From the NCBI GenBank assembly GCA_051294905.1, contig CM119371.1, forward strand, positions 15,624,001-15,688,000: a stretch of 64,000 nt of DNA, read 5' to 3'. This stretch comes from Botryllus schlosseri (Eukaryota). Below, piece by piece: positions 1 to 64,000 of this stretch (positions are counted from its first letter, which is position 1; each line of letters starts with the position of its first letter). Under the pieces are notes generated by a model that saw only the letters and a list, made by a program, of their open reading frames with translations, was not told the origin of the DNA and made no database searches. A program made the position numbers and the translations under genes.

Positions 1-164
1 TACTTCGGCTGCGGTCAATTCATTTGTGAGAAAACAATGGAGGCTCACTAAAACGCATGATCATTGAGTGATTGGCGGCTCTCACGGGTGTTAAATCAGC
101 ATTTCGCGAACAATCGAACATATGCAAGATACAGTGATTTTTGTCGACACCGATTACTTGATGA

Positions 165-341
165 CTTGAAATTGACTCGTGGATTTTGCTCCGAGTCACG
201 AGTCAATCCACATTTCTGATACGCCGAGTCAAGTCAAGTCAAGTCATTTTAGCAAAGTGACTCGAGTCAAGTCAAGTCATACTAAAAAGGTGACTCGAGT
301 CTGACTCGAGTCAAGTCATGACTCGAGTCATCCCAACACTG
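165..341. repeat. End of a MITE family with GACTCGAGTC/AAGTC subterminal arrays
   Basis: Clustered GACTCGAGTC palindromes and (AAGTC)n ending in CCCAACACTG. The same motifs occur at about 19140-19290, 22640-22794 and at both ends of the TSD-flanked copy 60162-63024. Confidence 0.75.
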
Positions 342-548
342 GTACATGTAAATATTTCATTGTGAAAGCCCTGCTCATAGACACATCGACAGGAGTTCAA
401 CAGAAGCCGTGATCGCAGAGTTACAATTTATTATGAAACATTGAAATTGCTGGAAAGAAGGTCTTAGGTAAAGATTGTGCAAAGAAGCGTTATATACAAA
501 TCTTTCAAACACTCTGAAAGCGATTTCTAGATCAATCATAACAATCTA

Positions 549-1570
549 CTACGGCCCATACAGAGTGATATATGGTAGAAGCCGGAAGTCATCAAAACGA
601 AGTAATTCTTTACTCAAGATTGGTTTTCCCTTCAAATTACCACGAGTACCCTGGCTTCCTTTATTCGATTCTCTTCCTTTTCGAAGTTTACTAACTAGCT
701 TTTTCGTGAAGGAGTGACCCAACACTCTGAGAAATAAGTCAATGATATAATCTATAACTAGTTTGGAATGGACATCAGAACATGTCGCTCTGTTAATGCT
801 GCTTCTGAAGTTGAATACGTACGAACTTTCGACAACTCTGTCCTGCAAAATTGAAAAGTTCATTAGCTTTGGGGATTTGCTGCATTCCCTTGTAAACTCC
901 CTGCAGACTCTCCTAAGAAGAAAGAGCAGCTCTGAGCTTGGATAAATAAGTGCCCCGGCCTTCCGCTCCATTAGGGGGATCAACTTGCCAAAGGGCTTAC
1001 CAGTGTTATTTGTAATATATTCAAGCAAAGATTGGTCCAACTGGTCATTGAATTTGCGAATCGCCTTTCTCAAAGTAAAACCAGCCATGTATTCCAAAAT
1101 ATCACTCTCCCTTTCAGAAATATACTGGCAGACACTAATGACTCAGGCTGCGGTGCCTTTATTCCATTATCAATAATTCTTTCCATGAGCTCAAGTAAAA
1201 ATTTGGCAGAGAGAAGCCTGTCCTTTGATTTTGTGAATGATATTGGATCACCGCAAACCTTACTGTAACTCATCACAAGATCATCAGGATTTCCGTTGGA
1301 GTTCATACTGATAATCCAACCCGTAGCTAGTTCAATACCTTTTTCAGAGAGTACTGGCGGGTCCTTGAAATCCAATGAGCGCAGCAGCGGTGCAAGATCA
1401 ACAAGTTGCTGTATGATATTTGGAACATACATGGTGTCCTTGCTTTCGTCAAAGTCGTTGAAGAGCAGTTCATGGACAATTTCCGGAGGAATATCGTACC
1501 ACTCCTCAACAACATCACTGACTTTCGAGGCCATAATTTCAATAGATATACTGTATAAATGACTATACAT
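549..1570 (-). pseudogene. Frameshifted ORF of about 340 aa whose C-terminal half resembles the C-terminal region of P/THAP9-type transposases
   Basis: ORFs 1070-1570 and 549-1097 overlap. The second frame is open back to about 1142 (SVCQYISERESDILEYMAGFTLRK), so one frameshift near 1131-1145 joins them. Motifs LEYMAGFTLRK, ERKAGALIYPS and IIDLFLRVLGHSF recall the YIAGY...RGGL..PS region of P-element C-termini. AATAAA on the minus strand at 427-432. Confidence 0.45.
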
Positions 1571-2612
1571 TAAAATATCAATAATAATAATAATAAGACA
1601 GATCCCATGACAGTACTGAATTACTATTTTTCCGACTAGTATTACAACCAGGGAAGGTACAACTGTTTGCAGGCATTTCCAATATTCGATAGTTGTAATT
1701 AATCACTAATACATATCTGCAAAACACCTACCGGTACTATAAGGTCAAATGCCCCAAAAGATCACTAACAGAAAACAGACACTTTCTCAATGCTAAGGTT
1801 TTGTGACTGGCGCAAATTTCCTAAACTCGTGAGGTCACTGTTACCCGACCGGAAATGATTGACAGGCCACGCAGTTACCGTTCTATCCCATTCAGTTTTC
1901 CATGATTTCATCGTTACCTACGTCGAAACATCGTATGTGGCCGATGGCTGCCCCGCGGCATGGCTGGAAACTTGATCCTGATGATGCTTTCGATACCCGC
2001 GGTATTCTACACCAGTGCTCTTCAACCGGGGTGGTTGTACACCCTAGGGTGTACCAGAATTCGCAAAGGGTGTACCACTCGGATGGGGTGTACAGGGGTG
2101 TACCAGATCCGAGTAACAATGAGCCGATTGCTAGCTATCACAAATGCCGGTTTATAGGTCAGTACAGACAGGTTGACGCACAGGTTAACGAGCAATATGG
2201 TACAATGTTATCGCAAGTGTAATACTGCAGTGCTCTTCAACCGGGGTGGTCGTACACCCTAGGGTGTACCAGAATTTGAAAAGGGTGTACCACTCGGATG
2301 GGGTGTACAGGGGTGTACCAGAACCGAATTACAATGAGCCGATGGCTAGCCATCACAAAGGCAGGTTTATGGGTCAGTACAGGTTGACGCACAGGTTAAT
2401 GAGCAATATGGTACGATGTTATCTCAAAGGTAATACTCGGGGATATCTAGAACTCCTAGACTTCTAGATATCCATGGGTAATACTGTACACCGCTTGATT
2501 GTGATGTCATAAGCAAATATTTCTCCCCCATACATTAGGCCGTCGGCGATAGACCAATGGTTCCGTTTGGTGTTGGAAAGTATGCAGTTAACAAACATGT
2601 GTTCAGCTATAG

Positions 2613-2670
2613 CAGGGGTGGGCAATTATTTTACTCCGCGGGCCAAATGAGAAGTAGAAAATACGTTGAT
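2613..2670 (+). repeat. Orphan hAT MITE end (CAGGGGTGGGCAA family)
   Basis: CAGGGGTGGGCAATTATTTTACTCCGCGGGCCAAATGAGAAG matches the reverse complement of about 63925-63983. Confidence 0.6.
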
Positions 2671-2882
2671 GGGCCGAGTGGAAATTTTTAGCTATATTAT
2701 CCAGTGTGTTTCAATTTCTAAATTATATTGTTAATATATGCTGCTCAGTGTATGTTAGCTAATGAGAAAGTGGCGGTTAATTAATGAAATAGCTATCTGC
2801 CGTCATGATTCGAAACAATGTTAAATATGATACGTTTTCAACTCTTTTTAAACCCCTATCGACGTTCTTCTATTAGGACACT

Positions 2883-5619
2883 CGGGGCCTACTATACTTA
2901 CGGCCTAATATGGCACATTACACTTGCAGGATATAAGAGGCCGACACTCCCAAACAGACATCACGATTGACTCAGCGATTGTTTTTACTTTGCTTGTCGA
3001 CAATAGTAAATGCCTCCCATCTTGAAGCAAAATGCACTCATTTCACTCGGCGAGGTCTAGCTTGACGGTTGCATCTGGTTATATGCTGCTGTATTGAACG
3101 TCTTATACTCATAATACAAGGTAGGCTACTGTAAAGTTGCGATTGCGCTATTCACATTTTGAGGCAAGGTTTTCGAGCTAGTCGCCAAGTTAGAATTATT
3201 ATTTAATGATTTCACGATCAGTTATTACCGTAGTAACAACTCTGTACGATTGCAGTGGGGGTATGTTTAGGAGCCGTTTTGACCATCCGGTAGCATCTAG
3301 ATAGGTAATTATGTAGCTGGAAATACTACTTCATGTTGCACTAGTTGCAGTATTAAACAAACTAATATCGGCTAGAATTCGTGGTGGTATTTTATGCGGC
3401 ATTTATGACAGTGAATTTTGACATATTATATGTATGCTTGACGATGCAGGCTTGGCTTAATGTATAATTGAACGATAATGGTCAACAAATGTTGTGTTCA
3501 CGGCTGTAAATCTGGATATTTAACTACTGAACAAAAAGTTTCGTCGTTTCACTTTCCATTTGACGATGCGGAGTTACAAAACAAATGGATAACTTTTGTG
3601 AATAGGCGCGATTGGAAACACACTCTCAATTCTGTAATCTGTGAATTGCACTTTGAATCAAAGTACATCACCGACTCTTGCTTGCGAAAACGACTACGTT
3701 TGGAGGAAAAACCAGTCCTGATGAAGGCACTGCCAGAGACGAAATTACAGGAACTTGGTTAGCAGAGGAATTGCTGGATTGAATAGCTACTCTCAATCGC
3801 CATAGATTTTCTGTTCGAAGACTTGTGTCGGATAATCATTCTTCAAATTTAAAGCATTTGCATTAAGAGACAAAAATACCCTGGAAATGATGAGTTCTCT
3901 TTTCATCATCCATCCCGCGCCAAGAAAAGATATCTATTTTTCGATACTGTACGTCTTCTAAAGAGCATATGAAACAATTTACTCCGGGGCAAGAAATTCA
4001 TTTTTCCTCCATTCTCATTCACCATTGATTCTTCAAGTATATCATCGCCTGGAGCATTCGTTGCATGTGGCGATCTTCACAAAATCAGGGGATGTGATGA
4101 TAAGCTGGATTCGAATTTGCGTAAAGCGCCAAAATTGACATTTTTGCCTCATTGCATCCAAGCAACAACAACAGAATGTCAACTTGGCTCTTGCTCCATT
4201 CCACGAGACAACTATTGCAGCTTGCAAAAGTTGCTTGCCTCACAGGGAAGATATGGCTTCATTTTTGAGTCTTGCTAATGCTTGGTGGACACTGGACAGT
4301 GGACAATCGTCAATTTCTGTCACAGATTCTCAGCAAACCCCTAGGCCAAAGCAGTGGTCCACCAAGATTCAAAAATTGATTCTTTACAAGACTTTGCTAA
4401 TTGGCTTATAAAATGGAATGGATATAACCCCCATAACTATTGTCTATAAACTGTCAAAGCAAACCTTCAAAGCTCCGATTGAAACCCTGCAGCGCAGTCA
4501 CTACTTATGCAAGATCCGATTAAAAGAAGGTTCTCGCGGTATAGGCAAATGAGTGGGGGAGATTTCCGAAGGGTTTAACAGAAGTTACCAATTCTGAAAA
4601 GATAATTCTGCTCCGTTCCATCCTAAAATTGAGGTAAACTACTTGGAGCATGATATTGGTGTTTCAAGTTCAACTCATTTTGATCATTTCAAGCAAGTCA
4701 TTGAAGATGTGGCGATTGAAATTTCCGAATCAATTCTATCTCCTGACAACGAGGAGGTGTCGCATGTTGTGGATGGGGACATTGATAAGGAGGTCCTCGA
4801 AAAATTGTCTTGTCAAATATGTTATGAGTCCTTTTTGATGAGTCCTGTGGCGCAAGTTCACGTTATTTCGACTTGCTCGGTCGTGGGGGACTGCTTGCTC
4901 CCTCAGAACCACTCGCCAAGTTTGTTGCATCCAGTTTTTAAATCCTAGATGGTCTGATAAAACCATCTGCTCTAACCCCCCAAGTTGCAGTGAGAGAAGC
5001 TGGTCAATATGTTTTGCATCGTTTTTTTGGGGGGGGGCTCAAGTTTTGCATGTTGTGATCATCGAGATCGAGCTTTCAAATTGGCGAGCAAAATCATTGT
5101 GAACACATATTATAATAAAAAGCAGAAGCTGGTAAATGCCTCTGTGAGAAAAGATGCTGCGACAGACTATAAAAAACGGCAGTTGAGCAGCAAGACGTAG
5201 TTTGCGTACTGCAGTAATTCATTTCACTTGCAGAACTTCTATGGCTAAGCTTCATGTAGTTTTTCAGAGTAGTTCCAAATGAATGACTTTCATTTTTACG
5301 TGCTTGGATTCGTTTTACCATGCAATAAAATACTTTTACACGCCCAATTGGGGATTCTCGATACATTGTCTTATTCTGCGTTTGTGTATATATACGTTGC
5401 GACGCTGTCACTTGGCTCTTAATTGGGTTGTTTCACCTGAAAGTACTAACTTTGACTGTTATACGACTTCATTACACTTGTATGGCGAGGCGTCTGGTAT
5501 CGAGAAGTGAGATCGCAAACAATCATTGAGTCAGTCGTGATGTCTGTTATGTAAGCGTCGGCCTCTTATATCCTGCAAGTGTAATGTGCCATATTAGGCC
5601 GTAAGTATCGTAGGCCCCG
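2883..5619 (+). mobile_element. Degenerate P-superfamily (THAP) DNA transposon
   Basis: TIRs of about 100 bp beginning CGGGGCCTAC (2883 to about 2985 vs about 5516-5619; first 63 bp differ at one position). 7-bp TSD GGACACT (2876-2882, 5620-5626). Internal THAP and P-transposase remnants. Confidence 0.9.
3478..5200 (+). pseudogene. THAP-domain P-element transposase remnant (stops, frameshifts, internal deletion)
   Basis: THAP zinc finger CCVHGC...FHFP...W...CELHF (3478-3762). Downstream fragments FFDTVRLLKSI, LRKAPKLT...LHPSNNKQNVNLALAPFHETT, DPIKRRFSRYRQMSGGRF and KIIVNTYYNKKQK are P-transposase motifs in different frames. Confidence 0.85.
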
Positions 5620-6354
5620 GGACACTAAAACAGTTGTTCTCGAACTTATTTTAGGAACGCCCCGGTTCATGATAGTGAAAATGTTCACGCCCAATCCAAC
5701 GGATGGTTTAATGCCATGGAAGGTTATAGTTGTTGATAAGGGAATTCTATAATATCAAATTTGGACAATACACAGAGCAATAACTATACTATGAGCTTGG
5801 AGTAGATCGCGCGGGGCGCTAAAAAAAATACATTTAACTTCGGCTTCGCGCCTCCCTTCAGATGCTTTCGCGGCCCCCAGTTCGAGAGCCACTGCGCTGA
5901 AATGTATATGAGATAGTACAAATCTTGGTCGCTTTGGTCGCTGTATTCCGAGTAGTGTGCAGCTCGAATAGCCTTGATGTTGAGCGAAGTTTGCAGTTTT
6001 CCTGAGGTTCGCCCTCTCTTGGCCGAGAGATTTGTGTTTTTGTCATAATTCAAACCCTTACTTCCGCCGACATGATTGGCAAAAAACTAAAATGACGGGT
6101 CTACCCCTAGCTCCAGTATACAAATATTAGTGCGCTAAACCCTCTATGAATTTCAGCTTTCGATTTCCTCTTTTTGACATGAACTTTCATCCTTTATGGG
6201 TGATAGATATTAGGTATGATGATGATGATGATGAGTCATATAGGATAGCAGTGGCGAGCACTGATTGACTGGTTTTACCAACTACAGATTTGGAAACGCC
6301 TCACGTTACGATTTGAAACTCGTACCGTATAATGCGTAATGTGACAATCGCAAC

Positions 6355-8411
6355 CAGACATGGGGTAATCGCGATTAGTAATCGTAATCGATTACGACGA
6401 TTACAGCATTTTCAAGTAATCGTAATCGCAATCGATTACATTCGAAAAAATCCCGAAGTAATCGTAATCGTAATCGACTACTTCCCATATTTAATCGATT
6501 TCTTTGTGAAATAACGATTACTTTTTATTTGTACAAGGACTGTGACATAAACTGAACACTCGTGAACAAGGAACAGATATTATACCAGTTATTGAGAGCA
6601 CAAACGTCTGATTTTCAAATGCCACTGCTCATTATTACGTCAGAGGTATCCTATTAGCTTTGCTCGTCTTTGCGTAGGAAGTGTCCACACATAGTAAATA
6701 GATATTCGATGTACATAAGTGTGATTGTAAGAAACCCACCGTGCTGAATATCGGTTTATCAATACATTTCAGACGCCACTACCCCGCATCAGGATAATTA
6801 ATTATAATCACCTATCTGCCTAAGTTAAAATAGCAACTGTTGTATTGATGTTTGGCTATGCTTAGTTAAACTATAGAATGTAATAGTTCTAATTCTAGAG
6901 TTAAATGCAGTTTCACCGTTGCTGCTTGGCGAGCAGTAGACCTATATCGTACGAACGTACAGCAGACAAAGGTTTAAAATTTTGTACTCGTCAAATAAAA
7001 CATTACGGTTTCCACAACGGAGCATTAAAATCAACAGCTGCTGATATGTATCATAACTGGGCCTGTGTTTTGCCGTTTCTCGTAATGGCAGCTTGCATTA
7101 CATTATCTGCATTAAGTTGAAGGCAGAATTTTATGTTCTCTTTCTGCAATCTCATATTATTCTACTCAAAACGGGCGCCAATCGCTATTTCACAATTCTT
7201 TAATGAACATTTGGACTTGCCGCCATAGCCATCGGCTTATATACCATATGTTAGCGTGGGTTGTAGTTAGAATCAGGATCAAAACAGCAAAAGCGTCCCC
7301 CAATCAAACTTTGGTCTTGGGCCACCATAGGGTAGTCAATTTCGAAGTTGACGATTTCATTTCGTCAATAATATTGGTAATTGCATTATTTTGCATTTTT
7401 AATCCTATCTCAGCGCCCTAACGTCAGATTTACCTGAAGAGCGGGGGGGGGGGGCGTAATTCCTAATTATAACATCTGCTGGTATCTTGCAATAATTAGT
7501 TTATTGTATGTTGTTAATTCGTGACCTCCGGTCTGTTATATAGCCAAAAGTAGTGGCCCAAATAACAGACTAACAGAAAAACTTGCGTGAGACGCACACA
7601 CAAATTGTCATGTCTAATGCTCCGTGGGTGCCCGGGTGGCATTTGCATCGTGGGCTCAGATTGGGAGGAATGGACTGTTAGTCACGCCCACCCAGCGCGG
7701 CTATTAACAATGGACACATACGCTAAGTTTTGGCCAATGTCTTTTTTAATAGCACACTTCGTGAAGTCTCATGTTGGCCGAAACTGCATAAGTCTTTTGA
7801 TGTGTCGAGGAGCGGTATTGACTGGCACCTAAATGCCTATTACTATGAATTATGCAATATGCATGCTTTATTTCTTGAGGGGGAGACGTATATGCATTTC
7901 GAAATCAAGCTATCTAAAGACATTTAAATCGCAAAGCTCAAAGAGAAATTCGAAGTTAATGAAATCTCTCGAAAATACTCTATCATTTATGTTAGTTTAT
8001 AAAATACTTTTGAGTCCCCTCCAACCACGCTCCCCACCCTATTGGGGAATTGGGGGTGGGGCAGTCATGGACATGGCAAGAATGCAAATCATTTGGTGCG
8101 ATAAACCGTCCTCTATAAAATGGGCTATGGGTACATTATGACGTAACAAGGAAATGCCCCATCTTTTTTAAAGACAGTTGTTATATCATTGGGCCTTTCC
8201 AGCGCAATCCATGTATTGTCTTCCAATATAACTACTACGATGCAAAAGAAATGTAATCGTGAGTAATCGTGATTACTTTTCAAATGTAATCGTAATCGTA
8301 ATCGACTACTTCCCGATTTTGCTGTAATCGTAATCGTAATCGTAATCGCGTGATTCAGAAGTAATCGTAATCGCAATCGATTACATTCATGAAGTAATCA
8401 CCCCATGTCTG
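6355..8411. mobile_element. Non-autonomous hAT-type element with GTAATC/GATTAC subterminal arrays
   Basis: TIR CAGACATGGGG, perfect 8-bp TSD ATCGCAAC (6347-6354, 8412-8419), (GTAATC)n arrays inside both ends. Confidence 0.85.
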
Positions 8412-9225
8412 ATCGCAACTAAGAAGGTTTGACCTAAACTATGGAAAGAGTGATTTCTTATGGATTTAATTGTTGCTCATACTTCGCCACAATGCCTTCA
8501 TTTTGAATCTGGAGTACGCATGAAAGGTATGTAGGAAGCGTAGTCGTGACATATTAATGAACAGGCTTCAAAGCAAACGAATTGTCTGTTTAGTTGATAC
8601 AGCCTAAATTTTAGTCCACGCATCATCGTTAAAAAAGCAGGTTGTATGTTAAGAATTCCAAGCAATCTTTCGCGGGCCGCGCAGGATGGCTTCGCGGGCC
8701 GCACTTTGCCCAGGTCTGAGCTATAGTCATTTGTCTTTAAGTGATTTTTGAGGAAACCGCCGCGATAGCTCAGACGTAGCCAGCCAGGGTCGAAACAGCT
8801 TCCGTGTTGAAATCGAAACCCTTTTGTTTTAAAATGCCGATTTTATATCCAATCTTTCGCCATACATTCGCAATTTAGTATTTTGTTATTTAGTGATGCC
8901 AATTAGCGACAATAGACTGTGTATAGCGGCATACGATCTGAGGTTACTGACATCTCTTCCAGCCCATGTGCTACTGTCGACTGTGTGTGGTGTGAGGCAG
9001 GCCTGATACGCAGTAGGCTGGTGCGCCTGCTATCATCGCTGATCTGAATTACCGCTTCTGCAGCAGTAGCTTTACTTACTTTCTCCCCAATACTGTTACA
9101 TTTAGGTTGATTATCGTTCGCAATGTCATGCTGTTTTGGGGCTGACACGAAATAAATTCCAATTTGCGTGGCGGGCGGCCTAACTGGCTGCGAATAAACT
9201 CTGTGACCAAATACTATTTTATTCA

Positions 9226-9425
9226 AATCCAATTTTTTTGACGGCAATAACTCCGCTTCTACTGATTGGAATTGAATCAAATTTGAAGAACATCATTTTT
9301 ATAGACAACAGAAAAATTTCACATTTTTCGTTATTTATTTTTATATAATAAATAGCAACTTTCTTGTCCCGTAGCCATGCGGCTACTGGTTGGAATTGAA
9401 CCAAATTTGGTGTGTAGGCTTAAGT
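9226..9425. repeat. Dispersed repeat shared with about 18490-18730 (opposite orientation)
   Basis: Its reverse complement aligns by eye with 18490-18730 (TTAGGTT.CCT...CACACCAAATTTG...AATTCCA and GAAGCGGAGTTATT blocks). Termini not resolved. Confidence 0.55.
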
Positions 9426-10377
9426 TAGGTAACCTAACAATTTTATCAAGTAGCCAGTACGATTTGAGGAAAAAAGTCATTTTTGAAGACCAGGGGTGTA
9501 CGAGTTTTGAGCAAACGTTAAAAGGGTGTACCACGTCGAAAAAGGTTGAAGAGCACTGTTCTACACAGTAGTTGTGATATTTATTTTTGATGGCTAGAAT
9601 TTGATGGTTAACTCGTCGGCAAGTTGCCTGTTTTTGGTACAGGAACTTGGATGATTATCAATTTTAACTCTATTCTGATGGAGCATGTTTAGAGCTCATG
9701 TATTAGTCGACATTGTATCTGAAATTGCTACCATTAATCCATGCGGTCATGTGAAACACTAAAACTATCTTCTTTTAGATGACTGCGTTATCAAGCTGGG
9801 ACCGTTCATTAATTTTAAGTATTGAAATTTCTTAAATCATCGTTAGATGCGCGAAGATGAGTACAAAACCTATTATTATTTTTTAAATATGTTAGGCTAA
9901 TATGTAAGCATACTTCGATTGCCGCCGACTCTAAATGGCGGAATTTATAATACTGCATGTTGGACCAAGACATATGACTGAATGACTCGTATCTAAACGT
10001 CGGAACTAGCAGACTGTGGAACATGTGGAACTTGCAGTAATAAATGTAATGTAATCTTGGTCCTTCTGGCCAGCAGTTCCACTCGGTCCACCATATTGTA
10101 TTACAAGTTCCTTGGACCTTGTTCCTCCGTTTAGATTTGAGTCATTTTGTTTTCGTTTGCTGTTTCGCTCCGTCCGCTGTTCAGCATGGCAGGTTCCGCG
10201 GTTTAGAGTTGGCGCGATACCTGCGCTTTAACTGATTGCATAGCTCCATTTCTATCTGTGATTATTACTGCCCCACTAACCCCACTTTGCGCTCTTCAGG
10301 TATTCCTAAGTGGTTCAGTCTTTATTGAGTGATATATCAACCTAGAAAGTGTCTGTTCTCTATATATAGGCCTACAG

Positions 10378-11531
10378 CAGGGGTCTCCAACACGCGGCCC
10401 GCGGGCCGCATGCGGCCCGCGAGGTCATATTTTGCGGCCCGCGACCTGATTTGAAAAAATTTCAGAAAAACGTTTAGTAAATCATTTTGAAACATATTGT
10501 TGTTGTTTTTCAAAGTAAGTCATTCTATGTGCCCAATATCACTATTACTCACTAGTTGATACGGCTTCGGCATGGTAATATCATTCCATGGATGAACAAT
10601 TTGCTGGTGCGAATGTGCATATTGCCTTGACGTGCAATGGCCCACCACTGCCAAGACCGAGACGCTTGAAAAACGACTTCGGGCTCTCCAAAACACCATG
10701 CTTTACGAGGAGACAGTTGTCTACCAAATAGGCCTACCGTGTCTAGCTAACCCCAATATTGAATCTTTAATCCAAGGGTGGTCAATCTGCGGCAGTAGAA
10801 GGAAAATTATGCGGCTGTCGACACTTTTAATAACTACCCTAAGTTTTCGAAGATACCCCCTGCATCAGCTGTATCGGTGAATCTGATCACATTGGCCGAG
10901 AAAGGATAAGTATTTTATAGTAATATGTGAAACGATACTAATATTTATTGACGAAATTCACTCATGAACATAAAAAATTTTCGCGCTTCGCGCGACTACA
11001 GAATGGTTTCATGTGGCTCTTTACAACATAACTACTAGCGTTTTCAGTGCGCATAGTAAGCCGATATGCGTAAATAGATGAGTTGGGAGTGTACCGGCAA
11101 TGGACATGGACAGTTTAACGTGGGTATTTGACCCCAGTTAGTTTATCACGAATATCCACCGGTATGCGGCCGCAGGCTGCATGAATAATCGACATGCGGC
11201 CGTGAATAGCAAAAATCATGGCCACCCCTGTTTTAGCGGCTACAGCGTGTTGTCAGGTATCGTGTACAGCTCATAGTTCAAAATGTAATGAAATTGATCA
11301 TCATGATACTTTTTGTTGTATTTGTGTTAGTTCAATAAAAAATTATTTCTTTTGTGGTGACTATAGCCGTCGCCCCGGTTAGAGAGCACAGCATTGTAAT
11401 AACGTAGAGTTATCAGACGTGGTTGTTGAACTGCGTTGCCTACTTTTATCTCGATATTGATGTCATGCGGCCCGCGGCCTCTAGGAATTTGGAAAAGTGG
11501 CCCGCGACCCATTTTGAGTTGGCGACCCCTG
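10378..11531. mobile_element. hAT-type MITE
   Basis: TIR CAGGGGTC(T/G)CCAAC, perfect 8-bp TSD GCCTACAG (10370-10377, 11532-11539), GCGGCCCGC subterminal repeats. Confidence 0.85.
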
Positions 11532-14500
11532 GCCTACAGTGTTTTTTTATATCAGTAGCTTCATCTGCAATTCTGTACTCATTGATTTGTTGGTCGACAA
11601 ATAATTTATGTCATGAAAATCCACACAAAGAGTCGAATCTCGGAATTTTGGATTACAAACCTACAGATAGATAGAGATACGCAGAAGCAACATCATTTGG
11701 TAATCCTGATAAGCGCAAGATTTAATGAAAGTGGTCGTGATTGTCAGTTACAATCACACTGATCACACTGACCGAATCAATTCGAAAATATAGTCAAAGC
11801 TTGGTCCGGGCACTAGTACCACTCCGTAATCACCCTCATACTCTGAAATTGGCGTTGTTGCAAATGAAACTGTTCCACAAATTTTCAAGAGATATTCGCT
11901 TCTGATACGAAAACAGTAGATTCTTATCGTTTTTTAGACGCTCTATCCATAAATGTCAAATTGAAATTTTCATTTTTAATGTACAGTTCATCCGCACATG
12001 GCAGTTCTTGGTGCACTCTATTCAAAGCAAAAGCTAAAATCTACAAATACTGTATTAATTGCATGCATTGAAAAGGTTGAGAACTACTGATGTGATTTGC
12101 TGAAAGTGGAAACTGGTGTCATTACTTGGTATTACATGGTAGTAGTTGTATTTTAATGTGGTTGAGTCAGTCTAATATTGCACTTGGACCCTGACTTTAT
12201 GGGATGATTAATCATGTCTACTGTCAAATCATTAAGCATGCTAATCTACCAATTGCCTATAGCAGTGGCCGGGAACCTATGGCTCACGAGCCATATATGG
12301 CTCTTTTGAGTATAAGATATGGCTTTTTGCCAAATATGTATTTTTGTACTGAATTGATCAATATTGCAGCGGCTTGTTAGTAAATTTTCATCACGACCAG
12401 AATAATTATTCTTGTGGCAGTATAAACATGTCTTTGAGAGTTAAAGACAATGCCGTCTTCAGGTTTAGGTGCTCAAACTCTTTTCAAAATCCTCAAATTT
12501 AAGTTACTGTCGCGCCGGCGACGAATATTACTCGCGAATTCGATGTAGCCTACCCGACTAGAAATCTTCGGTTGTGCGATTGATCAAAGAGAATATCAGA
12601 CATGGCAACACCAATTTGACAACGCCGTTTTCACATATACATTGTCTTCCTGATCTACGATGCGAAATGAACTGCTGTGGATGTGACATTCACAATACAT
12701 ACTCTAATTATAAACAACGCCATAGCTATCCACGTTCTTGATTGGCAAGTAGCTCTACAGGCGATAACATGGGCGACGCCCATTGGGCATGTAGCGCAAC
12801 GTTATGTTACCGTCGAATACTTTGGGAATTGAGAAGTCGATCAGTATTTAGAATTTCGGAATCAGTGCGACAGGTACATTGGATTAATATCAATTATAAT
12901 AAATTATAAGCTATTTACGATGAATTGCGTTATCAATGTGAATTTGGGAGAAAAATGTTCAAAATCTAGTAGGCCTAATTCATGAACATCAATAGAAAAT
13001 ACCAATAATAATTGAAAGTTTTAAAACATCTTAGAGTGGGTAGGCCTATATAGATTTATGTAGTGACCAGTCATTGAGCACCGAACATTGAGCCTGCAGA
13101 ATCACCGATAGTCGTTCAATGCGTGCTCGGAAGGCAGTAGATCGATACGACGCAGTATGTACCTATTATTGACCGAGTATCACACCCTTGTATCACAAAG
13201 ATTTTACGGGGGGATGTACTATTTCTTAACTATAGTTTCAAATTATTACGTAATTGGTTCCCGTTGAGTACGCACACTCGAGGTATATAGTCCTATTAGT
13301 AGGTGATCAGTTGAGCGATTTCTTTCTACCTGAAAAACGGAATATTTTGACCTAACAAATCAAAATTTTGACGTTTTTTGACCTTAAAATACGTAATTCT
13401 GACACACTTTTTACCTCATGTATGTAAATGAGTTGTTTTCGCACAAAATGTTAGAAATGTATACTTATGGTAGAAATGATCAACATTTATTGTAATACAA
13501 CAAAAGATATTATCCTGCATTCTCGGGTAGAAAGTCTCCGTCCTTAATAAGTGGCTTGCCGAGAATGAAGTAAGAACGTTCAACAGCAGCAGTTGTTGGC
13601 TGGCAACACTTAAGTTGTGCGTACACTGCTGCGACACACCTTGTTGCTTCATTCTGACAAGATCATCTTCATCACAAATTTTCATCATGCGCTTCTTGAT
13701 ATAAGAACCAATGCCCACGCAGATATAAGAACCAATGCCCACGCAGTCTTGCTTCAGTTAGGATATTGCGGTACGTTGAGTATAACACCATGTCAACCTA
13801 TTTCTTTCATATGCCCGTTTATGATTCACAATGTGCAGACAATGGGCCGTCTACAACGGGAGGCCAATAAAGTAGGCTACAAGATGTAAAATGTCAAATA
13901 ATAATAATTTCACCGATTATGATACAAGCAAAATGCTGGTTGCAAAAAATTTTTGAGTTGGTAAACAATTTTGATCTAACACTTAAATTTTGACAAAATT
14001 TTGACTTTTTTGGACATGTCAAAAAATAATCGCCCTATCGATCGGTTGTCTGTTGCTTAAAGTGTTGGGTCTTGCGTTGTCGGATTTGGACTGTGCGTAT
14101 TGTATATTTCGTTTGTGTCTTGTTGCAGAAGCCAATCTCTAGGTCAGAACATGTGCTTTCAACTATTTCAGAATAACCTGAGCAAAGAGCAAATGAGATA
14201 TCTGAATCTACTGTCAATTCTATTATGCTCGTGAAATCTTGTAACAATTTCTATTTTATAACTCCTTGACATTTATTTGTTATGGCCTATTGCTTGACTG
14301 TTCTGTATTATCTGTCATTTGTCATTCATGTTGGTCAGCTGATTTTTTGCGTTCGATCCGAGTTGCGATAATGTTGAACCTTCGTTCACACTCATACACC
14401 TGCTTTAATTTAATGGTGTTGTATCACAGCGTTCCTCTTCCTAAACTTGCGAGTCCAAATTTTGTTTCATTTATATTCGCTTTCTCACAGGAATTAAAAC

Positions 14501-14737
14501 TAGTGATATTCTAGTGTAGAACCGTGTCCCAGCTCCGCTGTATGATATAAAACAGAAGTGTTGGACAAGATTCTCCTGATTTGAATGAATTGACCTTGGG
14601 ATACTCTGCTGTCGGACAGATTCATATTCTCTAAAATCAAATCCCGCTTAACACGGAAACAAGAGCATACGGAGCTGTCATAGGTCAACTATCATATCCT
14701 ATTGGCTTTATTAGTCTTTGTTTTTCATCACATAGAG

Positions 14738-15792
14738 CAGGGGTCCCCAACCTTTTTGCAACCGAGGGCTACTTTTGCGTAATGATTGAAGCGGCGTGCT
14801 ACTATTTACTCTCGCCGTTTACCCGTGTGCCGTACCACAGTGAATTTCCGCTTTGATATTCATAGCACTGGGCAGGACTGGACATCATGTTATCTGTTTC
14901 TATAGCAGTCAGTGGGAAGCCTGAAATTGTATGATATCAAGTAGTGCGCTGTACACTTGTATGTAGCTTGACACTGCAATTATGAGTGAGTGTTCCAGAT
15001 GTGCATTGATTAAGCGTGTTTTGTGTTTGTTTTTGATGAAGTTCATGTCCGAAAAGGCTGATTCACAACGATAAGTTGAACCATAGACGCCTGCAACCTT
15101 CATAGCTGCTGCGCATACACCACTGTACTTTTCCGTATCAACAAGGCATCAAACGTTTGCTGCAGACTTAAGTGTTGGTCAATTTTGCAGTGCTACAATT
15201 CCCCAACTGTTCAGCATCCAGAAATAACAAGATTTCATTATACCGGACAGCAGCAACGATTACAGAAAGTTAGAAACATGGTATATTAAACTGCGTTGAG
15301 TGTAACAGAAACAAGCTGTGTCAAAAGATGCAATACATAATGGGTATACAGACATTGAAAATCTGTTAGTATTTCACGGCTATCTGACTCCGAATAGTAA
15401 TATTGTTTACTACTTTGGCATTGTCCTGGACGTCGAGCTATCATAACGGAACCCCCCGCCATTTCAAGAAGACCATGGATGGCATTCCGTCATGTCGCCT
15501 GTATAGGCAATGCGCCGCATCTTCGATTTCTGGTGATTCTATCACATACATCTTATTACAAATTGTAATTGAGGATACTTTCAAGTGCTTATATATGTAA
15601 GTTACATGTTAGTGTGTTTAAAACAAGAATAGCTGAATCAATCAATCTATATATCTAAAAGCTCACTGGTAATAATCTGACCAATATTGGTAAATGCTAC
15701 TATTCCACCTATTTTTAGAATGGGCTCGCGGGTTATTCATCTATACCTCACGGGCTACCTGGGGCCCGCGGGCACCGGGTTGGTGAACGCTG
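14738..15792 (-). mobile_element. Deleted hAT (Buster/Charlie-type) element retaining the transposase C-terminal dimerisation domain
   Basis: Ends CAGGGGTCCCCAACC and (rc) CAGCGTTCACCAACC; degenerate TSD ACATAGAG/ATATAGTG (6/8). Minus-strand 14909-15103 encodes YGSTYRCESAFSDMNFIKNKHKTRL...HLEHSL, the hAT dimerisation motif. Confidence 0.75.
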
Positions 15793-16177
15793 ATATAGTG
15801 GATTGCCCATCTGATCGCAATAGCTGGTCTGTCGTTGAGCCGTGGTGAAAACTCTGTAATTAGCCTAAGATATCGGGAGGACCGTACTCTGTAATGTTTT
15901 CATTTGGACATGGCCACCTGGTGAAGGAGTGTCCTTCTGCTTACACCAGGCGCCCATGAGTTGGTTCTTACTGCAAATCTAGACATTTTCACGAGCACCC
16001 ACAAGTCAGTTTTGACCACTGCATCGTAATGCTCCAGCTCATGTGTACAGTTCATAATAGTTTGGCCTAGTCTGACTCATTTTATGTGATATGTGTTATT
16101 ATTCATGTTCACTGTGAAAACAGATTATGTCTTCAATTTTTTTTATACAGCATATGCTTATTTAGTGACTAGCCATC

Positions 16178-17779
16178 ATGGTGAGAATGGTATGTTTGGA
16201 TGCAGAAAAGCATGGAGTGTCTATGATGGCTGAATTGCATCAAATGAAGCAAGATAACGAACATTGTGATTTCATAATTCAAGTCGGAGATGATGTCTAT
16301 CCTACCCACAAAAACGTATTGTCGGCTGGTTCCGCATATTTTAGAGCCATGCTGAAACATGACACAAAAGAGAGTCGCGAGGGAAGAGTCGTTTTAAAAG
16401 ATGTCGATTCAGAATGTATCAAAAGTTGCATTGATTTCATATATTCGAGTAAATTTGAGATTCCAGATGGCAAAACCATTGAACTTCTTCACGTCGCAAT
16501 TATGATGCAGTTGGAAGATGTGAAAGATGCAATATCCGATATTTTGGCGGAATCAATTACCGTTGAGAATTACTTCTCTACAAGAAATGTTGGTGATATT
16601 TATGGACTGGTTGATGTCACATCAAGATGCAGAATATTTTTACAAGAAAATATCATGGAGATCGCAAATGAGGCTGGATTTGGAAGCGTTGAAAAAAGTG
16701 ACTTCTTAAATCTCTTGAAGTCGGCAAAATCAAAGTTATGGGAAGAAGATAAATTAGTTTTAACGCTCAAGTGGATTGAAAGATGCGAAAAGAAGGAAAA
16801 TTTGTACGAATGTCTAGAATTGATTGAATTTGTCGAAATATCTCCTGTGTTTTTGCAAGAACTTCTAGAAACTCACTCTATTTTCAAGCGTGACTCCGAG
16901 TTAGACAATTTGATCAGGAGCCATATTCAAAAAGCATCAGTTGAACTGGTAAAAAAGAAGGAATTGATAATCCTTTTTGACGAGGATACCGATTGTATTC
17001 GATCCTTCAATCCAATTTCTGAGAAAATAACCAAGTTTCACGATGCAAAGTTTCGGCATTTCGATTGTTTTGAAACGATTGTTCTCCACCAGTATATTTA
17101 TGTTATGTGTCAGAGTAAATCCGTTCACCGGCTCAATGTTAAGAGAAAAAATTCAAATTGGCAAAAGATGGAAGATATGATATTTGACCACGGGCGGTTC
17201 CCTTGCTCAGTGACATTGTCAGGATCCATATTTGTCATCGGAGGAAGTATTGGCGAAGAATCAAAGGATGTGGAAAGATTTGACCCCTCTGTAAATCAAT
17301 GGGTTCAACTGCAAAAAAGGCCTGCAGCAATTTGTGATGCAAGTCTTGTATCACTGGATGATTCCATTTATTGTATAGGAGGCTGGCGAGATGATGTCGA
17401 AGTTTCTTCATTCTGTAGATTCACTCCATCCTCGTCACAGTGGGTTGACCTTGAATCAATGGGACATACTGTGTGTAACTGTGGTGTTGTGGCAATTGAT
17501 CAAAAGATATTTGTGATCGGTGGGTCGACTTACGATTCTAGCATAGATATTGTTAAATGTTACGATGTCACCTCGGCTCAGTGGACTTCATTGCCATCTA
17601 TGACTTATGGAGTTTGCAACGCAGCTTATCACATCGGCAACTGGATTTATATAATGGAAGATTACAGCGAATCTTGTTACATTGGAAAGTATGATTTGAT
17701 AAACAGAAAATGGCATAGAGTGGATGGTGGCACAGATCAACATTTTCGACTTCACGGATCTGCAATGGTGAAGGTGTAG
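16178..17779 (+). CDS. Kelch-like protein (BTB-BACK-Kelch), 533 aa, intronless CDS
   Basis: BTB (HCDFIIQV...THKNVLSAGSAYFRAML...CIDFIYSS), BACK-like helical region, Kelch repeats (GSIFVIGG, DSIYCIGG, QKIFVIGG, VERFDP, W..LPSM). A TTTTTATACAG acceptor-like site at about 16139-16149 suggests a 5' UTR intron. Confidence 0.93.
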   Translation: MVRMVCLDAEKHGVSMMAELHQMKQDNEHCDFIIQVGDDVYPTHKNVLSAGSAYFRAMLKHDTKESREGRVVLKDVDSECIKSCIDFIYSSKFEIPDGKTIELLHVAIMMQLEDVKDAISDILAESITVENYFSTRNVGDIYGLVDVTSRCRIFLQENIMEIANEAGFGSVEKSDFLNLLKSAKSKLWEEDKLVLTLKWIERCEKKENLYECLELIEFVEISPVFLQELLETHSIFKRDSELDNLIRSHIQKASVELVKKKELIILFDEDTDCIRSFNPISEKITKFHDAKFRHFDCFETIVLHQYIYVMCQSKSVHRLNVKRKNSNWQKMEDMIFDHGRFPCSVTLSGSIFVIGGSIGEESKDVERFDPSVNQWVQLQKRPAAICDASLVSLDDSIYCIGGWRDDVEVSSFCRFTPSSSQWVDLESMGHTVCNCGVVAIDQKIFVIGGSTYDSSIDIVKCYDVTSAQWTSLPSMTYGVCNAAYHIGNWIYIMEDYSESCYIGKYDLINRKWHRVDGGTDQHFRLHGSAMVKV

Positions 17780-19139
17780 ATAACTGATTCTTCAACTGAA
17801 TGCTGTGCCTCTCCAAGGAGGACGTTGCATATTCGAACATGAACAAAATCCTCTGTGTGAATAATATTTCAATGAGCATTATTGAGCATGGAATAAGTTT
17901 TAGTTGTGTTAAAACTTGAAACTGATTTCTTTGTGGATTTGAAATGACATTGTGTTTCGTTCAATCTGATTGCACAATGCATATCTACTAGATGACATCT
18001 CATTTGTATGACAAAATTGGTGTTTTTCAAGTCATACATTTAAAAGTACAGTTTCAATCGTTAGAATACAGAAATGAAGCAGTTTCGAGTAAGACTAGGC
18101 TATGTTATATTGTTGGCCTAATTAATCGAGTCTTACACCTAACCATTATCCAACCTCTCTGAACCTAACCTCATCAAAACGGCGAATCCGAATTCATAAC
18201 CCTGACCATATTTGTCATTGACTTTGGAACTGATTTGACCTTGCGACCTGAACTTGACGTATTTGTACCTCAAATGTCATTATCACTCATTAATTTTCAT
18301 TCAATCGACTCTTAAACGTTTCAAGTGTTTACCGTTTATTCCATGTGCTGTATACCCACGTTTCGTTTTGATCAACTTCAGAGCTTGGAGCCACAATAAA
18401 AAATTCTGAAGCAAACTCAGCGTTCTGCATGCATGTCTAATAGGGCTGTTCAAAATTAGCTTTTTTTCCAGAATCTTGCTGGCTATGTGATTAAATCGTT
18501 AGGTTGCCTTAAAAACGACGCACACCAAATTTGAATTCATTCCACCCAATAATCGCGGATTTCGTACAGTTTGAAAATTTTTAATTTACCCAAAGATGCA
18601 AAAAAAATTTTTTCACATTTTTCAGTCAACCCCATGAAATTGTTGCGCTGTCTTCAAAGACGATGCAAGACAATTTTGACTCAATTCCAACCCGTTGAAG
18701 CGGAGTTATTTGAGTTTTTCGGTAATAATTCTTGTTTCGCATATTTTCCGAGGTGACCGAAGTCGCGACTATATTTATCAATAGTGCATATTTCATTTTT
18801 CATGAACTGATGCCGAATAAAATATTACGAACAAAAATTACAATTTTTCATGTAATTGTAATTGAAGCATTTCCGTTCAAAATTTTGTACAATAAAATAA
18901 TATTGAAAACTAGTGACTCGATTTGACCATAATCTTCAGTGTCTGATTCGAATCGGCAGTGATTTTATTTTGCTCATCCTGATATTTTGATGTTGTCACC
19001 CATGATTGATTAATAGTAGTACTCAACATATCGTTCTAATCTATTTTGACAACTAGGCCTAATCTATTTGATACGTATCAAATTTTTCTTTTTCATCAAG
19101 TTTAAAATTGAGAGACGCGAGTTATATCAATAGTAAGTT

Positions 19140-19290
19140 GTATTGACTCGAGTCGCGAATTTTTGGTGACTCGACCTGACTCAAGTCATTTTAAAAATGG
19201 AAAATAACTTGACTCCATTTGAGACAATTTGTGTATTGACTCTACTGGTACTCGAGTCATGCATGTCATAAGACTTTAGCTAGACTTGGA
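19140..19290 (-). repeat. GACTCGAGTC MITE fragment
   Basis: Aligns with the reverse complement of about 62830-63024. Confidence 0.6.
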
Positions 19291-20082
19291 TGGCCTAGAC
19301 AAGCATTTCGTTGCAACCTCGAAGAATAGAAAGCTACCACATTATTAATGGTATTTCGTCTATCAGTACTGGTATTTGCGAAATAACAGAGATGGCCAGT
19401 AACGAATTACTTCTAATTTTTCTAAGTTCTCGAGTAATTTTTCTCTACTTCCTGTACTGCCACGAGTAGAACTAATTTTTCGCTTCTTGTACTTCTACTT
19501 CATCGGCTTTGGTGACTTTTCGCTATTTCGAGATTGTCAAGTAGAAGTAATACTTCCAATGAGAGAGGGACAGTTTTATTTAGTAAAACTCCATTCAAAA
19601 ATAAAATACGAGCTGCAGCGTTACGATCCTTAGAGTCTCCTGCGGATCATACCGCCAGCTGCATTGATGTAATACAAAAGTCTTTCTAGTCGTGTCTCGC
19701 GTCACAAATAAATTGAGAACAGGTCGAGCAATAGCAGGTTAGAAGATCGGGAAATTCAGTGTCTGTTTTCGAGGAGAGCCTCTTTTACCAAGGTGCTGTT
19801 GTTCAGCGTGCATAATGGGTTGGGCATTCGCTCACCTGCAAAGGTGCAAAACCGCGACCAGGCTAAAATATCTTGGTTGAATGGGCCGATGATAGTGTAG
19901 CAAGACGAGGACACAACATCGTGTGGCGTCAAAGATAATGGCATTCTTCCGTTCTGTACAAGATTAAAAGGAATTGTTCACACACAACGACAAAATGTAA
20001 GTGTACCATGCTCAAGGTCAGGGACAATGTTCCCTCTAAGCTGCGCACGTGAGCAAATGCGCAGTGCTGACATGGTCTAGGC

Positions 20083-21920
20083 CAGTGGTTCTTAACCTTG
20101 CTCCCAGCGCCCCCCAGGGGGCGCTGGCGATTTTGAAGGGGGCGGAAACGCTCAGGGGGCGATATGGGGGGCGCTGGGCTCAAGGGGGGCGGTATGGGGG
20201 GCGCTGGAGAAAAATGGCTTCGCAGTAGATGATGTGGTGATAGGACATATCCTTAATGAGTATTCAGAGCAAATTAACACCGAAAACTTCGTTATATATA
20301 GCCTTCAAAATACATATAGGTTTAATTGTCCATGGGCGCCTAAATGACTGGCACCGAATGTTCCTGTCTTGGCAATCTGAACCCCAGAACACGAATTCCA
20401 TCTGCAGGGAAAATTATATGCCAGTGAAGAAATACCAATTTGAAATCGTGTGTGTCTCTTAGTCTAGTACGATTGGGCGACAGGGATATTCCTGTTGAGC
20501 GATATCCCTGTTGGGCGATTCTATATTTTTTGATATTGCAGACAGGAGGTCACGAAATAACACCATGCAACGAAGTCATATTAACGGGTTCGCCCGCCCG
20601 AATATGTTTAACTATTAGTTACGGGCCCTACAGTTTCCAAGACACCTCACAATGTTCGCTTCAAGTTTTGATGAGTCTGCGCACACTCAACAACTCACCG
20701 CGCTGACCTTAAAAAAAGGTCATAACTTCGGATTTGTTGTGAGCAACGTAGATTTCTGTGCGCAGAGACGGTGTCAGCACTGCGCACGTGCGCAGCTTTG
20801 AGGGAACATTGCATCTCACTCAGCTCTATCGGTAAATCTGGTAACGTGAGCATAGAGGACAAGAAATTGATAGCAATATATTTGCACTCCCCGGTCTTAC
20901 TGACCGATTTTAGCATGAATTGTCGAAAGTTTTCGCGCTTCGCACTGGCTCTCTAAACAGCACAGCTGATTCCGTGGCAAAAGCGAACAACGTGATGGGG
21001 GGGGGTCGGTTTATCACCCTATGGGAGCCCAAGACCCAAGTTTTTTCGGGGGCCTGACGAAGTGACGTTTCGTTCCTGCCAACGGGTATACGACCGAAGA
21101 TGTATAATTATTATTGAGGGGTCCTACCTTTTTAAACACATATCACTCAGCTCTACCGGTAAAACTGTTTACGTGAGCAGAGAGAGGATAAAAATTGATC
21201 TCAATTTACATGCAATTCCCGATCATATTGACCAATTTCAATCATTAATTAGTGAAATTTTTCGCGCTTCGCGCGTGTAGGCGCGAGTAACTGCCTCTGT
21301 AAATGGACACCCTATGTAGATACCTAGTATCAGCAAATAACGGACAGCCGAATGGGGTCTGGGGGTGAAGTCCCCCGGAAGGTTGGTTTATCACCCGATG
21401 GAGGCCCAGGACCAACGTTTTTTGTTTGGGGGGGAGTGACGAAGTGCTGTTACGGCCCTGGTAACGAATTAATTGTACCTACGGGCACGCCCGAATATGT
21501 TTGATTATTAATTACGTGCCCTTTATTTTCCCATACAACACCTCACTCAGTGCTACTGGCAAATCTGATTACGTGGGCTGAGAGGATAAAAAGTTTGTAG
21601 CGACTTATATATGTAATTACCACCTATTCATTGATGCATTATAGAATATTTTGGTACCTATAGGGCGACCAGGCCACACAAACTTTGCTGACCATCGAAA
21701 TCATGCTACGGGGTTCTTGTGGGCGAAGCCCTCAGAAGTTTGGTTTATCAGGCTATGGGTGCGCACGGCAATCGTTTTTAGGGGGGCATACAAAGTGCTG
21801 TTACGGCCCGCCCTCTTACTCATTGTCTTTATTACATTCCTTACAATATGAGGTTGGGGGGCGCTGGAGCACGATAATTTTGAAAGGGGGCGCTGGAGGA
21901 AAAAAGGTTAAGAACCACTG
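20083..21920. mobile_element. hAT-type MITE with internal tandem units
   Basis: Perfect TIR CAGTGGTTCTTAACC, perfect TSD GTCTAGGC (20075-20082, 21921-21928), GGGGGCGCTGG subterminal repeats. Internal units (CACTCAG..CT.CCGGTAAA.CTG.TTACGTG.GC) at about 20815, 21145 and 21545. Confidence 0.88.
20650..20811. mobile_element. Second CAATGTTC-type MITE nested inside 20083-21920
   Basis: Ends CAATGTTCGCTTCAAG and TTTGAGGGAACATTG; flanks CACCTCAC/CATCTCAC. Confidence 0.55.
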
Positions 21921-22639
21921 GTCTAGGCGCACAGAAAATCTAAGTTGCGCACAAAAAATCCGAAGTGCTGACTCTTTTTTTAGTCGTTACGCACTGTTGT
22001 CCGAGGGTCTGCGCAGTGAGTGTGCGCAGACTCGTGAAAAATTAGACGGAAAATTGGTCAGGGGATGAGGATTGAGTCATGGGCGAGTTCTTAAAGTGAC
22101 CATTGAAGGTCGACACACAAAAAGTCGATCAATCTTGGGTGGTAGAATCACGGAAATAACCGAACCCTGAGATTCACATTACCACTTCTGTATGGCTGTT
22201 CCTACAGATTTTCATAGTAGAATTGGTGTGGCAAAGGTAGTATCTGATGTTCCGGTATTGAACTTCCGGCTGTTGCAAAAGATTCATCTGCAGTAGATCA
22301 ATGGTTATAGGCCTACTAGGGTTACCCTTTGGAAATCTGAAATAAGCAAACTTTTTCAAAATATTCAGACCTATGATACTGAAGTAAAATCCGGAAACTG
22401 ATAAATACTCGACTCCAGAAATATACCTTTTGTTTTATTTTACGTTGTTGGTTTCTTAAAAAAAGGGCAACTTTCCGGCCACCTTACACAGTATACACAG
22501 CTAACCTACGTTGTTTAGCAATTCTATGAATGCGTGAGCTATACAACGCATTCTTGCATGTCAATTTAATTCTATATTCTGTCCTGAATGGCGAATGCAA
22601 TGACTTATAATCATACCTCGTATTTCGTAAAGATAATTT

Positions 22640-22794
22640 GACTTGACTTGACTTGACTTGACTTGACGACTTGACTTGACTTGACTTGACTCGAGTCATC
22701 TCCAAAAATCGAGTGACTCGACTTGACTCAGTCAAAATGTGCAATAATTCGAGATGACTTATGACCTGAAGGTAGAGACTCTATCCCAACACTG
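22640..22794 (-). repeat. GACTCGAGTC MITE end with (GACTT)n array
   Basis: (GACTT)n array, GACTCGAGTC and terminal CCCAACACTG. Confidence 0.65.
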
Positions 22795-24826
22795 AATCGA
22801 TTTCTTCGTAAAAGAAAGATGACTTTTTCTCTTTTGTGGCCTGACATAAACTGAACAAGAACATTCGTGAACAAAGAAATAGTGCGACATAATATCGGGT
22901 TATTGATAGCAGAATCGTCGAAATTTCAAATTCCACCACTTATTATCACGCATGTGGATAGTAGTGGGGTGTGTTGTAGTATGATTGAAGGACCATCGCC
23001 ATGGCATGTGCCAGGTTATCAATACAATAGAGACAGCTCCCCGCAGGTGGATGATAATAATCAAATCTTTGCCTACTTACAAATATAGCGTAATTATTGA
23101 TATCTTTTTATATAAAAAGTTAAATGGGGTTTGAACTTTACTGCTATAGGCGAGAAGTATATGCCTAGATCTGACAAAGATTTGAAATTTTGTACACGTC
23201 AAATTACAAATGACGATTTCCATATCGACGCTTCATAAGCATCAACCGCTGCTAGCTGATATGAATCAAAACCAAGCTGTCCTTTGCCGTTACTCCACGG
23301 CAGTGGATTGTATACAATAGGCACAGTGGCACACGTATGTTCGTTTACACTGCGAGCAGGGATATATAGAGTTCTCGTAGAGTGCTCGTAGCATTATTCA
23401 TTATGGCAGAATTACATGTTCTCTTCATCTTATATCCTCATATGGTTCTACTTGAAAGCTGCGCAAATCTGCAAAACTTCGCGGAAGACATAATTTTCGC
23501 AACGAGTCACAAAAACAAAAATAATAGAGCGATGATCTTTTGCTTTGGGCTTTTCGGTTGGATTCAGTTCTTGATATGGGCACATTCAGCCCGAAACTCG
23601 GGCCCCCACTAGCGGGTCGTTATTTCGAAATTCTCTACTCGAAATTTGAACGTGCCGCCATAGCCACCCGATTATACACCAAGTATGTGTGGGTTGGTGC
23701 AGACTGCGGAGCATGGTGCAGAGCCGGATTGGTTATCCGGCCAGACTTTTCCATTTTTGGCCGGAGCTGGATCAGTACTTTTTTATACGTTTTAGCGATT
23801 TCCATATCTCTTGACATACCAGATATAGGCGGGCACGAAATAGCATCATGTAACGAAGTCAATATACCAACGGGTCCTCCCGAAGATGTTTCATTATTGT
23901 TTAGATGCCCAACACGTCACTCAGCTCTGCAGGTAAATCTGATTACGTGAGCAGAAAGAGAGAAAATTGTGACTTTACTGTTTGCTGTTATGGTTTCTCT
24001 TCCAGGTATTCATGTGTGCAAGAATAGACTAGATCAAAACTAAGTAATTTTACCGCACGCAGGGACGTGATGATTATCGGGATACGGGACTTTTCTAACC
24101 AATTCAGATATTTGATGATGATTGACACATCTGTACGGAATCATATTCTTGCTTGGTACACGGATTTCCATGTTTATTCGCTATTATCCTTGAAAAATGC
24201 GCATAAACCAAAGAGGGGGGGCTTCGGCCAGGGGGCCCGGGCGACCACCCATCTCGCCCACCCCAAAAGCCACTACTGAGTATAGACCATGCATGAACTC
24301 TTTACTTCGACACGATGCAGAAAAATGCGTTCCAAATTCATAAATCTATTTAAAATCAGATGTTTTACATCACTAATGGACAAGCATTCAACATTTTACA
24401 TTATGGAATTGAGATATCGAATTCCAATATATTTGGCGGATCGGCACCGGTCCATCGACCGGCTGTTGAGAACCACTGAGAGACATCTATTCGAGTGAAT
24501 TATATAGTCCGTGGTCGACGTGTGTGCAAAGTCAAGTCAGGGAACGAGCGTCATCAAATCCGATATGAAGCTGCGGTCCGAACTCCGAACTCAGAAGTAA
24601 GGCCTCAGATCGAAAGTCCACGCAGTGATCGAATCTCGAATCAGCCAGCTATGTTCAGTACCAAGGTTCTTGCGCGCTAATATTAATATTCGCGTTTTTC
24701 TCTGTTCAAAGCGAGATTTCCAAGACAACAGCGATGCTAAAGCATGATGCAGATTCGATACACCGTGATTAAAAGAGAGATGCACTGATGCATGACTATG
24801 TAAAATCCGTTGCGCGAAGTTCCTAC

Positions 24827-25252
24827 TATAGATAACTAACCTACGGATAGATGCGCAACACGTAATTCACGGTCGAGTGATGCGACAACGGCAGATTTGT
24901 AGCTTTCAAAGTCTGAAAATCGGCATTGTTCTGAACAATCGCAACGGCGCAGCACAATGACCATAACAACGGTCTTTGCGCGGTTGCGATTGTTTAGAAC
25001 AATGCCGATTTTCAGACTTTGAAGGTTATTTCGGGGTGGTTCCATTGCCTTGATAAAAGTTTAATGTACATCACCAGAATCAGCGCGACTGTAGCTTTCA
25101 AATAAGATCAACTTTATTTAATTTGAGCGCTCAGGTCGTCAGCTATGGGATTAGCAATTACGTTGCGTTCAGATTGCTGAGCAGTATTTCCCTTCGAGCA
25201 AGCAAGCGTGACGACGGGTGTTGGGTATCTATCCGTAGGTTAGTTGTCTATA
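24827..25252. mobile_element. MITE with TIRs of about 35 bp, a 7-bp TSD and a central 47-bp-arm hairpin (possibly P superfamily)
   Basis: TIR TATAGA(T/C)AACTAACCTACGGATAGAT; TTCCTAC repeated directly at 24820-24826 and 25253-25259; inverted arms 24905-24951 and 24977-25023. Confidence 0.75.
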
Positions 25253-25383
25253 TTCCTACGCTCATTTGGTATGCATCTCTTGCGTAGTAAAGAGTGGAGG
25301 CAGAGAAATCAGGATTATGATGAATAATGTGTACCCAAGTTATTGCAGGCCCGTGAGAAACCAATAATTGAGTCACCTACGTC

Positions 25384-27754
25384 CAGTGGCGGCTCGTGAC
25401 AATATCGGGTGGTGGGGCAAGGGCTGCGAGCGACTTTTATCAACATGACGTCACAATGGCGTTTTCCAACGTAAAAAAGTAACTTTATGATGGTCACATG
25501 AATTTCCCGACAATAGTGATTTTAACGTAGGTGCCGCGAGAGGTTTGCCGGTGAGCCGTGACTTGAAGTGTGGTAACAAATGTTTTATTCATTTATTTTT
25601 AATCAAAGGATTATTTTACAAAATGTACGTGAACTAAGAATCGTCCCTATGCCACGAATCAAGTATCAGGTCATCCTTAGTAGCATGCGTTTTGATTTCA
25701 TGGTAGAGTTATAGATTACGCAAATCGATAGACCCTAAAATCCGACCGTCACCCCAAATTCGAAATCCGGATCCAGTCCGGCCAGGTAAAAAAACATTGA
25801 AATCCTGCTCCGGCTCCTGAACCGGACTGTGGCCATCTCTGGTTATACGACCAGGTGATAATAGGCAACCAAAGCGGAGGCACCCGGCGTACGATTGGAT
25901 CAATAGACTGGACAACTTCTAGACCTCTCATTTTCGCTCTAAAGGCAACTGCGTAAACTACGTACGGAATAAAGTTTCAATACGATTCATGTTCGCACTT
26001 GACTTGACCTGACTAATTCCAATGACTAGAACTCGAGAGATCGCGTAAGCCTAACTGGAAAGGTCAACGAGTTCGGACACATACGCAATTGTTATATCAT
26101 AGATTGGGCCTGTCATATTGAATCCAGAACATCAATTTGAATGGTCTTTGAAGAACTAAGGACAGGAGCCTCGGAACTTCGGTCTCGGAACAACGTAGGA
26201 CATTTTGGCCTTGAAACTGGAGACTGTGACACAACACATACGGCTTACTGTCTATAAGTCTGCTGCGAAATCGCCGTTGGAAAATATATTAATATATAAA
26301 TACATGAATAAAAGCCGTAACTTAGTATACTGTTACAAGAAATCATCGAGAAGTAGCATACGCAATCTCATAACCCATTCCGGTATGGTACACTGTCAAA
26401 ATCAATGCAAACAGACGAACACCGAACTTTGAGTAAAATAGATCGAGGAATAGGCTGATCGAATGATCAGCTGTTAGCCGACATCGAAAATGAAATAGCT
26501 ATCGCAATTGACAGGGGATTGTAAGCAAATGGTTTGAAGGCCACAATTTCACAGTGAAACGGACATTGGCGAACATAAAATTATGTGAATATTTGAATGC
26601 AAACCGAGAATCTTGGTTAGCTGTTTCATGCGATCATCGAGATATACCATTGGAAATATCATCACCGATCTCGTTATGGAACGCAGACTATAGATTAGCA
26701 CAGACCGACACCGGCTTTTGCGTGAGATCCGCAATGACGTAGGTAGGCTAAGTATCAGATCAGCGCGCATCTCTACCATACTAGACCTCGAAAACGAAAT
26801 AACTGCCTCAATCATTGAGTGTCAACTTCAAGACTTGGCACCGCGTTCGATACTAAAATCAAGACATACCGTGTGAAAGCTCATGACAGATCTAGGTATG
26901 GAACATCGTTAAAATCAATAGAGACCAATAACGGCTTTTGCGTAAATTTGTTGGCGATAAATGAAGAGTCAGCTCTTACTCGACTTTGGAAACGAAATTA
27001 CCACCCACATAGTTCAGTGACAAACTTAAAACTTGTTACAGCGGTCGATACTAACACTTACCGTGCCAAATGTCATGACCGATCTCGGTATAGAACATCG
27101 TCAAAATCAATGGAGACCAATACCGGCTTTTGAGTAAAATCTGTTTGCTGTACTATGTACATGATAGATCAGCACACACTGAACTTCGGAAACGGAATTA
27201 CTACCATTATCTTTAAGTAGCAAGCCTGAAACTTGGAGCAGTGTTAAATACTACCTTCACGACATATCATACCAAGTTTCAAGAATTATCATGGTGCGAA
27301 ACACCGTCAAAATCGACCTATACCAGCAAAGGTCGACTCAACGCATATTACGGTAACCGAGTTCAGATATAGATACGATTGTTACATCACACCTTAAGGG
27401 CGAGTAGGCATATTTGCCCCGGTTGCTCGGCCATTTTACGAATATGAGAGAGTAAATCACCGTTTCTTTATTGTGCGCGGCTTTGAGAGAATAGATAGTG
27501 AAAGCTTGTTATGAGCGCTACCGGGGCAAGCCCCGGCTAGGCATTCACAACGCGAAAACACAGAAGAGAATTCGATTTTCGCAGAGACTTCGCTATGTAT
27601 GGGCGTTTGCAAGCGAAAGCACAAGAAGAACGCGGGTTTCGCTGTGATCTCGGTATGTATTGATTGCTGTGCGTCTATAAATGGTTAAATTGTTATTGAA
27701 CAGAATTTTAGGTGGGGCAATGCCCCAGTTGCCCTATAGGACGAGCCGCCACTG
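25384..27754. mobile_element. Non-autonomous hAT-type element with an internal tandem array of about 200 bp units
   Basis: TIR CAGTGGCGGCTCGT, perfect TSD CCTACGTC (25376-25383, 27755-27762). About 5 diverged units (GTCAAAATCAAT...ACCGGCTTTTG) at about 26395, 26690, 26905, 27100 and 27305. Confidence 0.88.
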
Positions 27755-30700
27755 CCTACGTCATACCTTCTGTACGGGGCACGATCACAAAACGACACAG
27801 TTTTCGATGTTTTTTTTTGTTATCCAAAAAATCGCAACCGATTCAAAACTACAAATAGATATACGTTGTACTTATTTGTACCTATTTGAATTTGTGTATC
27901 TATTTGTTGGCGAGAAGAAATAGGGGGTAACATTTCGTGTGACATCACAGCGCACTTCAAGATTGTGAATGAGTGCGATATTCCAGTAATCGTGCTCTGT
28001 TGAATATGGCCCTACAGAACGTAAATCTTACGAAGATTGTATTAACCAAGTCGCTGAAACTCATCATTCTACGATCATCAACCGCTGTACCCACTTTAAC
28101 ATCGAGCGGCTTCGACATTCTCCGGTTTAATAGCTACAACAGCTGTTATGATATTAGACGCACTCATACATGACAATATATAAAAACCCGTTGCGCAAGG
28201 TTTTGATTTTAATTGGTATAGGTAAACATCCTCTTGCTTAGAAAGGGTGGAAACAGAATACCAGATAAAACGTTAATAAGTGTTCTAAGCCATAGCCTTG
28301 GTATATATATGATTATTACGCCAAACAGTTGCCCGTGTTTTCCTAAATTCAAAAAGCTGTGACATATGTGGAATTACATCTGGGCCTACATGCTGCGATA
28401 TCTCCCGATCGCATTTATAAAAGGTGTATGCGGCACCGGATTCCCGTGTTGATATCTCCATACTGGTACACTCACTACTATCGTGTTATGTCACTGAAAC
28501 AATGTGAAACATATTACGGGTTTCAGGAAATCAGTCTCGCATATCTTCTTGTTGTTGGCAGAGATGCAGAATAATGCTCGTCGATGGCTTTTTTCAATCC
28601 AAGGTTGACACGTGTGTAAAGTCAGATAAATGGCGTCATCAAATGGGATATGAAGCTCATCTAGTCAGAAGCTATTCCTGAGCTCGGTATTGATTGAATC
28701 TAGAATCAGTCATATCACAATCTTATGGTGTATTGAGTTGATAAAAATTTCAATAAAATTAGGATGGTGATGATGAATCACGTGATATATTAAGCACCAA
28801 GTCCCTCGCGCCTAGAAAATGTGTGTATTTATTCCTTGTGGAGAGCGCCAAAATCCGACATCTCAGGAAACTTTGATGTTAAGGCATTATGCAGAGTCGA
28901 TATAATCTGTGATGAAATGAGAGACGCGCTTATGCATGACCATGTAAAACCCATGGCGCGAAGATTTTACGTGAATTTGGTATACATCTCCTGCGTAGTA
29001 AGAGAGCAAATGAAAGCACAAGAACCGAGGCCTACGACACCTTACGTTATACCTAAGTTATCGTAGGCCCCAAGAGAAACAAATAATTTTATGAATGAAA
29101 GTGGAAAGGTCTGCTACACGATATAACTTCAGCTTACGTGATACGTGATACGAACCCCGTGCGAAACAGTTTCCAATGTTTTTTTTTATATTTATAATTA
29201 AAATACAACCGTAACCAACTAAAACCAACAACTGCATGCTGTATTATCTATTTGATTGCGAGAACAAATGGTGGGGAGCATTTCGTGTGACACCAGAGCC
29301 CATCCTTGATTGTGAATGAGTGCGATATTTACAGTAATCCATCGAATATGACACCAGAGCAAGTCACTCTCACGGCGCCTTAATTAACAAAGTCAGTAGC
29401 CATAGACTCTAGCACTTACCTCAACATCGATAGTATTCGAGATTAGCAGAGATTTCATAGCTAACAGAACTGTGATAAAATGAGTTTAGCACTATTGCAC
29501 CATAGAAACTCGCGGCGCGCGGCTAATATCTCCATTTAATATGAATCCAGTACGTAGTAAGGGGGAAATGTGTAAAGTATGAAGTTATCCTACGTCATCG
29601 GTACGATCGCAACGGGACAAAATATCCTGTATTTTTTAAATTCGAATATTCGTTACCCGAAAACCATAACTAGCAACTACATACTATGTTATCTAATTGT
29701 TTGAGTAAAGAATTAATAATTATTTTCCTGGTTCTGTCCGTAATGAAAGATAAACGAAAATGTATTTATATGTCAAATTCAAGACAGTTACGAAGATTAC
29801 TTTCAAGCATATCCTGCGTTGACTGAGCACAGCCTAACTTGCGTTATCGTCGAGGTATTGAAATAAGGGCGCATGATCTCACGATCTGATTTATAAAACG
29901 GTCTGTGTTACGAGCTTTCCCTTGTGCATCTCCATATGGGGACACTTACATATGCCACTACTGTTACAATCCACGTTAGTACTCGGAAATCAGTCTCGCA
30001 CAGGGCATGTATGTATGCTGTTGGCAGATAAGCACGATAATGCTCATCGCATACTTTTTCAGTCAACAGTTGTCATGTGTGTAGATGAAGAACCAGGAGA
30101 ACAGCGTATACAAATGCTAGATGAAGCTGGGGTCAGAATCGATATAGAGATCTCAGTACTAATTGAATCTCGAATAAGTCACGTGCTACATTAAAGATCA
30201 AGTCGATCTCGTCCAGCTGATGTTTGCATTTTTCTTTGTCATCAGACGCGAGACGATGCGGTAGTCAGAATTGATTTCCTGAGCTCAGTAGTAATCGATT
30301 CAGTATGGTGCTAGATTCAGCACCAAGTGATTCGCGCCTTAACGGTGCTCGCATTTCTTCATGGCTAGAGAATTAGGTCAATCAGACAGCTTCGATGCTA
30401 AACTGCCATACAAATTGGATACACTGTGCGGAAATGTGAGACGCCCTCATGCATTACCATGCAATAACTCGTGATGCTAAGCTTTTACGTGCGTTTGGTA
30501 TACAACTCTTGTGTAGTCAGGGTAGAGTAAAAGTGGCGTACTATACCTAAGTTATTTTAGGCCACGGGAGAAACATAATTATTGAACGAATAACCAAAGG
30601 AAACTGTCCTCAGTACGTGCGGTACGATCGCAACGCCAAACTATGTCCTTTTGTTGCAATTCGAGTAAACGTATCCTATTTAAAACTACGACGACATGAT

Positions 30701-32355
30701 GCGATGTTAATTTGCTTACGAGGAGAATTAGCGAGTAGCATCTCGTGCGACATCACGACGCACTCGATTGTGAAGGACTACGATATCCCCAGTAAACCAT
30801 TGAATATGACCAAACAGCAAGTCAATTTCACGGAGCTTGCATTAACCGAGTCGTTGGAAGTCACCATCCGAACATCATCAACTGCTGCACTCAATTCCGC
30901 AGCGAGAGGCTTCGACCTTTGCCGATTTCATATCTACAACAGCTGTCAGGAAATGAGAGACTCACTCATGCATGACAAGAAATAAACACTATGCCCAAGG
31001 TCGCTGTGTCAATTGGTATAAATATCGTGGAGAAAGCAGAGTAACACATAATTTACCGAACGTGCAAAGAAAACGTGGAAAGGTGTCCTAAGCCATAACC
31101 ACAGATCACTACGTCTAACATTTATCGACGTTTTTTTTAATTTCATTCGAACATTTGTGATTCATGTAGAACTACATATACAAACATGCTGTGACATAGA
31201 TTTATTTGTGAGGAGAGTTAGGAAGTTGCGCCATGTGCCGTCAGTGCGGTCGAATAATTTGAATATTCATCCATTGTTTCATTAGGGATTCAATTCAAAA
31301 GATTTGCAATGTTTTTACTGATATCGACCCGTAACAATAACCGTAGTTGGGGATTAAATCTAGTTTATAACAAATAAGCGGATAACTAATTTCTGGTATC
31401 ATTCGGTTATGTCAATGTCCAGACACCAGTAAATCTGTATTCATTAATTAGGGTCTTGAATTAGATCCAGGGAAATCTACGATAGGGCACAGAAAGTTGA
31501 ACAAAAGAAGCGAGCCATGAATATTTATTGGCGCTTCACTCAGCAGCTATGATTTTCATTGCAGCGACGTCATATTTATTCGAATATTATGCTTCTTTAT
31601 TTCATTCATGGGATACAAACATCATATTTAGCAAGAAATCGAATATTCATACGACGATTTGAATAATATTGTAGTGTTATGTGGATGGCTAGTAATTCCG
31701 CATTTACGCTACGGCGCACGACAGGGATATAATAAAATTATTATTTTCCCGACTTTCATGCAGTTGTGAGTAAGCTATGCAGTAGGGGCTTACAACTTTA
31801 TACCAGCATATGTGTTTCTACAGTATTACGGAGCGTTGATTTTATGACACAACGTTTTATATTGGGTCACAACTATGGTAACATATTTTGATAGATAGGC
31901 GTTATAGACCTACACTGTTGCGTCTTGTCGGTTATGGAAATGGCTAAATAGCTTTTGGAAATGAGCATAATATGATAGACAGATGTAAAGCTCTCATAAT
32001 GCTTCGCGATAACGCGATTCAGATTAAAAGATCGATTCGAGTTTTGACGAGTAATGCTTGATAATGCTCTTTCTGAACGACGAGGAGATGTGTCGCCTGC
32101 TTCAGATGTTTGGAACTTGCGTGGCAGTAGCCTATATGTCGAAGCGACATACCTCAATGACCATTCCGTGGTATGCTTCGCAGATTTAAAGAACTCATAC
32201 ACTATATAGATTCCCCTTTATTCTCATGCAACAGCATTGTGTCCGCCATATGTTCCTGACCGATATTCGAAATACGCGGTTCAAACTCTTGCTGGACGGA
32301 TGTAAATTTTGGTCACACCTTATCCAAGACGCCCATTGTAAAATACTATTGTATT

Positions 32356-33817
32356 TAAGGCTGCATTTAAAACAAATGTTTGTTTAAAACACTTTGTTTA
32401 AAACATGTTTTAAACTAGAGGTCTCAAACTCAAATGTGCTCGCGGGTCAATTTGCTACTTTTTGTTGATGCCGCGGGCCGCAGCATCAATAATAGGGACG
32501 TGCAATATATAATTTCCAGCTAGGTCCTATTTAACGGGACCTTGCAGACAGGCATTCCACAAACATCGTGAAAATGTAATTCCCTTTGTACTATTCACGT
32601 TTGATAAGGAAAAAGATAACATTTTCAAATATTTGAAAAAATTGTTTTTGTGGCGGGCATAATTTGTTAAAATAATGAGTTATAGACATCATGCAAGACG
32701 ATGCATCATGACATCGTAAAAATATCGGGTTATAATATTGCAGCTATTGCACCTTTGATGTGCCTCGATTTTATGTACAATATTTTTGAATCCACAGAAG
32801 ATTGATCTGATATCAGATCATTTGAGCGGTGTAGCCCAATCCTGGTGTTGATATAGTCGTGATAATTAGGCTATTGTTACTGTCATTGCCAAAGTCAAAT
32901 TAAATCAGCGTTAGATTTTGTTTTCGTTTATTATTGGATCATATCAATAACAATATATAATTATTGAGCCATAGTAATAGCATTGCTTCCTAATCTTTTT
33001 AGTGATCGTACCACATTGTACTTCGGAAAAGATTTCTCGTATCCCCTGTCCATTTTCAACACAATTGATTGATTGTACCTATATTAGAATGAAGACTATT
33101 TTCCATGACAGTTGCATGGATTGTTGCGTCAGTACGATTACCAAGTCACCGTTGCGAGTCGCAAGTCCTTCTCTGATTGTAATATTTGACCCGACTTAGC
33201 ACGAGTCATTTCTATTAAATCGAGTAATTTTACGGTCATATTTTATCATCATGAACTTGAAATGTGAAGTAATAACGGATATTATACCGGATGGTGACGT
33301 GATAATGAAGTTTGTTAAAATTTCAGCGATTTTTATTGTAGTTTCAGGGTGAACTTCAAAAAAAGATATATTGCACTTGAATATATTGATGAATACTTGA
33401 AATTCCCAAATGCCGTCGCGTGTTTGAGACCTCTGTTCTAAACAAAGGCCTTTAAAAAAATTGTTTTTTTTCAAGTTGTATAATTATGCCATCATTGTGT
33501 AAATACTTCAAAAAACGTGTTGTATGAGCCTACGGACGACTACCAACTTATATAGCCGACGTATACGATATGGGATGGTTGGAAACCTCAAAATAGTCGG
33601 TTCAACAGCTATAGTACGTAGATATTTCGTCAAAGGAGCTATATTTACCCTGTATTTTCAATTGGGAATACCCATCCACTGTGACGTCACAATTTAATAT
33701 ATTGGTGACGTCATGGCTTAAAAAACAAACAAAAAAACAATAAAAAACACGTTTTAAACAAAGGCCTTGTTTAAACATGATTGTTTTAAATTGATTTTTG
33801 TTTTAAATGCAACCCTA
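32356..33817. mobile_element. TAGGGTTGCA-family hAT MITE, copy 1
   Basis: Ends TAAGGCTGCATTTAAAAC and GTTTTAAATGCAACCCTA; TSD ATTGTATT (32348-32355, 33818-33825). Homologous to 38550-41023 in the opposite orientation. Confidence 0.8.
32416..33435. mobile_element. CAGAGGTCTCAAAC-family hAT MITE nested in copy 1
   Basis: Ends TAGAGGTCTCAAAC and GTTTGAGACCTCTG; TSD TTTTAAAC/TTCTAAAC (7/8). Same family as 58359-59493. Confidence 0.8.
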
Positions 33818-33930
33818 ATTGTATTGCCGAAGTTAAAATAATACAATAAGAGATCGACTGGGAAAATATATTACACTATATTATAACACCCATTTCAATC
33901 TTCCGGTATTCTTGTATAGCAAAATAGATT

Positions 33931-35594
33931 ATGGAATCTGAGATGACGATCGTTTACAAAAAATCGGAACCACACCAGAGCAATCTGTTGTCGCAATTGA
34001 AAGCAAATGGGGAGTTTTGCGACGTCACCATTACATGCGGACACGTCGAAGTTATGGCGCATAAATGCGTGTTGGCCGCATCCACGGAATATTTTAGGGC
34101 AATGTTCTCGAACGACACGTACGAAGCCAACACCGGATCTATTGACTTCTCCTCGGCAATGACTCCCGAGGTTTTGAGCCAATGCGTCGACTTCATTTAT
34201 TTGGGGTCTGTGGCGATCACCAAGCTATTAGCGCGAGGCCTGCTTGACGCTGCGGAAATGCTGCAGATGCCGAAACTATCTGAACTATGCGTCGAATTCC
34301 TGGCCGAAAACATTGATCTGACAACGTTCGCGGAAGTGATCAACTTGTCTCGTCTCTATAATAAGGATGCTTTAAATGGGCCGATATTGACATTTCGTGA
34401 TGCTAATCTATATGCGCTCGTAAAGTCTGCCCATATCAACTTGCTGGATTACGACATGATGGATTATTGTTTCGATTTGATGAGGGGTTCGTTTCGATCG
34501 TCCGAGCTCATAAAATGGGCCGGGCTGGTGGTGTGGACGAACGCGAATGTCGAAGAAAGAAAAACCAAGTTTCACGATCTATTTCTAAAGATCGATTTAC
34601 AACGCATTCCGCGAGAAATCGTTAAAAAGCGAATTTGTACAGTGAATCTGATTGATGGCTCGCTGAAATGCCTGCAACATATCCGCAATTACTTCGCAGG
34701 CAAGCTACCAGCTCCCGCTGAGAATAGGATCCCGCCGATGAGCCACATCACGTCGATTAATAAAGCTACTAAAGTGGTTTACCAATACGACTTGTGTAAT
34801 GAGACGTGGAAAAAAGCCGGTGAACTGCCATCAACGGTTGGCTGGCATTGCCAGGCTGTGGAATATCACGGGATACTTTACGTTGGCGACAGTGTTTCTT
34901 TGCACGCCTTCAACGGGACAGAATGGAGATGTGTAATGACGATGGAGGAAGACGACGGTAGCGACGACGAAGACGAAAGCGACAACAAAGACGATGGCCG
35001 CGATAAGTCACAGTATAATCAGATTATTTGCACAGGAAAATGGGTGATAATGGTCAACGGTCAACTATGATGTTTGATATAGCCTCTGTTGAGGGGCACA
35101 GTGTGGATTACGAAGATATGCAACTTTCAGAGGGATTTTTTGTCGCGAGCGATAAAAAGTCGGTATATGTGTTGGGCGGACAGGAAGGACACACATATGC
35201 AGACGGAAGCAATTCTGTTTCAAGATTGATACTCCAAAACAAAGAGTATTCGCAATCTCCGTCGATGATCAAGGGGAGGGCGTACGGGGCAGCCATTTGG
35301 TACAAGGAATTTCTCTACGCTCTCGGAGGCGTCACGTGTACAGTCGAATTCCTAAACGAACAGACGAGGCAATGGCAGATTTTGAACAATTTAGAGATAC
35401 AATGTCGACATGTCAAAGTACACCTTTCCGACAAGCTGTATATATTCGGCGGCGTGTTGGGCACTGATGTTAAAACTGTTGAACTACGCGAACTTGAAAT
35501 TCCCGCGAATGAGGTGCAACCTACCAAACGCAGTGCTGGCGACATGGAGGCGTGCTGCGCGTCGTATGCCAAGTATATCAAGCTTTCAAATTGA
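33931..35594 (+). pseudogene. Second Kelch-like (BTB-BACK-Kelch) gene, intronless, one frameshift at about 35040-35067
   Basis: 33931-35070 gives BTB (FCDVTI...AHKCVLAASTEYFRAMF), BACK and early Kelch blades. The overlapping frame 35028-35594 gives further Kelch repeats (SVYVLGG, FLYALGG, KLYIFGG). The overlap excludes an intron; adding 1 nt joins the frames. Confidence 0.8.
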
Positions 35595-35799
35595 TCATTA
35601 TTGTCCAGTGCTTCGATCCTTTTCTGTTTCAATACATTATCCATTGTGTGCGGCATTACATTGGACAATAGCGACGAGTCATCATTCTATAGTTACATTT
35701 TAGTATCAAAATTGCAATCAGTTGTAATTCAGCATTTATCCCAATTTGATTTCGGCATGTACAGCATGTAAATAAAAGGCATGCATACTAGATTTAAGA

Positions 35800-36260
35800 A
35801 AAGAAAACATGAAAGTATAAGCGACAATAATGAATGGAGCATGTGCCGTTATAGGCGAGGTCGATATGTCAGATTGCGGTCAGGTGATCTTGAGGGCGGA
35901 CTAGTATTGATTCAGTGGAAATTGCATGTATATCGATTTGACGCATGTCGGATAGCCGACGAGATGCTGTCCCGCACTGCAAGTCCGCCATACTTAATAG
36001 AGCGATGCGCTTTCTTGTATTCCATCCTGAACATATGATAGTTGTTCTTCGAGGACGCGCGTGTGTTGTAACTATATGCGCATTTGATGCCGAGGTGAAG
36101 TCGTGAAATGGTAGTTAAAATTGCTGCATGGGACTTTGACCGCAACGGAACTGATACAAACTTGGCAATTTCTAGCTTCCTCATATCGTCCATGTCTAGA
36201 ACACCAAATCTTTTGAGTAGCGAATCGACGTCTCAACAAACAATCATTTCTAGCTTCTAG
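35800..36260 (-). mobile_element. 3' fragment of a CR1-group (L2/Crack/Daphne-like) LINE
   Basis: Minus strand reads DSLLKRFGVLDMDDMRKLEIAKFV...YSYNTRASSKNNYHMFR...HRSIKYGG.AVRDSI..AIR, matching the conserved ORF2 C-terminal L..L.I.DL.K..IAKF...YNTR...SIKY.G..WNS motif of this group. Confidence 0.7.
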
Positions 36261-37965
36261 CTACCACGTGTTTTACTGTTCAATTATATACAAAATCAAT
36301 GTTTGCTTCATATTGTCCTTTTAATCATCGCTTAATTAATTGTTAATATTCGAGCAACTGAATATTTGAATTCAATCCATTTGGGCGATAGCGAGCTTAT
36401 TCTGACGTTCCTATGATAACTATAACTAGTATTTATACATTGGCCCGGTTCAATTTCTGGATCGATACAATATAGGTTTAATAATTAGCCGCCTTTATGG
36501 TAGTAATGAATCGTAAGTACAGTATTGGAAACTTCAAAATAATACATCATAGGATAGACCTACCAATATTCCGTAAGCGAATAAAGGCGTTGCTATAATT
36601 GAGCTCCTATGATCAGTAATATATTCATAAGATTTGTTTGACAAACTTGGCACACTTCCGCATTGTCGATGTAATCAACATTGAATCCAAAACGCATTTC
36701 CACGCAAATCGTGTATCTCGCTCGAGGATAGCCAGATCTCAAAAATCATACGGGCAGCCACCCGTAGTTCAATTATAGCTCCGAGCTTCCAACAAACCGA
36801 TTTATAACTTTTGCGGCCGGGAAACTTGTTAACTGCTATAATTTGATCAACTTTACTTATTAATTGTCAAAATTCGTCGTGTCTAACATAACGTTGCGCT
36901 ATACAAGCCTATTTTGTAACGGCAGTGCCAGCACGCTGCCTCACAATCGCATCGTGGATTGCTATGTCTGTAATTCGAATTTGTCAACGTGGACATCACT
37001 GCCAAACGAGTTCATTTCTCGCTTGCGATTACGAAGACAATGAGGATTTGAAAATTGGATTGCCACACAGGCAAGGCACCGCCAAGTTTGTATTCTTCTC
37101 TTCGATTAATCAACGTATTGTGAAAAACTTAAATCACGTGCCACTGTAAAGAAACCGTGCCAGCAATTCGTAGCAACGACGAGCAACCGCGACGCCATAG
37201 AAATTTATTTATGCAGCTTGCGTGCAAACGGCGATAGTTAGAATTAAATTTTAGCTGCAGTATACTATTACGGTGTCTTTCTGAACAATATGGCTGCGGA
37301 CACATTTTATCCCGACTTTATCTTTAACTTGAGGCCACATCTCAATTATTTAGAGCGCAGCGTACATTTAATATGTACATCGTACATTGTACAAGTGCAA
37401 GTTATCAATATCCCACTTGGTAATGCTCACCGCTCTGATCTCTTGAAGGTTTTTGTAAGGAAGTTCTATAGAACTGACGGAATCCAATCTCTGGATAGTG
37501 GAAATAGCATACGGACGAACGCAGTGTAAATACTGGCATATCGAAAAGGATTGTAACCTATCAGTATATTGTATGTTCCAGTTAACCCCACTGATAAATT
37601 TACCAGAAAAGTTTCAGTTCGTGCGAATTCGCATCTGAAACAGACACGCACAGTCCTTCGCTCGCCTATTATAGTTACATTCTGAGAAAATAATTTTAAC
37701 GACAAGGCTTCCCGAATTCCATTCTCGATATTTTCAATTACACGCCACGTAATCATGTGAGGTATACGACGAAACCATTGCTTGGATTATTCTCATATAG
37801 CTCTGAATAAGGAGATCCACTCATAAGCTGCTGGAAATAATCATTTCTAATGGCAAGAACATGTGCCACCAAGATCGTGATTCATTCTTCTGTCTTGAAA
37901 AGGTGATGGTTACCGAATGCATTTTCATGTTATGAGTGCTCGAGCCTTGTGTAGGAAGCAATACA

Positions 37966-38041
37966 ATGTTACTGAAGTCAAATTTCAATCTCAAGATTTT
38001 GTTTTGCGAAGTTGTGGCCGTGCTTATTACGGCTTCGACAG
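37966..38041 (+). CDS. Mosaic gene exon 1: putative signal peptide
   Basis: MLLKSNFNLKILFCEVVAVLITAST(G), then donor GTATGT in phase 1; joins GEAVSCYVC, giving a plausible cleavage after GEA. Least certain exon. Confidence 0.6.
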
Positions 38042-41000
38042 GTATGTAGTTCGAAGTCAAGTTTGGTGGTCGTAAAGCATGCAGTCCGAGTAGGCCTTAC
38101 ACCAATGTCTGTATATATGTCTATGTCTATAAGGATGAGAGAGATATGCTCCATAAATATATAGGATATTTAGATATATCCACACCAAAAATATTATTAT
38201 GATCTGGTGCTTTATTGGTGTGCAACTTCTATCTGCTAACTAATTTAATACGGGATGAAGATTGATTCAAATTGTTTCAACTTTTAAACGAAGTGCCAAG
38301 CGACACATATTAATCTATGCCTACTGGTAGCGATATAGACCAGAAAAGCTAGACGACGAGACCTAGCTATACGGCCAGAGTTGGTTAGTTACCAAACGCT
38401 TGATTATCGTATTTGATTACTCAAGTGTGCAAGTTGCGACGATTCTAATTTAGAAGTATTCAACTTAGATAAGCATATCTTCAAAATTTCGTCGAGCGTC
38501 ACGTGAAATCGACGTATCAATATGTAGGGTATCCCCTGTATAGCACAATTAGGGTTGCAATTAAAACGAACCTGTTTAAAACAGGGCCCTTGTTTGAAAC
38601 ATGGCTTTTGTTTTTGTTTTTTAAGCCATGATGTCACGAATATTCAACTGTGCCGTCATAATGGATTGACAGGGACAATTGAAAATACAGGGTAAATATC
38701 ACTCCTTTGACGAAATATCTGTACTATTATGCTGTTGAACCGACTATTTTGAGGGTTCCAACCCTCCCATATCGACATACGTCGGCTATATAGGTTGGTA
38801 GTTGTCCGTATAGGCTCATGCAACATGTTTTTTGGAAAGTATTACACCATTATGGCCTAATTTTACAACTAAAAAAACACAATTTTTTTTATGAAGGCAG
38901 TTGTTTAAAACACTGTTTAAAACAATGGTTCTCAACCTTTTTCACCCGGCGGACCGGTAAAAATTCGAAAAATATTTGGCGGACCGATGGACCATCAAAA
39001 ATCATCCCAAAATGTCCAGTCATGAAACCGTTTTTTGGACTATGGTACTAGAGAGTGACGTTTTGAGAGTTTGTTCGTAATTAATATGTTCAATGAACAA
39101 TGTTGTTGATAGTGGTATTCATGTGATTTTACGGTAATTAGTCTGCTGAGTCGAAGTAACATTCTTTTTCCCAGATAAACGTGCTGGTGCCGAAAGTTGA
39201 TTACCGTCTTTCGCGCCGAAGGCTGTGAACTAATCGACTACGGCACTACGCCAACTCGAATAATATTCTTCTATTCGACAAGAAGCGTTTCTGAGTCGGA
39301 CCAAGCCCCTTCTCGAGCTACCTTGCCCATTTGCCATTACCGCCAGACTTACTATGAATGCAATACGCTGCTGAAAAACACCTGATATTAGCGATATGGG
39401 ATCATCCACAAAATGAATGAATCGAAAAAATTATTGTGTAAACTGCGCGGTTTAGCGACGCAGTTCGTATTTATCGGTCGCCTTGTTTTTTTAGGCGTGC
39501 GGAATGAGAAGCAAAAAATAGATTTGCGGGCCGGGCCAAAAGTTTAAACTATATTCCGTGGCGTATTTTATCTCTAAAAAGTACACAGTGAATTACATTG
39601 TTAACACAAGCTCTTAGCTAAGTGGATGTGTTAAATTTAGGCTATAAGAGAGTGAGGGTTAATTTACCAAAAAATATTTCGATTCTTTCAGTGACAATAT
39701 GCAAAACCATGTGAAGCACGAATCACTCTTAACTAAGTTAAATCACATTTCTCCATACTCTATTATCTATGGAGACGTCAAAATGTATTTGGGATAGGCC
39801 CTATTACAAGCTGGTCTTGGTCCTGGGCTGTGAGTAGCGTGAAATCCAGCCTCGCTGTTTTGAGAGTTTCGCTGGCAAGTGCTTTGGAATCCGCGCTCTC
39901 TCGGCCTCAGCCAGCAACGAGTGTTAGTATTTCAGTGCGTTTTTCTCATAATGCCGATTCAGAATATATCTCCAAAAACTGCTACCTGCTCACCACAAAG
40001 AAAATGACTCGTTTCCCTCTCATTCGAGCAAACAAATATTGAGTGTTTAAGTCATTTTAAATGTCAGCCTCCATCTTCCGCCTCTATTTTTAGCATATGC
40101 CTGATCATCGTTTTGGGTGACCTCTGCTCACTGCTCACGTGCACTGATTGACTTGTTTTACGGTTTATGGATTGAAAACGCACGTCATAACAATATAAAT
40201 CACAGACCGGGTAATTCGTGATGTAACAATGGCAACCCAAAGTTTTGAACTATCTGAAGCCGTTACTTTTTACTATATTTGTTACGGTATACTTTGCTAT
40301 ACAAGCAGTATTTTGAATCCAAATTGTACGACCTATACGTAGGCTGCATAATCACTAATGTACAACGCAGATGAAAAAGCAGGATTTAAAGTTTGTTTGT
40401 TTTGAGGTATTCATGGTGTTTGCCGACTACTATGGTCATTTACACCAGGCCGATATTCTTCTTATGTTCCGTAACTGCCGACTTATAGCACGGCCCACCT
40501 CTAGGCTTTTGTAAGACACCGCACAACACTTAGGCATCGGAATTCGGAAGTCAACCTCGGTCGGATTCGAACCCGCACCCATTTGGTGTTGCAGCCGCGG
40601 ATTATACCACTGCGCTATCTCGCCACTGTAAGATTTAAAGTAATCGCATTTCCGATTCAGTTTATGTAGCCTTAGGTTTTAGTTCACACATTAGTATTGA
40701 AAAGTAGGTTTTATGTTCTAAATTCCAGGCTACTTTTCTCGGGTCAGTAAGAATCGCGTAACGAGCCCCATTTCGCCCGAGTGCCGTATGCTTTGCCCAG
40801 GTCTAAGTTAAATCGAACATGCCAGGGCTAATCTTACCTCACGAAGTTCTAAATATGTTTAAATTTTTAATTTAATAAATTGACAAGCCTTCAACATTTT
40901 GCATCTTGAAATTAAAGTATAAAATTTCAAAATAACTGGCGGACCGGCGGTTGAGAACCACTGGTTTAAAACATGTTTTAAACAAAGTGTTTTAAAAGAC

Positions 41001-44000
41001 CGTTTGTTTTAAATGCAACCCTAAACACAATCAAGCAAAGTCATTTTGAAATCGCATCGTAGCAATTCATAGATTCATTATCAACGGGGAAGCATTTGGA
41101 CTGGTTAGAGTTTGTGCGTTGATATTAGAGCTAGAAGTTTTCGCCAAAACTTACTGTTTTACCTGTCCTCTACTTCCACTTGAGTGCTAACGATACCTAC
41201 TTTCACCACCTCTGTATTCGCATTATAATTGTATACAACTATAACTATGATCATGTCCGCGCCTTTACATTATTTAACGTGATAATGTATATTTCAGGTG
41301 AAGCTGTAAGTTGCTATGTTTGTACGGCGACGACATTACCCTATTTGTGTTTCCCGATGGAATGTTCGTCTGGCGCTTCTTGTTTCACCCAAGCATGGAT
41401 TGAAAACGGACAGAGATACTGTATGTTCCCTTCTTATTATACCGTTATTTTTAGATGTCAATCAAATCATATCGATTAAGCTATCTATCATATGCAGAAT
41501 GAGCTAACGATGGAAACTTACATGAAAACTGAGCAAATATCATTATACTCGGAATATTACCGAATGGTATATTTCGCATCAGTGACAACAACATCAAAGG
41601 CGAAATTTGTGGGTGAAATTGAAATTATCATCTTTTGCGATGCATTTGGTGGATCATTGAAAATTGATGATGGGATTCTCCTGTTATCGACAAATAAAGT
41701 GTACGCATATAATACTTTTCTTACTAAACTACACCGCCGATCCAGGAACCATAGCGAAACTGTTATATGCAGGTCGCATGGAGAATATAATACTGACAAT
41801 GCATCAAATGTATTTGGTCACATTCCCGTATCACTTCTGACTCAAAGAAGGTCCCAGACAGACAGAGAAACCCGAATCACGATTTATTCTAACGTCCGCG
41901 TTTACAGTTAAATCTTTTGTATTCCTCATGACGCATACGCAGAGCTAGCGCCAAATTACGACTAAAACAAAGGGATCATAGACATTTGCCAACTTATATT
42001 CCGTTGGTAGAATCAGTGTTTTAGCGGTTGAATTCAAAAGACTAATCTTCGAATTTTTGCCAAAATTTCGCTGTTTGCGAATAAAGGTGTTGCTAGAATA
42101 TAATCCTATAATGTAATTATTGTGTATACAGGATTGATAGATAAAGTATTCAAGCGAAAAGCAAGGGCGTGCATTTTGAGGAAATATATTGGAACCGCGA
42201 ACGGTTTGAAGGTCTGAATCCGGCCTGCAAGGCAACTTGAGTTTAACACTCCTGGCCTAAAGCTGTGTTTGCGAAAATGTAGAGCAGATAGGGCTGTACG
42301 AGATTTAGACATTCCAAGGATGGAAATAAAGTATTGAAACTATGTTTGTCGTTGACAAAATATTACTCTCTGAAGGCACATATTTGATTACTCGTAATCA
42401 TCGGGTTCCTCTACTCGAGTCGAATCATTACATTTGATACTGGAAACGGATTCGATTACTCGAATTGTTGTTCCCAGCCCTATCCGTGAATTTCCATTCA
42501 ATATCAAAGCTATACCATATCGCCAAGTGCTTAAATCGTCACCCGAATTCTTGCTCTGTGCGGATAGCTGAGCGAAAATAGCACATATGTTTTTGGCCAT
42601 ACTTTAGGCCACAATTTCCGCTGACCATAGATAAGGATGGTATTTTTCGTCATTATTCCGACTGGCGCTCCAACTTTTCAATTGATGATCAAAGTCTACC
42701 GTTGGAAGAATCATCGGACGTGACATTATCTCTAACGTGTTCGCCGAAGCACATAAATCCATTCGAGCCCAATGGGTTATTGCTTTGATGAAGTCCGCCA
42801 ATTGCGTAATTCTATTTTGATATCTGTAGAGTTGAATCACGGGATTCGGCTTTGGTATGGTTGTGTGTAATCCTGTAAGTGGGGATAACATCGATCATTA
42901 GCCTTTTTTGTCGTACCAAAGCAATTCAGAATAGATGGTGCGTTTGCGAGAAGTGTATGCGTTCGCGCATTGGAAACGGGGCTATAGGGAAGTCGTTTAG
43001 AAACATTCCGTGCCCCGTGGAGATAATATAATACTTATTCACTTATGTGCAACCTTAACATTTGTAGTGTGTATGAAAATTATGAATTTGTGTGGTGGTC
43101 GTCGTCGTATTGGGTAATATGCAGAGGTGGCCAACGTACTCAGCGTTGCTACTCATTAGAAGTCGAAGTAATGCCATAACTTTCTACTCCATTGCAATTG
43201 AAAGTTGCAATTTCAAGGATATGTTAAAACAACTTCAAGCAGACGTAGGGAATGGAGGTCTCATAAGTCACAGGTACTCAAATTAATAGTTTCATAAAGT
43301 AGATGCGGTCGAGAAGTGGCATAAGCAGTTAATCATGGGTGTCTACTGTCTACTTCTGGCATTCCCAAATGCAATTTAGCGACGAACGCAAAATGAAAAT
43401 TGATGCTAGAAATAGGTACAGTTTCCGAAAATAAATTCAGTTACCGTGATACAGGGGCTGTTGATTGTGGTAGTCATGGTATTTGTCGACTACTATGATC
43501 ATTTACAACAGGCCCATATATTCTTTATTATTATTCCGTATCTGACGACTTGCAGCACGACCCTTGTAGCGTCTTTTCAAGAATCCGCGCACGCGGATTA
43601 GGTGGCGAGGAGAGGTTTCGTCAAAATAAATTATACTCGTTACTGAACGGGCTGTAACTGACCTAAAGCACACGTTTCACACATACTAACAACACACTTC
43701 ACCTTATACATATATCACCTTCTTTAGGAGTGTATGTGACTTATTCATGTCAACAAGAATTGGTGTGAATGCCACGAGTCGGGCGAGAAGCGCCCCTGAT
43801 TTGTCTGCATCCTATGCTAATGTGGTATAATCGTTCGCATAAAGTGATGGATTCAGTTCATGCTCATAACCAGCATTCTTGATTATGTTCAAGATATATT
43901 TGGACTATTAACGCGTAGTGTAGTGTAACCGGCAATCGAATGAAAAGGGCGCATTTTAGTGGGCCACGTATATTGAGTGTGGTGTGATAGTAATTGATTA

Positions 44001-47000
44001 TGCGAATCACAGTCGCAGTAATCAGATAAATGAATGAGAGAGAAAGCCGTTCAGACAACCTCATAGCCAGTCTTGCCCAAAGGAAAGGCGCAATCATCAT
44101 TCCCGAGTCTAGGCCGCGCCCACATTCGGGTTCGCTTCATGCTCAGGCCGCGAGGTTCCATCTCGTCTTCGCGGGGCTCGGATTCGCAATTTAGAACAAT
44201 CACGATCACTCGTTTTAGTGGTTTATTCAAATAGTATAATCTACAGTGCTTAAAACATAGGAAGCATGGTTGTAAGATGGCGGTCATCTAGTATTGGGTG
44301 GGTATTATTTCCGATTGGATTTCTAAGGTTTCCGGTGGTCATGTTTAATGTCTATTGGTACGTGACAGGATATTGTTTTTATATATATTTTTGGGTCGAA
44401 TAGGTCATATTTTTTGTGACTCAGATGAGTCCGGTTATGTCTGAACTTTATCCATGTATTAGGTCTATGTTCTTCCAGGGATAGTTTCGCTTATTAAAAT
44501 TTTGGATATATTCACACCTTTTGCCGAATTTTTTTCCTATTTTGGTGACTGCGTCTTCTCAGGTATTCCATGGGGTCTTGTATTCTGGGTGTGGTTTGGG
44601 GACCGGTGATGGGTGGTTGGTTGGTTGGGTGGGTGGGTGTTGGTATGGTCTATTGGGCGGGGTGGGGCGTCATGGGTTGGTTTTATTCATGGTGCGGTAA
44701 ATACAAAATAAATGCATATAGTTCAATGTATAGCGAAAGAATGGTATCAGCGAAAAAAGGTATCAGCAGTGTGCATGCGAGTCATATTAGTATATGCCCA
44801 TTATTAAATATATTTCAATAGTCGGAATTGCGCGCATTGTGAAAGATCCGTCGCGCGTTTCGCAAAGTTCGCGTTTCTATGTGTTCCTCCTCTTCTGATT
44901 TGCACCCATTTCATTGTATAGCGACAATGTGGTATCGATAATACGTGCGAGTCATATTTAGTATATGCTCGTTATTATAATATTTAGATGTAATACAATA
45001 ATCGGAATTCGCGCGCATTGCGGCGTAATGCCACCCGTTTCGAAGAGTTCGCGTTCTTTTTTTGCGTCATCGCGATATTCGTGGTGTTTCGGTTCGTATT
45101 CTCTTCCGTAGTTGTGATATACGATTATCGATATCGGCGTCACTGGCATATTGATTTAATATGTCAAGTGCCGTCTTCCACTTCCATATCTCCGTCTTCA
45201 TAATGAGGAAGGCTTTCGTTACTGCTGCTTCATGAGGTCCGTCGTATCGGTTGTGGTATATTTCTTTCGGATTCGTGAATATGTCCGCTCTCAGCGCGTT
45301 TTCGACGACATCTAAAATAATATAGAAAATTTTTCTATATGTCGGGCATTCCGTATAGATATGGTGTAGGGTCTCTATAGGATTTTTGCACAGCTTGCAG
45401 TTGTTTTTCAGGGTGGCACCTTGTCGGTTTGCGGTCCAGCCGGCTTGTTTCTTTCGAGAGCCTGTGAAATAACTTTCAGTTGTTATTCTGTAGGAGATTT
45501 CACGTTCTCTATTGGTGGCATAATGTTTGATACTAGGTTGATATAACCATATTCTCATCCAGTTTTCCACCTCTTCATCTTTGTGTTCGGTTTTCTCTTT
45601 TATGAGCGATTCGTATATCGCTTTTGGGGGGGCGTTGTGCGCTTCTTCGAGATCTTGTTGCAGGATATCGTAGGTTACCTTTTCGCATTGCCAGTTGTAG
45701 GTCGGTGTTGGCCTGTGGGGGCAACTGTTGTTATATAGAGCACTGTTGATAGTTCTAACCTTGGTTCCGAGGCTGTAAACAGCCTCGGCGTGCCAGATTT
45801 CTTTGGGTTGGTCGAGTCTAGCGATTTCTTGTAGCCTTTTTGCTTTCCGTGCTCTTATTGCTGACTCGATGTCCGGCATCCCAATGCCTCCCATCTCTTT
45901 CGGGCGGATCAGTGTGTGTCTGCTCTTTTGCTCGAGGGATTCGGGGCTCCACAGTATATCGTATACTATTCTCTCGAGTTGCTTTTGTTGTTGTTTCTGG
46001 ATCTGGTATGGAAAGTATATATACGTAATTTTACTTACTATATATGCATTGATCGCCTTCATTTTTCCAATCCAGGTCAGCCTCTGCCTCTTGATGTTGT
46101 TGGCACTTTTCTTCACACTTCCCATTAGCTTGTCGAAGTTTGTATCACGAGCTTTCTCTCCATGGAATATCCCGAGTATTTTGATAGTTGTTTTGGCATA
46201 CTGGGCGTGCCTGGACCCTTGTAGCAGCTGTTTTGATCTTTCGTTAGTTGGCAGGATTTCTGTTTTGTCGGCGTTTATATCTTGGCCAGTAACTCTGTAT
46301 AGTCTCGAAAATTCATTAAAGACTTCAGTGATTGATTCAATACTGCTTATATACAGGGTTATATCGTCGGCAAATTGATCGATTTTATGCTCTATGCCTC
46401 CAATACGTAGGCTTTTGATGTCGTGGTTTGTTTCTATCCGGCGTGCTAGTGGGTCCGCACTTATAGCGTATAAGGTCATACTAAGGGGACATCCTTGTCG
46501 GATGCCCCTTGTATAGGCGATATTGGCTACTTCATAACCGTTTACTTCAATCATGGCTTTGGGATCACGGTATATCGCTTTGATAGTGTTCAAAACCTGA
46601 TGGGAGAGCGGTAGCTTGTCTAAGATTTCAAATAGCATGTTATGGTCTACCTTGTCAAAGGCCTTGCTTGCATCGATTGTCATGATGTAGCCTTCGGTTC
46701 TTTTTTCTGCTTGGTATCTTAGGATCGCAGCTACGTTGTTGTGGATTGTATCCATTTTCCCTCCGGGAAGTCCGGCTTTCTGCGATTTGTTTATCGAGGT
46801 TTCAATCTCCTGTGTTAGTCTGTTATTGAGAATGGTTGCCATTATTTTATAGTCGACATTTAAAAGGGAAATAGGTCGCCAATTCTTTAATTCAGTTTTT
46901 TCTTTCCCTTTATGGATTAGTATAGTTCTGGCTTGGTTCCAGCTTTTGGGTAGTTTCGAGAACATAATTGCGTTATTAACAATTTGTGTTAGTCTCCTAC

Positions 47001-50000
47001 CGATTGATTTCCACAAAGCTAGGTAGAACTCGACCGTGATGCCGTCGGGACCTGGCGATTTTTCTCTATTCATGCCTTTGATTACTTGCAGCACTTCTTC
47101 TTGCTGTATTGGTGATATATTCCGTTCGTGTTGTTGTTGTTGTGTTCCTGGAATGTTGTATCCCGACAGATATTCCATTCGCGCAGCTTGATTGTTTGCA
47201 GGCCGTCCCTTCCATAAATCTGTATAAAAGGATTGAATCTCATTAGCGATCTTATCTCTTTCTGTTGAGATTGTGCCATCTTTGAGTCGTATTTTTTTGA
47301 GGTCAGCTGTTTCCTTCCTCTGCCTGAATTGCTGCCAAAATTGTCTTTGGTTTGGCTTTTCTCCTTCAAAAACATCACAGCGCGTTAGCATTTTTAGTAT
47401 TCCTTCTGATTGCTGATATCGTATGGTATTGTCTATGTTTTTGTTCTTATTTATGCCATACCTTTTGCTAACATTTGCAATTTTTGATTTTAGCAGGTCC
47501 CACCACTCTTGGATGGTTTGGCTCTTCCAGATTTCGGCCTCTTCTGTTTTGACGAGGTTATCTATAATGTCCTTGTACACGTTATCATCTAGTAGTTGAT
47601 AGTTGCATTTCCACTTTTTCTTTTTCCATTTTGTTTCTGGCTCTATGTTGAGTTGTATGAGAGGACTAATATGGTCGGCCACGTAGTTGTTCTCGTGGCC
47701 TGCATATGTTACATATTTCATCAGTTCGTTCGTGACATAGAGTCTATCAATTCTTCTGCTATTTTGGTGCGTTATGTGCGTAAATTCTTCCGCGCGTTTG
47801 CGTTTACTTCTGAAGGAATCGACCAGGTCATTTTCGATGACTATGTCTTCAAGTAGTCTGGTGGTAGGTTTGCGCAAGAATCTGGACTTATCTTGGGAGT
47901 CTCTTTTATTCATTATTTCATTAAAATCACCTCCTATTATTATGGGGGTCATTATATTTGTCAGTTCATCTCTGATTTGCGTAAAGAAACTGAGTCTCGC
48001 ATCTTCTTTTCTTGGACTAGACCCTGATGGGGCGTATATATTTATCACGGATACTGGACAGTTATCAATTTCAATGTCTAGGCGTTGGGCTCGATTTCTT
48101 ATTAGTATGGTATGACGAAAGGTTTTGCCTTGGAGTTCTTTTTTAATCAGGATTGCTGTTCCATGGTATTGTCTTCTTGCGTTTGTGGTGTTGGTATAGA
48201 TAGTATATCCCAATTTTTTTGCCCATGATTCGACCTGACTATAGTCCATTTTGTGGGTTTCCTGCACTAAGAGTATGTCCATTTTCGATTTTTTGATATA
48301 TTCGGCTAGGTCGTCCAATCTTGCTGATATTCCGTTGACGTTAATGGATGATATTTTCATTGTGGGGTATTGTTGTGGAATTAGAGGTATCTGTGTCTGA
48401 GGAGCTGTCGGTATCACTCGGACTGTCTTCTCTCTTCTTGCTTTTCTTCTCTAGTGGTTTTGGTTCACTATCTGTTGAGCTGTGTGCTCTTTTGGATGTC
48501 TCGGATATAATCGAGTCGCATTCGAAGTCGTTTTCGTTTTCATCTACCCTGATAGTACAGATTGTCTGATCGCCTTCTCCTTCCTCGCTGGGAGGGGAGG
48601 TAGGCGTTTCTTGGATTTCTTTTTCCTCAGTATTTAGCTTGTCTACAGTATGCGCAGTTTGCTTCTTTGCATCTGCATTCACCTTTGCTACAGGTTGCTT
48701 TGTATCCTTCTTTCTGGGTGGAATAGCTGGTGCTTTTGCTATCTCGTTCCACCAGTCAGTTGTTCTTTGCCTGCGTTCTGTTCTGGCATCTATTTTTGGA
48801 GGTGCACTTGTTGCTGGGAGTCTATTGCGTTTTTGCACCTCGTTTATAAAGTTTGCCAGCGCTGGCTGTTGCTGGTTTGCTTCTTTCGGAACGGTCTGCT
48901 CTTCGCATTCTGTTTCGATATGGCCCTTGGTTCTGCACTTTTTGCAGTAAGGTTCTGCGGGGATCGGGCAGTCCTTTACGATGTGGCTCGTGGCCTTGCA
49001 TCTATAGCATTTTTTGGTATACATATCCTCTGCTGTTTTTACGTGGCATGTATAGCCGTCTATAATCAGGTACTTGGGCAAGTATTCCTTGTTGAAATCT
49101 TCGACCCAGACGTTGGTGTAGCCGTTATATATGTTGGTGTTTTTTCGGTAGACCCTTGTCATGTTTGCAGTTTTGCCGAAGCAATAGCTATTTACTGTGG
49201 CTTCTACTGTTGCTTTTGTTGTTTCCGCTGGTATGCCTCGTATTATAAGATGTGTGGCCGGAAGCCTCGGTAGTTCTATGGAGATGTTTTCAAAGTGCCT
49301 GGCTTCTGGGTTCTTCTTGAGCTTTTCGTATATCATGTCCCTGATATTTTTGCCGTCTTTGTCGTTATAGAATGTTGCTACCCAGATTCCTCTTCTAATT
49401 TCGTATAACATTTCGAGATCTTCTACGCATTCTGAAATGATTTTACTGCATTTTAGCTCGTCATATACAGTATCCCAGTCTATGTTTTCTGGCCCTTTCA
49501 CAAAAAGTGATCTCGGCCTTGCGTGCTGATAGTTTCTGTCCTTCAGTGGCACTTTGCCTGCTGCAGCTGCATAGTTCCCATTTTTTGCTGGTAATATATC
49601 CATAGTATTCGGTAATATATCCATAGTATCCACAGTTTGCATTGTATATATATATTCGGTTCGGCTATAGTCCGAGATGCAGTGGGCGACGCCCTTTGCT
49701 ACGATGAGATTCGCCTCCGCTACGATGAGACTCGCGACACGTTCGACACACGCTTCTGCAATCTAGATCCGCACTCACTCTCGTGTTATCGAGACGGACC
49801 CAATGTATCACATATCAATGCTAGTTCCATCACGATCAAGATACATACTATAGATATGATCTCTATAAGTATGATCTTGGTTTGATGAGTCCAGTCGCGC
49901 GGTCATACTCGAAAAATAATACATAGCTTTAATGGTGAGCAGAGCAGAGCATCGCTCTCTCTCTCTCTCTCCCTCTTCTTCTCTCTAACATTCTTTGCTG

Positions 50001-53000
50001 CCCACATGCGGATCGCTAATTTCAGTCTCTAATCTGGGAGAGTTGAGACTGCTCTTGCATACGGATGGTAATATGAATTTTATCACCCAACAAGAATTTC
50101 TGCTAAGCATGTGATTATAAGTTTGAATAATAGACGAACGGGGTTACCTACGAGATTGCACGTGACAAATGTATAGCTATACATGGGCTATTTAGCCCGG
50201 TCGTAATGACGATTTCACAAATAAAGATGATGCAAACGTTCCCCAAAACTATTTCCTAGATGACAAAATTGAATGTGCGAGAAATATGTAGCTTTGCTTA
50301 ACAACTGAAACTGTAACCGCTAGAGTATAACTACTGAAAGAAAATAAACCTATACTTGCGCACTCCGAAAAGCAGAATTACTTCGTTATTCGCCTCTGCG
50401 GCACACTCGCTATGAAATAGTACCAATAATACTGAATAGGTTTCAACACGTTTCCAGACCAACGCGGGTGCTTCGCTCCGAACGAATTGGGCAATTGTGA
50501 AACTCTGTCCAAGTATTTCTGCAGCAACACCAACGCATTCCACTGCTGCAAAGGGGATAATTGCAATAGCGAAGATCCGCTGCTGAACTGGGGTGATATA
50601 TTGTTTGTTTGTTTGTTTTGTGGTATTCATGGTGTTTGTCGACTACTATGGTCATTTATACATCAGGCAAATATCCTTCAATTTTCCGTGACTGCCGACT
50701 TATATCACGGCCCACACATCTGCGGTTAAAGTTCGCATAAGCACCAAATTTCCGATAACTTCTGGTGCGAACAAACACAGAAGCACTATGTATGACTGAT
50801 ACAAATGCGATTATTTGATATTTTCAATGACCAGCACTATGATTGCATCCTCTACATAGATAGAAGGTTAATGTAACGATAAATCAACCAAGAGGCAGTG
50901 ATATGACTAGCAGCGACTTAGGATGATACTAAAGAGCTTCTTGGAGGTGCAGAACTCCAATATACAATTGAATAGTATATTCATAATGAAATGAACCCGT
51001 GATGCGCTGGGAGAAAAACTCACCCTTGATTCATCCCCTGAAACCTGATTCAGAACAGGCAAAGGTCATGAATTCTGCCATTGGTAAGAATTGGTTAGAT
51101 AATCTTGTTTGTGTGAAAGCTTATGCTTATCGAGACGACAAATTTCATTCGCATCGTCAGGAGAAGCCGTTCGCACTTTCATTGGTGTGTCTTGTAGTCG
51201 ACATTTTTCAAAATACGCCAGCCAAGTCTGTACCAACAAACGGAGTTCGTGTACCATCTAAAACAGTGCATTCAGATTAAGCACTCTCTTCGCCATGATT
51301 GTTTGAAATTTCATGCCGCTGACGCAATACTTTGTGATATGATTGTTTACCTACCACTATGTTCCTTTCCATTCTCTACTAATTGCTGACGATTACCCTG
51401 ACGAGTGTCAGCCGAAAATATTCGAATTCATTTCAATATGAATACACTATTCAATAGGACGATACTCTTGTTGAATGCTTTTCAATGTAAAAATGACGCT
51501 CGAAAACGTATGTGAGTATTTAAGATTTTGCTATCGCACGTTCGGCACGAATATTACTGTTATATATATAAGCATTTGGTGCGGAGCTATCCTGATACAT
51601 ACATCTCTGGCCTATATATTGTGATCAAGGGAATAGACCCAGATCCCGGCCGATGAGGATATGTTAAGTTGGAAGTATCTAAAACTGAAGCAGGTATGGA
51701 TTCACTCGCACTGCAGCATGACTTTGATCGATATATTGTGATGTAATATACAAAACTGTTGTTCAGTAACATCTGTTTAAATACCTATATATTTGTTATA
51801 ACGTCATGACAGTTTTATTCGACGTGGAAGAAAGTATTTCTTTGGTGAAATTCAACATGGCTTTGGTAACAAACATTTTATGCTCCGACTGCCAATTGTT
51901 CCCTACATCTATCCGCAGCTGCAATTTCAACATTTACGATGGGTCTCAGAAAATCAAAGACCACGTAATCCTGAGTGAGGTCATGCTTAATACAAACTTT
52001 AAGTATTGTACGTACACCCGATATAGCCCAACAAACACTTCTTAACGATCGCTCACTAATGAAATATCAACTCCTGTGCTGAAGTGAAACATCACCATTG
52101 TGTACTCATCGTTTTAAAAGCTCCGAAGATACCAACAAACTTGGTGAGTTACGTGACTGATTCGTCGGTTGAGCTGTCGTGGGATCCCGTCTGCATTGGA
52201 GATTATCGTTATGACGTTGAATATGCAAAATTGCTGGGCGGAACAACTGCAGGTCAAGACCATACAACAGTTGCAGCATACACGAACGCGGTGAGTAGGC
52301 ATATATGTGTATTTGCTACTACGCAGTTGCGAGAAAGTCAATCACTAAAAACTTGATGGAATCTGTCCTGCAGCTTCGCAACGGTTTCAAGTAGTCGAAT
52401 GGAGTATTGACCGCAACGATTATAATCGAGTAGCTCGAGTGGGCATTTTCCAATGCCGAAGTTATGACCCTTCCGCCTAGGAATTTTTTGCCGTATCGAC
52501 GCTTATATCCCACCTTGAGACTATAGTTGAGCCATTTACTGACCACCCCTGACTGTTAGTCCTAGTTCCAATCCAGTAAAGCCGGATATTCGTAGCGGAC
52601 AGAAACCATGCTTTAGCGATACATCACATATATTTACCAGATCGAAGTCGGTTCTCTGGAGTCCGGAACTTCGTACCTTTTCTGGGTGAGAACATATCAC
52701 GGCGGAGTTTTCAGTGAGGCGCAGGCTGTCGAGGCCTCAACACTTGCGACACCATCAACAACAGGTCTGTGAAATAAGATAGGGTGAAGACATCCCACGA
52801 GAAGTTGTCGTGCCGGTGTTTTGGAAGCATTCAGCTGTCAATGTTTCTTAACCCTAGTGTTTCGTGGAGGTCAAGTCACACACTCAACTCATAGACATGA
52901 TTTGTATGATACATATATGATACGACCGTCTTGGCCATCATTAGTTGCAGGCAATTAGGCACGACCAGTAACAGAATATTGATTGTTGTGGTATAAGTCG

Positions 53001-56000
53001 TGTGTAGTGGGAGTGGCGCACGCGGGAAAAGTTAGGGTTCGAAACCGAAACCACGACCTTCTGAAATGCCAATTCTATCTCCAATATTTACAAGCAATCT
53101 AATTAAGATACTGGTATTACGCTGTTACGTTTCGGTCGACCAATACAATAATACTTTCCAAGGTGAAGCCTCGCATTTAAACACCCTGTTGTTGCACAGG
53201 TCATTTTGTACACCAGTTATCTATGGTAACGTATTAGATGTCTAGTAAGATGTGTATTGTGGTGGGTTCTTGTATTCATGAAAATTTGGGGTTCCGCGAA
53301 GGCTTGCAGATTAACGTGAGTGTTCCGCGGGTTTCTAATGGTTAAGAACCACTGACTTATATACAGAGGTAGTTAAAATGGTCAGCGATGCCAATCAAAT
53401 AGAAGTTGAAGTAACGCTGAAAATTTTAACTCCGTTACAAGTTGCTATTTCCAAGACATGTCAACATTACTTTGAGTGGGAGTAAAAAATGAATGGCCTG
53501 AAAATCACCAGGGTTTGCATATATAATAATTAGGGCAAGTTTTTGCAACTTTTTTTACAGCTTCCGGCAGCTTCCTAAATACTCGTAAGATATGTAGAAT
53601 GCTGTTTCAAGCTGATTGAAGGAATCTTATAGCGAAACTTTTTGCAACTTTTGTCCATTTCTTTCATGCAACTTTTTGCAACATTTTGCAACGTTCTCGA
53701 TTTTTCATGAAAGTATTTTCGATTCTGGTGAAATACACGGCCAAATTCGACTGAAACACCGTAAATCAGCACCGAAGTAAGGCTTTGACGGGTATTTCGG
53801 GAGCTGAGCCGGAAAATTGACCTTTTTTTAGTCAATCTGGGAAGTTTACCTTTTTTTTTAGTCAACCGAGCAAAATGTGGTCAAAATGCAACTTCTGCAA
53901 CTTTTTTCAATAATAAATGCAACTTTCCACGGATTTAACTGCAACAAAAACTTGCCCAAATTTATAATATGTAAAATACTACATTTAGCTGTTAATCGGA
54001 GATGGGTACTTTCGGAATTACAGGTTGCATCTGCACGGATAACGTAAAATCATTAGTGGCAGTACAAATAGATTTAATCTTCGAAGTATATTGTAATTGG
54101 CTGTCCCAATTCCGTTGTGCGCGAAAGCGTAAATAGGTCACTCTCGAAGCCACAACCGTGACGGCACAGGCAGTCTGCGACGCACGTGTTCTCAGAGCCC
54201 GCATATTGAGGTCGGCACGCTCGCGCTTCAGTCGTAAGATAGACAATTGGCTCCATTTCGCTTCATTTATTCTTTCTATTTCTTATTGAACCGCAGTATC
54301 ATTTGAACCTGATAAATCTACAAGTTTCTGACCACTATTACTACTATTTGGCTGTTATGTTCTATAAAAGAAAGTTACTTTGATCTGCGTGTGTGATCAG
54401 GATTGCAAGAGTACTCAGAGCGGTCATCAGTCAGTCAACTAGTGCGTACAACGGGAACTGTAGCTGTAGCGTCGACTCCAATCAGGCACTATACCAGCGT
54501 GTCTTGCAACAAGTCGTTGCAGCGACATCTACATATATTCTGATGCCGTGATACATCGTCTATTTCATGACATTCTTGTGGTAATGTCACTCTTGAGAGT
54601 GATGCAAACCTATCCAGAGGTACCTTCTACTTTCCAAATCCAAATAGCAATAATTAAGTCATTTTTCCTAAGCAATGTTCAATAAAAGTGGTATTCCGCT
54701 GAAATATAATTGTGACGCACATCGTGTACGGAGGATATCTATCTGACAACCTGCATGCGGATAAGTAAGTTTGTTTGTGGTATTCATGGTTTTCGTCGAC
54801 TACTATGGTCATTTACACCATGCCGATATTCTTCATTTTATTCCGTAGCTGCCGACATGTAGCACTGCCCACTTTTATGCGGTTATAAGACACCGCTTAA
54901 ACCAGTGGTTCCCAACGTTCCCCCCCCCCAGGGGGCGATTTGGCGGTCTAGCGGGGCGAAAATGACGAAGGGGGCGATAGGGGGGCGAAAACGGACAAAG
55001 GGGGCGACGAGGGGCGAAAATAGCAAAGGGGGCGATAGGGGGGCGATGACGCGTTAAAATGATGGCTATATTTGAGTCAAGTCGGAGAAATGACCTTTTT
55101 TTTTAGTCATGCCACGAAAATTCAGTTGCAAAAGTGTAAAATTCGCCATCGAACGGCAAAGTTGACCTTTTTTTTTTAGTCAACCCGCCTGTGATTACAG
55201 TTTGTATACCGATTTTTCGGTTCACAAAATTTGGGGGGCGATGATTGGAGTTGAGCTTGAAAAGGGGGCGATGAGTCGAATAAGGTTGGGAACCACTGGC
55301 TTAAACCAAGGACGGGCAACATACGGCCCGCGGGCCGGATCCGGCTCGCGAAGGGATTTTGACCGGCCCGCGGAGAGTTTCTACCGTGAAAGTGAAATTC
55401 TAATCTGAAAGTACTATTGGATAGTATATTCATATTGAAATTAACCCGAATATTTTCGGCTGACACTCGTCACGGGTAATCGTCAGCAGCCAGTAGAGAA
55501 TGGGAAAGAACATTGTATGTCAACAATCGTAGAAAACGTGCATCACGCTCGTTGAAAAGCTCGCCCATGACTCATCCGCTCAAGATTGATGCTGAGCCAT
55601 TAAAGTTTAGAAACTATGCCGCTGGCAAGCATTTGTTGGATAATCCCGCTTGTGCAAAAAATTATCGAGACGACAGATTTCGCGTCATCGGAAGGGGTGG
55701 TTCACACTTTCATCTGTGTGCCTTGGAGTGGACCTTCATCAAAATACATCAGCCCAGGCTTTGTCTACAGAAGGAGTTCGTGTACCATCTTAAAATGGTA
55801 CATTGAACGCTCTCTTATTTGAGATGATATTCCAAGCAGGGAACGTCATATTTTGTGATACGATTGTTGATATACACTGTTCTTTCCAATTCTCTACTAG
55901 TTGCGGACGATTACCCCTGACGAGCGTCAGCCGAAAATATTCAGGTACATTTCAATATGAATATACTATTCTATTGTATATTGAAGTTCTGTACCACCAA

Positions 56001-57980
56001 GAAGCTCTTTAATCTGAAAGTATTGACAAATTTTATGCGTCACAGAATTCATCCAAGTTTGCCAATCTGGGAAAGATGGATATGAAACTACTTGCTTTGT
56101 TCGGGTATACATATATTTTCGACCGTGGACATTAACGACACAAGGCTACGTTCCAATATAACTGATGTCAATGTACATTGTACAGTCTTCACGAAGGGTT
56201 TCTACATACAACATGCAACCAGCTTCCAAAGAACTTGTTGACAACTTTGACCGGCCACAGATGTCCGATTGACTTCAACAGCTAATAAATTCATTAAATA
56301 GGCTACTGTTTTGGTGTTTATGCTTTAAACTTGATGTTGACATTATATACGATTTATTCCTTATATTGGTGGATAAATACGCGATTAATGCAGATATTCT
56401 GTAATCTGGCCCGCCAAGTGCTTCATTTTCCCATATCCGGCCCGCCGACCACAGAAGTTGCTCGCCCCTGGCTTAAACGGATGAGGTGGCGAGGAGGAGC
56501 CCAGATAAACCACCAGCTCTTACGTAGGAATTCTTACAAGGATAAGCAAGTAATTCCTGCAATTCCATTCCAGGGGCAAAGTGCTGGGAAACCGATAGGT
56601 ATTTCGAAGCTGAAAATTACTTGAAGACATGTCCTAATTCCGGTGACTGGTGTTTCACGCAAGCCGAATACTTCGCGAACACTTCGGAACGGTATTATAT
56701 ATATGGTTCGTCGTGTCAGTACGCGATTGGCGCAAATATTTTGAAGAGTAAAGTTATTCGCCTGTGTTGTTTTTCATGACGAAGTGCGAATTGTTGCTCA
56801 AGTCGAAGTAGAAGTAACGCGACAAATTTCTACTCTACGACAAGTATATGCTTCGATAAAATTAGCAATATCGAAGACACGGCAAACTATACTTCATGTA
56901 GTAGAAAATGGTGATCTGAAATGTACTCGAGCACGTATATCTTAAAAGTAGATTTGATATAGTTGGTTGCATACTTTTAACAGTTAATCGGAATTGCAAG
57001 ATGTATCTTTCCCTCTATCGTCATTTCGATAATTTTTTTATCAAATCAATACACCACGATATCGTAATATAAGGAGAAGATAAAGAAGTGGTGCCGAAAC
57101 AACTTGGAGCAGTCTTTTAATCAGACATCCAGTGGTCTACAGCGTGTATAAATAAGAGGCATGCACACTGTATTTCAGAATGGATAACATGTAACGAATC
57201 AAGATGATCAGACACTCTACGAAATTATACTCTGTTACCTAGACACGGTAGGGATGACGCCGAGTTGTCATTACAATTCCGTTCGTAAAAGTGGTGCAAG
57301 CTTATCCCAAAACTAATTTCTACTTTATAAAATCTAAAGTGTCGATAGTAAGTAGTATTTCCACAAAAAAATTTTTCGAATAGAGGTATTAGTATTCTCA
57401 AAGCATAACCACTCGAGTATCGAATAAATTAGAAGCACTTCGTTACTGGTCACCTCTGAGTGGGTTAACCATTCTCATCGGCCATGAAATTAAAACACTA
57501 CTAGTTAAATCGTCAATACATTGATCACGAGAGAAACTTTACTATAGCTATCAGCAAAACCGAATGGTGAACTATTTCGTAATTTGTTCGACATATTCAG
57601 GCTTCATTCGAGAGGTTGCATGAGCGAATCTGATTGTCAGAAATACGTGGCATCCAATGACAAGGCTTGCAAGCCTGGAGAGATCGGGACGGTGTGCCAC
57701 TTTTGCTGTAAAGGGCAATACTGTAATACAGTCGAGTGGACCTACTCTGGTAAGTACACTCTTTCTGTCCATTGATACCATGAAAAGTATCAGTTGCTAC
57801 ATCTAATATGCGTCTACCTACAATGTACATGTTTCCCGACAGGATTAACCTGCGAAAATATACCCGTCGAGGAACGTCTACAATGCGGACGGAGCGATAT
57901 GCCTATAGCGGCTTGTCTGCAACATGGGTGTTGCTACGTGCCGTCCAATGATACAACGGCGTGGTGTCATCACGGAAAAT
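37966..57980 (+). CDS. Multi-exon gene for a secreted/cell-surface mosaic protein: signal peptide - LU - FN3 - LU - trefoil (8 exons found, 344 codons, 3' end not found)
   Basis: Exons 37966-38041, 41298-41420, 50458-50592, 52121-52290, 52641-52764, 56574-56691, 57601-57749 and 57843-57980. All introns are GT-AG; phases 1,1,1,0,1,2,1 splice into one stop-free frame. Confidence 0.8.
38923..40963. mobile_element. CAGTGGTTCTCAACC-family hAT element nested in copy 2
   Basis: Ends CAATGGTTCTCAACC and GGTTGAGAACCACTG; perfect TSD GTTTAAAA (38915-38922, 40964-40971); GGCGGACCGG subterminal motifs. Confidence 0.85.
40393..40631 (-). mobile_element. Full-length tRNA-derived SINE
   Basis: Minus strand has A box TAGCGCAGTGG (40607-40617), B box GGTTCGAATCC (40563-40573), a tRNA-unrelated body and a (CAAA)n tail. 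10-bp TSD GATTTAAAGT (40383-40392, 40632-40641). Confidence 0.85.
41298..41420 (+). CDS. Mosaic gene exon 2: first half of LU (three-finger) domain 1
   Basis: Acceptor ATTTCAG; (G)EAVSCYVCTATTLPYLCFPMECSSGASCFTQAWIENGQRY; donor GTATGT. Confidence 0.85.
43459..43615 (-). mobile_element. Diverged copy of the same SINE 3' region
   Basis: GTAGTCATGGTATTTGTCGACTACTATGATCATTTACA matches the SINE 3' end. Confidence 0.65.
45067..48417 (-). CDS. Retrotransposon ORF2: APE endonuclease + reverse transcriptase + C-terminal Zn knuckle (likely start MKISS at 48360)
   Basis: APE motifs SINVNGI, VQETH, GGDFN, RIDRLY, DH; RT motifs KSPGPDG, WRPISLLN, DASKAFD, GIRQGCPLS, FADD; C-terminal CKLC....ETLHHIYTEC. 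No stops over 1116 codons. Confidence 0.97.
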   Translation of the reverse strand: MIPTAPQTQIPLIPQQYPTMKISSINVNGISARLDDLAEYIKKSKMDILLVQETHKMDYSQVESWAKKLGYTIYTNTTNARRQYHGTAILIKKELQGKTFRHTILIRNRAQRLDIEIDNCPVSVINIYAPSGSSPRKEDARLSFFTQIRDELTNIMTPIIIGGDFNEIMNKRDSQDKSRFLRKPTTRLLEDIVIENDLVDSFRSKRKRAEEFTHITHQNSRRIDRLYVTNELMKYVTYAGHENNYVADHISPLIQLNIEPETKWKKKKWKCNYQLLDDNVYKDIIDNLVKTEEAEIWKSQTIQEWWDLLKSKIANVSKRYGINKNKNIDNTIRYQQSEGILKMLTRCDVFEGEKPNQRQFWQQFRQRKETADLKKIRLKDGTISTERDKIANEIQSFYTDLWKGRPANNQAARMEYLSGYNIPGTQQQQHERNISPIQQEEVLQVIKGMNREKSPGPDGITVEFYLALWKSIGRRLTQIVNNAIMFSKLPKSWNQARTILIHKGKEKTELKNWRPISLLNVDYKIMATILNNRLTQEIETSINKSQKAGLPGGKMDTIHNNVAAILRYQAEKRTEGYIMTIDASKAFDKVDHNMLFEILDKLPLSHQVLNTIKAIYRDPKAMIEVNGYEVANIAYTRGIRQGCPLSMTLYAISADPLARRIETNHDIKSLRIGGIEHKIDQFADDITLYISSIESITEVFNEFSRLYRVTGQDINADKTEILPTNERSKQLLQGSRHAQYAKTTIKILGIFHGEKARDTNFDKLMGSVKKSANNIKRQRLTWIGKMKAINAYIVSKITYIYFPYQIQKQQQKQLERIVYDILWSPESLEQKSRHTLIRPKEMGGIGMPDIESAIRARKAKRLQEIARLDQPKEIWHAEAVYSLGTKVRTINSALYNNSCPHRPTPTYNWQCEKVTYDILQQDLEEAHNAPPKAIYESLIKEKTEHKDEEVENWMRIWLYQPSIKHYATNREREISYRITTESYFTGSRKKQAGWTANRQGATLKNNCKLCKNPIETLHHIYTECPTYRKIFYIILDVVENALRADIFTNPKEIYHNRYDGPHEAAVTKAFLIMKTEIWKWKTALDILNQYASDADIDNRISQLRKRIRTETPRISR
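48341..49642 (-). CDS. Retrotransposon ORF1 (gag-like nucleic-acid-binding protein with two CCHC knuckles), 433 aa
   Basis: CYRCKATSHIVKDC and CKKCRTKGHIETEC knuckles; low-complexity S/D/E/K-rich C-terminus; overlaps the ORF2 start. Confidence 0.9.
   Translation of the reverse strand: MQTVDTMDILPNTMDILPAKNGNYAAAAGKVPLKDRNYQHARPRSLFVKGPENIDWDTVYDELKCSKIISECVEDLEMLYEIRRGIWVATFYNDKDGKNIRDMIYEKLKKNPEARHFENISIELPRLPATHLIIRGIPAETTKATVEATVNSYCFGKTANMTRVYRKNTNIYNGYTNVWVEDFNKEYLPKYLIIDGYTCHVKTAEDMYTKKCYRCKATSHIVKDCPIPAEPYCKKCRTKGHIETECEEQTVPKEANQQQPALANFINEVQKRNRLPATSAPPKIDARTERRQRTTDWWNEIAKAPAIPPRKKDTKQPVAKVNADAKKQTAHTVDKLNTEEKEIQETPTSPPSEEGEGDQTICTIRVDENENDFECDSIISETSKRAHSSTDSEPKPLEKKSKKREDSPSDTDSSSDTDTSNSTTIPHNENIIH
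50458..50592 (+). CDS. Mosaic gene exon 3: second half of LU domain 1
   Basis: Acceptor TTTCCAG; (Y)QRGCFAPNELGNCETLSKYFCSNTNAFHCCKGDNCNSEDPLLNW with the CCxxxxCN LU signature; donor GTGATA is non-consensus. Confidence 0.85.
50602..50740 (-). mobile_element. 5'-truncated SINE copy directly behind the exon 3 donor
   Basis: (TTTG)n tail followed by TGGTATTCATGGTGTTTGTCGACTACTATGGTCATTTA, as in 40393-40631. Confidence 0.8.
51060..51460 (+). mobile_element. Penelope-like element 3' fragment (GIY-YIG C-terminus + 3' UTR)
   Basis: SAIGKNWLDNLVCVKAY...RDDKF (frameshifted) and DNA homology to 55590-55975. Confidence 0.7.
52121..52290 (+). CDS. Mosaic gene exon 4: first half of FN3 domain
   Basis: Acceptor TTTTAAAAG; (A)PKIPTNLVSYVTDSSVELSWDPVCIGDYRYDVEY...; donor GTGAGT. 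Confidence 0.85.
52641..52764 (+). CDS. Mosaic gene exon 5: second half of FN3 domain plus short T/S linker
   Basis: Acceptor TTTACCAG; IEVGSLESGTSYLFWVRTYHGGVFSEAQAVEASTLATPSTT (L.PGT.Y.F.V.A-type motif); donor GTCTGT. Confidence 0.8.
53510..53975. mobile_element. MITE-like element with TAGGGCAAGTTTTTG-type inverted ends
   Basis: ATAATAATTAGGGCAAGTTTTTGCAAC vs GCAACAAAAACTTGCCCAAATTTATAAT; internal GCAACTTTT repeats; TSD not resolved. Confidence 0.5.
54769..54894 (-). mobile_element. SINE copy interrupted by two tandem MITEs
   Basis: SINE 3' sequence up to TAAGACACCGC. The sequence after 56478 (GGATGAGGTGGCGAGGAGG) matches the continuation seen in the 43459 copy (GGATTAGGTGGCGAGGAG). Confidence 0.7.
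54903..55298. mobile_element. hAT-type MITE (GGGGCGA subterminal repeats)
   Basis: TIR CAGTGGTTCCCAAC; perfect TSD GCTTAAAC (54895-54902, 55299-55306). Confidence 0.88.
55407..55980 (+). mobile_element. Penelope-like 3' fragment with an inverted copy of its own 3' end
   Basis: AAGKHLLDNPACAKNYRDDRFRVIGRGGSHFHLCALEWTFIKIHQPRLCLQKEFVYHLK is the C-terminal motif of PLE GIY-YIG domains; about 55407-55535 is the reverse complement of about 55855-55975. Confidence 0.8.
55911..55947 (+). ncRNA. Candidate minimal type I hammerhead ribozyme in the Penelope 3' UTR
   Basis: TTACCC-CTGACGA-GCGTCAGCC-GAA-AATATT-C-AGGTA: CUGANGA and GAAA cores, palindromic stem III, UUC triplet; the 1.1 pair is mismatched in this copy. 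Related copies at 51393-51428 (+) and 55441-55480 (-). Confidence 0.5.
56574..56691 (+). CDS. Mosaic gene exon 6: first half of LU domain 2
   Basis: Acceptor TTCCATTCCAG; (G)AKCWETDRYFEAENYLKTCPNSGDWCFTQAEYFANTSE(R); donor GTATTA; the phase-2 end matches exon 7. Confidence 0.75.
57601..57749 (+). CDS. Mosaic gene exon 7: second half of LU domain 2
   Basis: Acceptor ATATTCAG; LHSRGCMSESDCQKYVASNDKACKPGEIGTVCHFCCKGQYCNTVEWTYS; donor GTAAGT. Confidence 0.88.
57843..57980 (+). CDS. Mosaic gene exon 8: trefoil (P-type) domain
   Basis: Acceptor TTTCCCGACAG; (G)LTCENIPVEERLQCGRSDMPIAACLQHGCCYVPSNDTTAWCHHGK, six Cys in trefoil spacing with R..CG, GCC and WC; donor GTAAGA. Confidence 0.9.
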
Positions 57981-58358
57981 GTAAGATATCCTCACATGCA
58001 CTTCGTTGTAGCCAAGTAGGTTGCCAAAGTATGTACGGGCGACATTGAATCACAGCCGATTTGAATAGGAACGGAGTCAGAGGTGATCAGTAACAAAGAA
58101 CGCCATTTTTTTGGTGGGGGGGGGGGGGTACTGGCGTAGGTTTAGCCTAGACAGTACATCTGATACTTAATGCTTGGATAACTGCTTCGTGGTACAAAAC
58201 TAAAGATTGCCTTCATCAGAATATCCATGGTAATAGTAGGCCTAAATTAATTATCACCTGAAGAATTTCCGGGTGGATTTGTTCAAGAGTTATCACCACA
58301 GTAAAGGGATTCAAACAGATACAAAAGTGAAACCAATATGGTATTGTATGACGTAACC

Positions 58359-59493
58359 CAGAGGTCTCAAACACTCGGCCCGCGAGACCATTTTGTGCGT
58401 CCAGCGACGGCATTTTGGATTTCGAAGTATTCGACAATATTTAACTAAAATTTTTATTTAATTCGAGAACTTGAAATTCGCTCTAAAACTACTCCAGAAG
58501 CCAGAAACTACTCATCAAACTTCACTATTACATCACTTTCAAAAGTTACGACGCAACGGAAGATTACCTATTACGTGACATTACTTATTCATGATGGTTG
58601 AACATGACTCGTTGATGATTCGTACTGAAAATAGTGATTTGCTCGAACTCATGGGTGATAAAATAAAAATGACTCGAGTTGAGTCGCGTCAAAAGATACA
58701 AGGAGAGAAGGACTTGGTACAACCACGGACGAAACAAATTATGAAATTTAGATATCTAAGAAGGTCGGTATGGCAACCATTGGCATTATGCTGCCCTCTT
58801 GATGTATAGTTGATTACATCATGCAGTCATCTTGGGTATCTTTATCCATGTTATTATCGCTAATTAAATGTGGCGAGTATAAAGTAGTCGTGGCCTACGC
58901 TTCACATCTGTAACACATTTCTATTGCTATGGCACAGTAATCGGCATATTCAAGTTGTTATTGGTCTGTTCGAATATTCGAAGGTAAGCCTAACGCTGGT
59001 TTAATTTGACTTTGGTAATGACATGATCAATATAGCCTCGTCATCAGGAGTAAACCCGAGACCTGGATTAGGCTATACTGCTGCAATGCTCTGACATCAA
59101 ATCGATCTTTCTAAAATTCTGAAATTCTACCTATATAATTGCGGCACGTCAAATGTCCGCTCAGCTGCAAAATTATAACGCGACAGCTTTTACGATGTTC
59201 TGATGCATTTGTTCTCTCGCATGTTGTCTACAACTAATTATTTTGACAAATTATGCCAAGTACAGCAACAATTTGATTCAAATATCTAAAACTGTTATTT
59301 TATCGTGCCAGGCGTGAATTCGCAATAGTAAATCACATTTTTACGATGCGTGTGACATGTCAGTCTGCAAGGTCCCATCAAATATGGCCTACTTAGAAAT
59401 ATATTGAATTCGCCTATTATTGGTGCTGCGGCCCGCGGCGTCATCAAAAAGTAGGAATTTGGCCCGCGAGCACATTTGAGTTTGAGACCTCTG
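58359..59493. mobile_element. CAGAGGTCTCAAAC-family hAT MITE
   Basis: Perfect 14-bp TIR; TSD ACGTAACC/ATGTAACT (6/8, transitions); about 59350-59493 is the reverse complement of about 32416-32560. Confidence 0.8.
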
Positions 59494-60161
59494 ATGTAAC
59501 TAAAAAACTTACAACAAATGAAATTCTCATTGTATACATGGCAACGACAGAATTTGAAGTATACCGTGCAATAGTAGCAACGAAAATTGTTAAAACGACA
59601 ACGGCATATACCTGGCCTGGGCAAAGTGCGGCCCGCGGGCCACATGCTGCCCGCGGAGCTATTCTGTGCGGCCCGCGAAAGGTTGCTTGAAATTCAAAAT
59701 ATAAAACCTACTTTTTAATGTTGCTGCGTGAACTAAAACCATAGGATGTATAAACTGAACCGGAAATTCGTTTACAATCAAGCCTGTTCAGTGTTCATTA
59801 ACATGCTGCGACTACGCAGCCTATACGTACCTCACACGCGTAGTCCAGATTAAAAATAAAGTCAATGTAGCAAATTATGCCGTTACAATTAAAGTCACAA
59901 GAAGTCACCAAACCTTCTTTGTTTTCATTGTCACATTACGAATTACACGGTCTGTGTTTTAAATTGTTACGTGATGATATTCCAAATCCCTAATTCGTAA
60001 AACAAGTCAATCACTGCCCGTGATTTCTAAGAGTCATCATCACACATAAAGGATGTCAAAAAATAATGCCGAAAGTTTAAATTCAAAGAGGAGTCCTTGG
60101 ATTCAGGGGTAAACCCGTCTTTTTAGTAGTTAGTGCCGAGCATGTCGTCGTGTCTAAGGAG

Positions 60162-63024
60162 CAGGGTTGTAACCAAGTCACAAGGCTCCGAGTCACAAGT
60201 CAATCTCAGTTTTATAGTTTTGACTCGAGTCAAGTCGAGTCATTTTCAATTCACCACCAAGTCAAGTCCGAGTCCAAGTCACCGAGCAGAGGTCCGAGTC
60301 CGAGTCATGGTATTATGACTCGAGTCGAGTCCAAGTGTAGCGACCCTGATACGGCGTCACGTACCTAACAGGGAAGCCGGTGTGTTCCTGGGCTCCGAAC
60401 CTCGTCTCTCTGCGATCGCCGCCTGCCGCGCGCTCGCTACACGAAACGCTTAACACATAGTACACCAGTCCATGCGGTTATAATAAGATTATATTCCACG
60501 ACACAGTACTCAAAACAGCGTTTCACACTAGACTCATATTACACAATACACACAGCGATACATACAAACAGATAACGGAAGCATACGACCTAACTATACG
60601 AGACACAGGCCTACACACAGCACACAAGTACACACAAACCGTATTCCGACAGCTAGGCCTAAACCTACACCAGCAGCAGCGTTTCCTTCTACAGGCGAGG
60701 GACTAACTACGGGACAATATCACTCCCCAGATGCTAGCGCAGCATCGTCCGTGATCTTTCCATGCCCCAGTCAATCTATCTGAACATAGATTCCGACAGG
60801 ATACATATCCACCTCAAGCCTATAAATACAATGCCAACTACCTGCTACTTCACACCCTAGCTGTCTAATACTACAACTACTTCATGCTGCTGTTCCCGAC
60901 TACTCATACTTCACGCTACCAAACACAGAGACATACTCACTCACATCCAGCTTCAGCCACGCTCTCAGCCAACTCTCTGATCAACCAAGTCAACACGCGG
61001 TCTCCAGCCATATCACGTGCAACTTAATTTCTAAACGGCAAATACAGAACATTCTAGAAACCCCGGGATGCCACACTACCCCGGCCTATTTTGATTGAGA
61101 TTTTCTCAAACAAAATCGAAATCACCAATAGCCTAATTCCAGAACAGAACGCTCAAGTCCACAAGCAACTAGCAATAACACGAGTACACTTGGCCTCGCA
61201 GCCTGCTCTCCGACATCAAAGTCCGTCGCACAAGCTTCAACAGCATTCCGCAGCTTCTCCTATTCACAGTCCAAGCTGCCCTCGGTCGAATACGATTCCA
61301 CCGTCAACTAATGACACTTCCCGGAATGAGACGCCCGATTCTCCGCCGCTGTCGAACTTGTCACTGTCGCCTCAGTGCCTACGTCCACCCTGCGCTTCCA
61401 CACTGTCACTGCCCACACCAGGGCTAGCAGCTGCGACCCGATGCTCCACTTGACCAGCATACACATTTATTGAAGCTTCCGCAATCAACGTCAATTGCTA
61501 AGTTTTCCTCAGCCATCCGCCTCCATACTGTACTCCGCCAGCACATAACCCCGAGGCTCAGTCGCATCTTCAAGTGCAAAACTATTCCAGCTGCCGGTTA
61601 TAATTTTCCATAACCAATCCACTCAATATAATCAGTCCAGGCTCCGTAGCCAAACCAGTATACGAGCGCTCGTTCCCATTGTTTACGTCATAACGAATCC
61701 ACCGAACACTCGGTAACCGCGACACAATAACACAGCTATTTCACACGTTCGTACAAAATGGTTCATCTTCCATATACCGATACACGAAAATCGACATCGA
61801 CATATACACAACAGAGGCAATCGCAAAGATGAACAAGGTCCTGGCGTGCTCGCCAAATTGTAGCGACCCTGATACGGCGTCACGTACCTAACAGGGAAGC
61901 CGGTGTGTTCCTGGGCTCCGAACCTCGTCTCTCTGCGATCGCCGCCTGCCGCGCGCTCGCTACACGAAACGCTTAACACATAGTACACCAGTCCATGCGG
62001 TTATAATAAGATTATATTCCACGACACAGTACTCAAAACAGCGTTTCACACTAGACTCATATTACACAATACACACAGCGATACATACAAACAGATAACG
62101 GAAGCATACGACCTAACTATACGAGACACAGGCCTACACACAGCACACAAGTACACACAAACCGTATTCCGACAGCTAGGCCTAAACCTACACCAGCAGC
62201 AGCGTTTCCTTCTACAGGCGAGGGACTAACTACGGGACAATATCACTCCCCAGATGCTAGCGCAGCATCGTCCGTGATCTTTCCATGCCCCAGTCAATCT
62301 ATCTGAACATAGATTCCGACAGGATACATATCCACCTCAAGCCTATAAATACAATGCCAACTACCTGCTACTTCACACCCTAGCTGTCTAATACTACAAC
62401 TACTTCATGCTGCTGTTCCCGACTACTCATACTTCACGCTACCAAACACAGAGACATACTCACTCACATCCAGCTTCAGCCACGCTCTCAGCCAACTCTC
62501 TGATCAACCAAGTCAACACGCGGTCTCCAGCCATATCACGTGCAACTTAATTTCTAAACGGCAAATACAGAACATTCTAGAAACCCCGGGATGCCACACA
62601 AGTCATTATGTTGACTTCCCAGTTTACAGTTAAAGGCTTGTTAAATCCACCTTTTATAACTCTGTTTGGTGATATCGAATGGTTCGCATTTATAATATAC
62701 TAATTTTCGTCATTATTAGCAGTTTCTGGACGTGTTTTCAAGTACCACAACCAATAGACGAAATCCCAATAGTGTGATTACTGTACTATTCCTCGAAATT
62801 ACAATGAAACGTCGGTCTTGGCCGTCTGAGTCTCGAGTCATATGACTTGGTTCGAGTCATGCACAATGACTCGAGTCCAAGTCGAGTCAATACACAACTT
62901 GACTCGAGTCGAGTCGAGTCATTTCCGTATTTTGAGAAAATGACTCGAGTCAAGTCGAGTCATCTGAAAAACGTGACTCGACTCGGACTCGAGTCGAGTC
63001 ATGACTCGAGTCATTACAACCCTG
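60162..63024. mobile_element. GACTCGAGTC-array hAT-type MITE (about 600 bp) split by an LTR element
   Basis: TIR CAGGGTTGTAA; perfect TSD CTAAGGAG (60154-60161, 63025-63032). Confidence 0.88.
60336..62598 (-). mobile_element. Non-autonomous LTR retroelement (TRIM/LARD-like), probably Gypsy-dependent
   Basis: Two 740-bp TG...CA LTRs (60336-61075, 61859-62598); 4-bp TSD CAAG; minus-strand PBS TGGCGAGCACGCCAGGAC (61855-61838) and purine-rich AGGCCGGGGTAG before the 3' LTR; 783-bp internal region without recognisable gag/pol. Confidence 0.9.
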
Positions 63025-63899
63025 CTAAGGAGTTTAATTTAAGTCGGTTCTATGACAAAAACACGACGATATACACTCGGTCAAGGGACGGCGAATTTCT
63101 AAAGAACTGCCAGCTTTGCTCAAAACGAGGCCATTTCCCCGAACTCTATACTGGGGGAGGGGGGCGAGATCGAAGGGGGCCCAAAATTATTTTGTGAATT
63201 AAGATAAATTACGGATTTTGTTTCAATTTATACAACTGACTTAAAATTATTCTCGCGTTGTGCGAGATTTAGATATCAATGTGTTATAGAATTGGCCATT
63301 TCAGCGTCAGCCATTACCTCGCCACGACGCACCGAGACATATGAAGTTTAGGCAAACACGGGACTCCGAGAAGGCACTGCAGTTGAAACTTCTGATCAAA
63401 TTAACAAAGTTAAGTGGAAAAAGTTCGACAACGAGAAAACCTTGGCCGAAAAGGACTGTCGTTATGTTGACCGAAAACCACGATGTCCATAGGAAATATT
63501 TGGCAATGAAGAAATTCCAATTTGGAAAAGTGTGCGTTTTTTAGAATAGTACGCTTTGGCGACTTCAATATCTTTTCACATAGCAGACGGGTAAACGGAC
63601 GGTAAAACTGAGTACAATCATGAAAAAATTTCGTGCATGGCGCGATTAGGGCGTAAAACGTTACTAATTAGTGTATACAAGAAATCTCTCTCAGAAGTAG
63701 TGCTAAAACTGTGCACCCTGATGGGGGTCTGGTCTGGGGGGAGGCGTCGCCATTGTTTCGAAATATGACGGAAAAAAGATATTTTGTTTTTGGTAATTAA
63801 CCGTCACTTTCTCATTCCCCAATATCGACACATCCATTGAGCACCATTTAGTGTAATTCACTGTTTTCAATTTATAAATAAAATCAATACGCTGGAGAA

Positions 63900-63983
63900 T
63901 ACAGCTAAAATTTCTGACTCGGCCCGCCAAAATATTTTCTGCTTCTCATTTGGCCCGCGGAGAAAGATAATTGCCCACCCCTG
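63900..63983 (-). repeat. hAT MITE end (CAGGGGTGGGCAA family)
   Basis: CTTCTCATTTGGCCCGCGGAG...AATTGCCCACCCCTG is the reverse complement of about 2613-2660; partner end not found. Confidence 0.6.
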
Positions 63984-64000
63984 GGATATACAAAACAAAG

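Follow-up and report, generated by a model that had tools for sequence, protein, structure and literature searches.

A contig of Botryllus schlosseri (C1) carries what is very probably a real gene of ten exons, which runs from position 37966 of the window to ~1.6 kb past its end and encodes a 426-residue type I membrane glycoprotein composed, in order, of a signal peptide (SP), a Ly6/uPAR-like (LU) domain, an FN3 domain, a second LU domain, a trefoil domain, a transmembrane (TM) helix and a cytoplasmic tail. The window is the whole stretch of DNA that was analysed, 64,000 nucleotides in length (C1:15624001-15688000). The gene has a definite exon structure and domain order, introns conserved between two species, a coding sequence under purifying selection and a membrane anchor, and it belongs to a young family of five copies that arose on one chromosome by segmental duplication. 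Its modules are known ones placed in an undescribed order, which is already present in the database as an unnamed Styela prediction, and they do not amount to a new kind of system. The features of the locus are given below, with E9 and E10 in window-equivalent positions.

37966-38041, + strand: exon 1 (E1), ATG start and 25-residue signal-peptide-like leader; ends in phase 1
41298-41420, + strand: exon 2 (E2), first half of LU1, with the CxxC and 3 further Cys; ends in phase 1 at the tip of loop 2
50458-50592, + strand: exon 3 (E3), second half of LU1, with the CC-x4-CN box; ends in phase 1
52121-52290, + strand: exon 4 (E4), N-terminal half of FN3, with a single conserved Cys136; ends in phase 0
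52641-52764, + strand: exon 5 (E5), C-terminal half of FN3, then a Thr/Ser/Pro linker; ends in phase 1
56574-56691, + strand: exon 6 (E6), first half of LU2, without CxxC; ends in phase 2 at the tip of loop 2
57601-57749, + strand: exon 7 (E7), second half of LU2; ends in phase 1
57843-57980, + strand: exon 8 (E8), the whole trefoil (P) domain; ends in phase 1, donor GTAAGA
57981-64479 (in the window, 57981-64000), + strand: intron 8, with E9 and E10 beyond the window
64480-64646, + strand: exon 9 (E9), TM helix and start of the tail; acceptor TTGCAG, ends in phase 0
65496-65576, + strand: exon 10 (E10), rest of the tail and TGA stop
44199-49838, - strand: LINE (Tx1/L1-like) in intron 2, two long ORFs (433 aa and 1116 aa)
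59612-63982, no strand assigned: ~4.4 kb insertion in intron 8, repeat-rich, with direct repeats ~1.5 kb apart and duplicated open frames at 60826 and 62349

Read directly from the window sequence and translated, the first eight exons splice in frame into 1033 nt (344 codons plus 1 nt) without a stop, and GT...AG borders are present at all introns of the LU-FN3-LU-trefoil gene; the coordinates, borders and 344 residues set out in the preliminary description are thereby confirmed. The phases after E1 to E8 are 1,1,1,0,1,2,1,1, and thus phase 1 falls at each domain border, while the introns within domains are in phase 1 (LU1), 0 (FN3) and 2 (LU2), again as first described. The initiating ATG of E1 has an A at -3 and its donor is GTATGT. 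The leader that follows is hydrophobic as judged by eye, has a Glu inside its hydrophobic core, and aligns with the leader of the Styela clava homolog. The surrounding DNA of the window has ~41% GC and many transposon ORFs. The LINE makes up most of the 9 kb of intron 2, and the ~4.4 kb insertion in intron 8 is missing from the paralog P2, in comparison with which the blastn alignment breaks at 59611 and resumes at 63983.

Profile searches recognize the trefoil module here and the FN3 module in the ortholog. The Pfam scan of the window protein was done exon by exon, with the Styela ortholog (P0002) used as a proxy for intact domains. E8 covers positions 1-42 of the 43 in the Trefoil profile (PF00088) with 40.5 bits (cut-off 21); a six-frame search of the whole genome gives it 38.9 bits, and the trefoil of P0002 scores 41.1 bits against Pfam. 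The six trefoil cysteines (302, 313, 323, 328, 329 and 340) have the canonical spacing, C-x10-C-x9-C-x4-CC-x10-C, and the ortholog's trefoil matches porcine spasmolytic polypeptide in a search of PDB sequences. Trefoil exons are also found elsewhere in the genome, where at least 50 are spread over many chromosomes. For FN3, the two half-domains give complementary matches to the fn3 profile (PF00041): E4 covers positions 3-39 at 15.9 bits and E5 positions 53-76 at 13.3 bits, each alone below the cut-off of 25 but with a sum of ~29 bits. The intact FN3 of the ortholog exceeds that cut-off (31.9 bits) and matches fibronectin chains in the PDB (E 6e-8), and a search of the ESM Atlas returns generic FN3 look-alikes only, at 0.81 or below. 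With the trefoil score, the complementary fn3 halves and an end-to-end alignment to the Styela protein, the eight-exon model lies far beyond chance.

The Styela protein provides the main argument that these exons form one gene. Queried with E7, an exhaustive phmmer search of 1.84 billion representative proteins yields five matches, in which P0002 is the sole full-length relative (56 bits, P0002 residues 253-299); the others include P0003 (40 bits, E 2.7e-5) and P0001, a 147-aa fragment. P0002 is the NCBI entry 'uncharacterized protein LOC120337675 [Styela clava]', a predicted model of 431 aa whose gene lies on OZ123521.1. From the leader through to the trefoil, the spliced 344 residues are 50% identical to it (E 9e-124), with E2 57% identical and E6 aligned to residues 213-250. 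An alignment of exon translations to P0002 scattered several pieces and was left out of the folding and profile searches. When P0002 is mapped on the Styela locus (GCA_964204865.2), it resolves into ten exons with phases 1,1,1,0,1,2,1,1,0, so that the Botryllus gene has the same position and phase at each of the nine introns, at a protein identity of 50%. In both genes the split sites include ...LLNW|APK, ...ANTS-x|..., ...S|GLTCEN, HHGK|YP and DVYA|xPK. The Styela gene is also alike in its order of modules through the TM helix and tail, in its 11+1+10+6 pattern of cysteines and in its tail motifs. The single mosaic gene proposed in the preliminary description is borne out by this comparison, and the Botryllus gene is a homolog of LOC120337675, probably a co-ortholog.

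A division of the exons among at least two neighbouring genes, such as one Ly6-like and one with the trefoil, is by the same comparison scarcely credible. Such an arrangement could draw on the lack of junction reads (below) and on the wide scatter of trefoil exons over the genome, but the phases are all compatible, SP, TM helix and stop each occur once, and the internal exons have neither start codons nor leaders of their own. Both P2, the other intact copy, and Styela moreover have these ten exons in an identical order, and for Styela NCBI lists one 431-aa product.

A gene with this LU-FN3-LU-trefoil order appears, from the protein sequences searched, to be restricted in its lineage and to form a small family, with one full-length relative in the whole set of representative proteins. 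This agrees with the earlier view of a lineage-specific protein. A word-index protein search with P0002 returned P0002 alone, and the window's protein is therefore absent from that collection. The further suggestion that the combination had not been described holds for the literature, where no paper mentioning LOC120337675 was found and none combining trefoil, FN3, Ly6 and ascidian, but not for databases, given the NCBI entry itself.

In P0002 the trefoil is followed by a short stalk, then by a long hydrophobic helix, and finally by a tail of basic character. A tblastn search with this C-terminus locates two further exons downstream of E8, both in this copy and in all four paralogs, and the anticipated continuation of the gene past 64000 is thus found in E9 and E10. 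At the E8-E9 splice, the final T of E8 joins AT to specify Tyr, the same residue as at that position in Styela, and the spliced ten-exon reading frame comprises 426 aa and a stop. The highest hydropathy (Kyte-Doolittle, 19-residue window), 3.98, falls on residues 361-381, after which comes the basic stretch RKRQREKQK. The TM helix is ~27 residues long and the cytoplasmic tail, of 42 residues, is basic and contains two conserved tyrosines. Together, a leader (by eye), one hydrophobic helix and a basic stop-transfer stretch describe a type I single-pass protein. In an unaided full-length model of the ortholog, the helix (358-400) is the sole confident part, with pLDDT 95 in its membrane-spanning portion. 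The preliminary description had called the product extracellular, which is apt for its ectodomain modules but does not extend to the TM helix and tail that E9 and E10 supply.

The position of the anchor exons also bears on a shorter product. The reading frame remains open for 22 codons past 57980 before it reaches a stop, and if the E8 donor were unused, the main product would be a secreted protein of 366 residues, ending at the TGA at 58046-58048, with the TM exons optional. This is highly improbable, in that the read-through TGA is CGA in P2, the read-through stretch has a 17-nt deletion in P3, and the GTAAGA donor is kept in five of five copies. The TM and tail exons are furthermore conserved in the paralogs, and the Styela protein continues with the Tyr that matches the E8-E9 splice and then with a TM helix and a homologous tail.

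Within the membrane-anchored protein, the tail contains two motifs in common with Styela, GSYDVYA-x-PK and ISTV-x-R-x-x-YD, and its two tyrosines are therefore candidate phosphorylation or sorting sites. ITIM, ITAM and YxxPhi motifs were sought in the tail, and none is conserved between the two species, so that no specific signalling motif is claimed. Next to the membrane, Cys384 could be palmitoylated.

The Cys-rich modules on either side of FN3 resemble LU domains in cysteine pattern and in gene structure. LU1 fits the LU signature fully, with the CxxC, the ten ancestral Cys plus one extra, and a terminal CC-KGDN-CN. LU2 displays a variant of the signature that ends in CC-KGQY-CN, in which alignments indicate that the CxxC/loop-1 pair is missing and that an extra pair is present in loop 3; the spacing within E7 is C-x5-C-x10-C-x8-C-xx-CC-x4-CN. 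LU domains are typically encoded by a pair of exons, with phase-1 introns on either side and a further intron between the two at the loop-2 tip (PMC6600238). Both LU1 (E2 and E3) and LU2 (E6 and E7) fit this layout, with all flanks in phase 1 and internal introns that lie 4 and 6 residues ahead of the closing Cys of loop 2.

Profile and fold searches point in the same direction with low scores. Scanned singly against Pfam, the LU exon halves of the window give no match, and no LU-family profile rises above its curated cut-off for either LU domain of the ortholog: LU1 scores 23.1 bits (whole protein) or 16.9 (domain alone) against CD59, where the cut-off is 33.9, and 17.9 against Toxin_TOLIP (cut-off 21.2), while LU2 scores 17.1 against UPAR_LY6_2 (cut-off 31.5) and 16.3 against Activin_recp (cut-off 20.9). 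With the exception of one row at noise level (Hyr1, E 1.4), however, all of these Pfam rows are three-finger families. P0003, the protein that E7 matches in the phmmer search, contains four repeats that exceed the Pfam cut-offs for CD59 (48 bits) and Toxin_TOLIP (39 bits). When LU2 of the ortholog was modelled with AlphaFold, the model had pLDDT 64 (72-85 in the core), and its best fold match is Lynx2 (Foldseek E 0.049, probability 0.97, VIA Z 4.7), with scores that are weak in absolute terms. Nearly all of its fold matches (the top 50 from Foldseek, together with VIA) are three-finger proteins, the others named among them being Lypd6, Lypd6b, PSCA, snake toxins, uPAR, GPIHBP1, and the ectodomains of BMP and activin receptors. 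The alignment used in modelling LU2 included the known LU repeats of P0003, which may bias the fold towards three-finger. Because of the weak scores and of these repeats, the three-finger fold is supported but not proven.

The cysteine counts in the translation are those first reported, 11 in LU1 (residues 31-102) and 10 in LU2 (213-290), the latter without an N-terminal CxxC; FN3 contributes one (136). The ectodomain total is 28, an even number, and both the odd Cys of LU1 and Cys136 are conserved in Styela, which makes a disulfide between LU1 and FN3 a reasonable idea. It could be, then, that the spare cysteine of LU1 (80 or 88) pairs with the lone Cys136 of FN3. The full-length model of the ortholog, built with no alignment, has pLDDT 42 and is too poor to show such a bond.

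DNA and protein searches of the 495.5-Mb assembly reveal five copies of the gene, all on contig C1 within a span of ~1.1 Mb (14.69-15.80 Mb); E4 alone likewise has five genome copies, all on C1. The exons of each paralog were rebuilt from 50 kb fetched around it, and two copies prove intact and three broken.

C1 15.66-15.69 Mb, + strand: this copy, intact, 426 aa
C1 ~14.85-14.87 Mb, + strand: P2, intact, 425 aa, full set of splice sites
C1 14.71-14.73 Mb, + strand: P3, exons 1-2 not found in the fetched region, exon 9 interrupted
C1 15.75-15.80 Mb, - strand: P4, start codon replaced by ATA, trefoil exon with a 5-nt deletion
C1 15.33-15.34 Mb, - strand: P5, exons 1-2 and half of exon 3 missing, exon 8 without its 5' part

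Exons 1-2 of P3 were not found in the fetched 50-kb region, which reaches ~20 kb upstream of E3, and its exon 9 is interrupted by a 3.7-kb element with 17-bp inverted ends. Exon 9 of P4 contains an insertion of ~13.5 kb with TG...CA ends and a 5-bp target duplication. Homology among the copies, at 80-94% identity, continues through the introns and far downstream, and the family therefore grew by segmental duplication. The duplicated unit also includes an intronless BTB-Kelch gene. In Styela, by comparison, LOC120337675 is the sole copy in the 27-kb locus that was read, and it spans 7.2 kb, whereas Botryllus has five copies with much larger, TE-filled introns. The Styela gene is flanked by an integrin-beta gene and Piezo; in Botryllus, Piezo is on another contig, and integrin-beta genes share the contig of the family, from which they lie ~0.4 Mb away. 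Synteny with Styela was considered as a means of picking the ancestral copy and was set aside as too loose.

Between the two intact copies, the exons are ~96% identical and the non-coding flanks 87-94%. Over 957 nt of the ectodomain, dN is 0.022 and dS is 0.12, a ratio of 0.18, and the coding sequence of this pair is under purifying selection. FN3 is the most diverged domain between them, with 24 differences in 294 nt.

Transcription was surveyed in four bulk RNA-seq runs with the same species label, of which 6-13% each was sampled over the region 52100-58099 (E4-E8). Exon depth in these samples is at most 1, and the junction reads that the preliminary description had offered as a check on the gene model do not appear, with no splice joint at introns 4-7 at the listing threshold in any of the four. 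Four reads on E7 carry T at 57661, which is the base of all four paralogs, where this copy has C, one of its diagnostic bases together with A at 57689 and T at 57727. They are thus a faint sign of transcription from some member of the family and none for this copy. A strong read signal at 53500-56100 was rejected as gene expression, being derived from TEs and made up of partial matches that are 95-99% alike. Five further read sets, with low shares of matching reads that scale with run size, were taken as low-coverage DNA and left out.

These data are relevant to whether the copy in the window is itself at work. Conceivably, it could be an intact-looking but silent duplicate, a pseudogene in the making, while another copy such as P2 performs the function; three of the family's five members have already been disrupted, reads on the exons of this one are nearly absent and the few on E7 have the paralog base, and its introns are the largest of the family, enlarged by the LINE and the 4.4-kb insertion. 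We consider this quite unlikely. This copy retains an intact open reading frame with its start codon, its full set of 18 splice sites and its stop, and dN/dS against P2 is 0.18. A gene restricted to a tissue or stage would moreover escape the fraction of the bulk runs that was sampled, and the T at 57661 could be an allele.

If the copy is functional, its role may be predicted from its modules. In other proteins, trefoil domains are binders of glycans or mucins, and FN3 serves as a spacer. The loops of LU domains bind proteins (PMC6600238). Because LU, trefoil and FN3 modules behave in this way elsewhere, a cell-surface binding or receptor role is predicted here. By analogy, the LU loops and the trefoil would bind an extracellular protein or glycan partner, and the conserved motifs of the tail might link this binding to the inside of the cell or to sorting. 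Of the mucosal or surface recognition role suggested in the preliminary description, the mucosal part is not supported. The architecture itself would have arisen by the shuffling of phase-1 modules.

Rapid birth and death is a behaviour of recognition or immune receptors. A more ambitious proposal for the family, which we regard as unlikely though not far-fetched, is that it constitutes an ascidian-specific family of receptors with rapid birth and death, in which a truly mobile LU exon pair was shuffled with FN3, trefoil and TM/tail exons, the trefoil and LU domains read an external cue, and a disulfide between LU1 and FN3 braces the ectodomain.

Similar features can be traced in several known groups of proteins. 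Like the multi-LU members of the Ly6/uPAR group (uPAR, C4.4A/LYPD3, CD177 and TEX101), the Botryllus protein has more than one LU domain per chain, encoded by phase-1-flanked exon pairs that are split by an intron at the loop-2 tip; one of its LU domains is without an ancestral disulfide, and its genes form a small duplicated cluster, as do theirs (PMC6600238). Those proteins, however, are GPI-anchored and consist of LU domains alone, whereas the Botryllus protein has FN3 between its LU domains, a trefoil, and a TM helix with a tail. The missing bond also differs, since it is disulfide 7-8 of the N-terminal LU in the multi-LU group and, as alignments suggest, the loop-1 (2-3) pair of the second LU in Botryllus.

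A further resemblance is to the TGF-beta, activin and BMP receptors and BAMBI, which are likewise type I proteins, and whose ectodomain, of the three-finger fold that is predicted for the LU domains here, ends in CC-x4-CN. The ectodomains of BMPRII and ActRII are among the fold matches of LU2, and its Activin_recp score is sub-threshold. In contrast to these receptors, the Botryllus protein has no kinase, a tail of only 42 residues, and two LU domains with FN3 and a trefoil. Membership of the group was rejected on the Activin_recp score (16.3, below 20.9) and on the finding of no kinase or BAMBI match in the ortholog or the tail, and there is no sequence relationship above noise.

The arrangement of the LU exons is pertinent to how such domains evolve. 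A 2019 review considers it doubtful that the LU domain is a mobile, shuffled module (PMC6600238), and two LU exon pairs that alternate with FN3 and trefoil exons, with all borders in phase 1 and in two ascidians, present a counter-example to this doubt. A 2026 survey of 387 invertebrate genomes describes lineage-restricted LU mosaics, which it reads as independent origins, and in which the partners of LU are Kunitz, C1q, fibrinogen-like, Ig, MAM, thioredoxin, permease and GPCR parts (PMC13719153). FN3 and trefoil partners are not mentioned there, and no tunicate genome was sampled (PMC13719153). The Botryllus protein is like these non-standard LU proteins in joining LU to unrelated extracellular modules within a restricted lineage, and it adds a chordate case to them. 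It also serves as an independent cross-species check of the Styela LOC120337675 model. The family is small and turns over fast, and ascidian single-cell atlases could place it in a tissue.

Finally, comparison can be made with trefoil proteins such as TFF1-3, ZP1/ZP4 and the GH31 glucosidases. The Botryllus trefoil shares with these the six-Cys P-domain, with its exact spacing, and a single exon with phase-1 borders, but it is unlike them in being a single membrane-proximal module, next to LU domains, in a TM protein.

The LU-FN3-LU-trefoil family is flanked by intronless BTB-BACK-Kelch genes, which lie near the ten-exon gene at the following positions, the last in L004, the sequence directly past the window end:

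window 16178-17779, + strand: first BTB-BACK-Kelch gene, an intact ORF of 533 aa
window 33931-35594, + strand: second BTB-BACK-Kelch gene, divided into two overlapping ORFs, one BTB and one Kelch
L004 about 6772-8322, + strand: BTB-BACK-Kelch copy, 63% identical, downstream of the gene

The split of the second gene into two frames looks like a frameshift. Because the 63%-identical copy recurs downstream not only of the LU-FN3-LU-trefoil gene but also of P2, P3, and P5, three of that gene's other copies on contig C1 of the assembly searched (G000), both genes belong to the unit that was segmentally duplicated.

Exon 9, which encodes the TM helix and the start of the tail, is interrupted in two broken paralogs, P3 and P4, at sites about 20 nt apart. 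These insertions are independent events, and the P4 element, judging by its ends and target duplication, resembles an LTR element:

G000:C1 about 14725650-14729390: P3 exon 9 element, 3.7 kb, with 17-bp terminal inverted repeats (GGTGGATTGCACAGATG)
G000:C1 about 15751100-15764600: P4 exon 9 element, about 13.5 kb, ends TG...CA, target duplication GTCGT

Repeats and insertions also occupy introns of the gene itself, and much of intron 2 is taken up by a LINE:

window 45067-49642, - strand: LINE in intron 2, carrying a pair of long, intact ORFs of 433 aa and 1116 aa
window 53500-56100: repeat copies in intron 5, with hundreds of partly fitting RNA reads
window 59612-63982: intron 8 insertion, about 4.4 kb, with no counterpart in the intact paralog P2

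The reads on the intron 5 repeats match at 95-99% identity, on both strands and in all four bulk RNA runs; they derive from a repeat family transcribed elsewhere and do not represent transcription of the LU-FN3-LU-trefoil gene. The intron 8 insertion has a strongly negative GC skew and contains near-identical open frames (60826-61095 and 62349-62630) about 1.5 kb apart.

The surroundings of the family differ from those of the Styela clava homolog (LOC120337675), where an integrin-beta gene lies directly upstream and Piezo adjoins. In Botryllus schlosseri, the same contig as the family has three integrin-beta genes some 0.4 Mb past it (G000:C1:16.17-16.35 Mb), and Piezo is on contig C5 rather than C1.

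The trefoil module is strongly expanded in this genome: a six-frame search of G000 recovered at least 50 trefoil-domain exons above the Pfam cut-off, on at least 11 contigs, including several tight arrays (e.g., C5 1.17-1.20 Mb and C13 8.92-8.95 Mb). Far from all other family exons lies a lone fragment:

G000:C1:15036226-15036330, + strand: fragment resembling exon 2, with 89% identity across 35 of 40 residues

An ENA metagenome scaffold of 1021 bp (L027) holds an exon 57% identical to E7, the second half of LU2. This exon shares the ...NSG border at its end and is wrongly annotated within a 147-aa protein (P0001). This scaffold is probably stray DNA from another ascidian-like animal.
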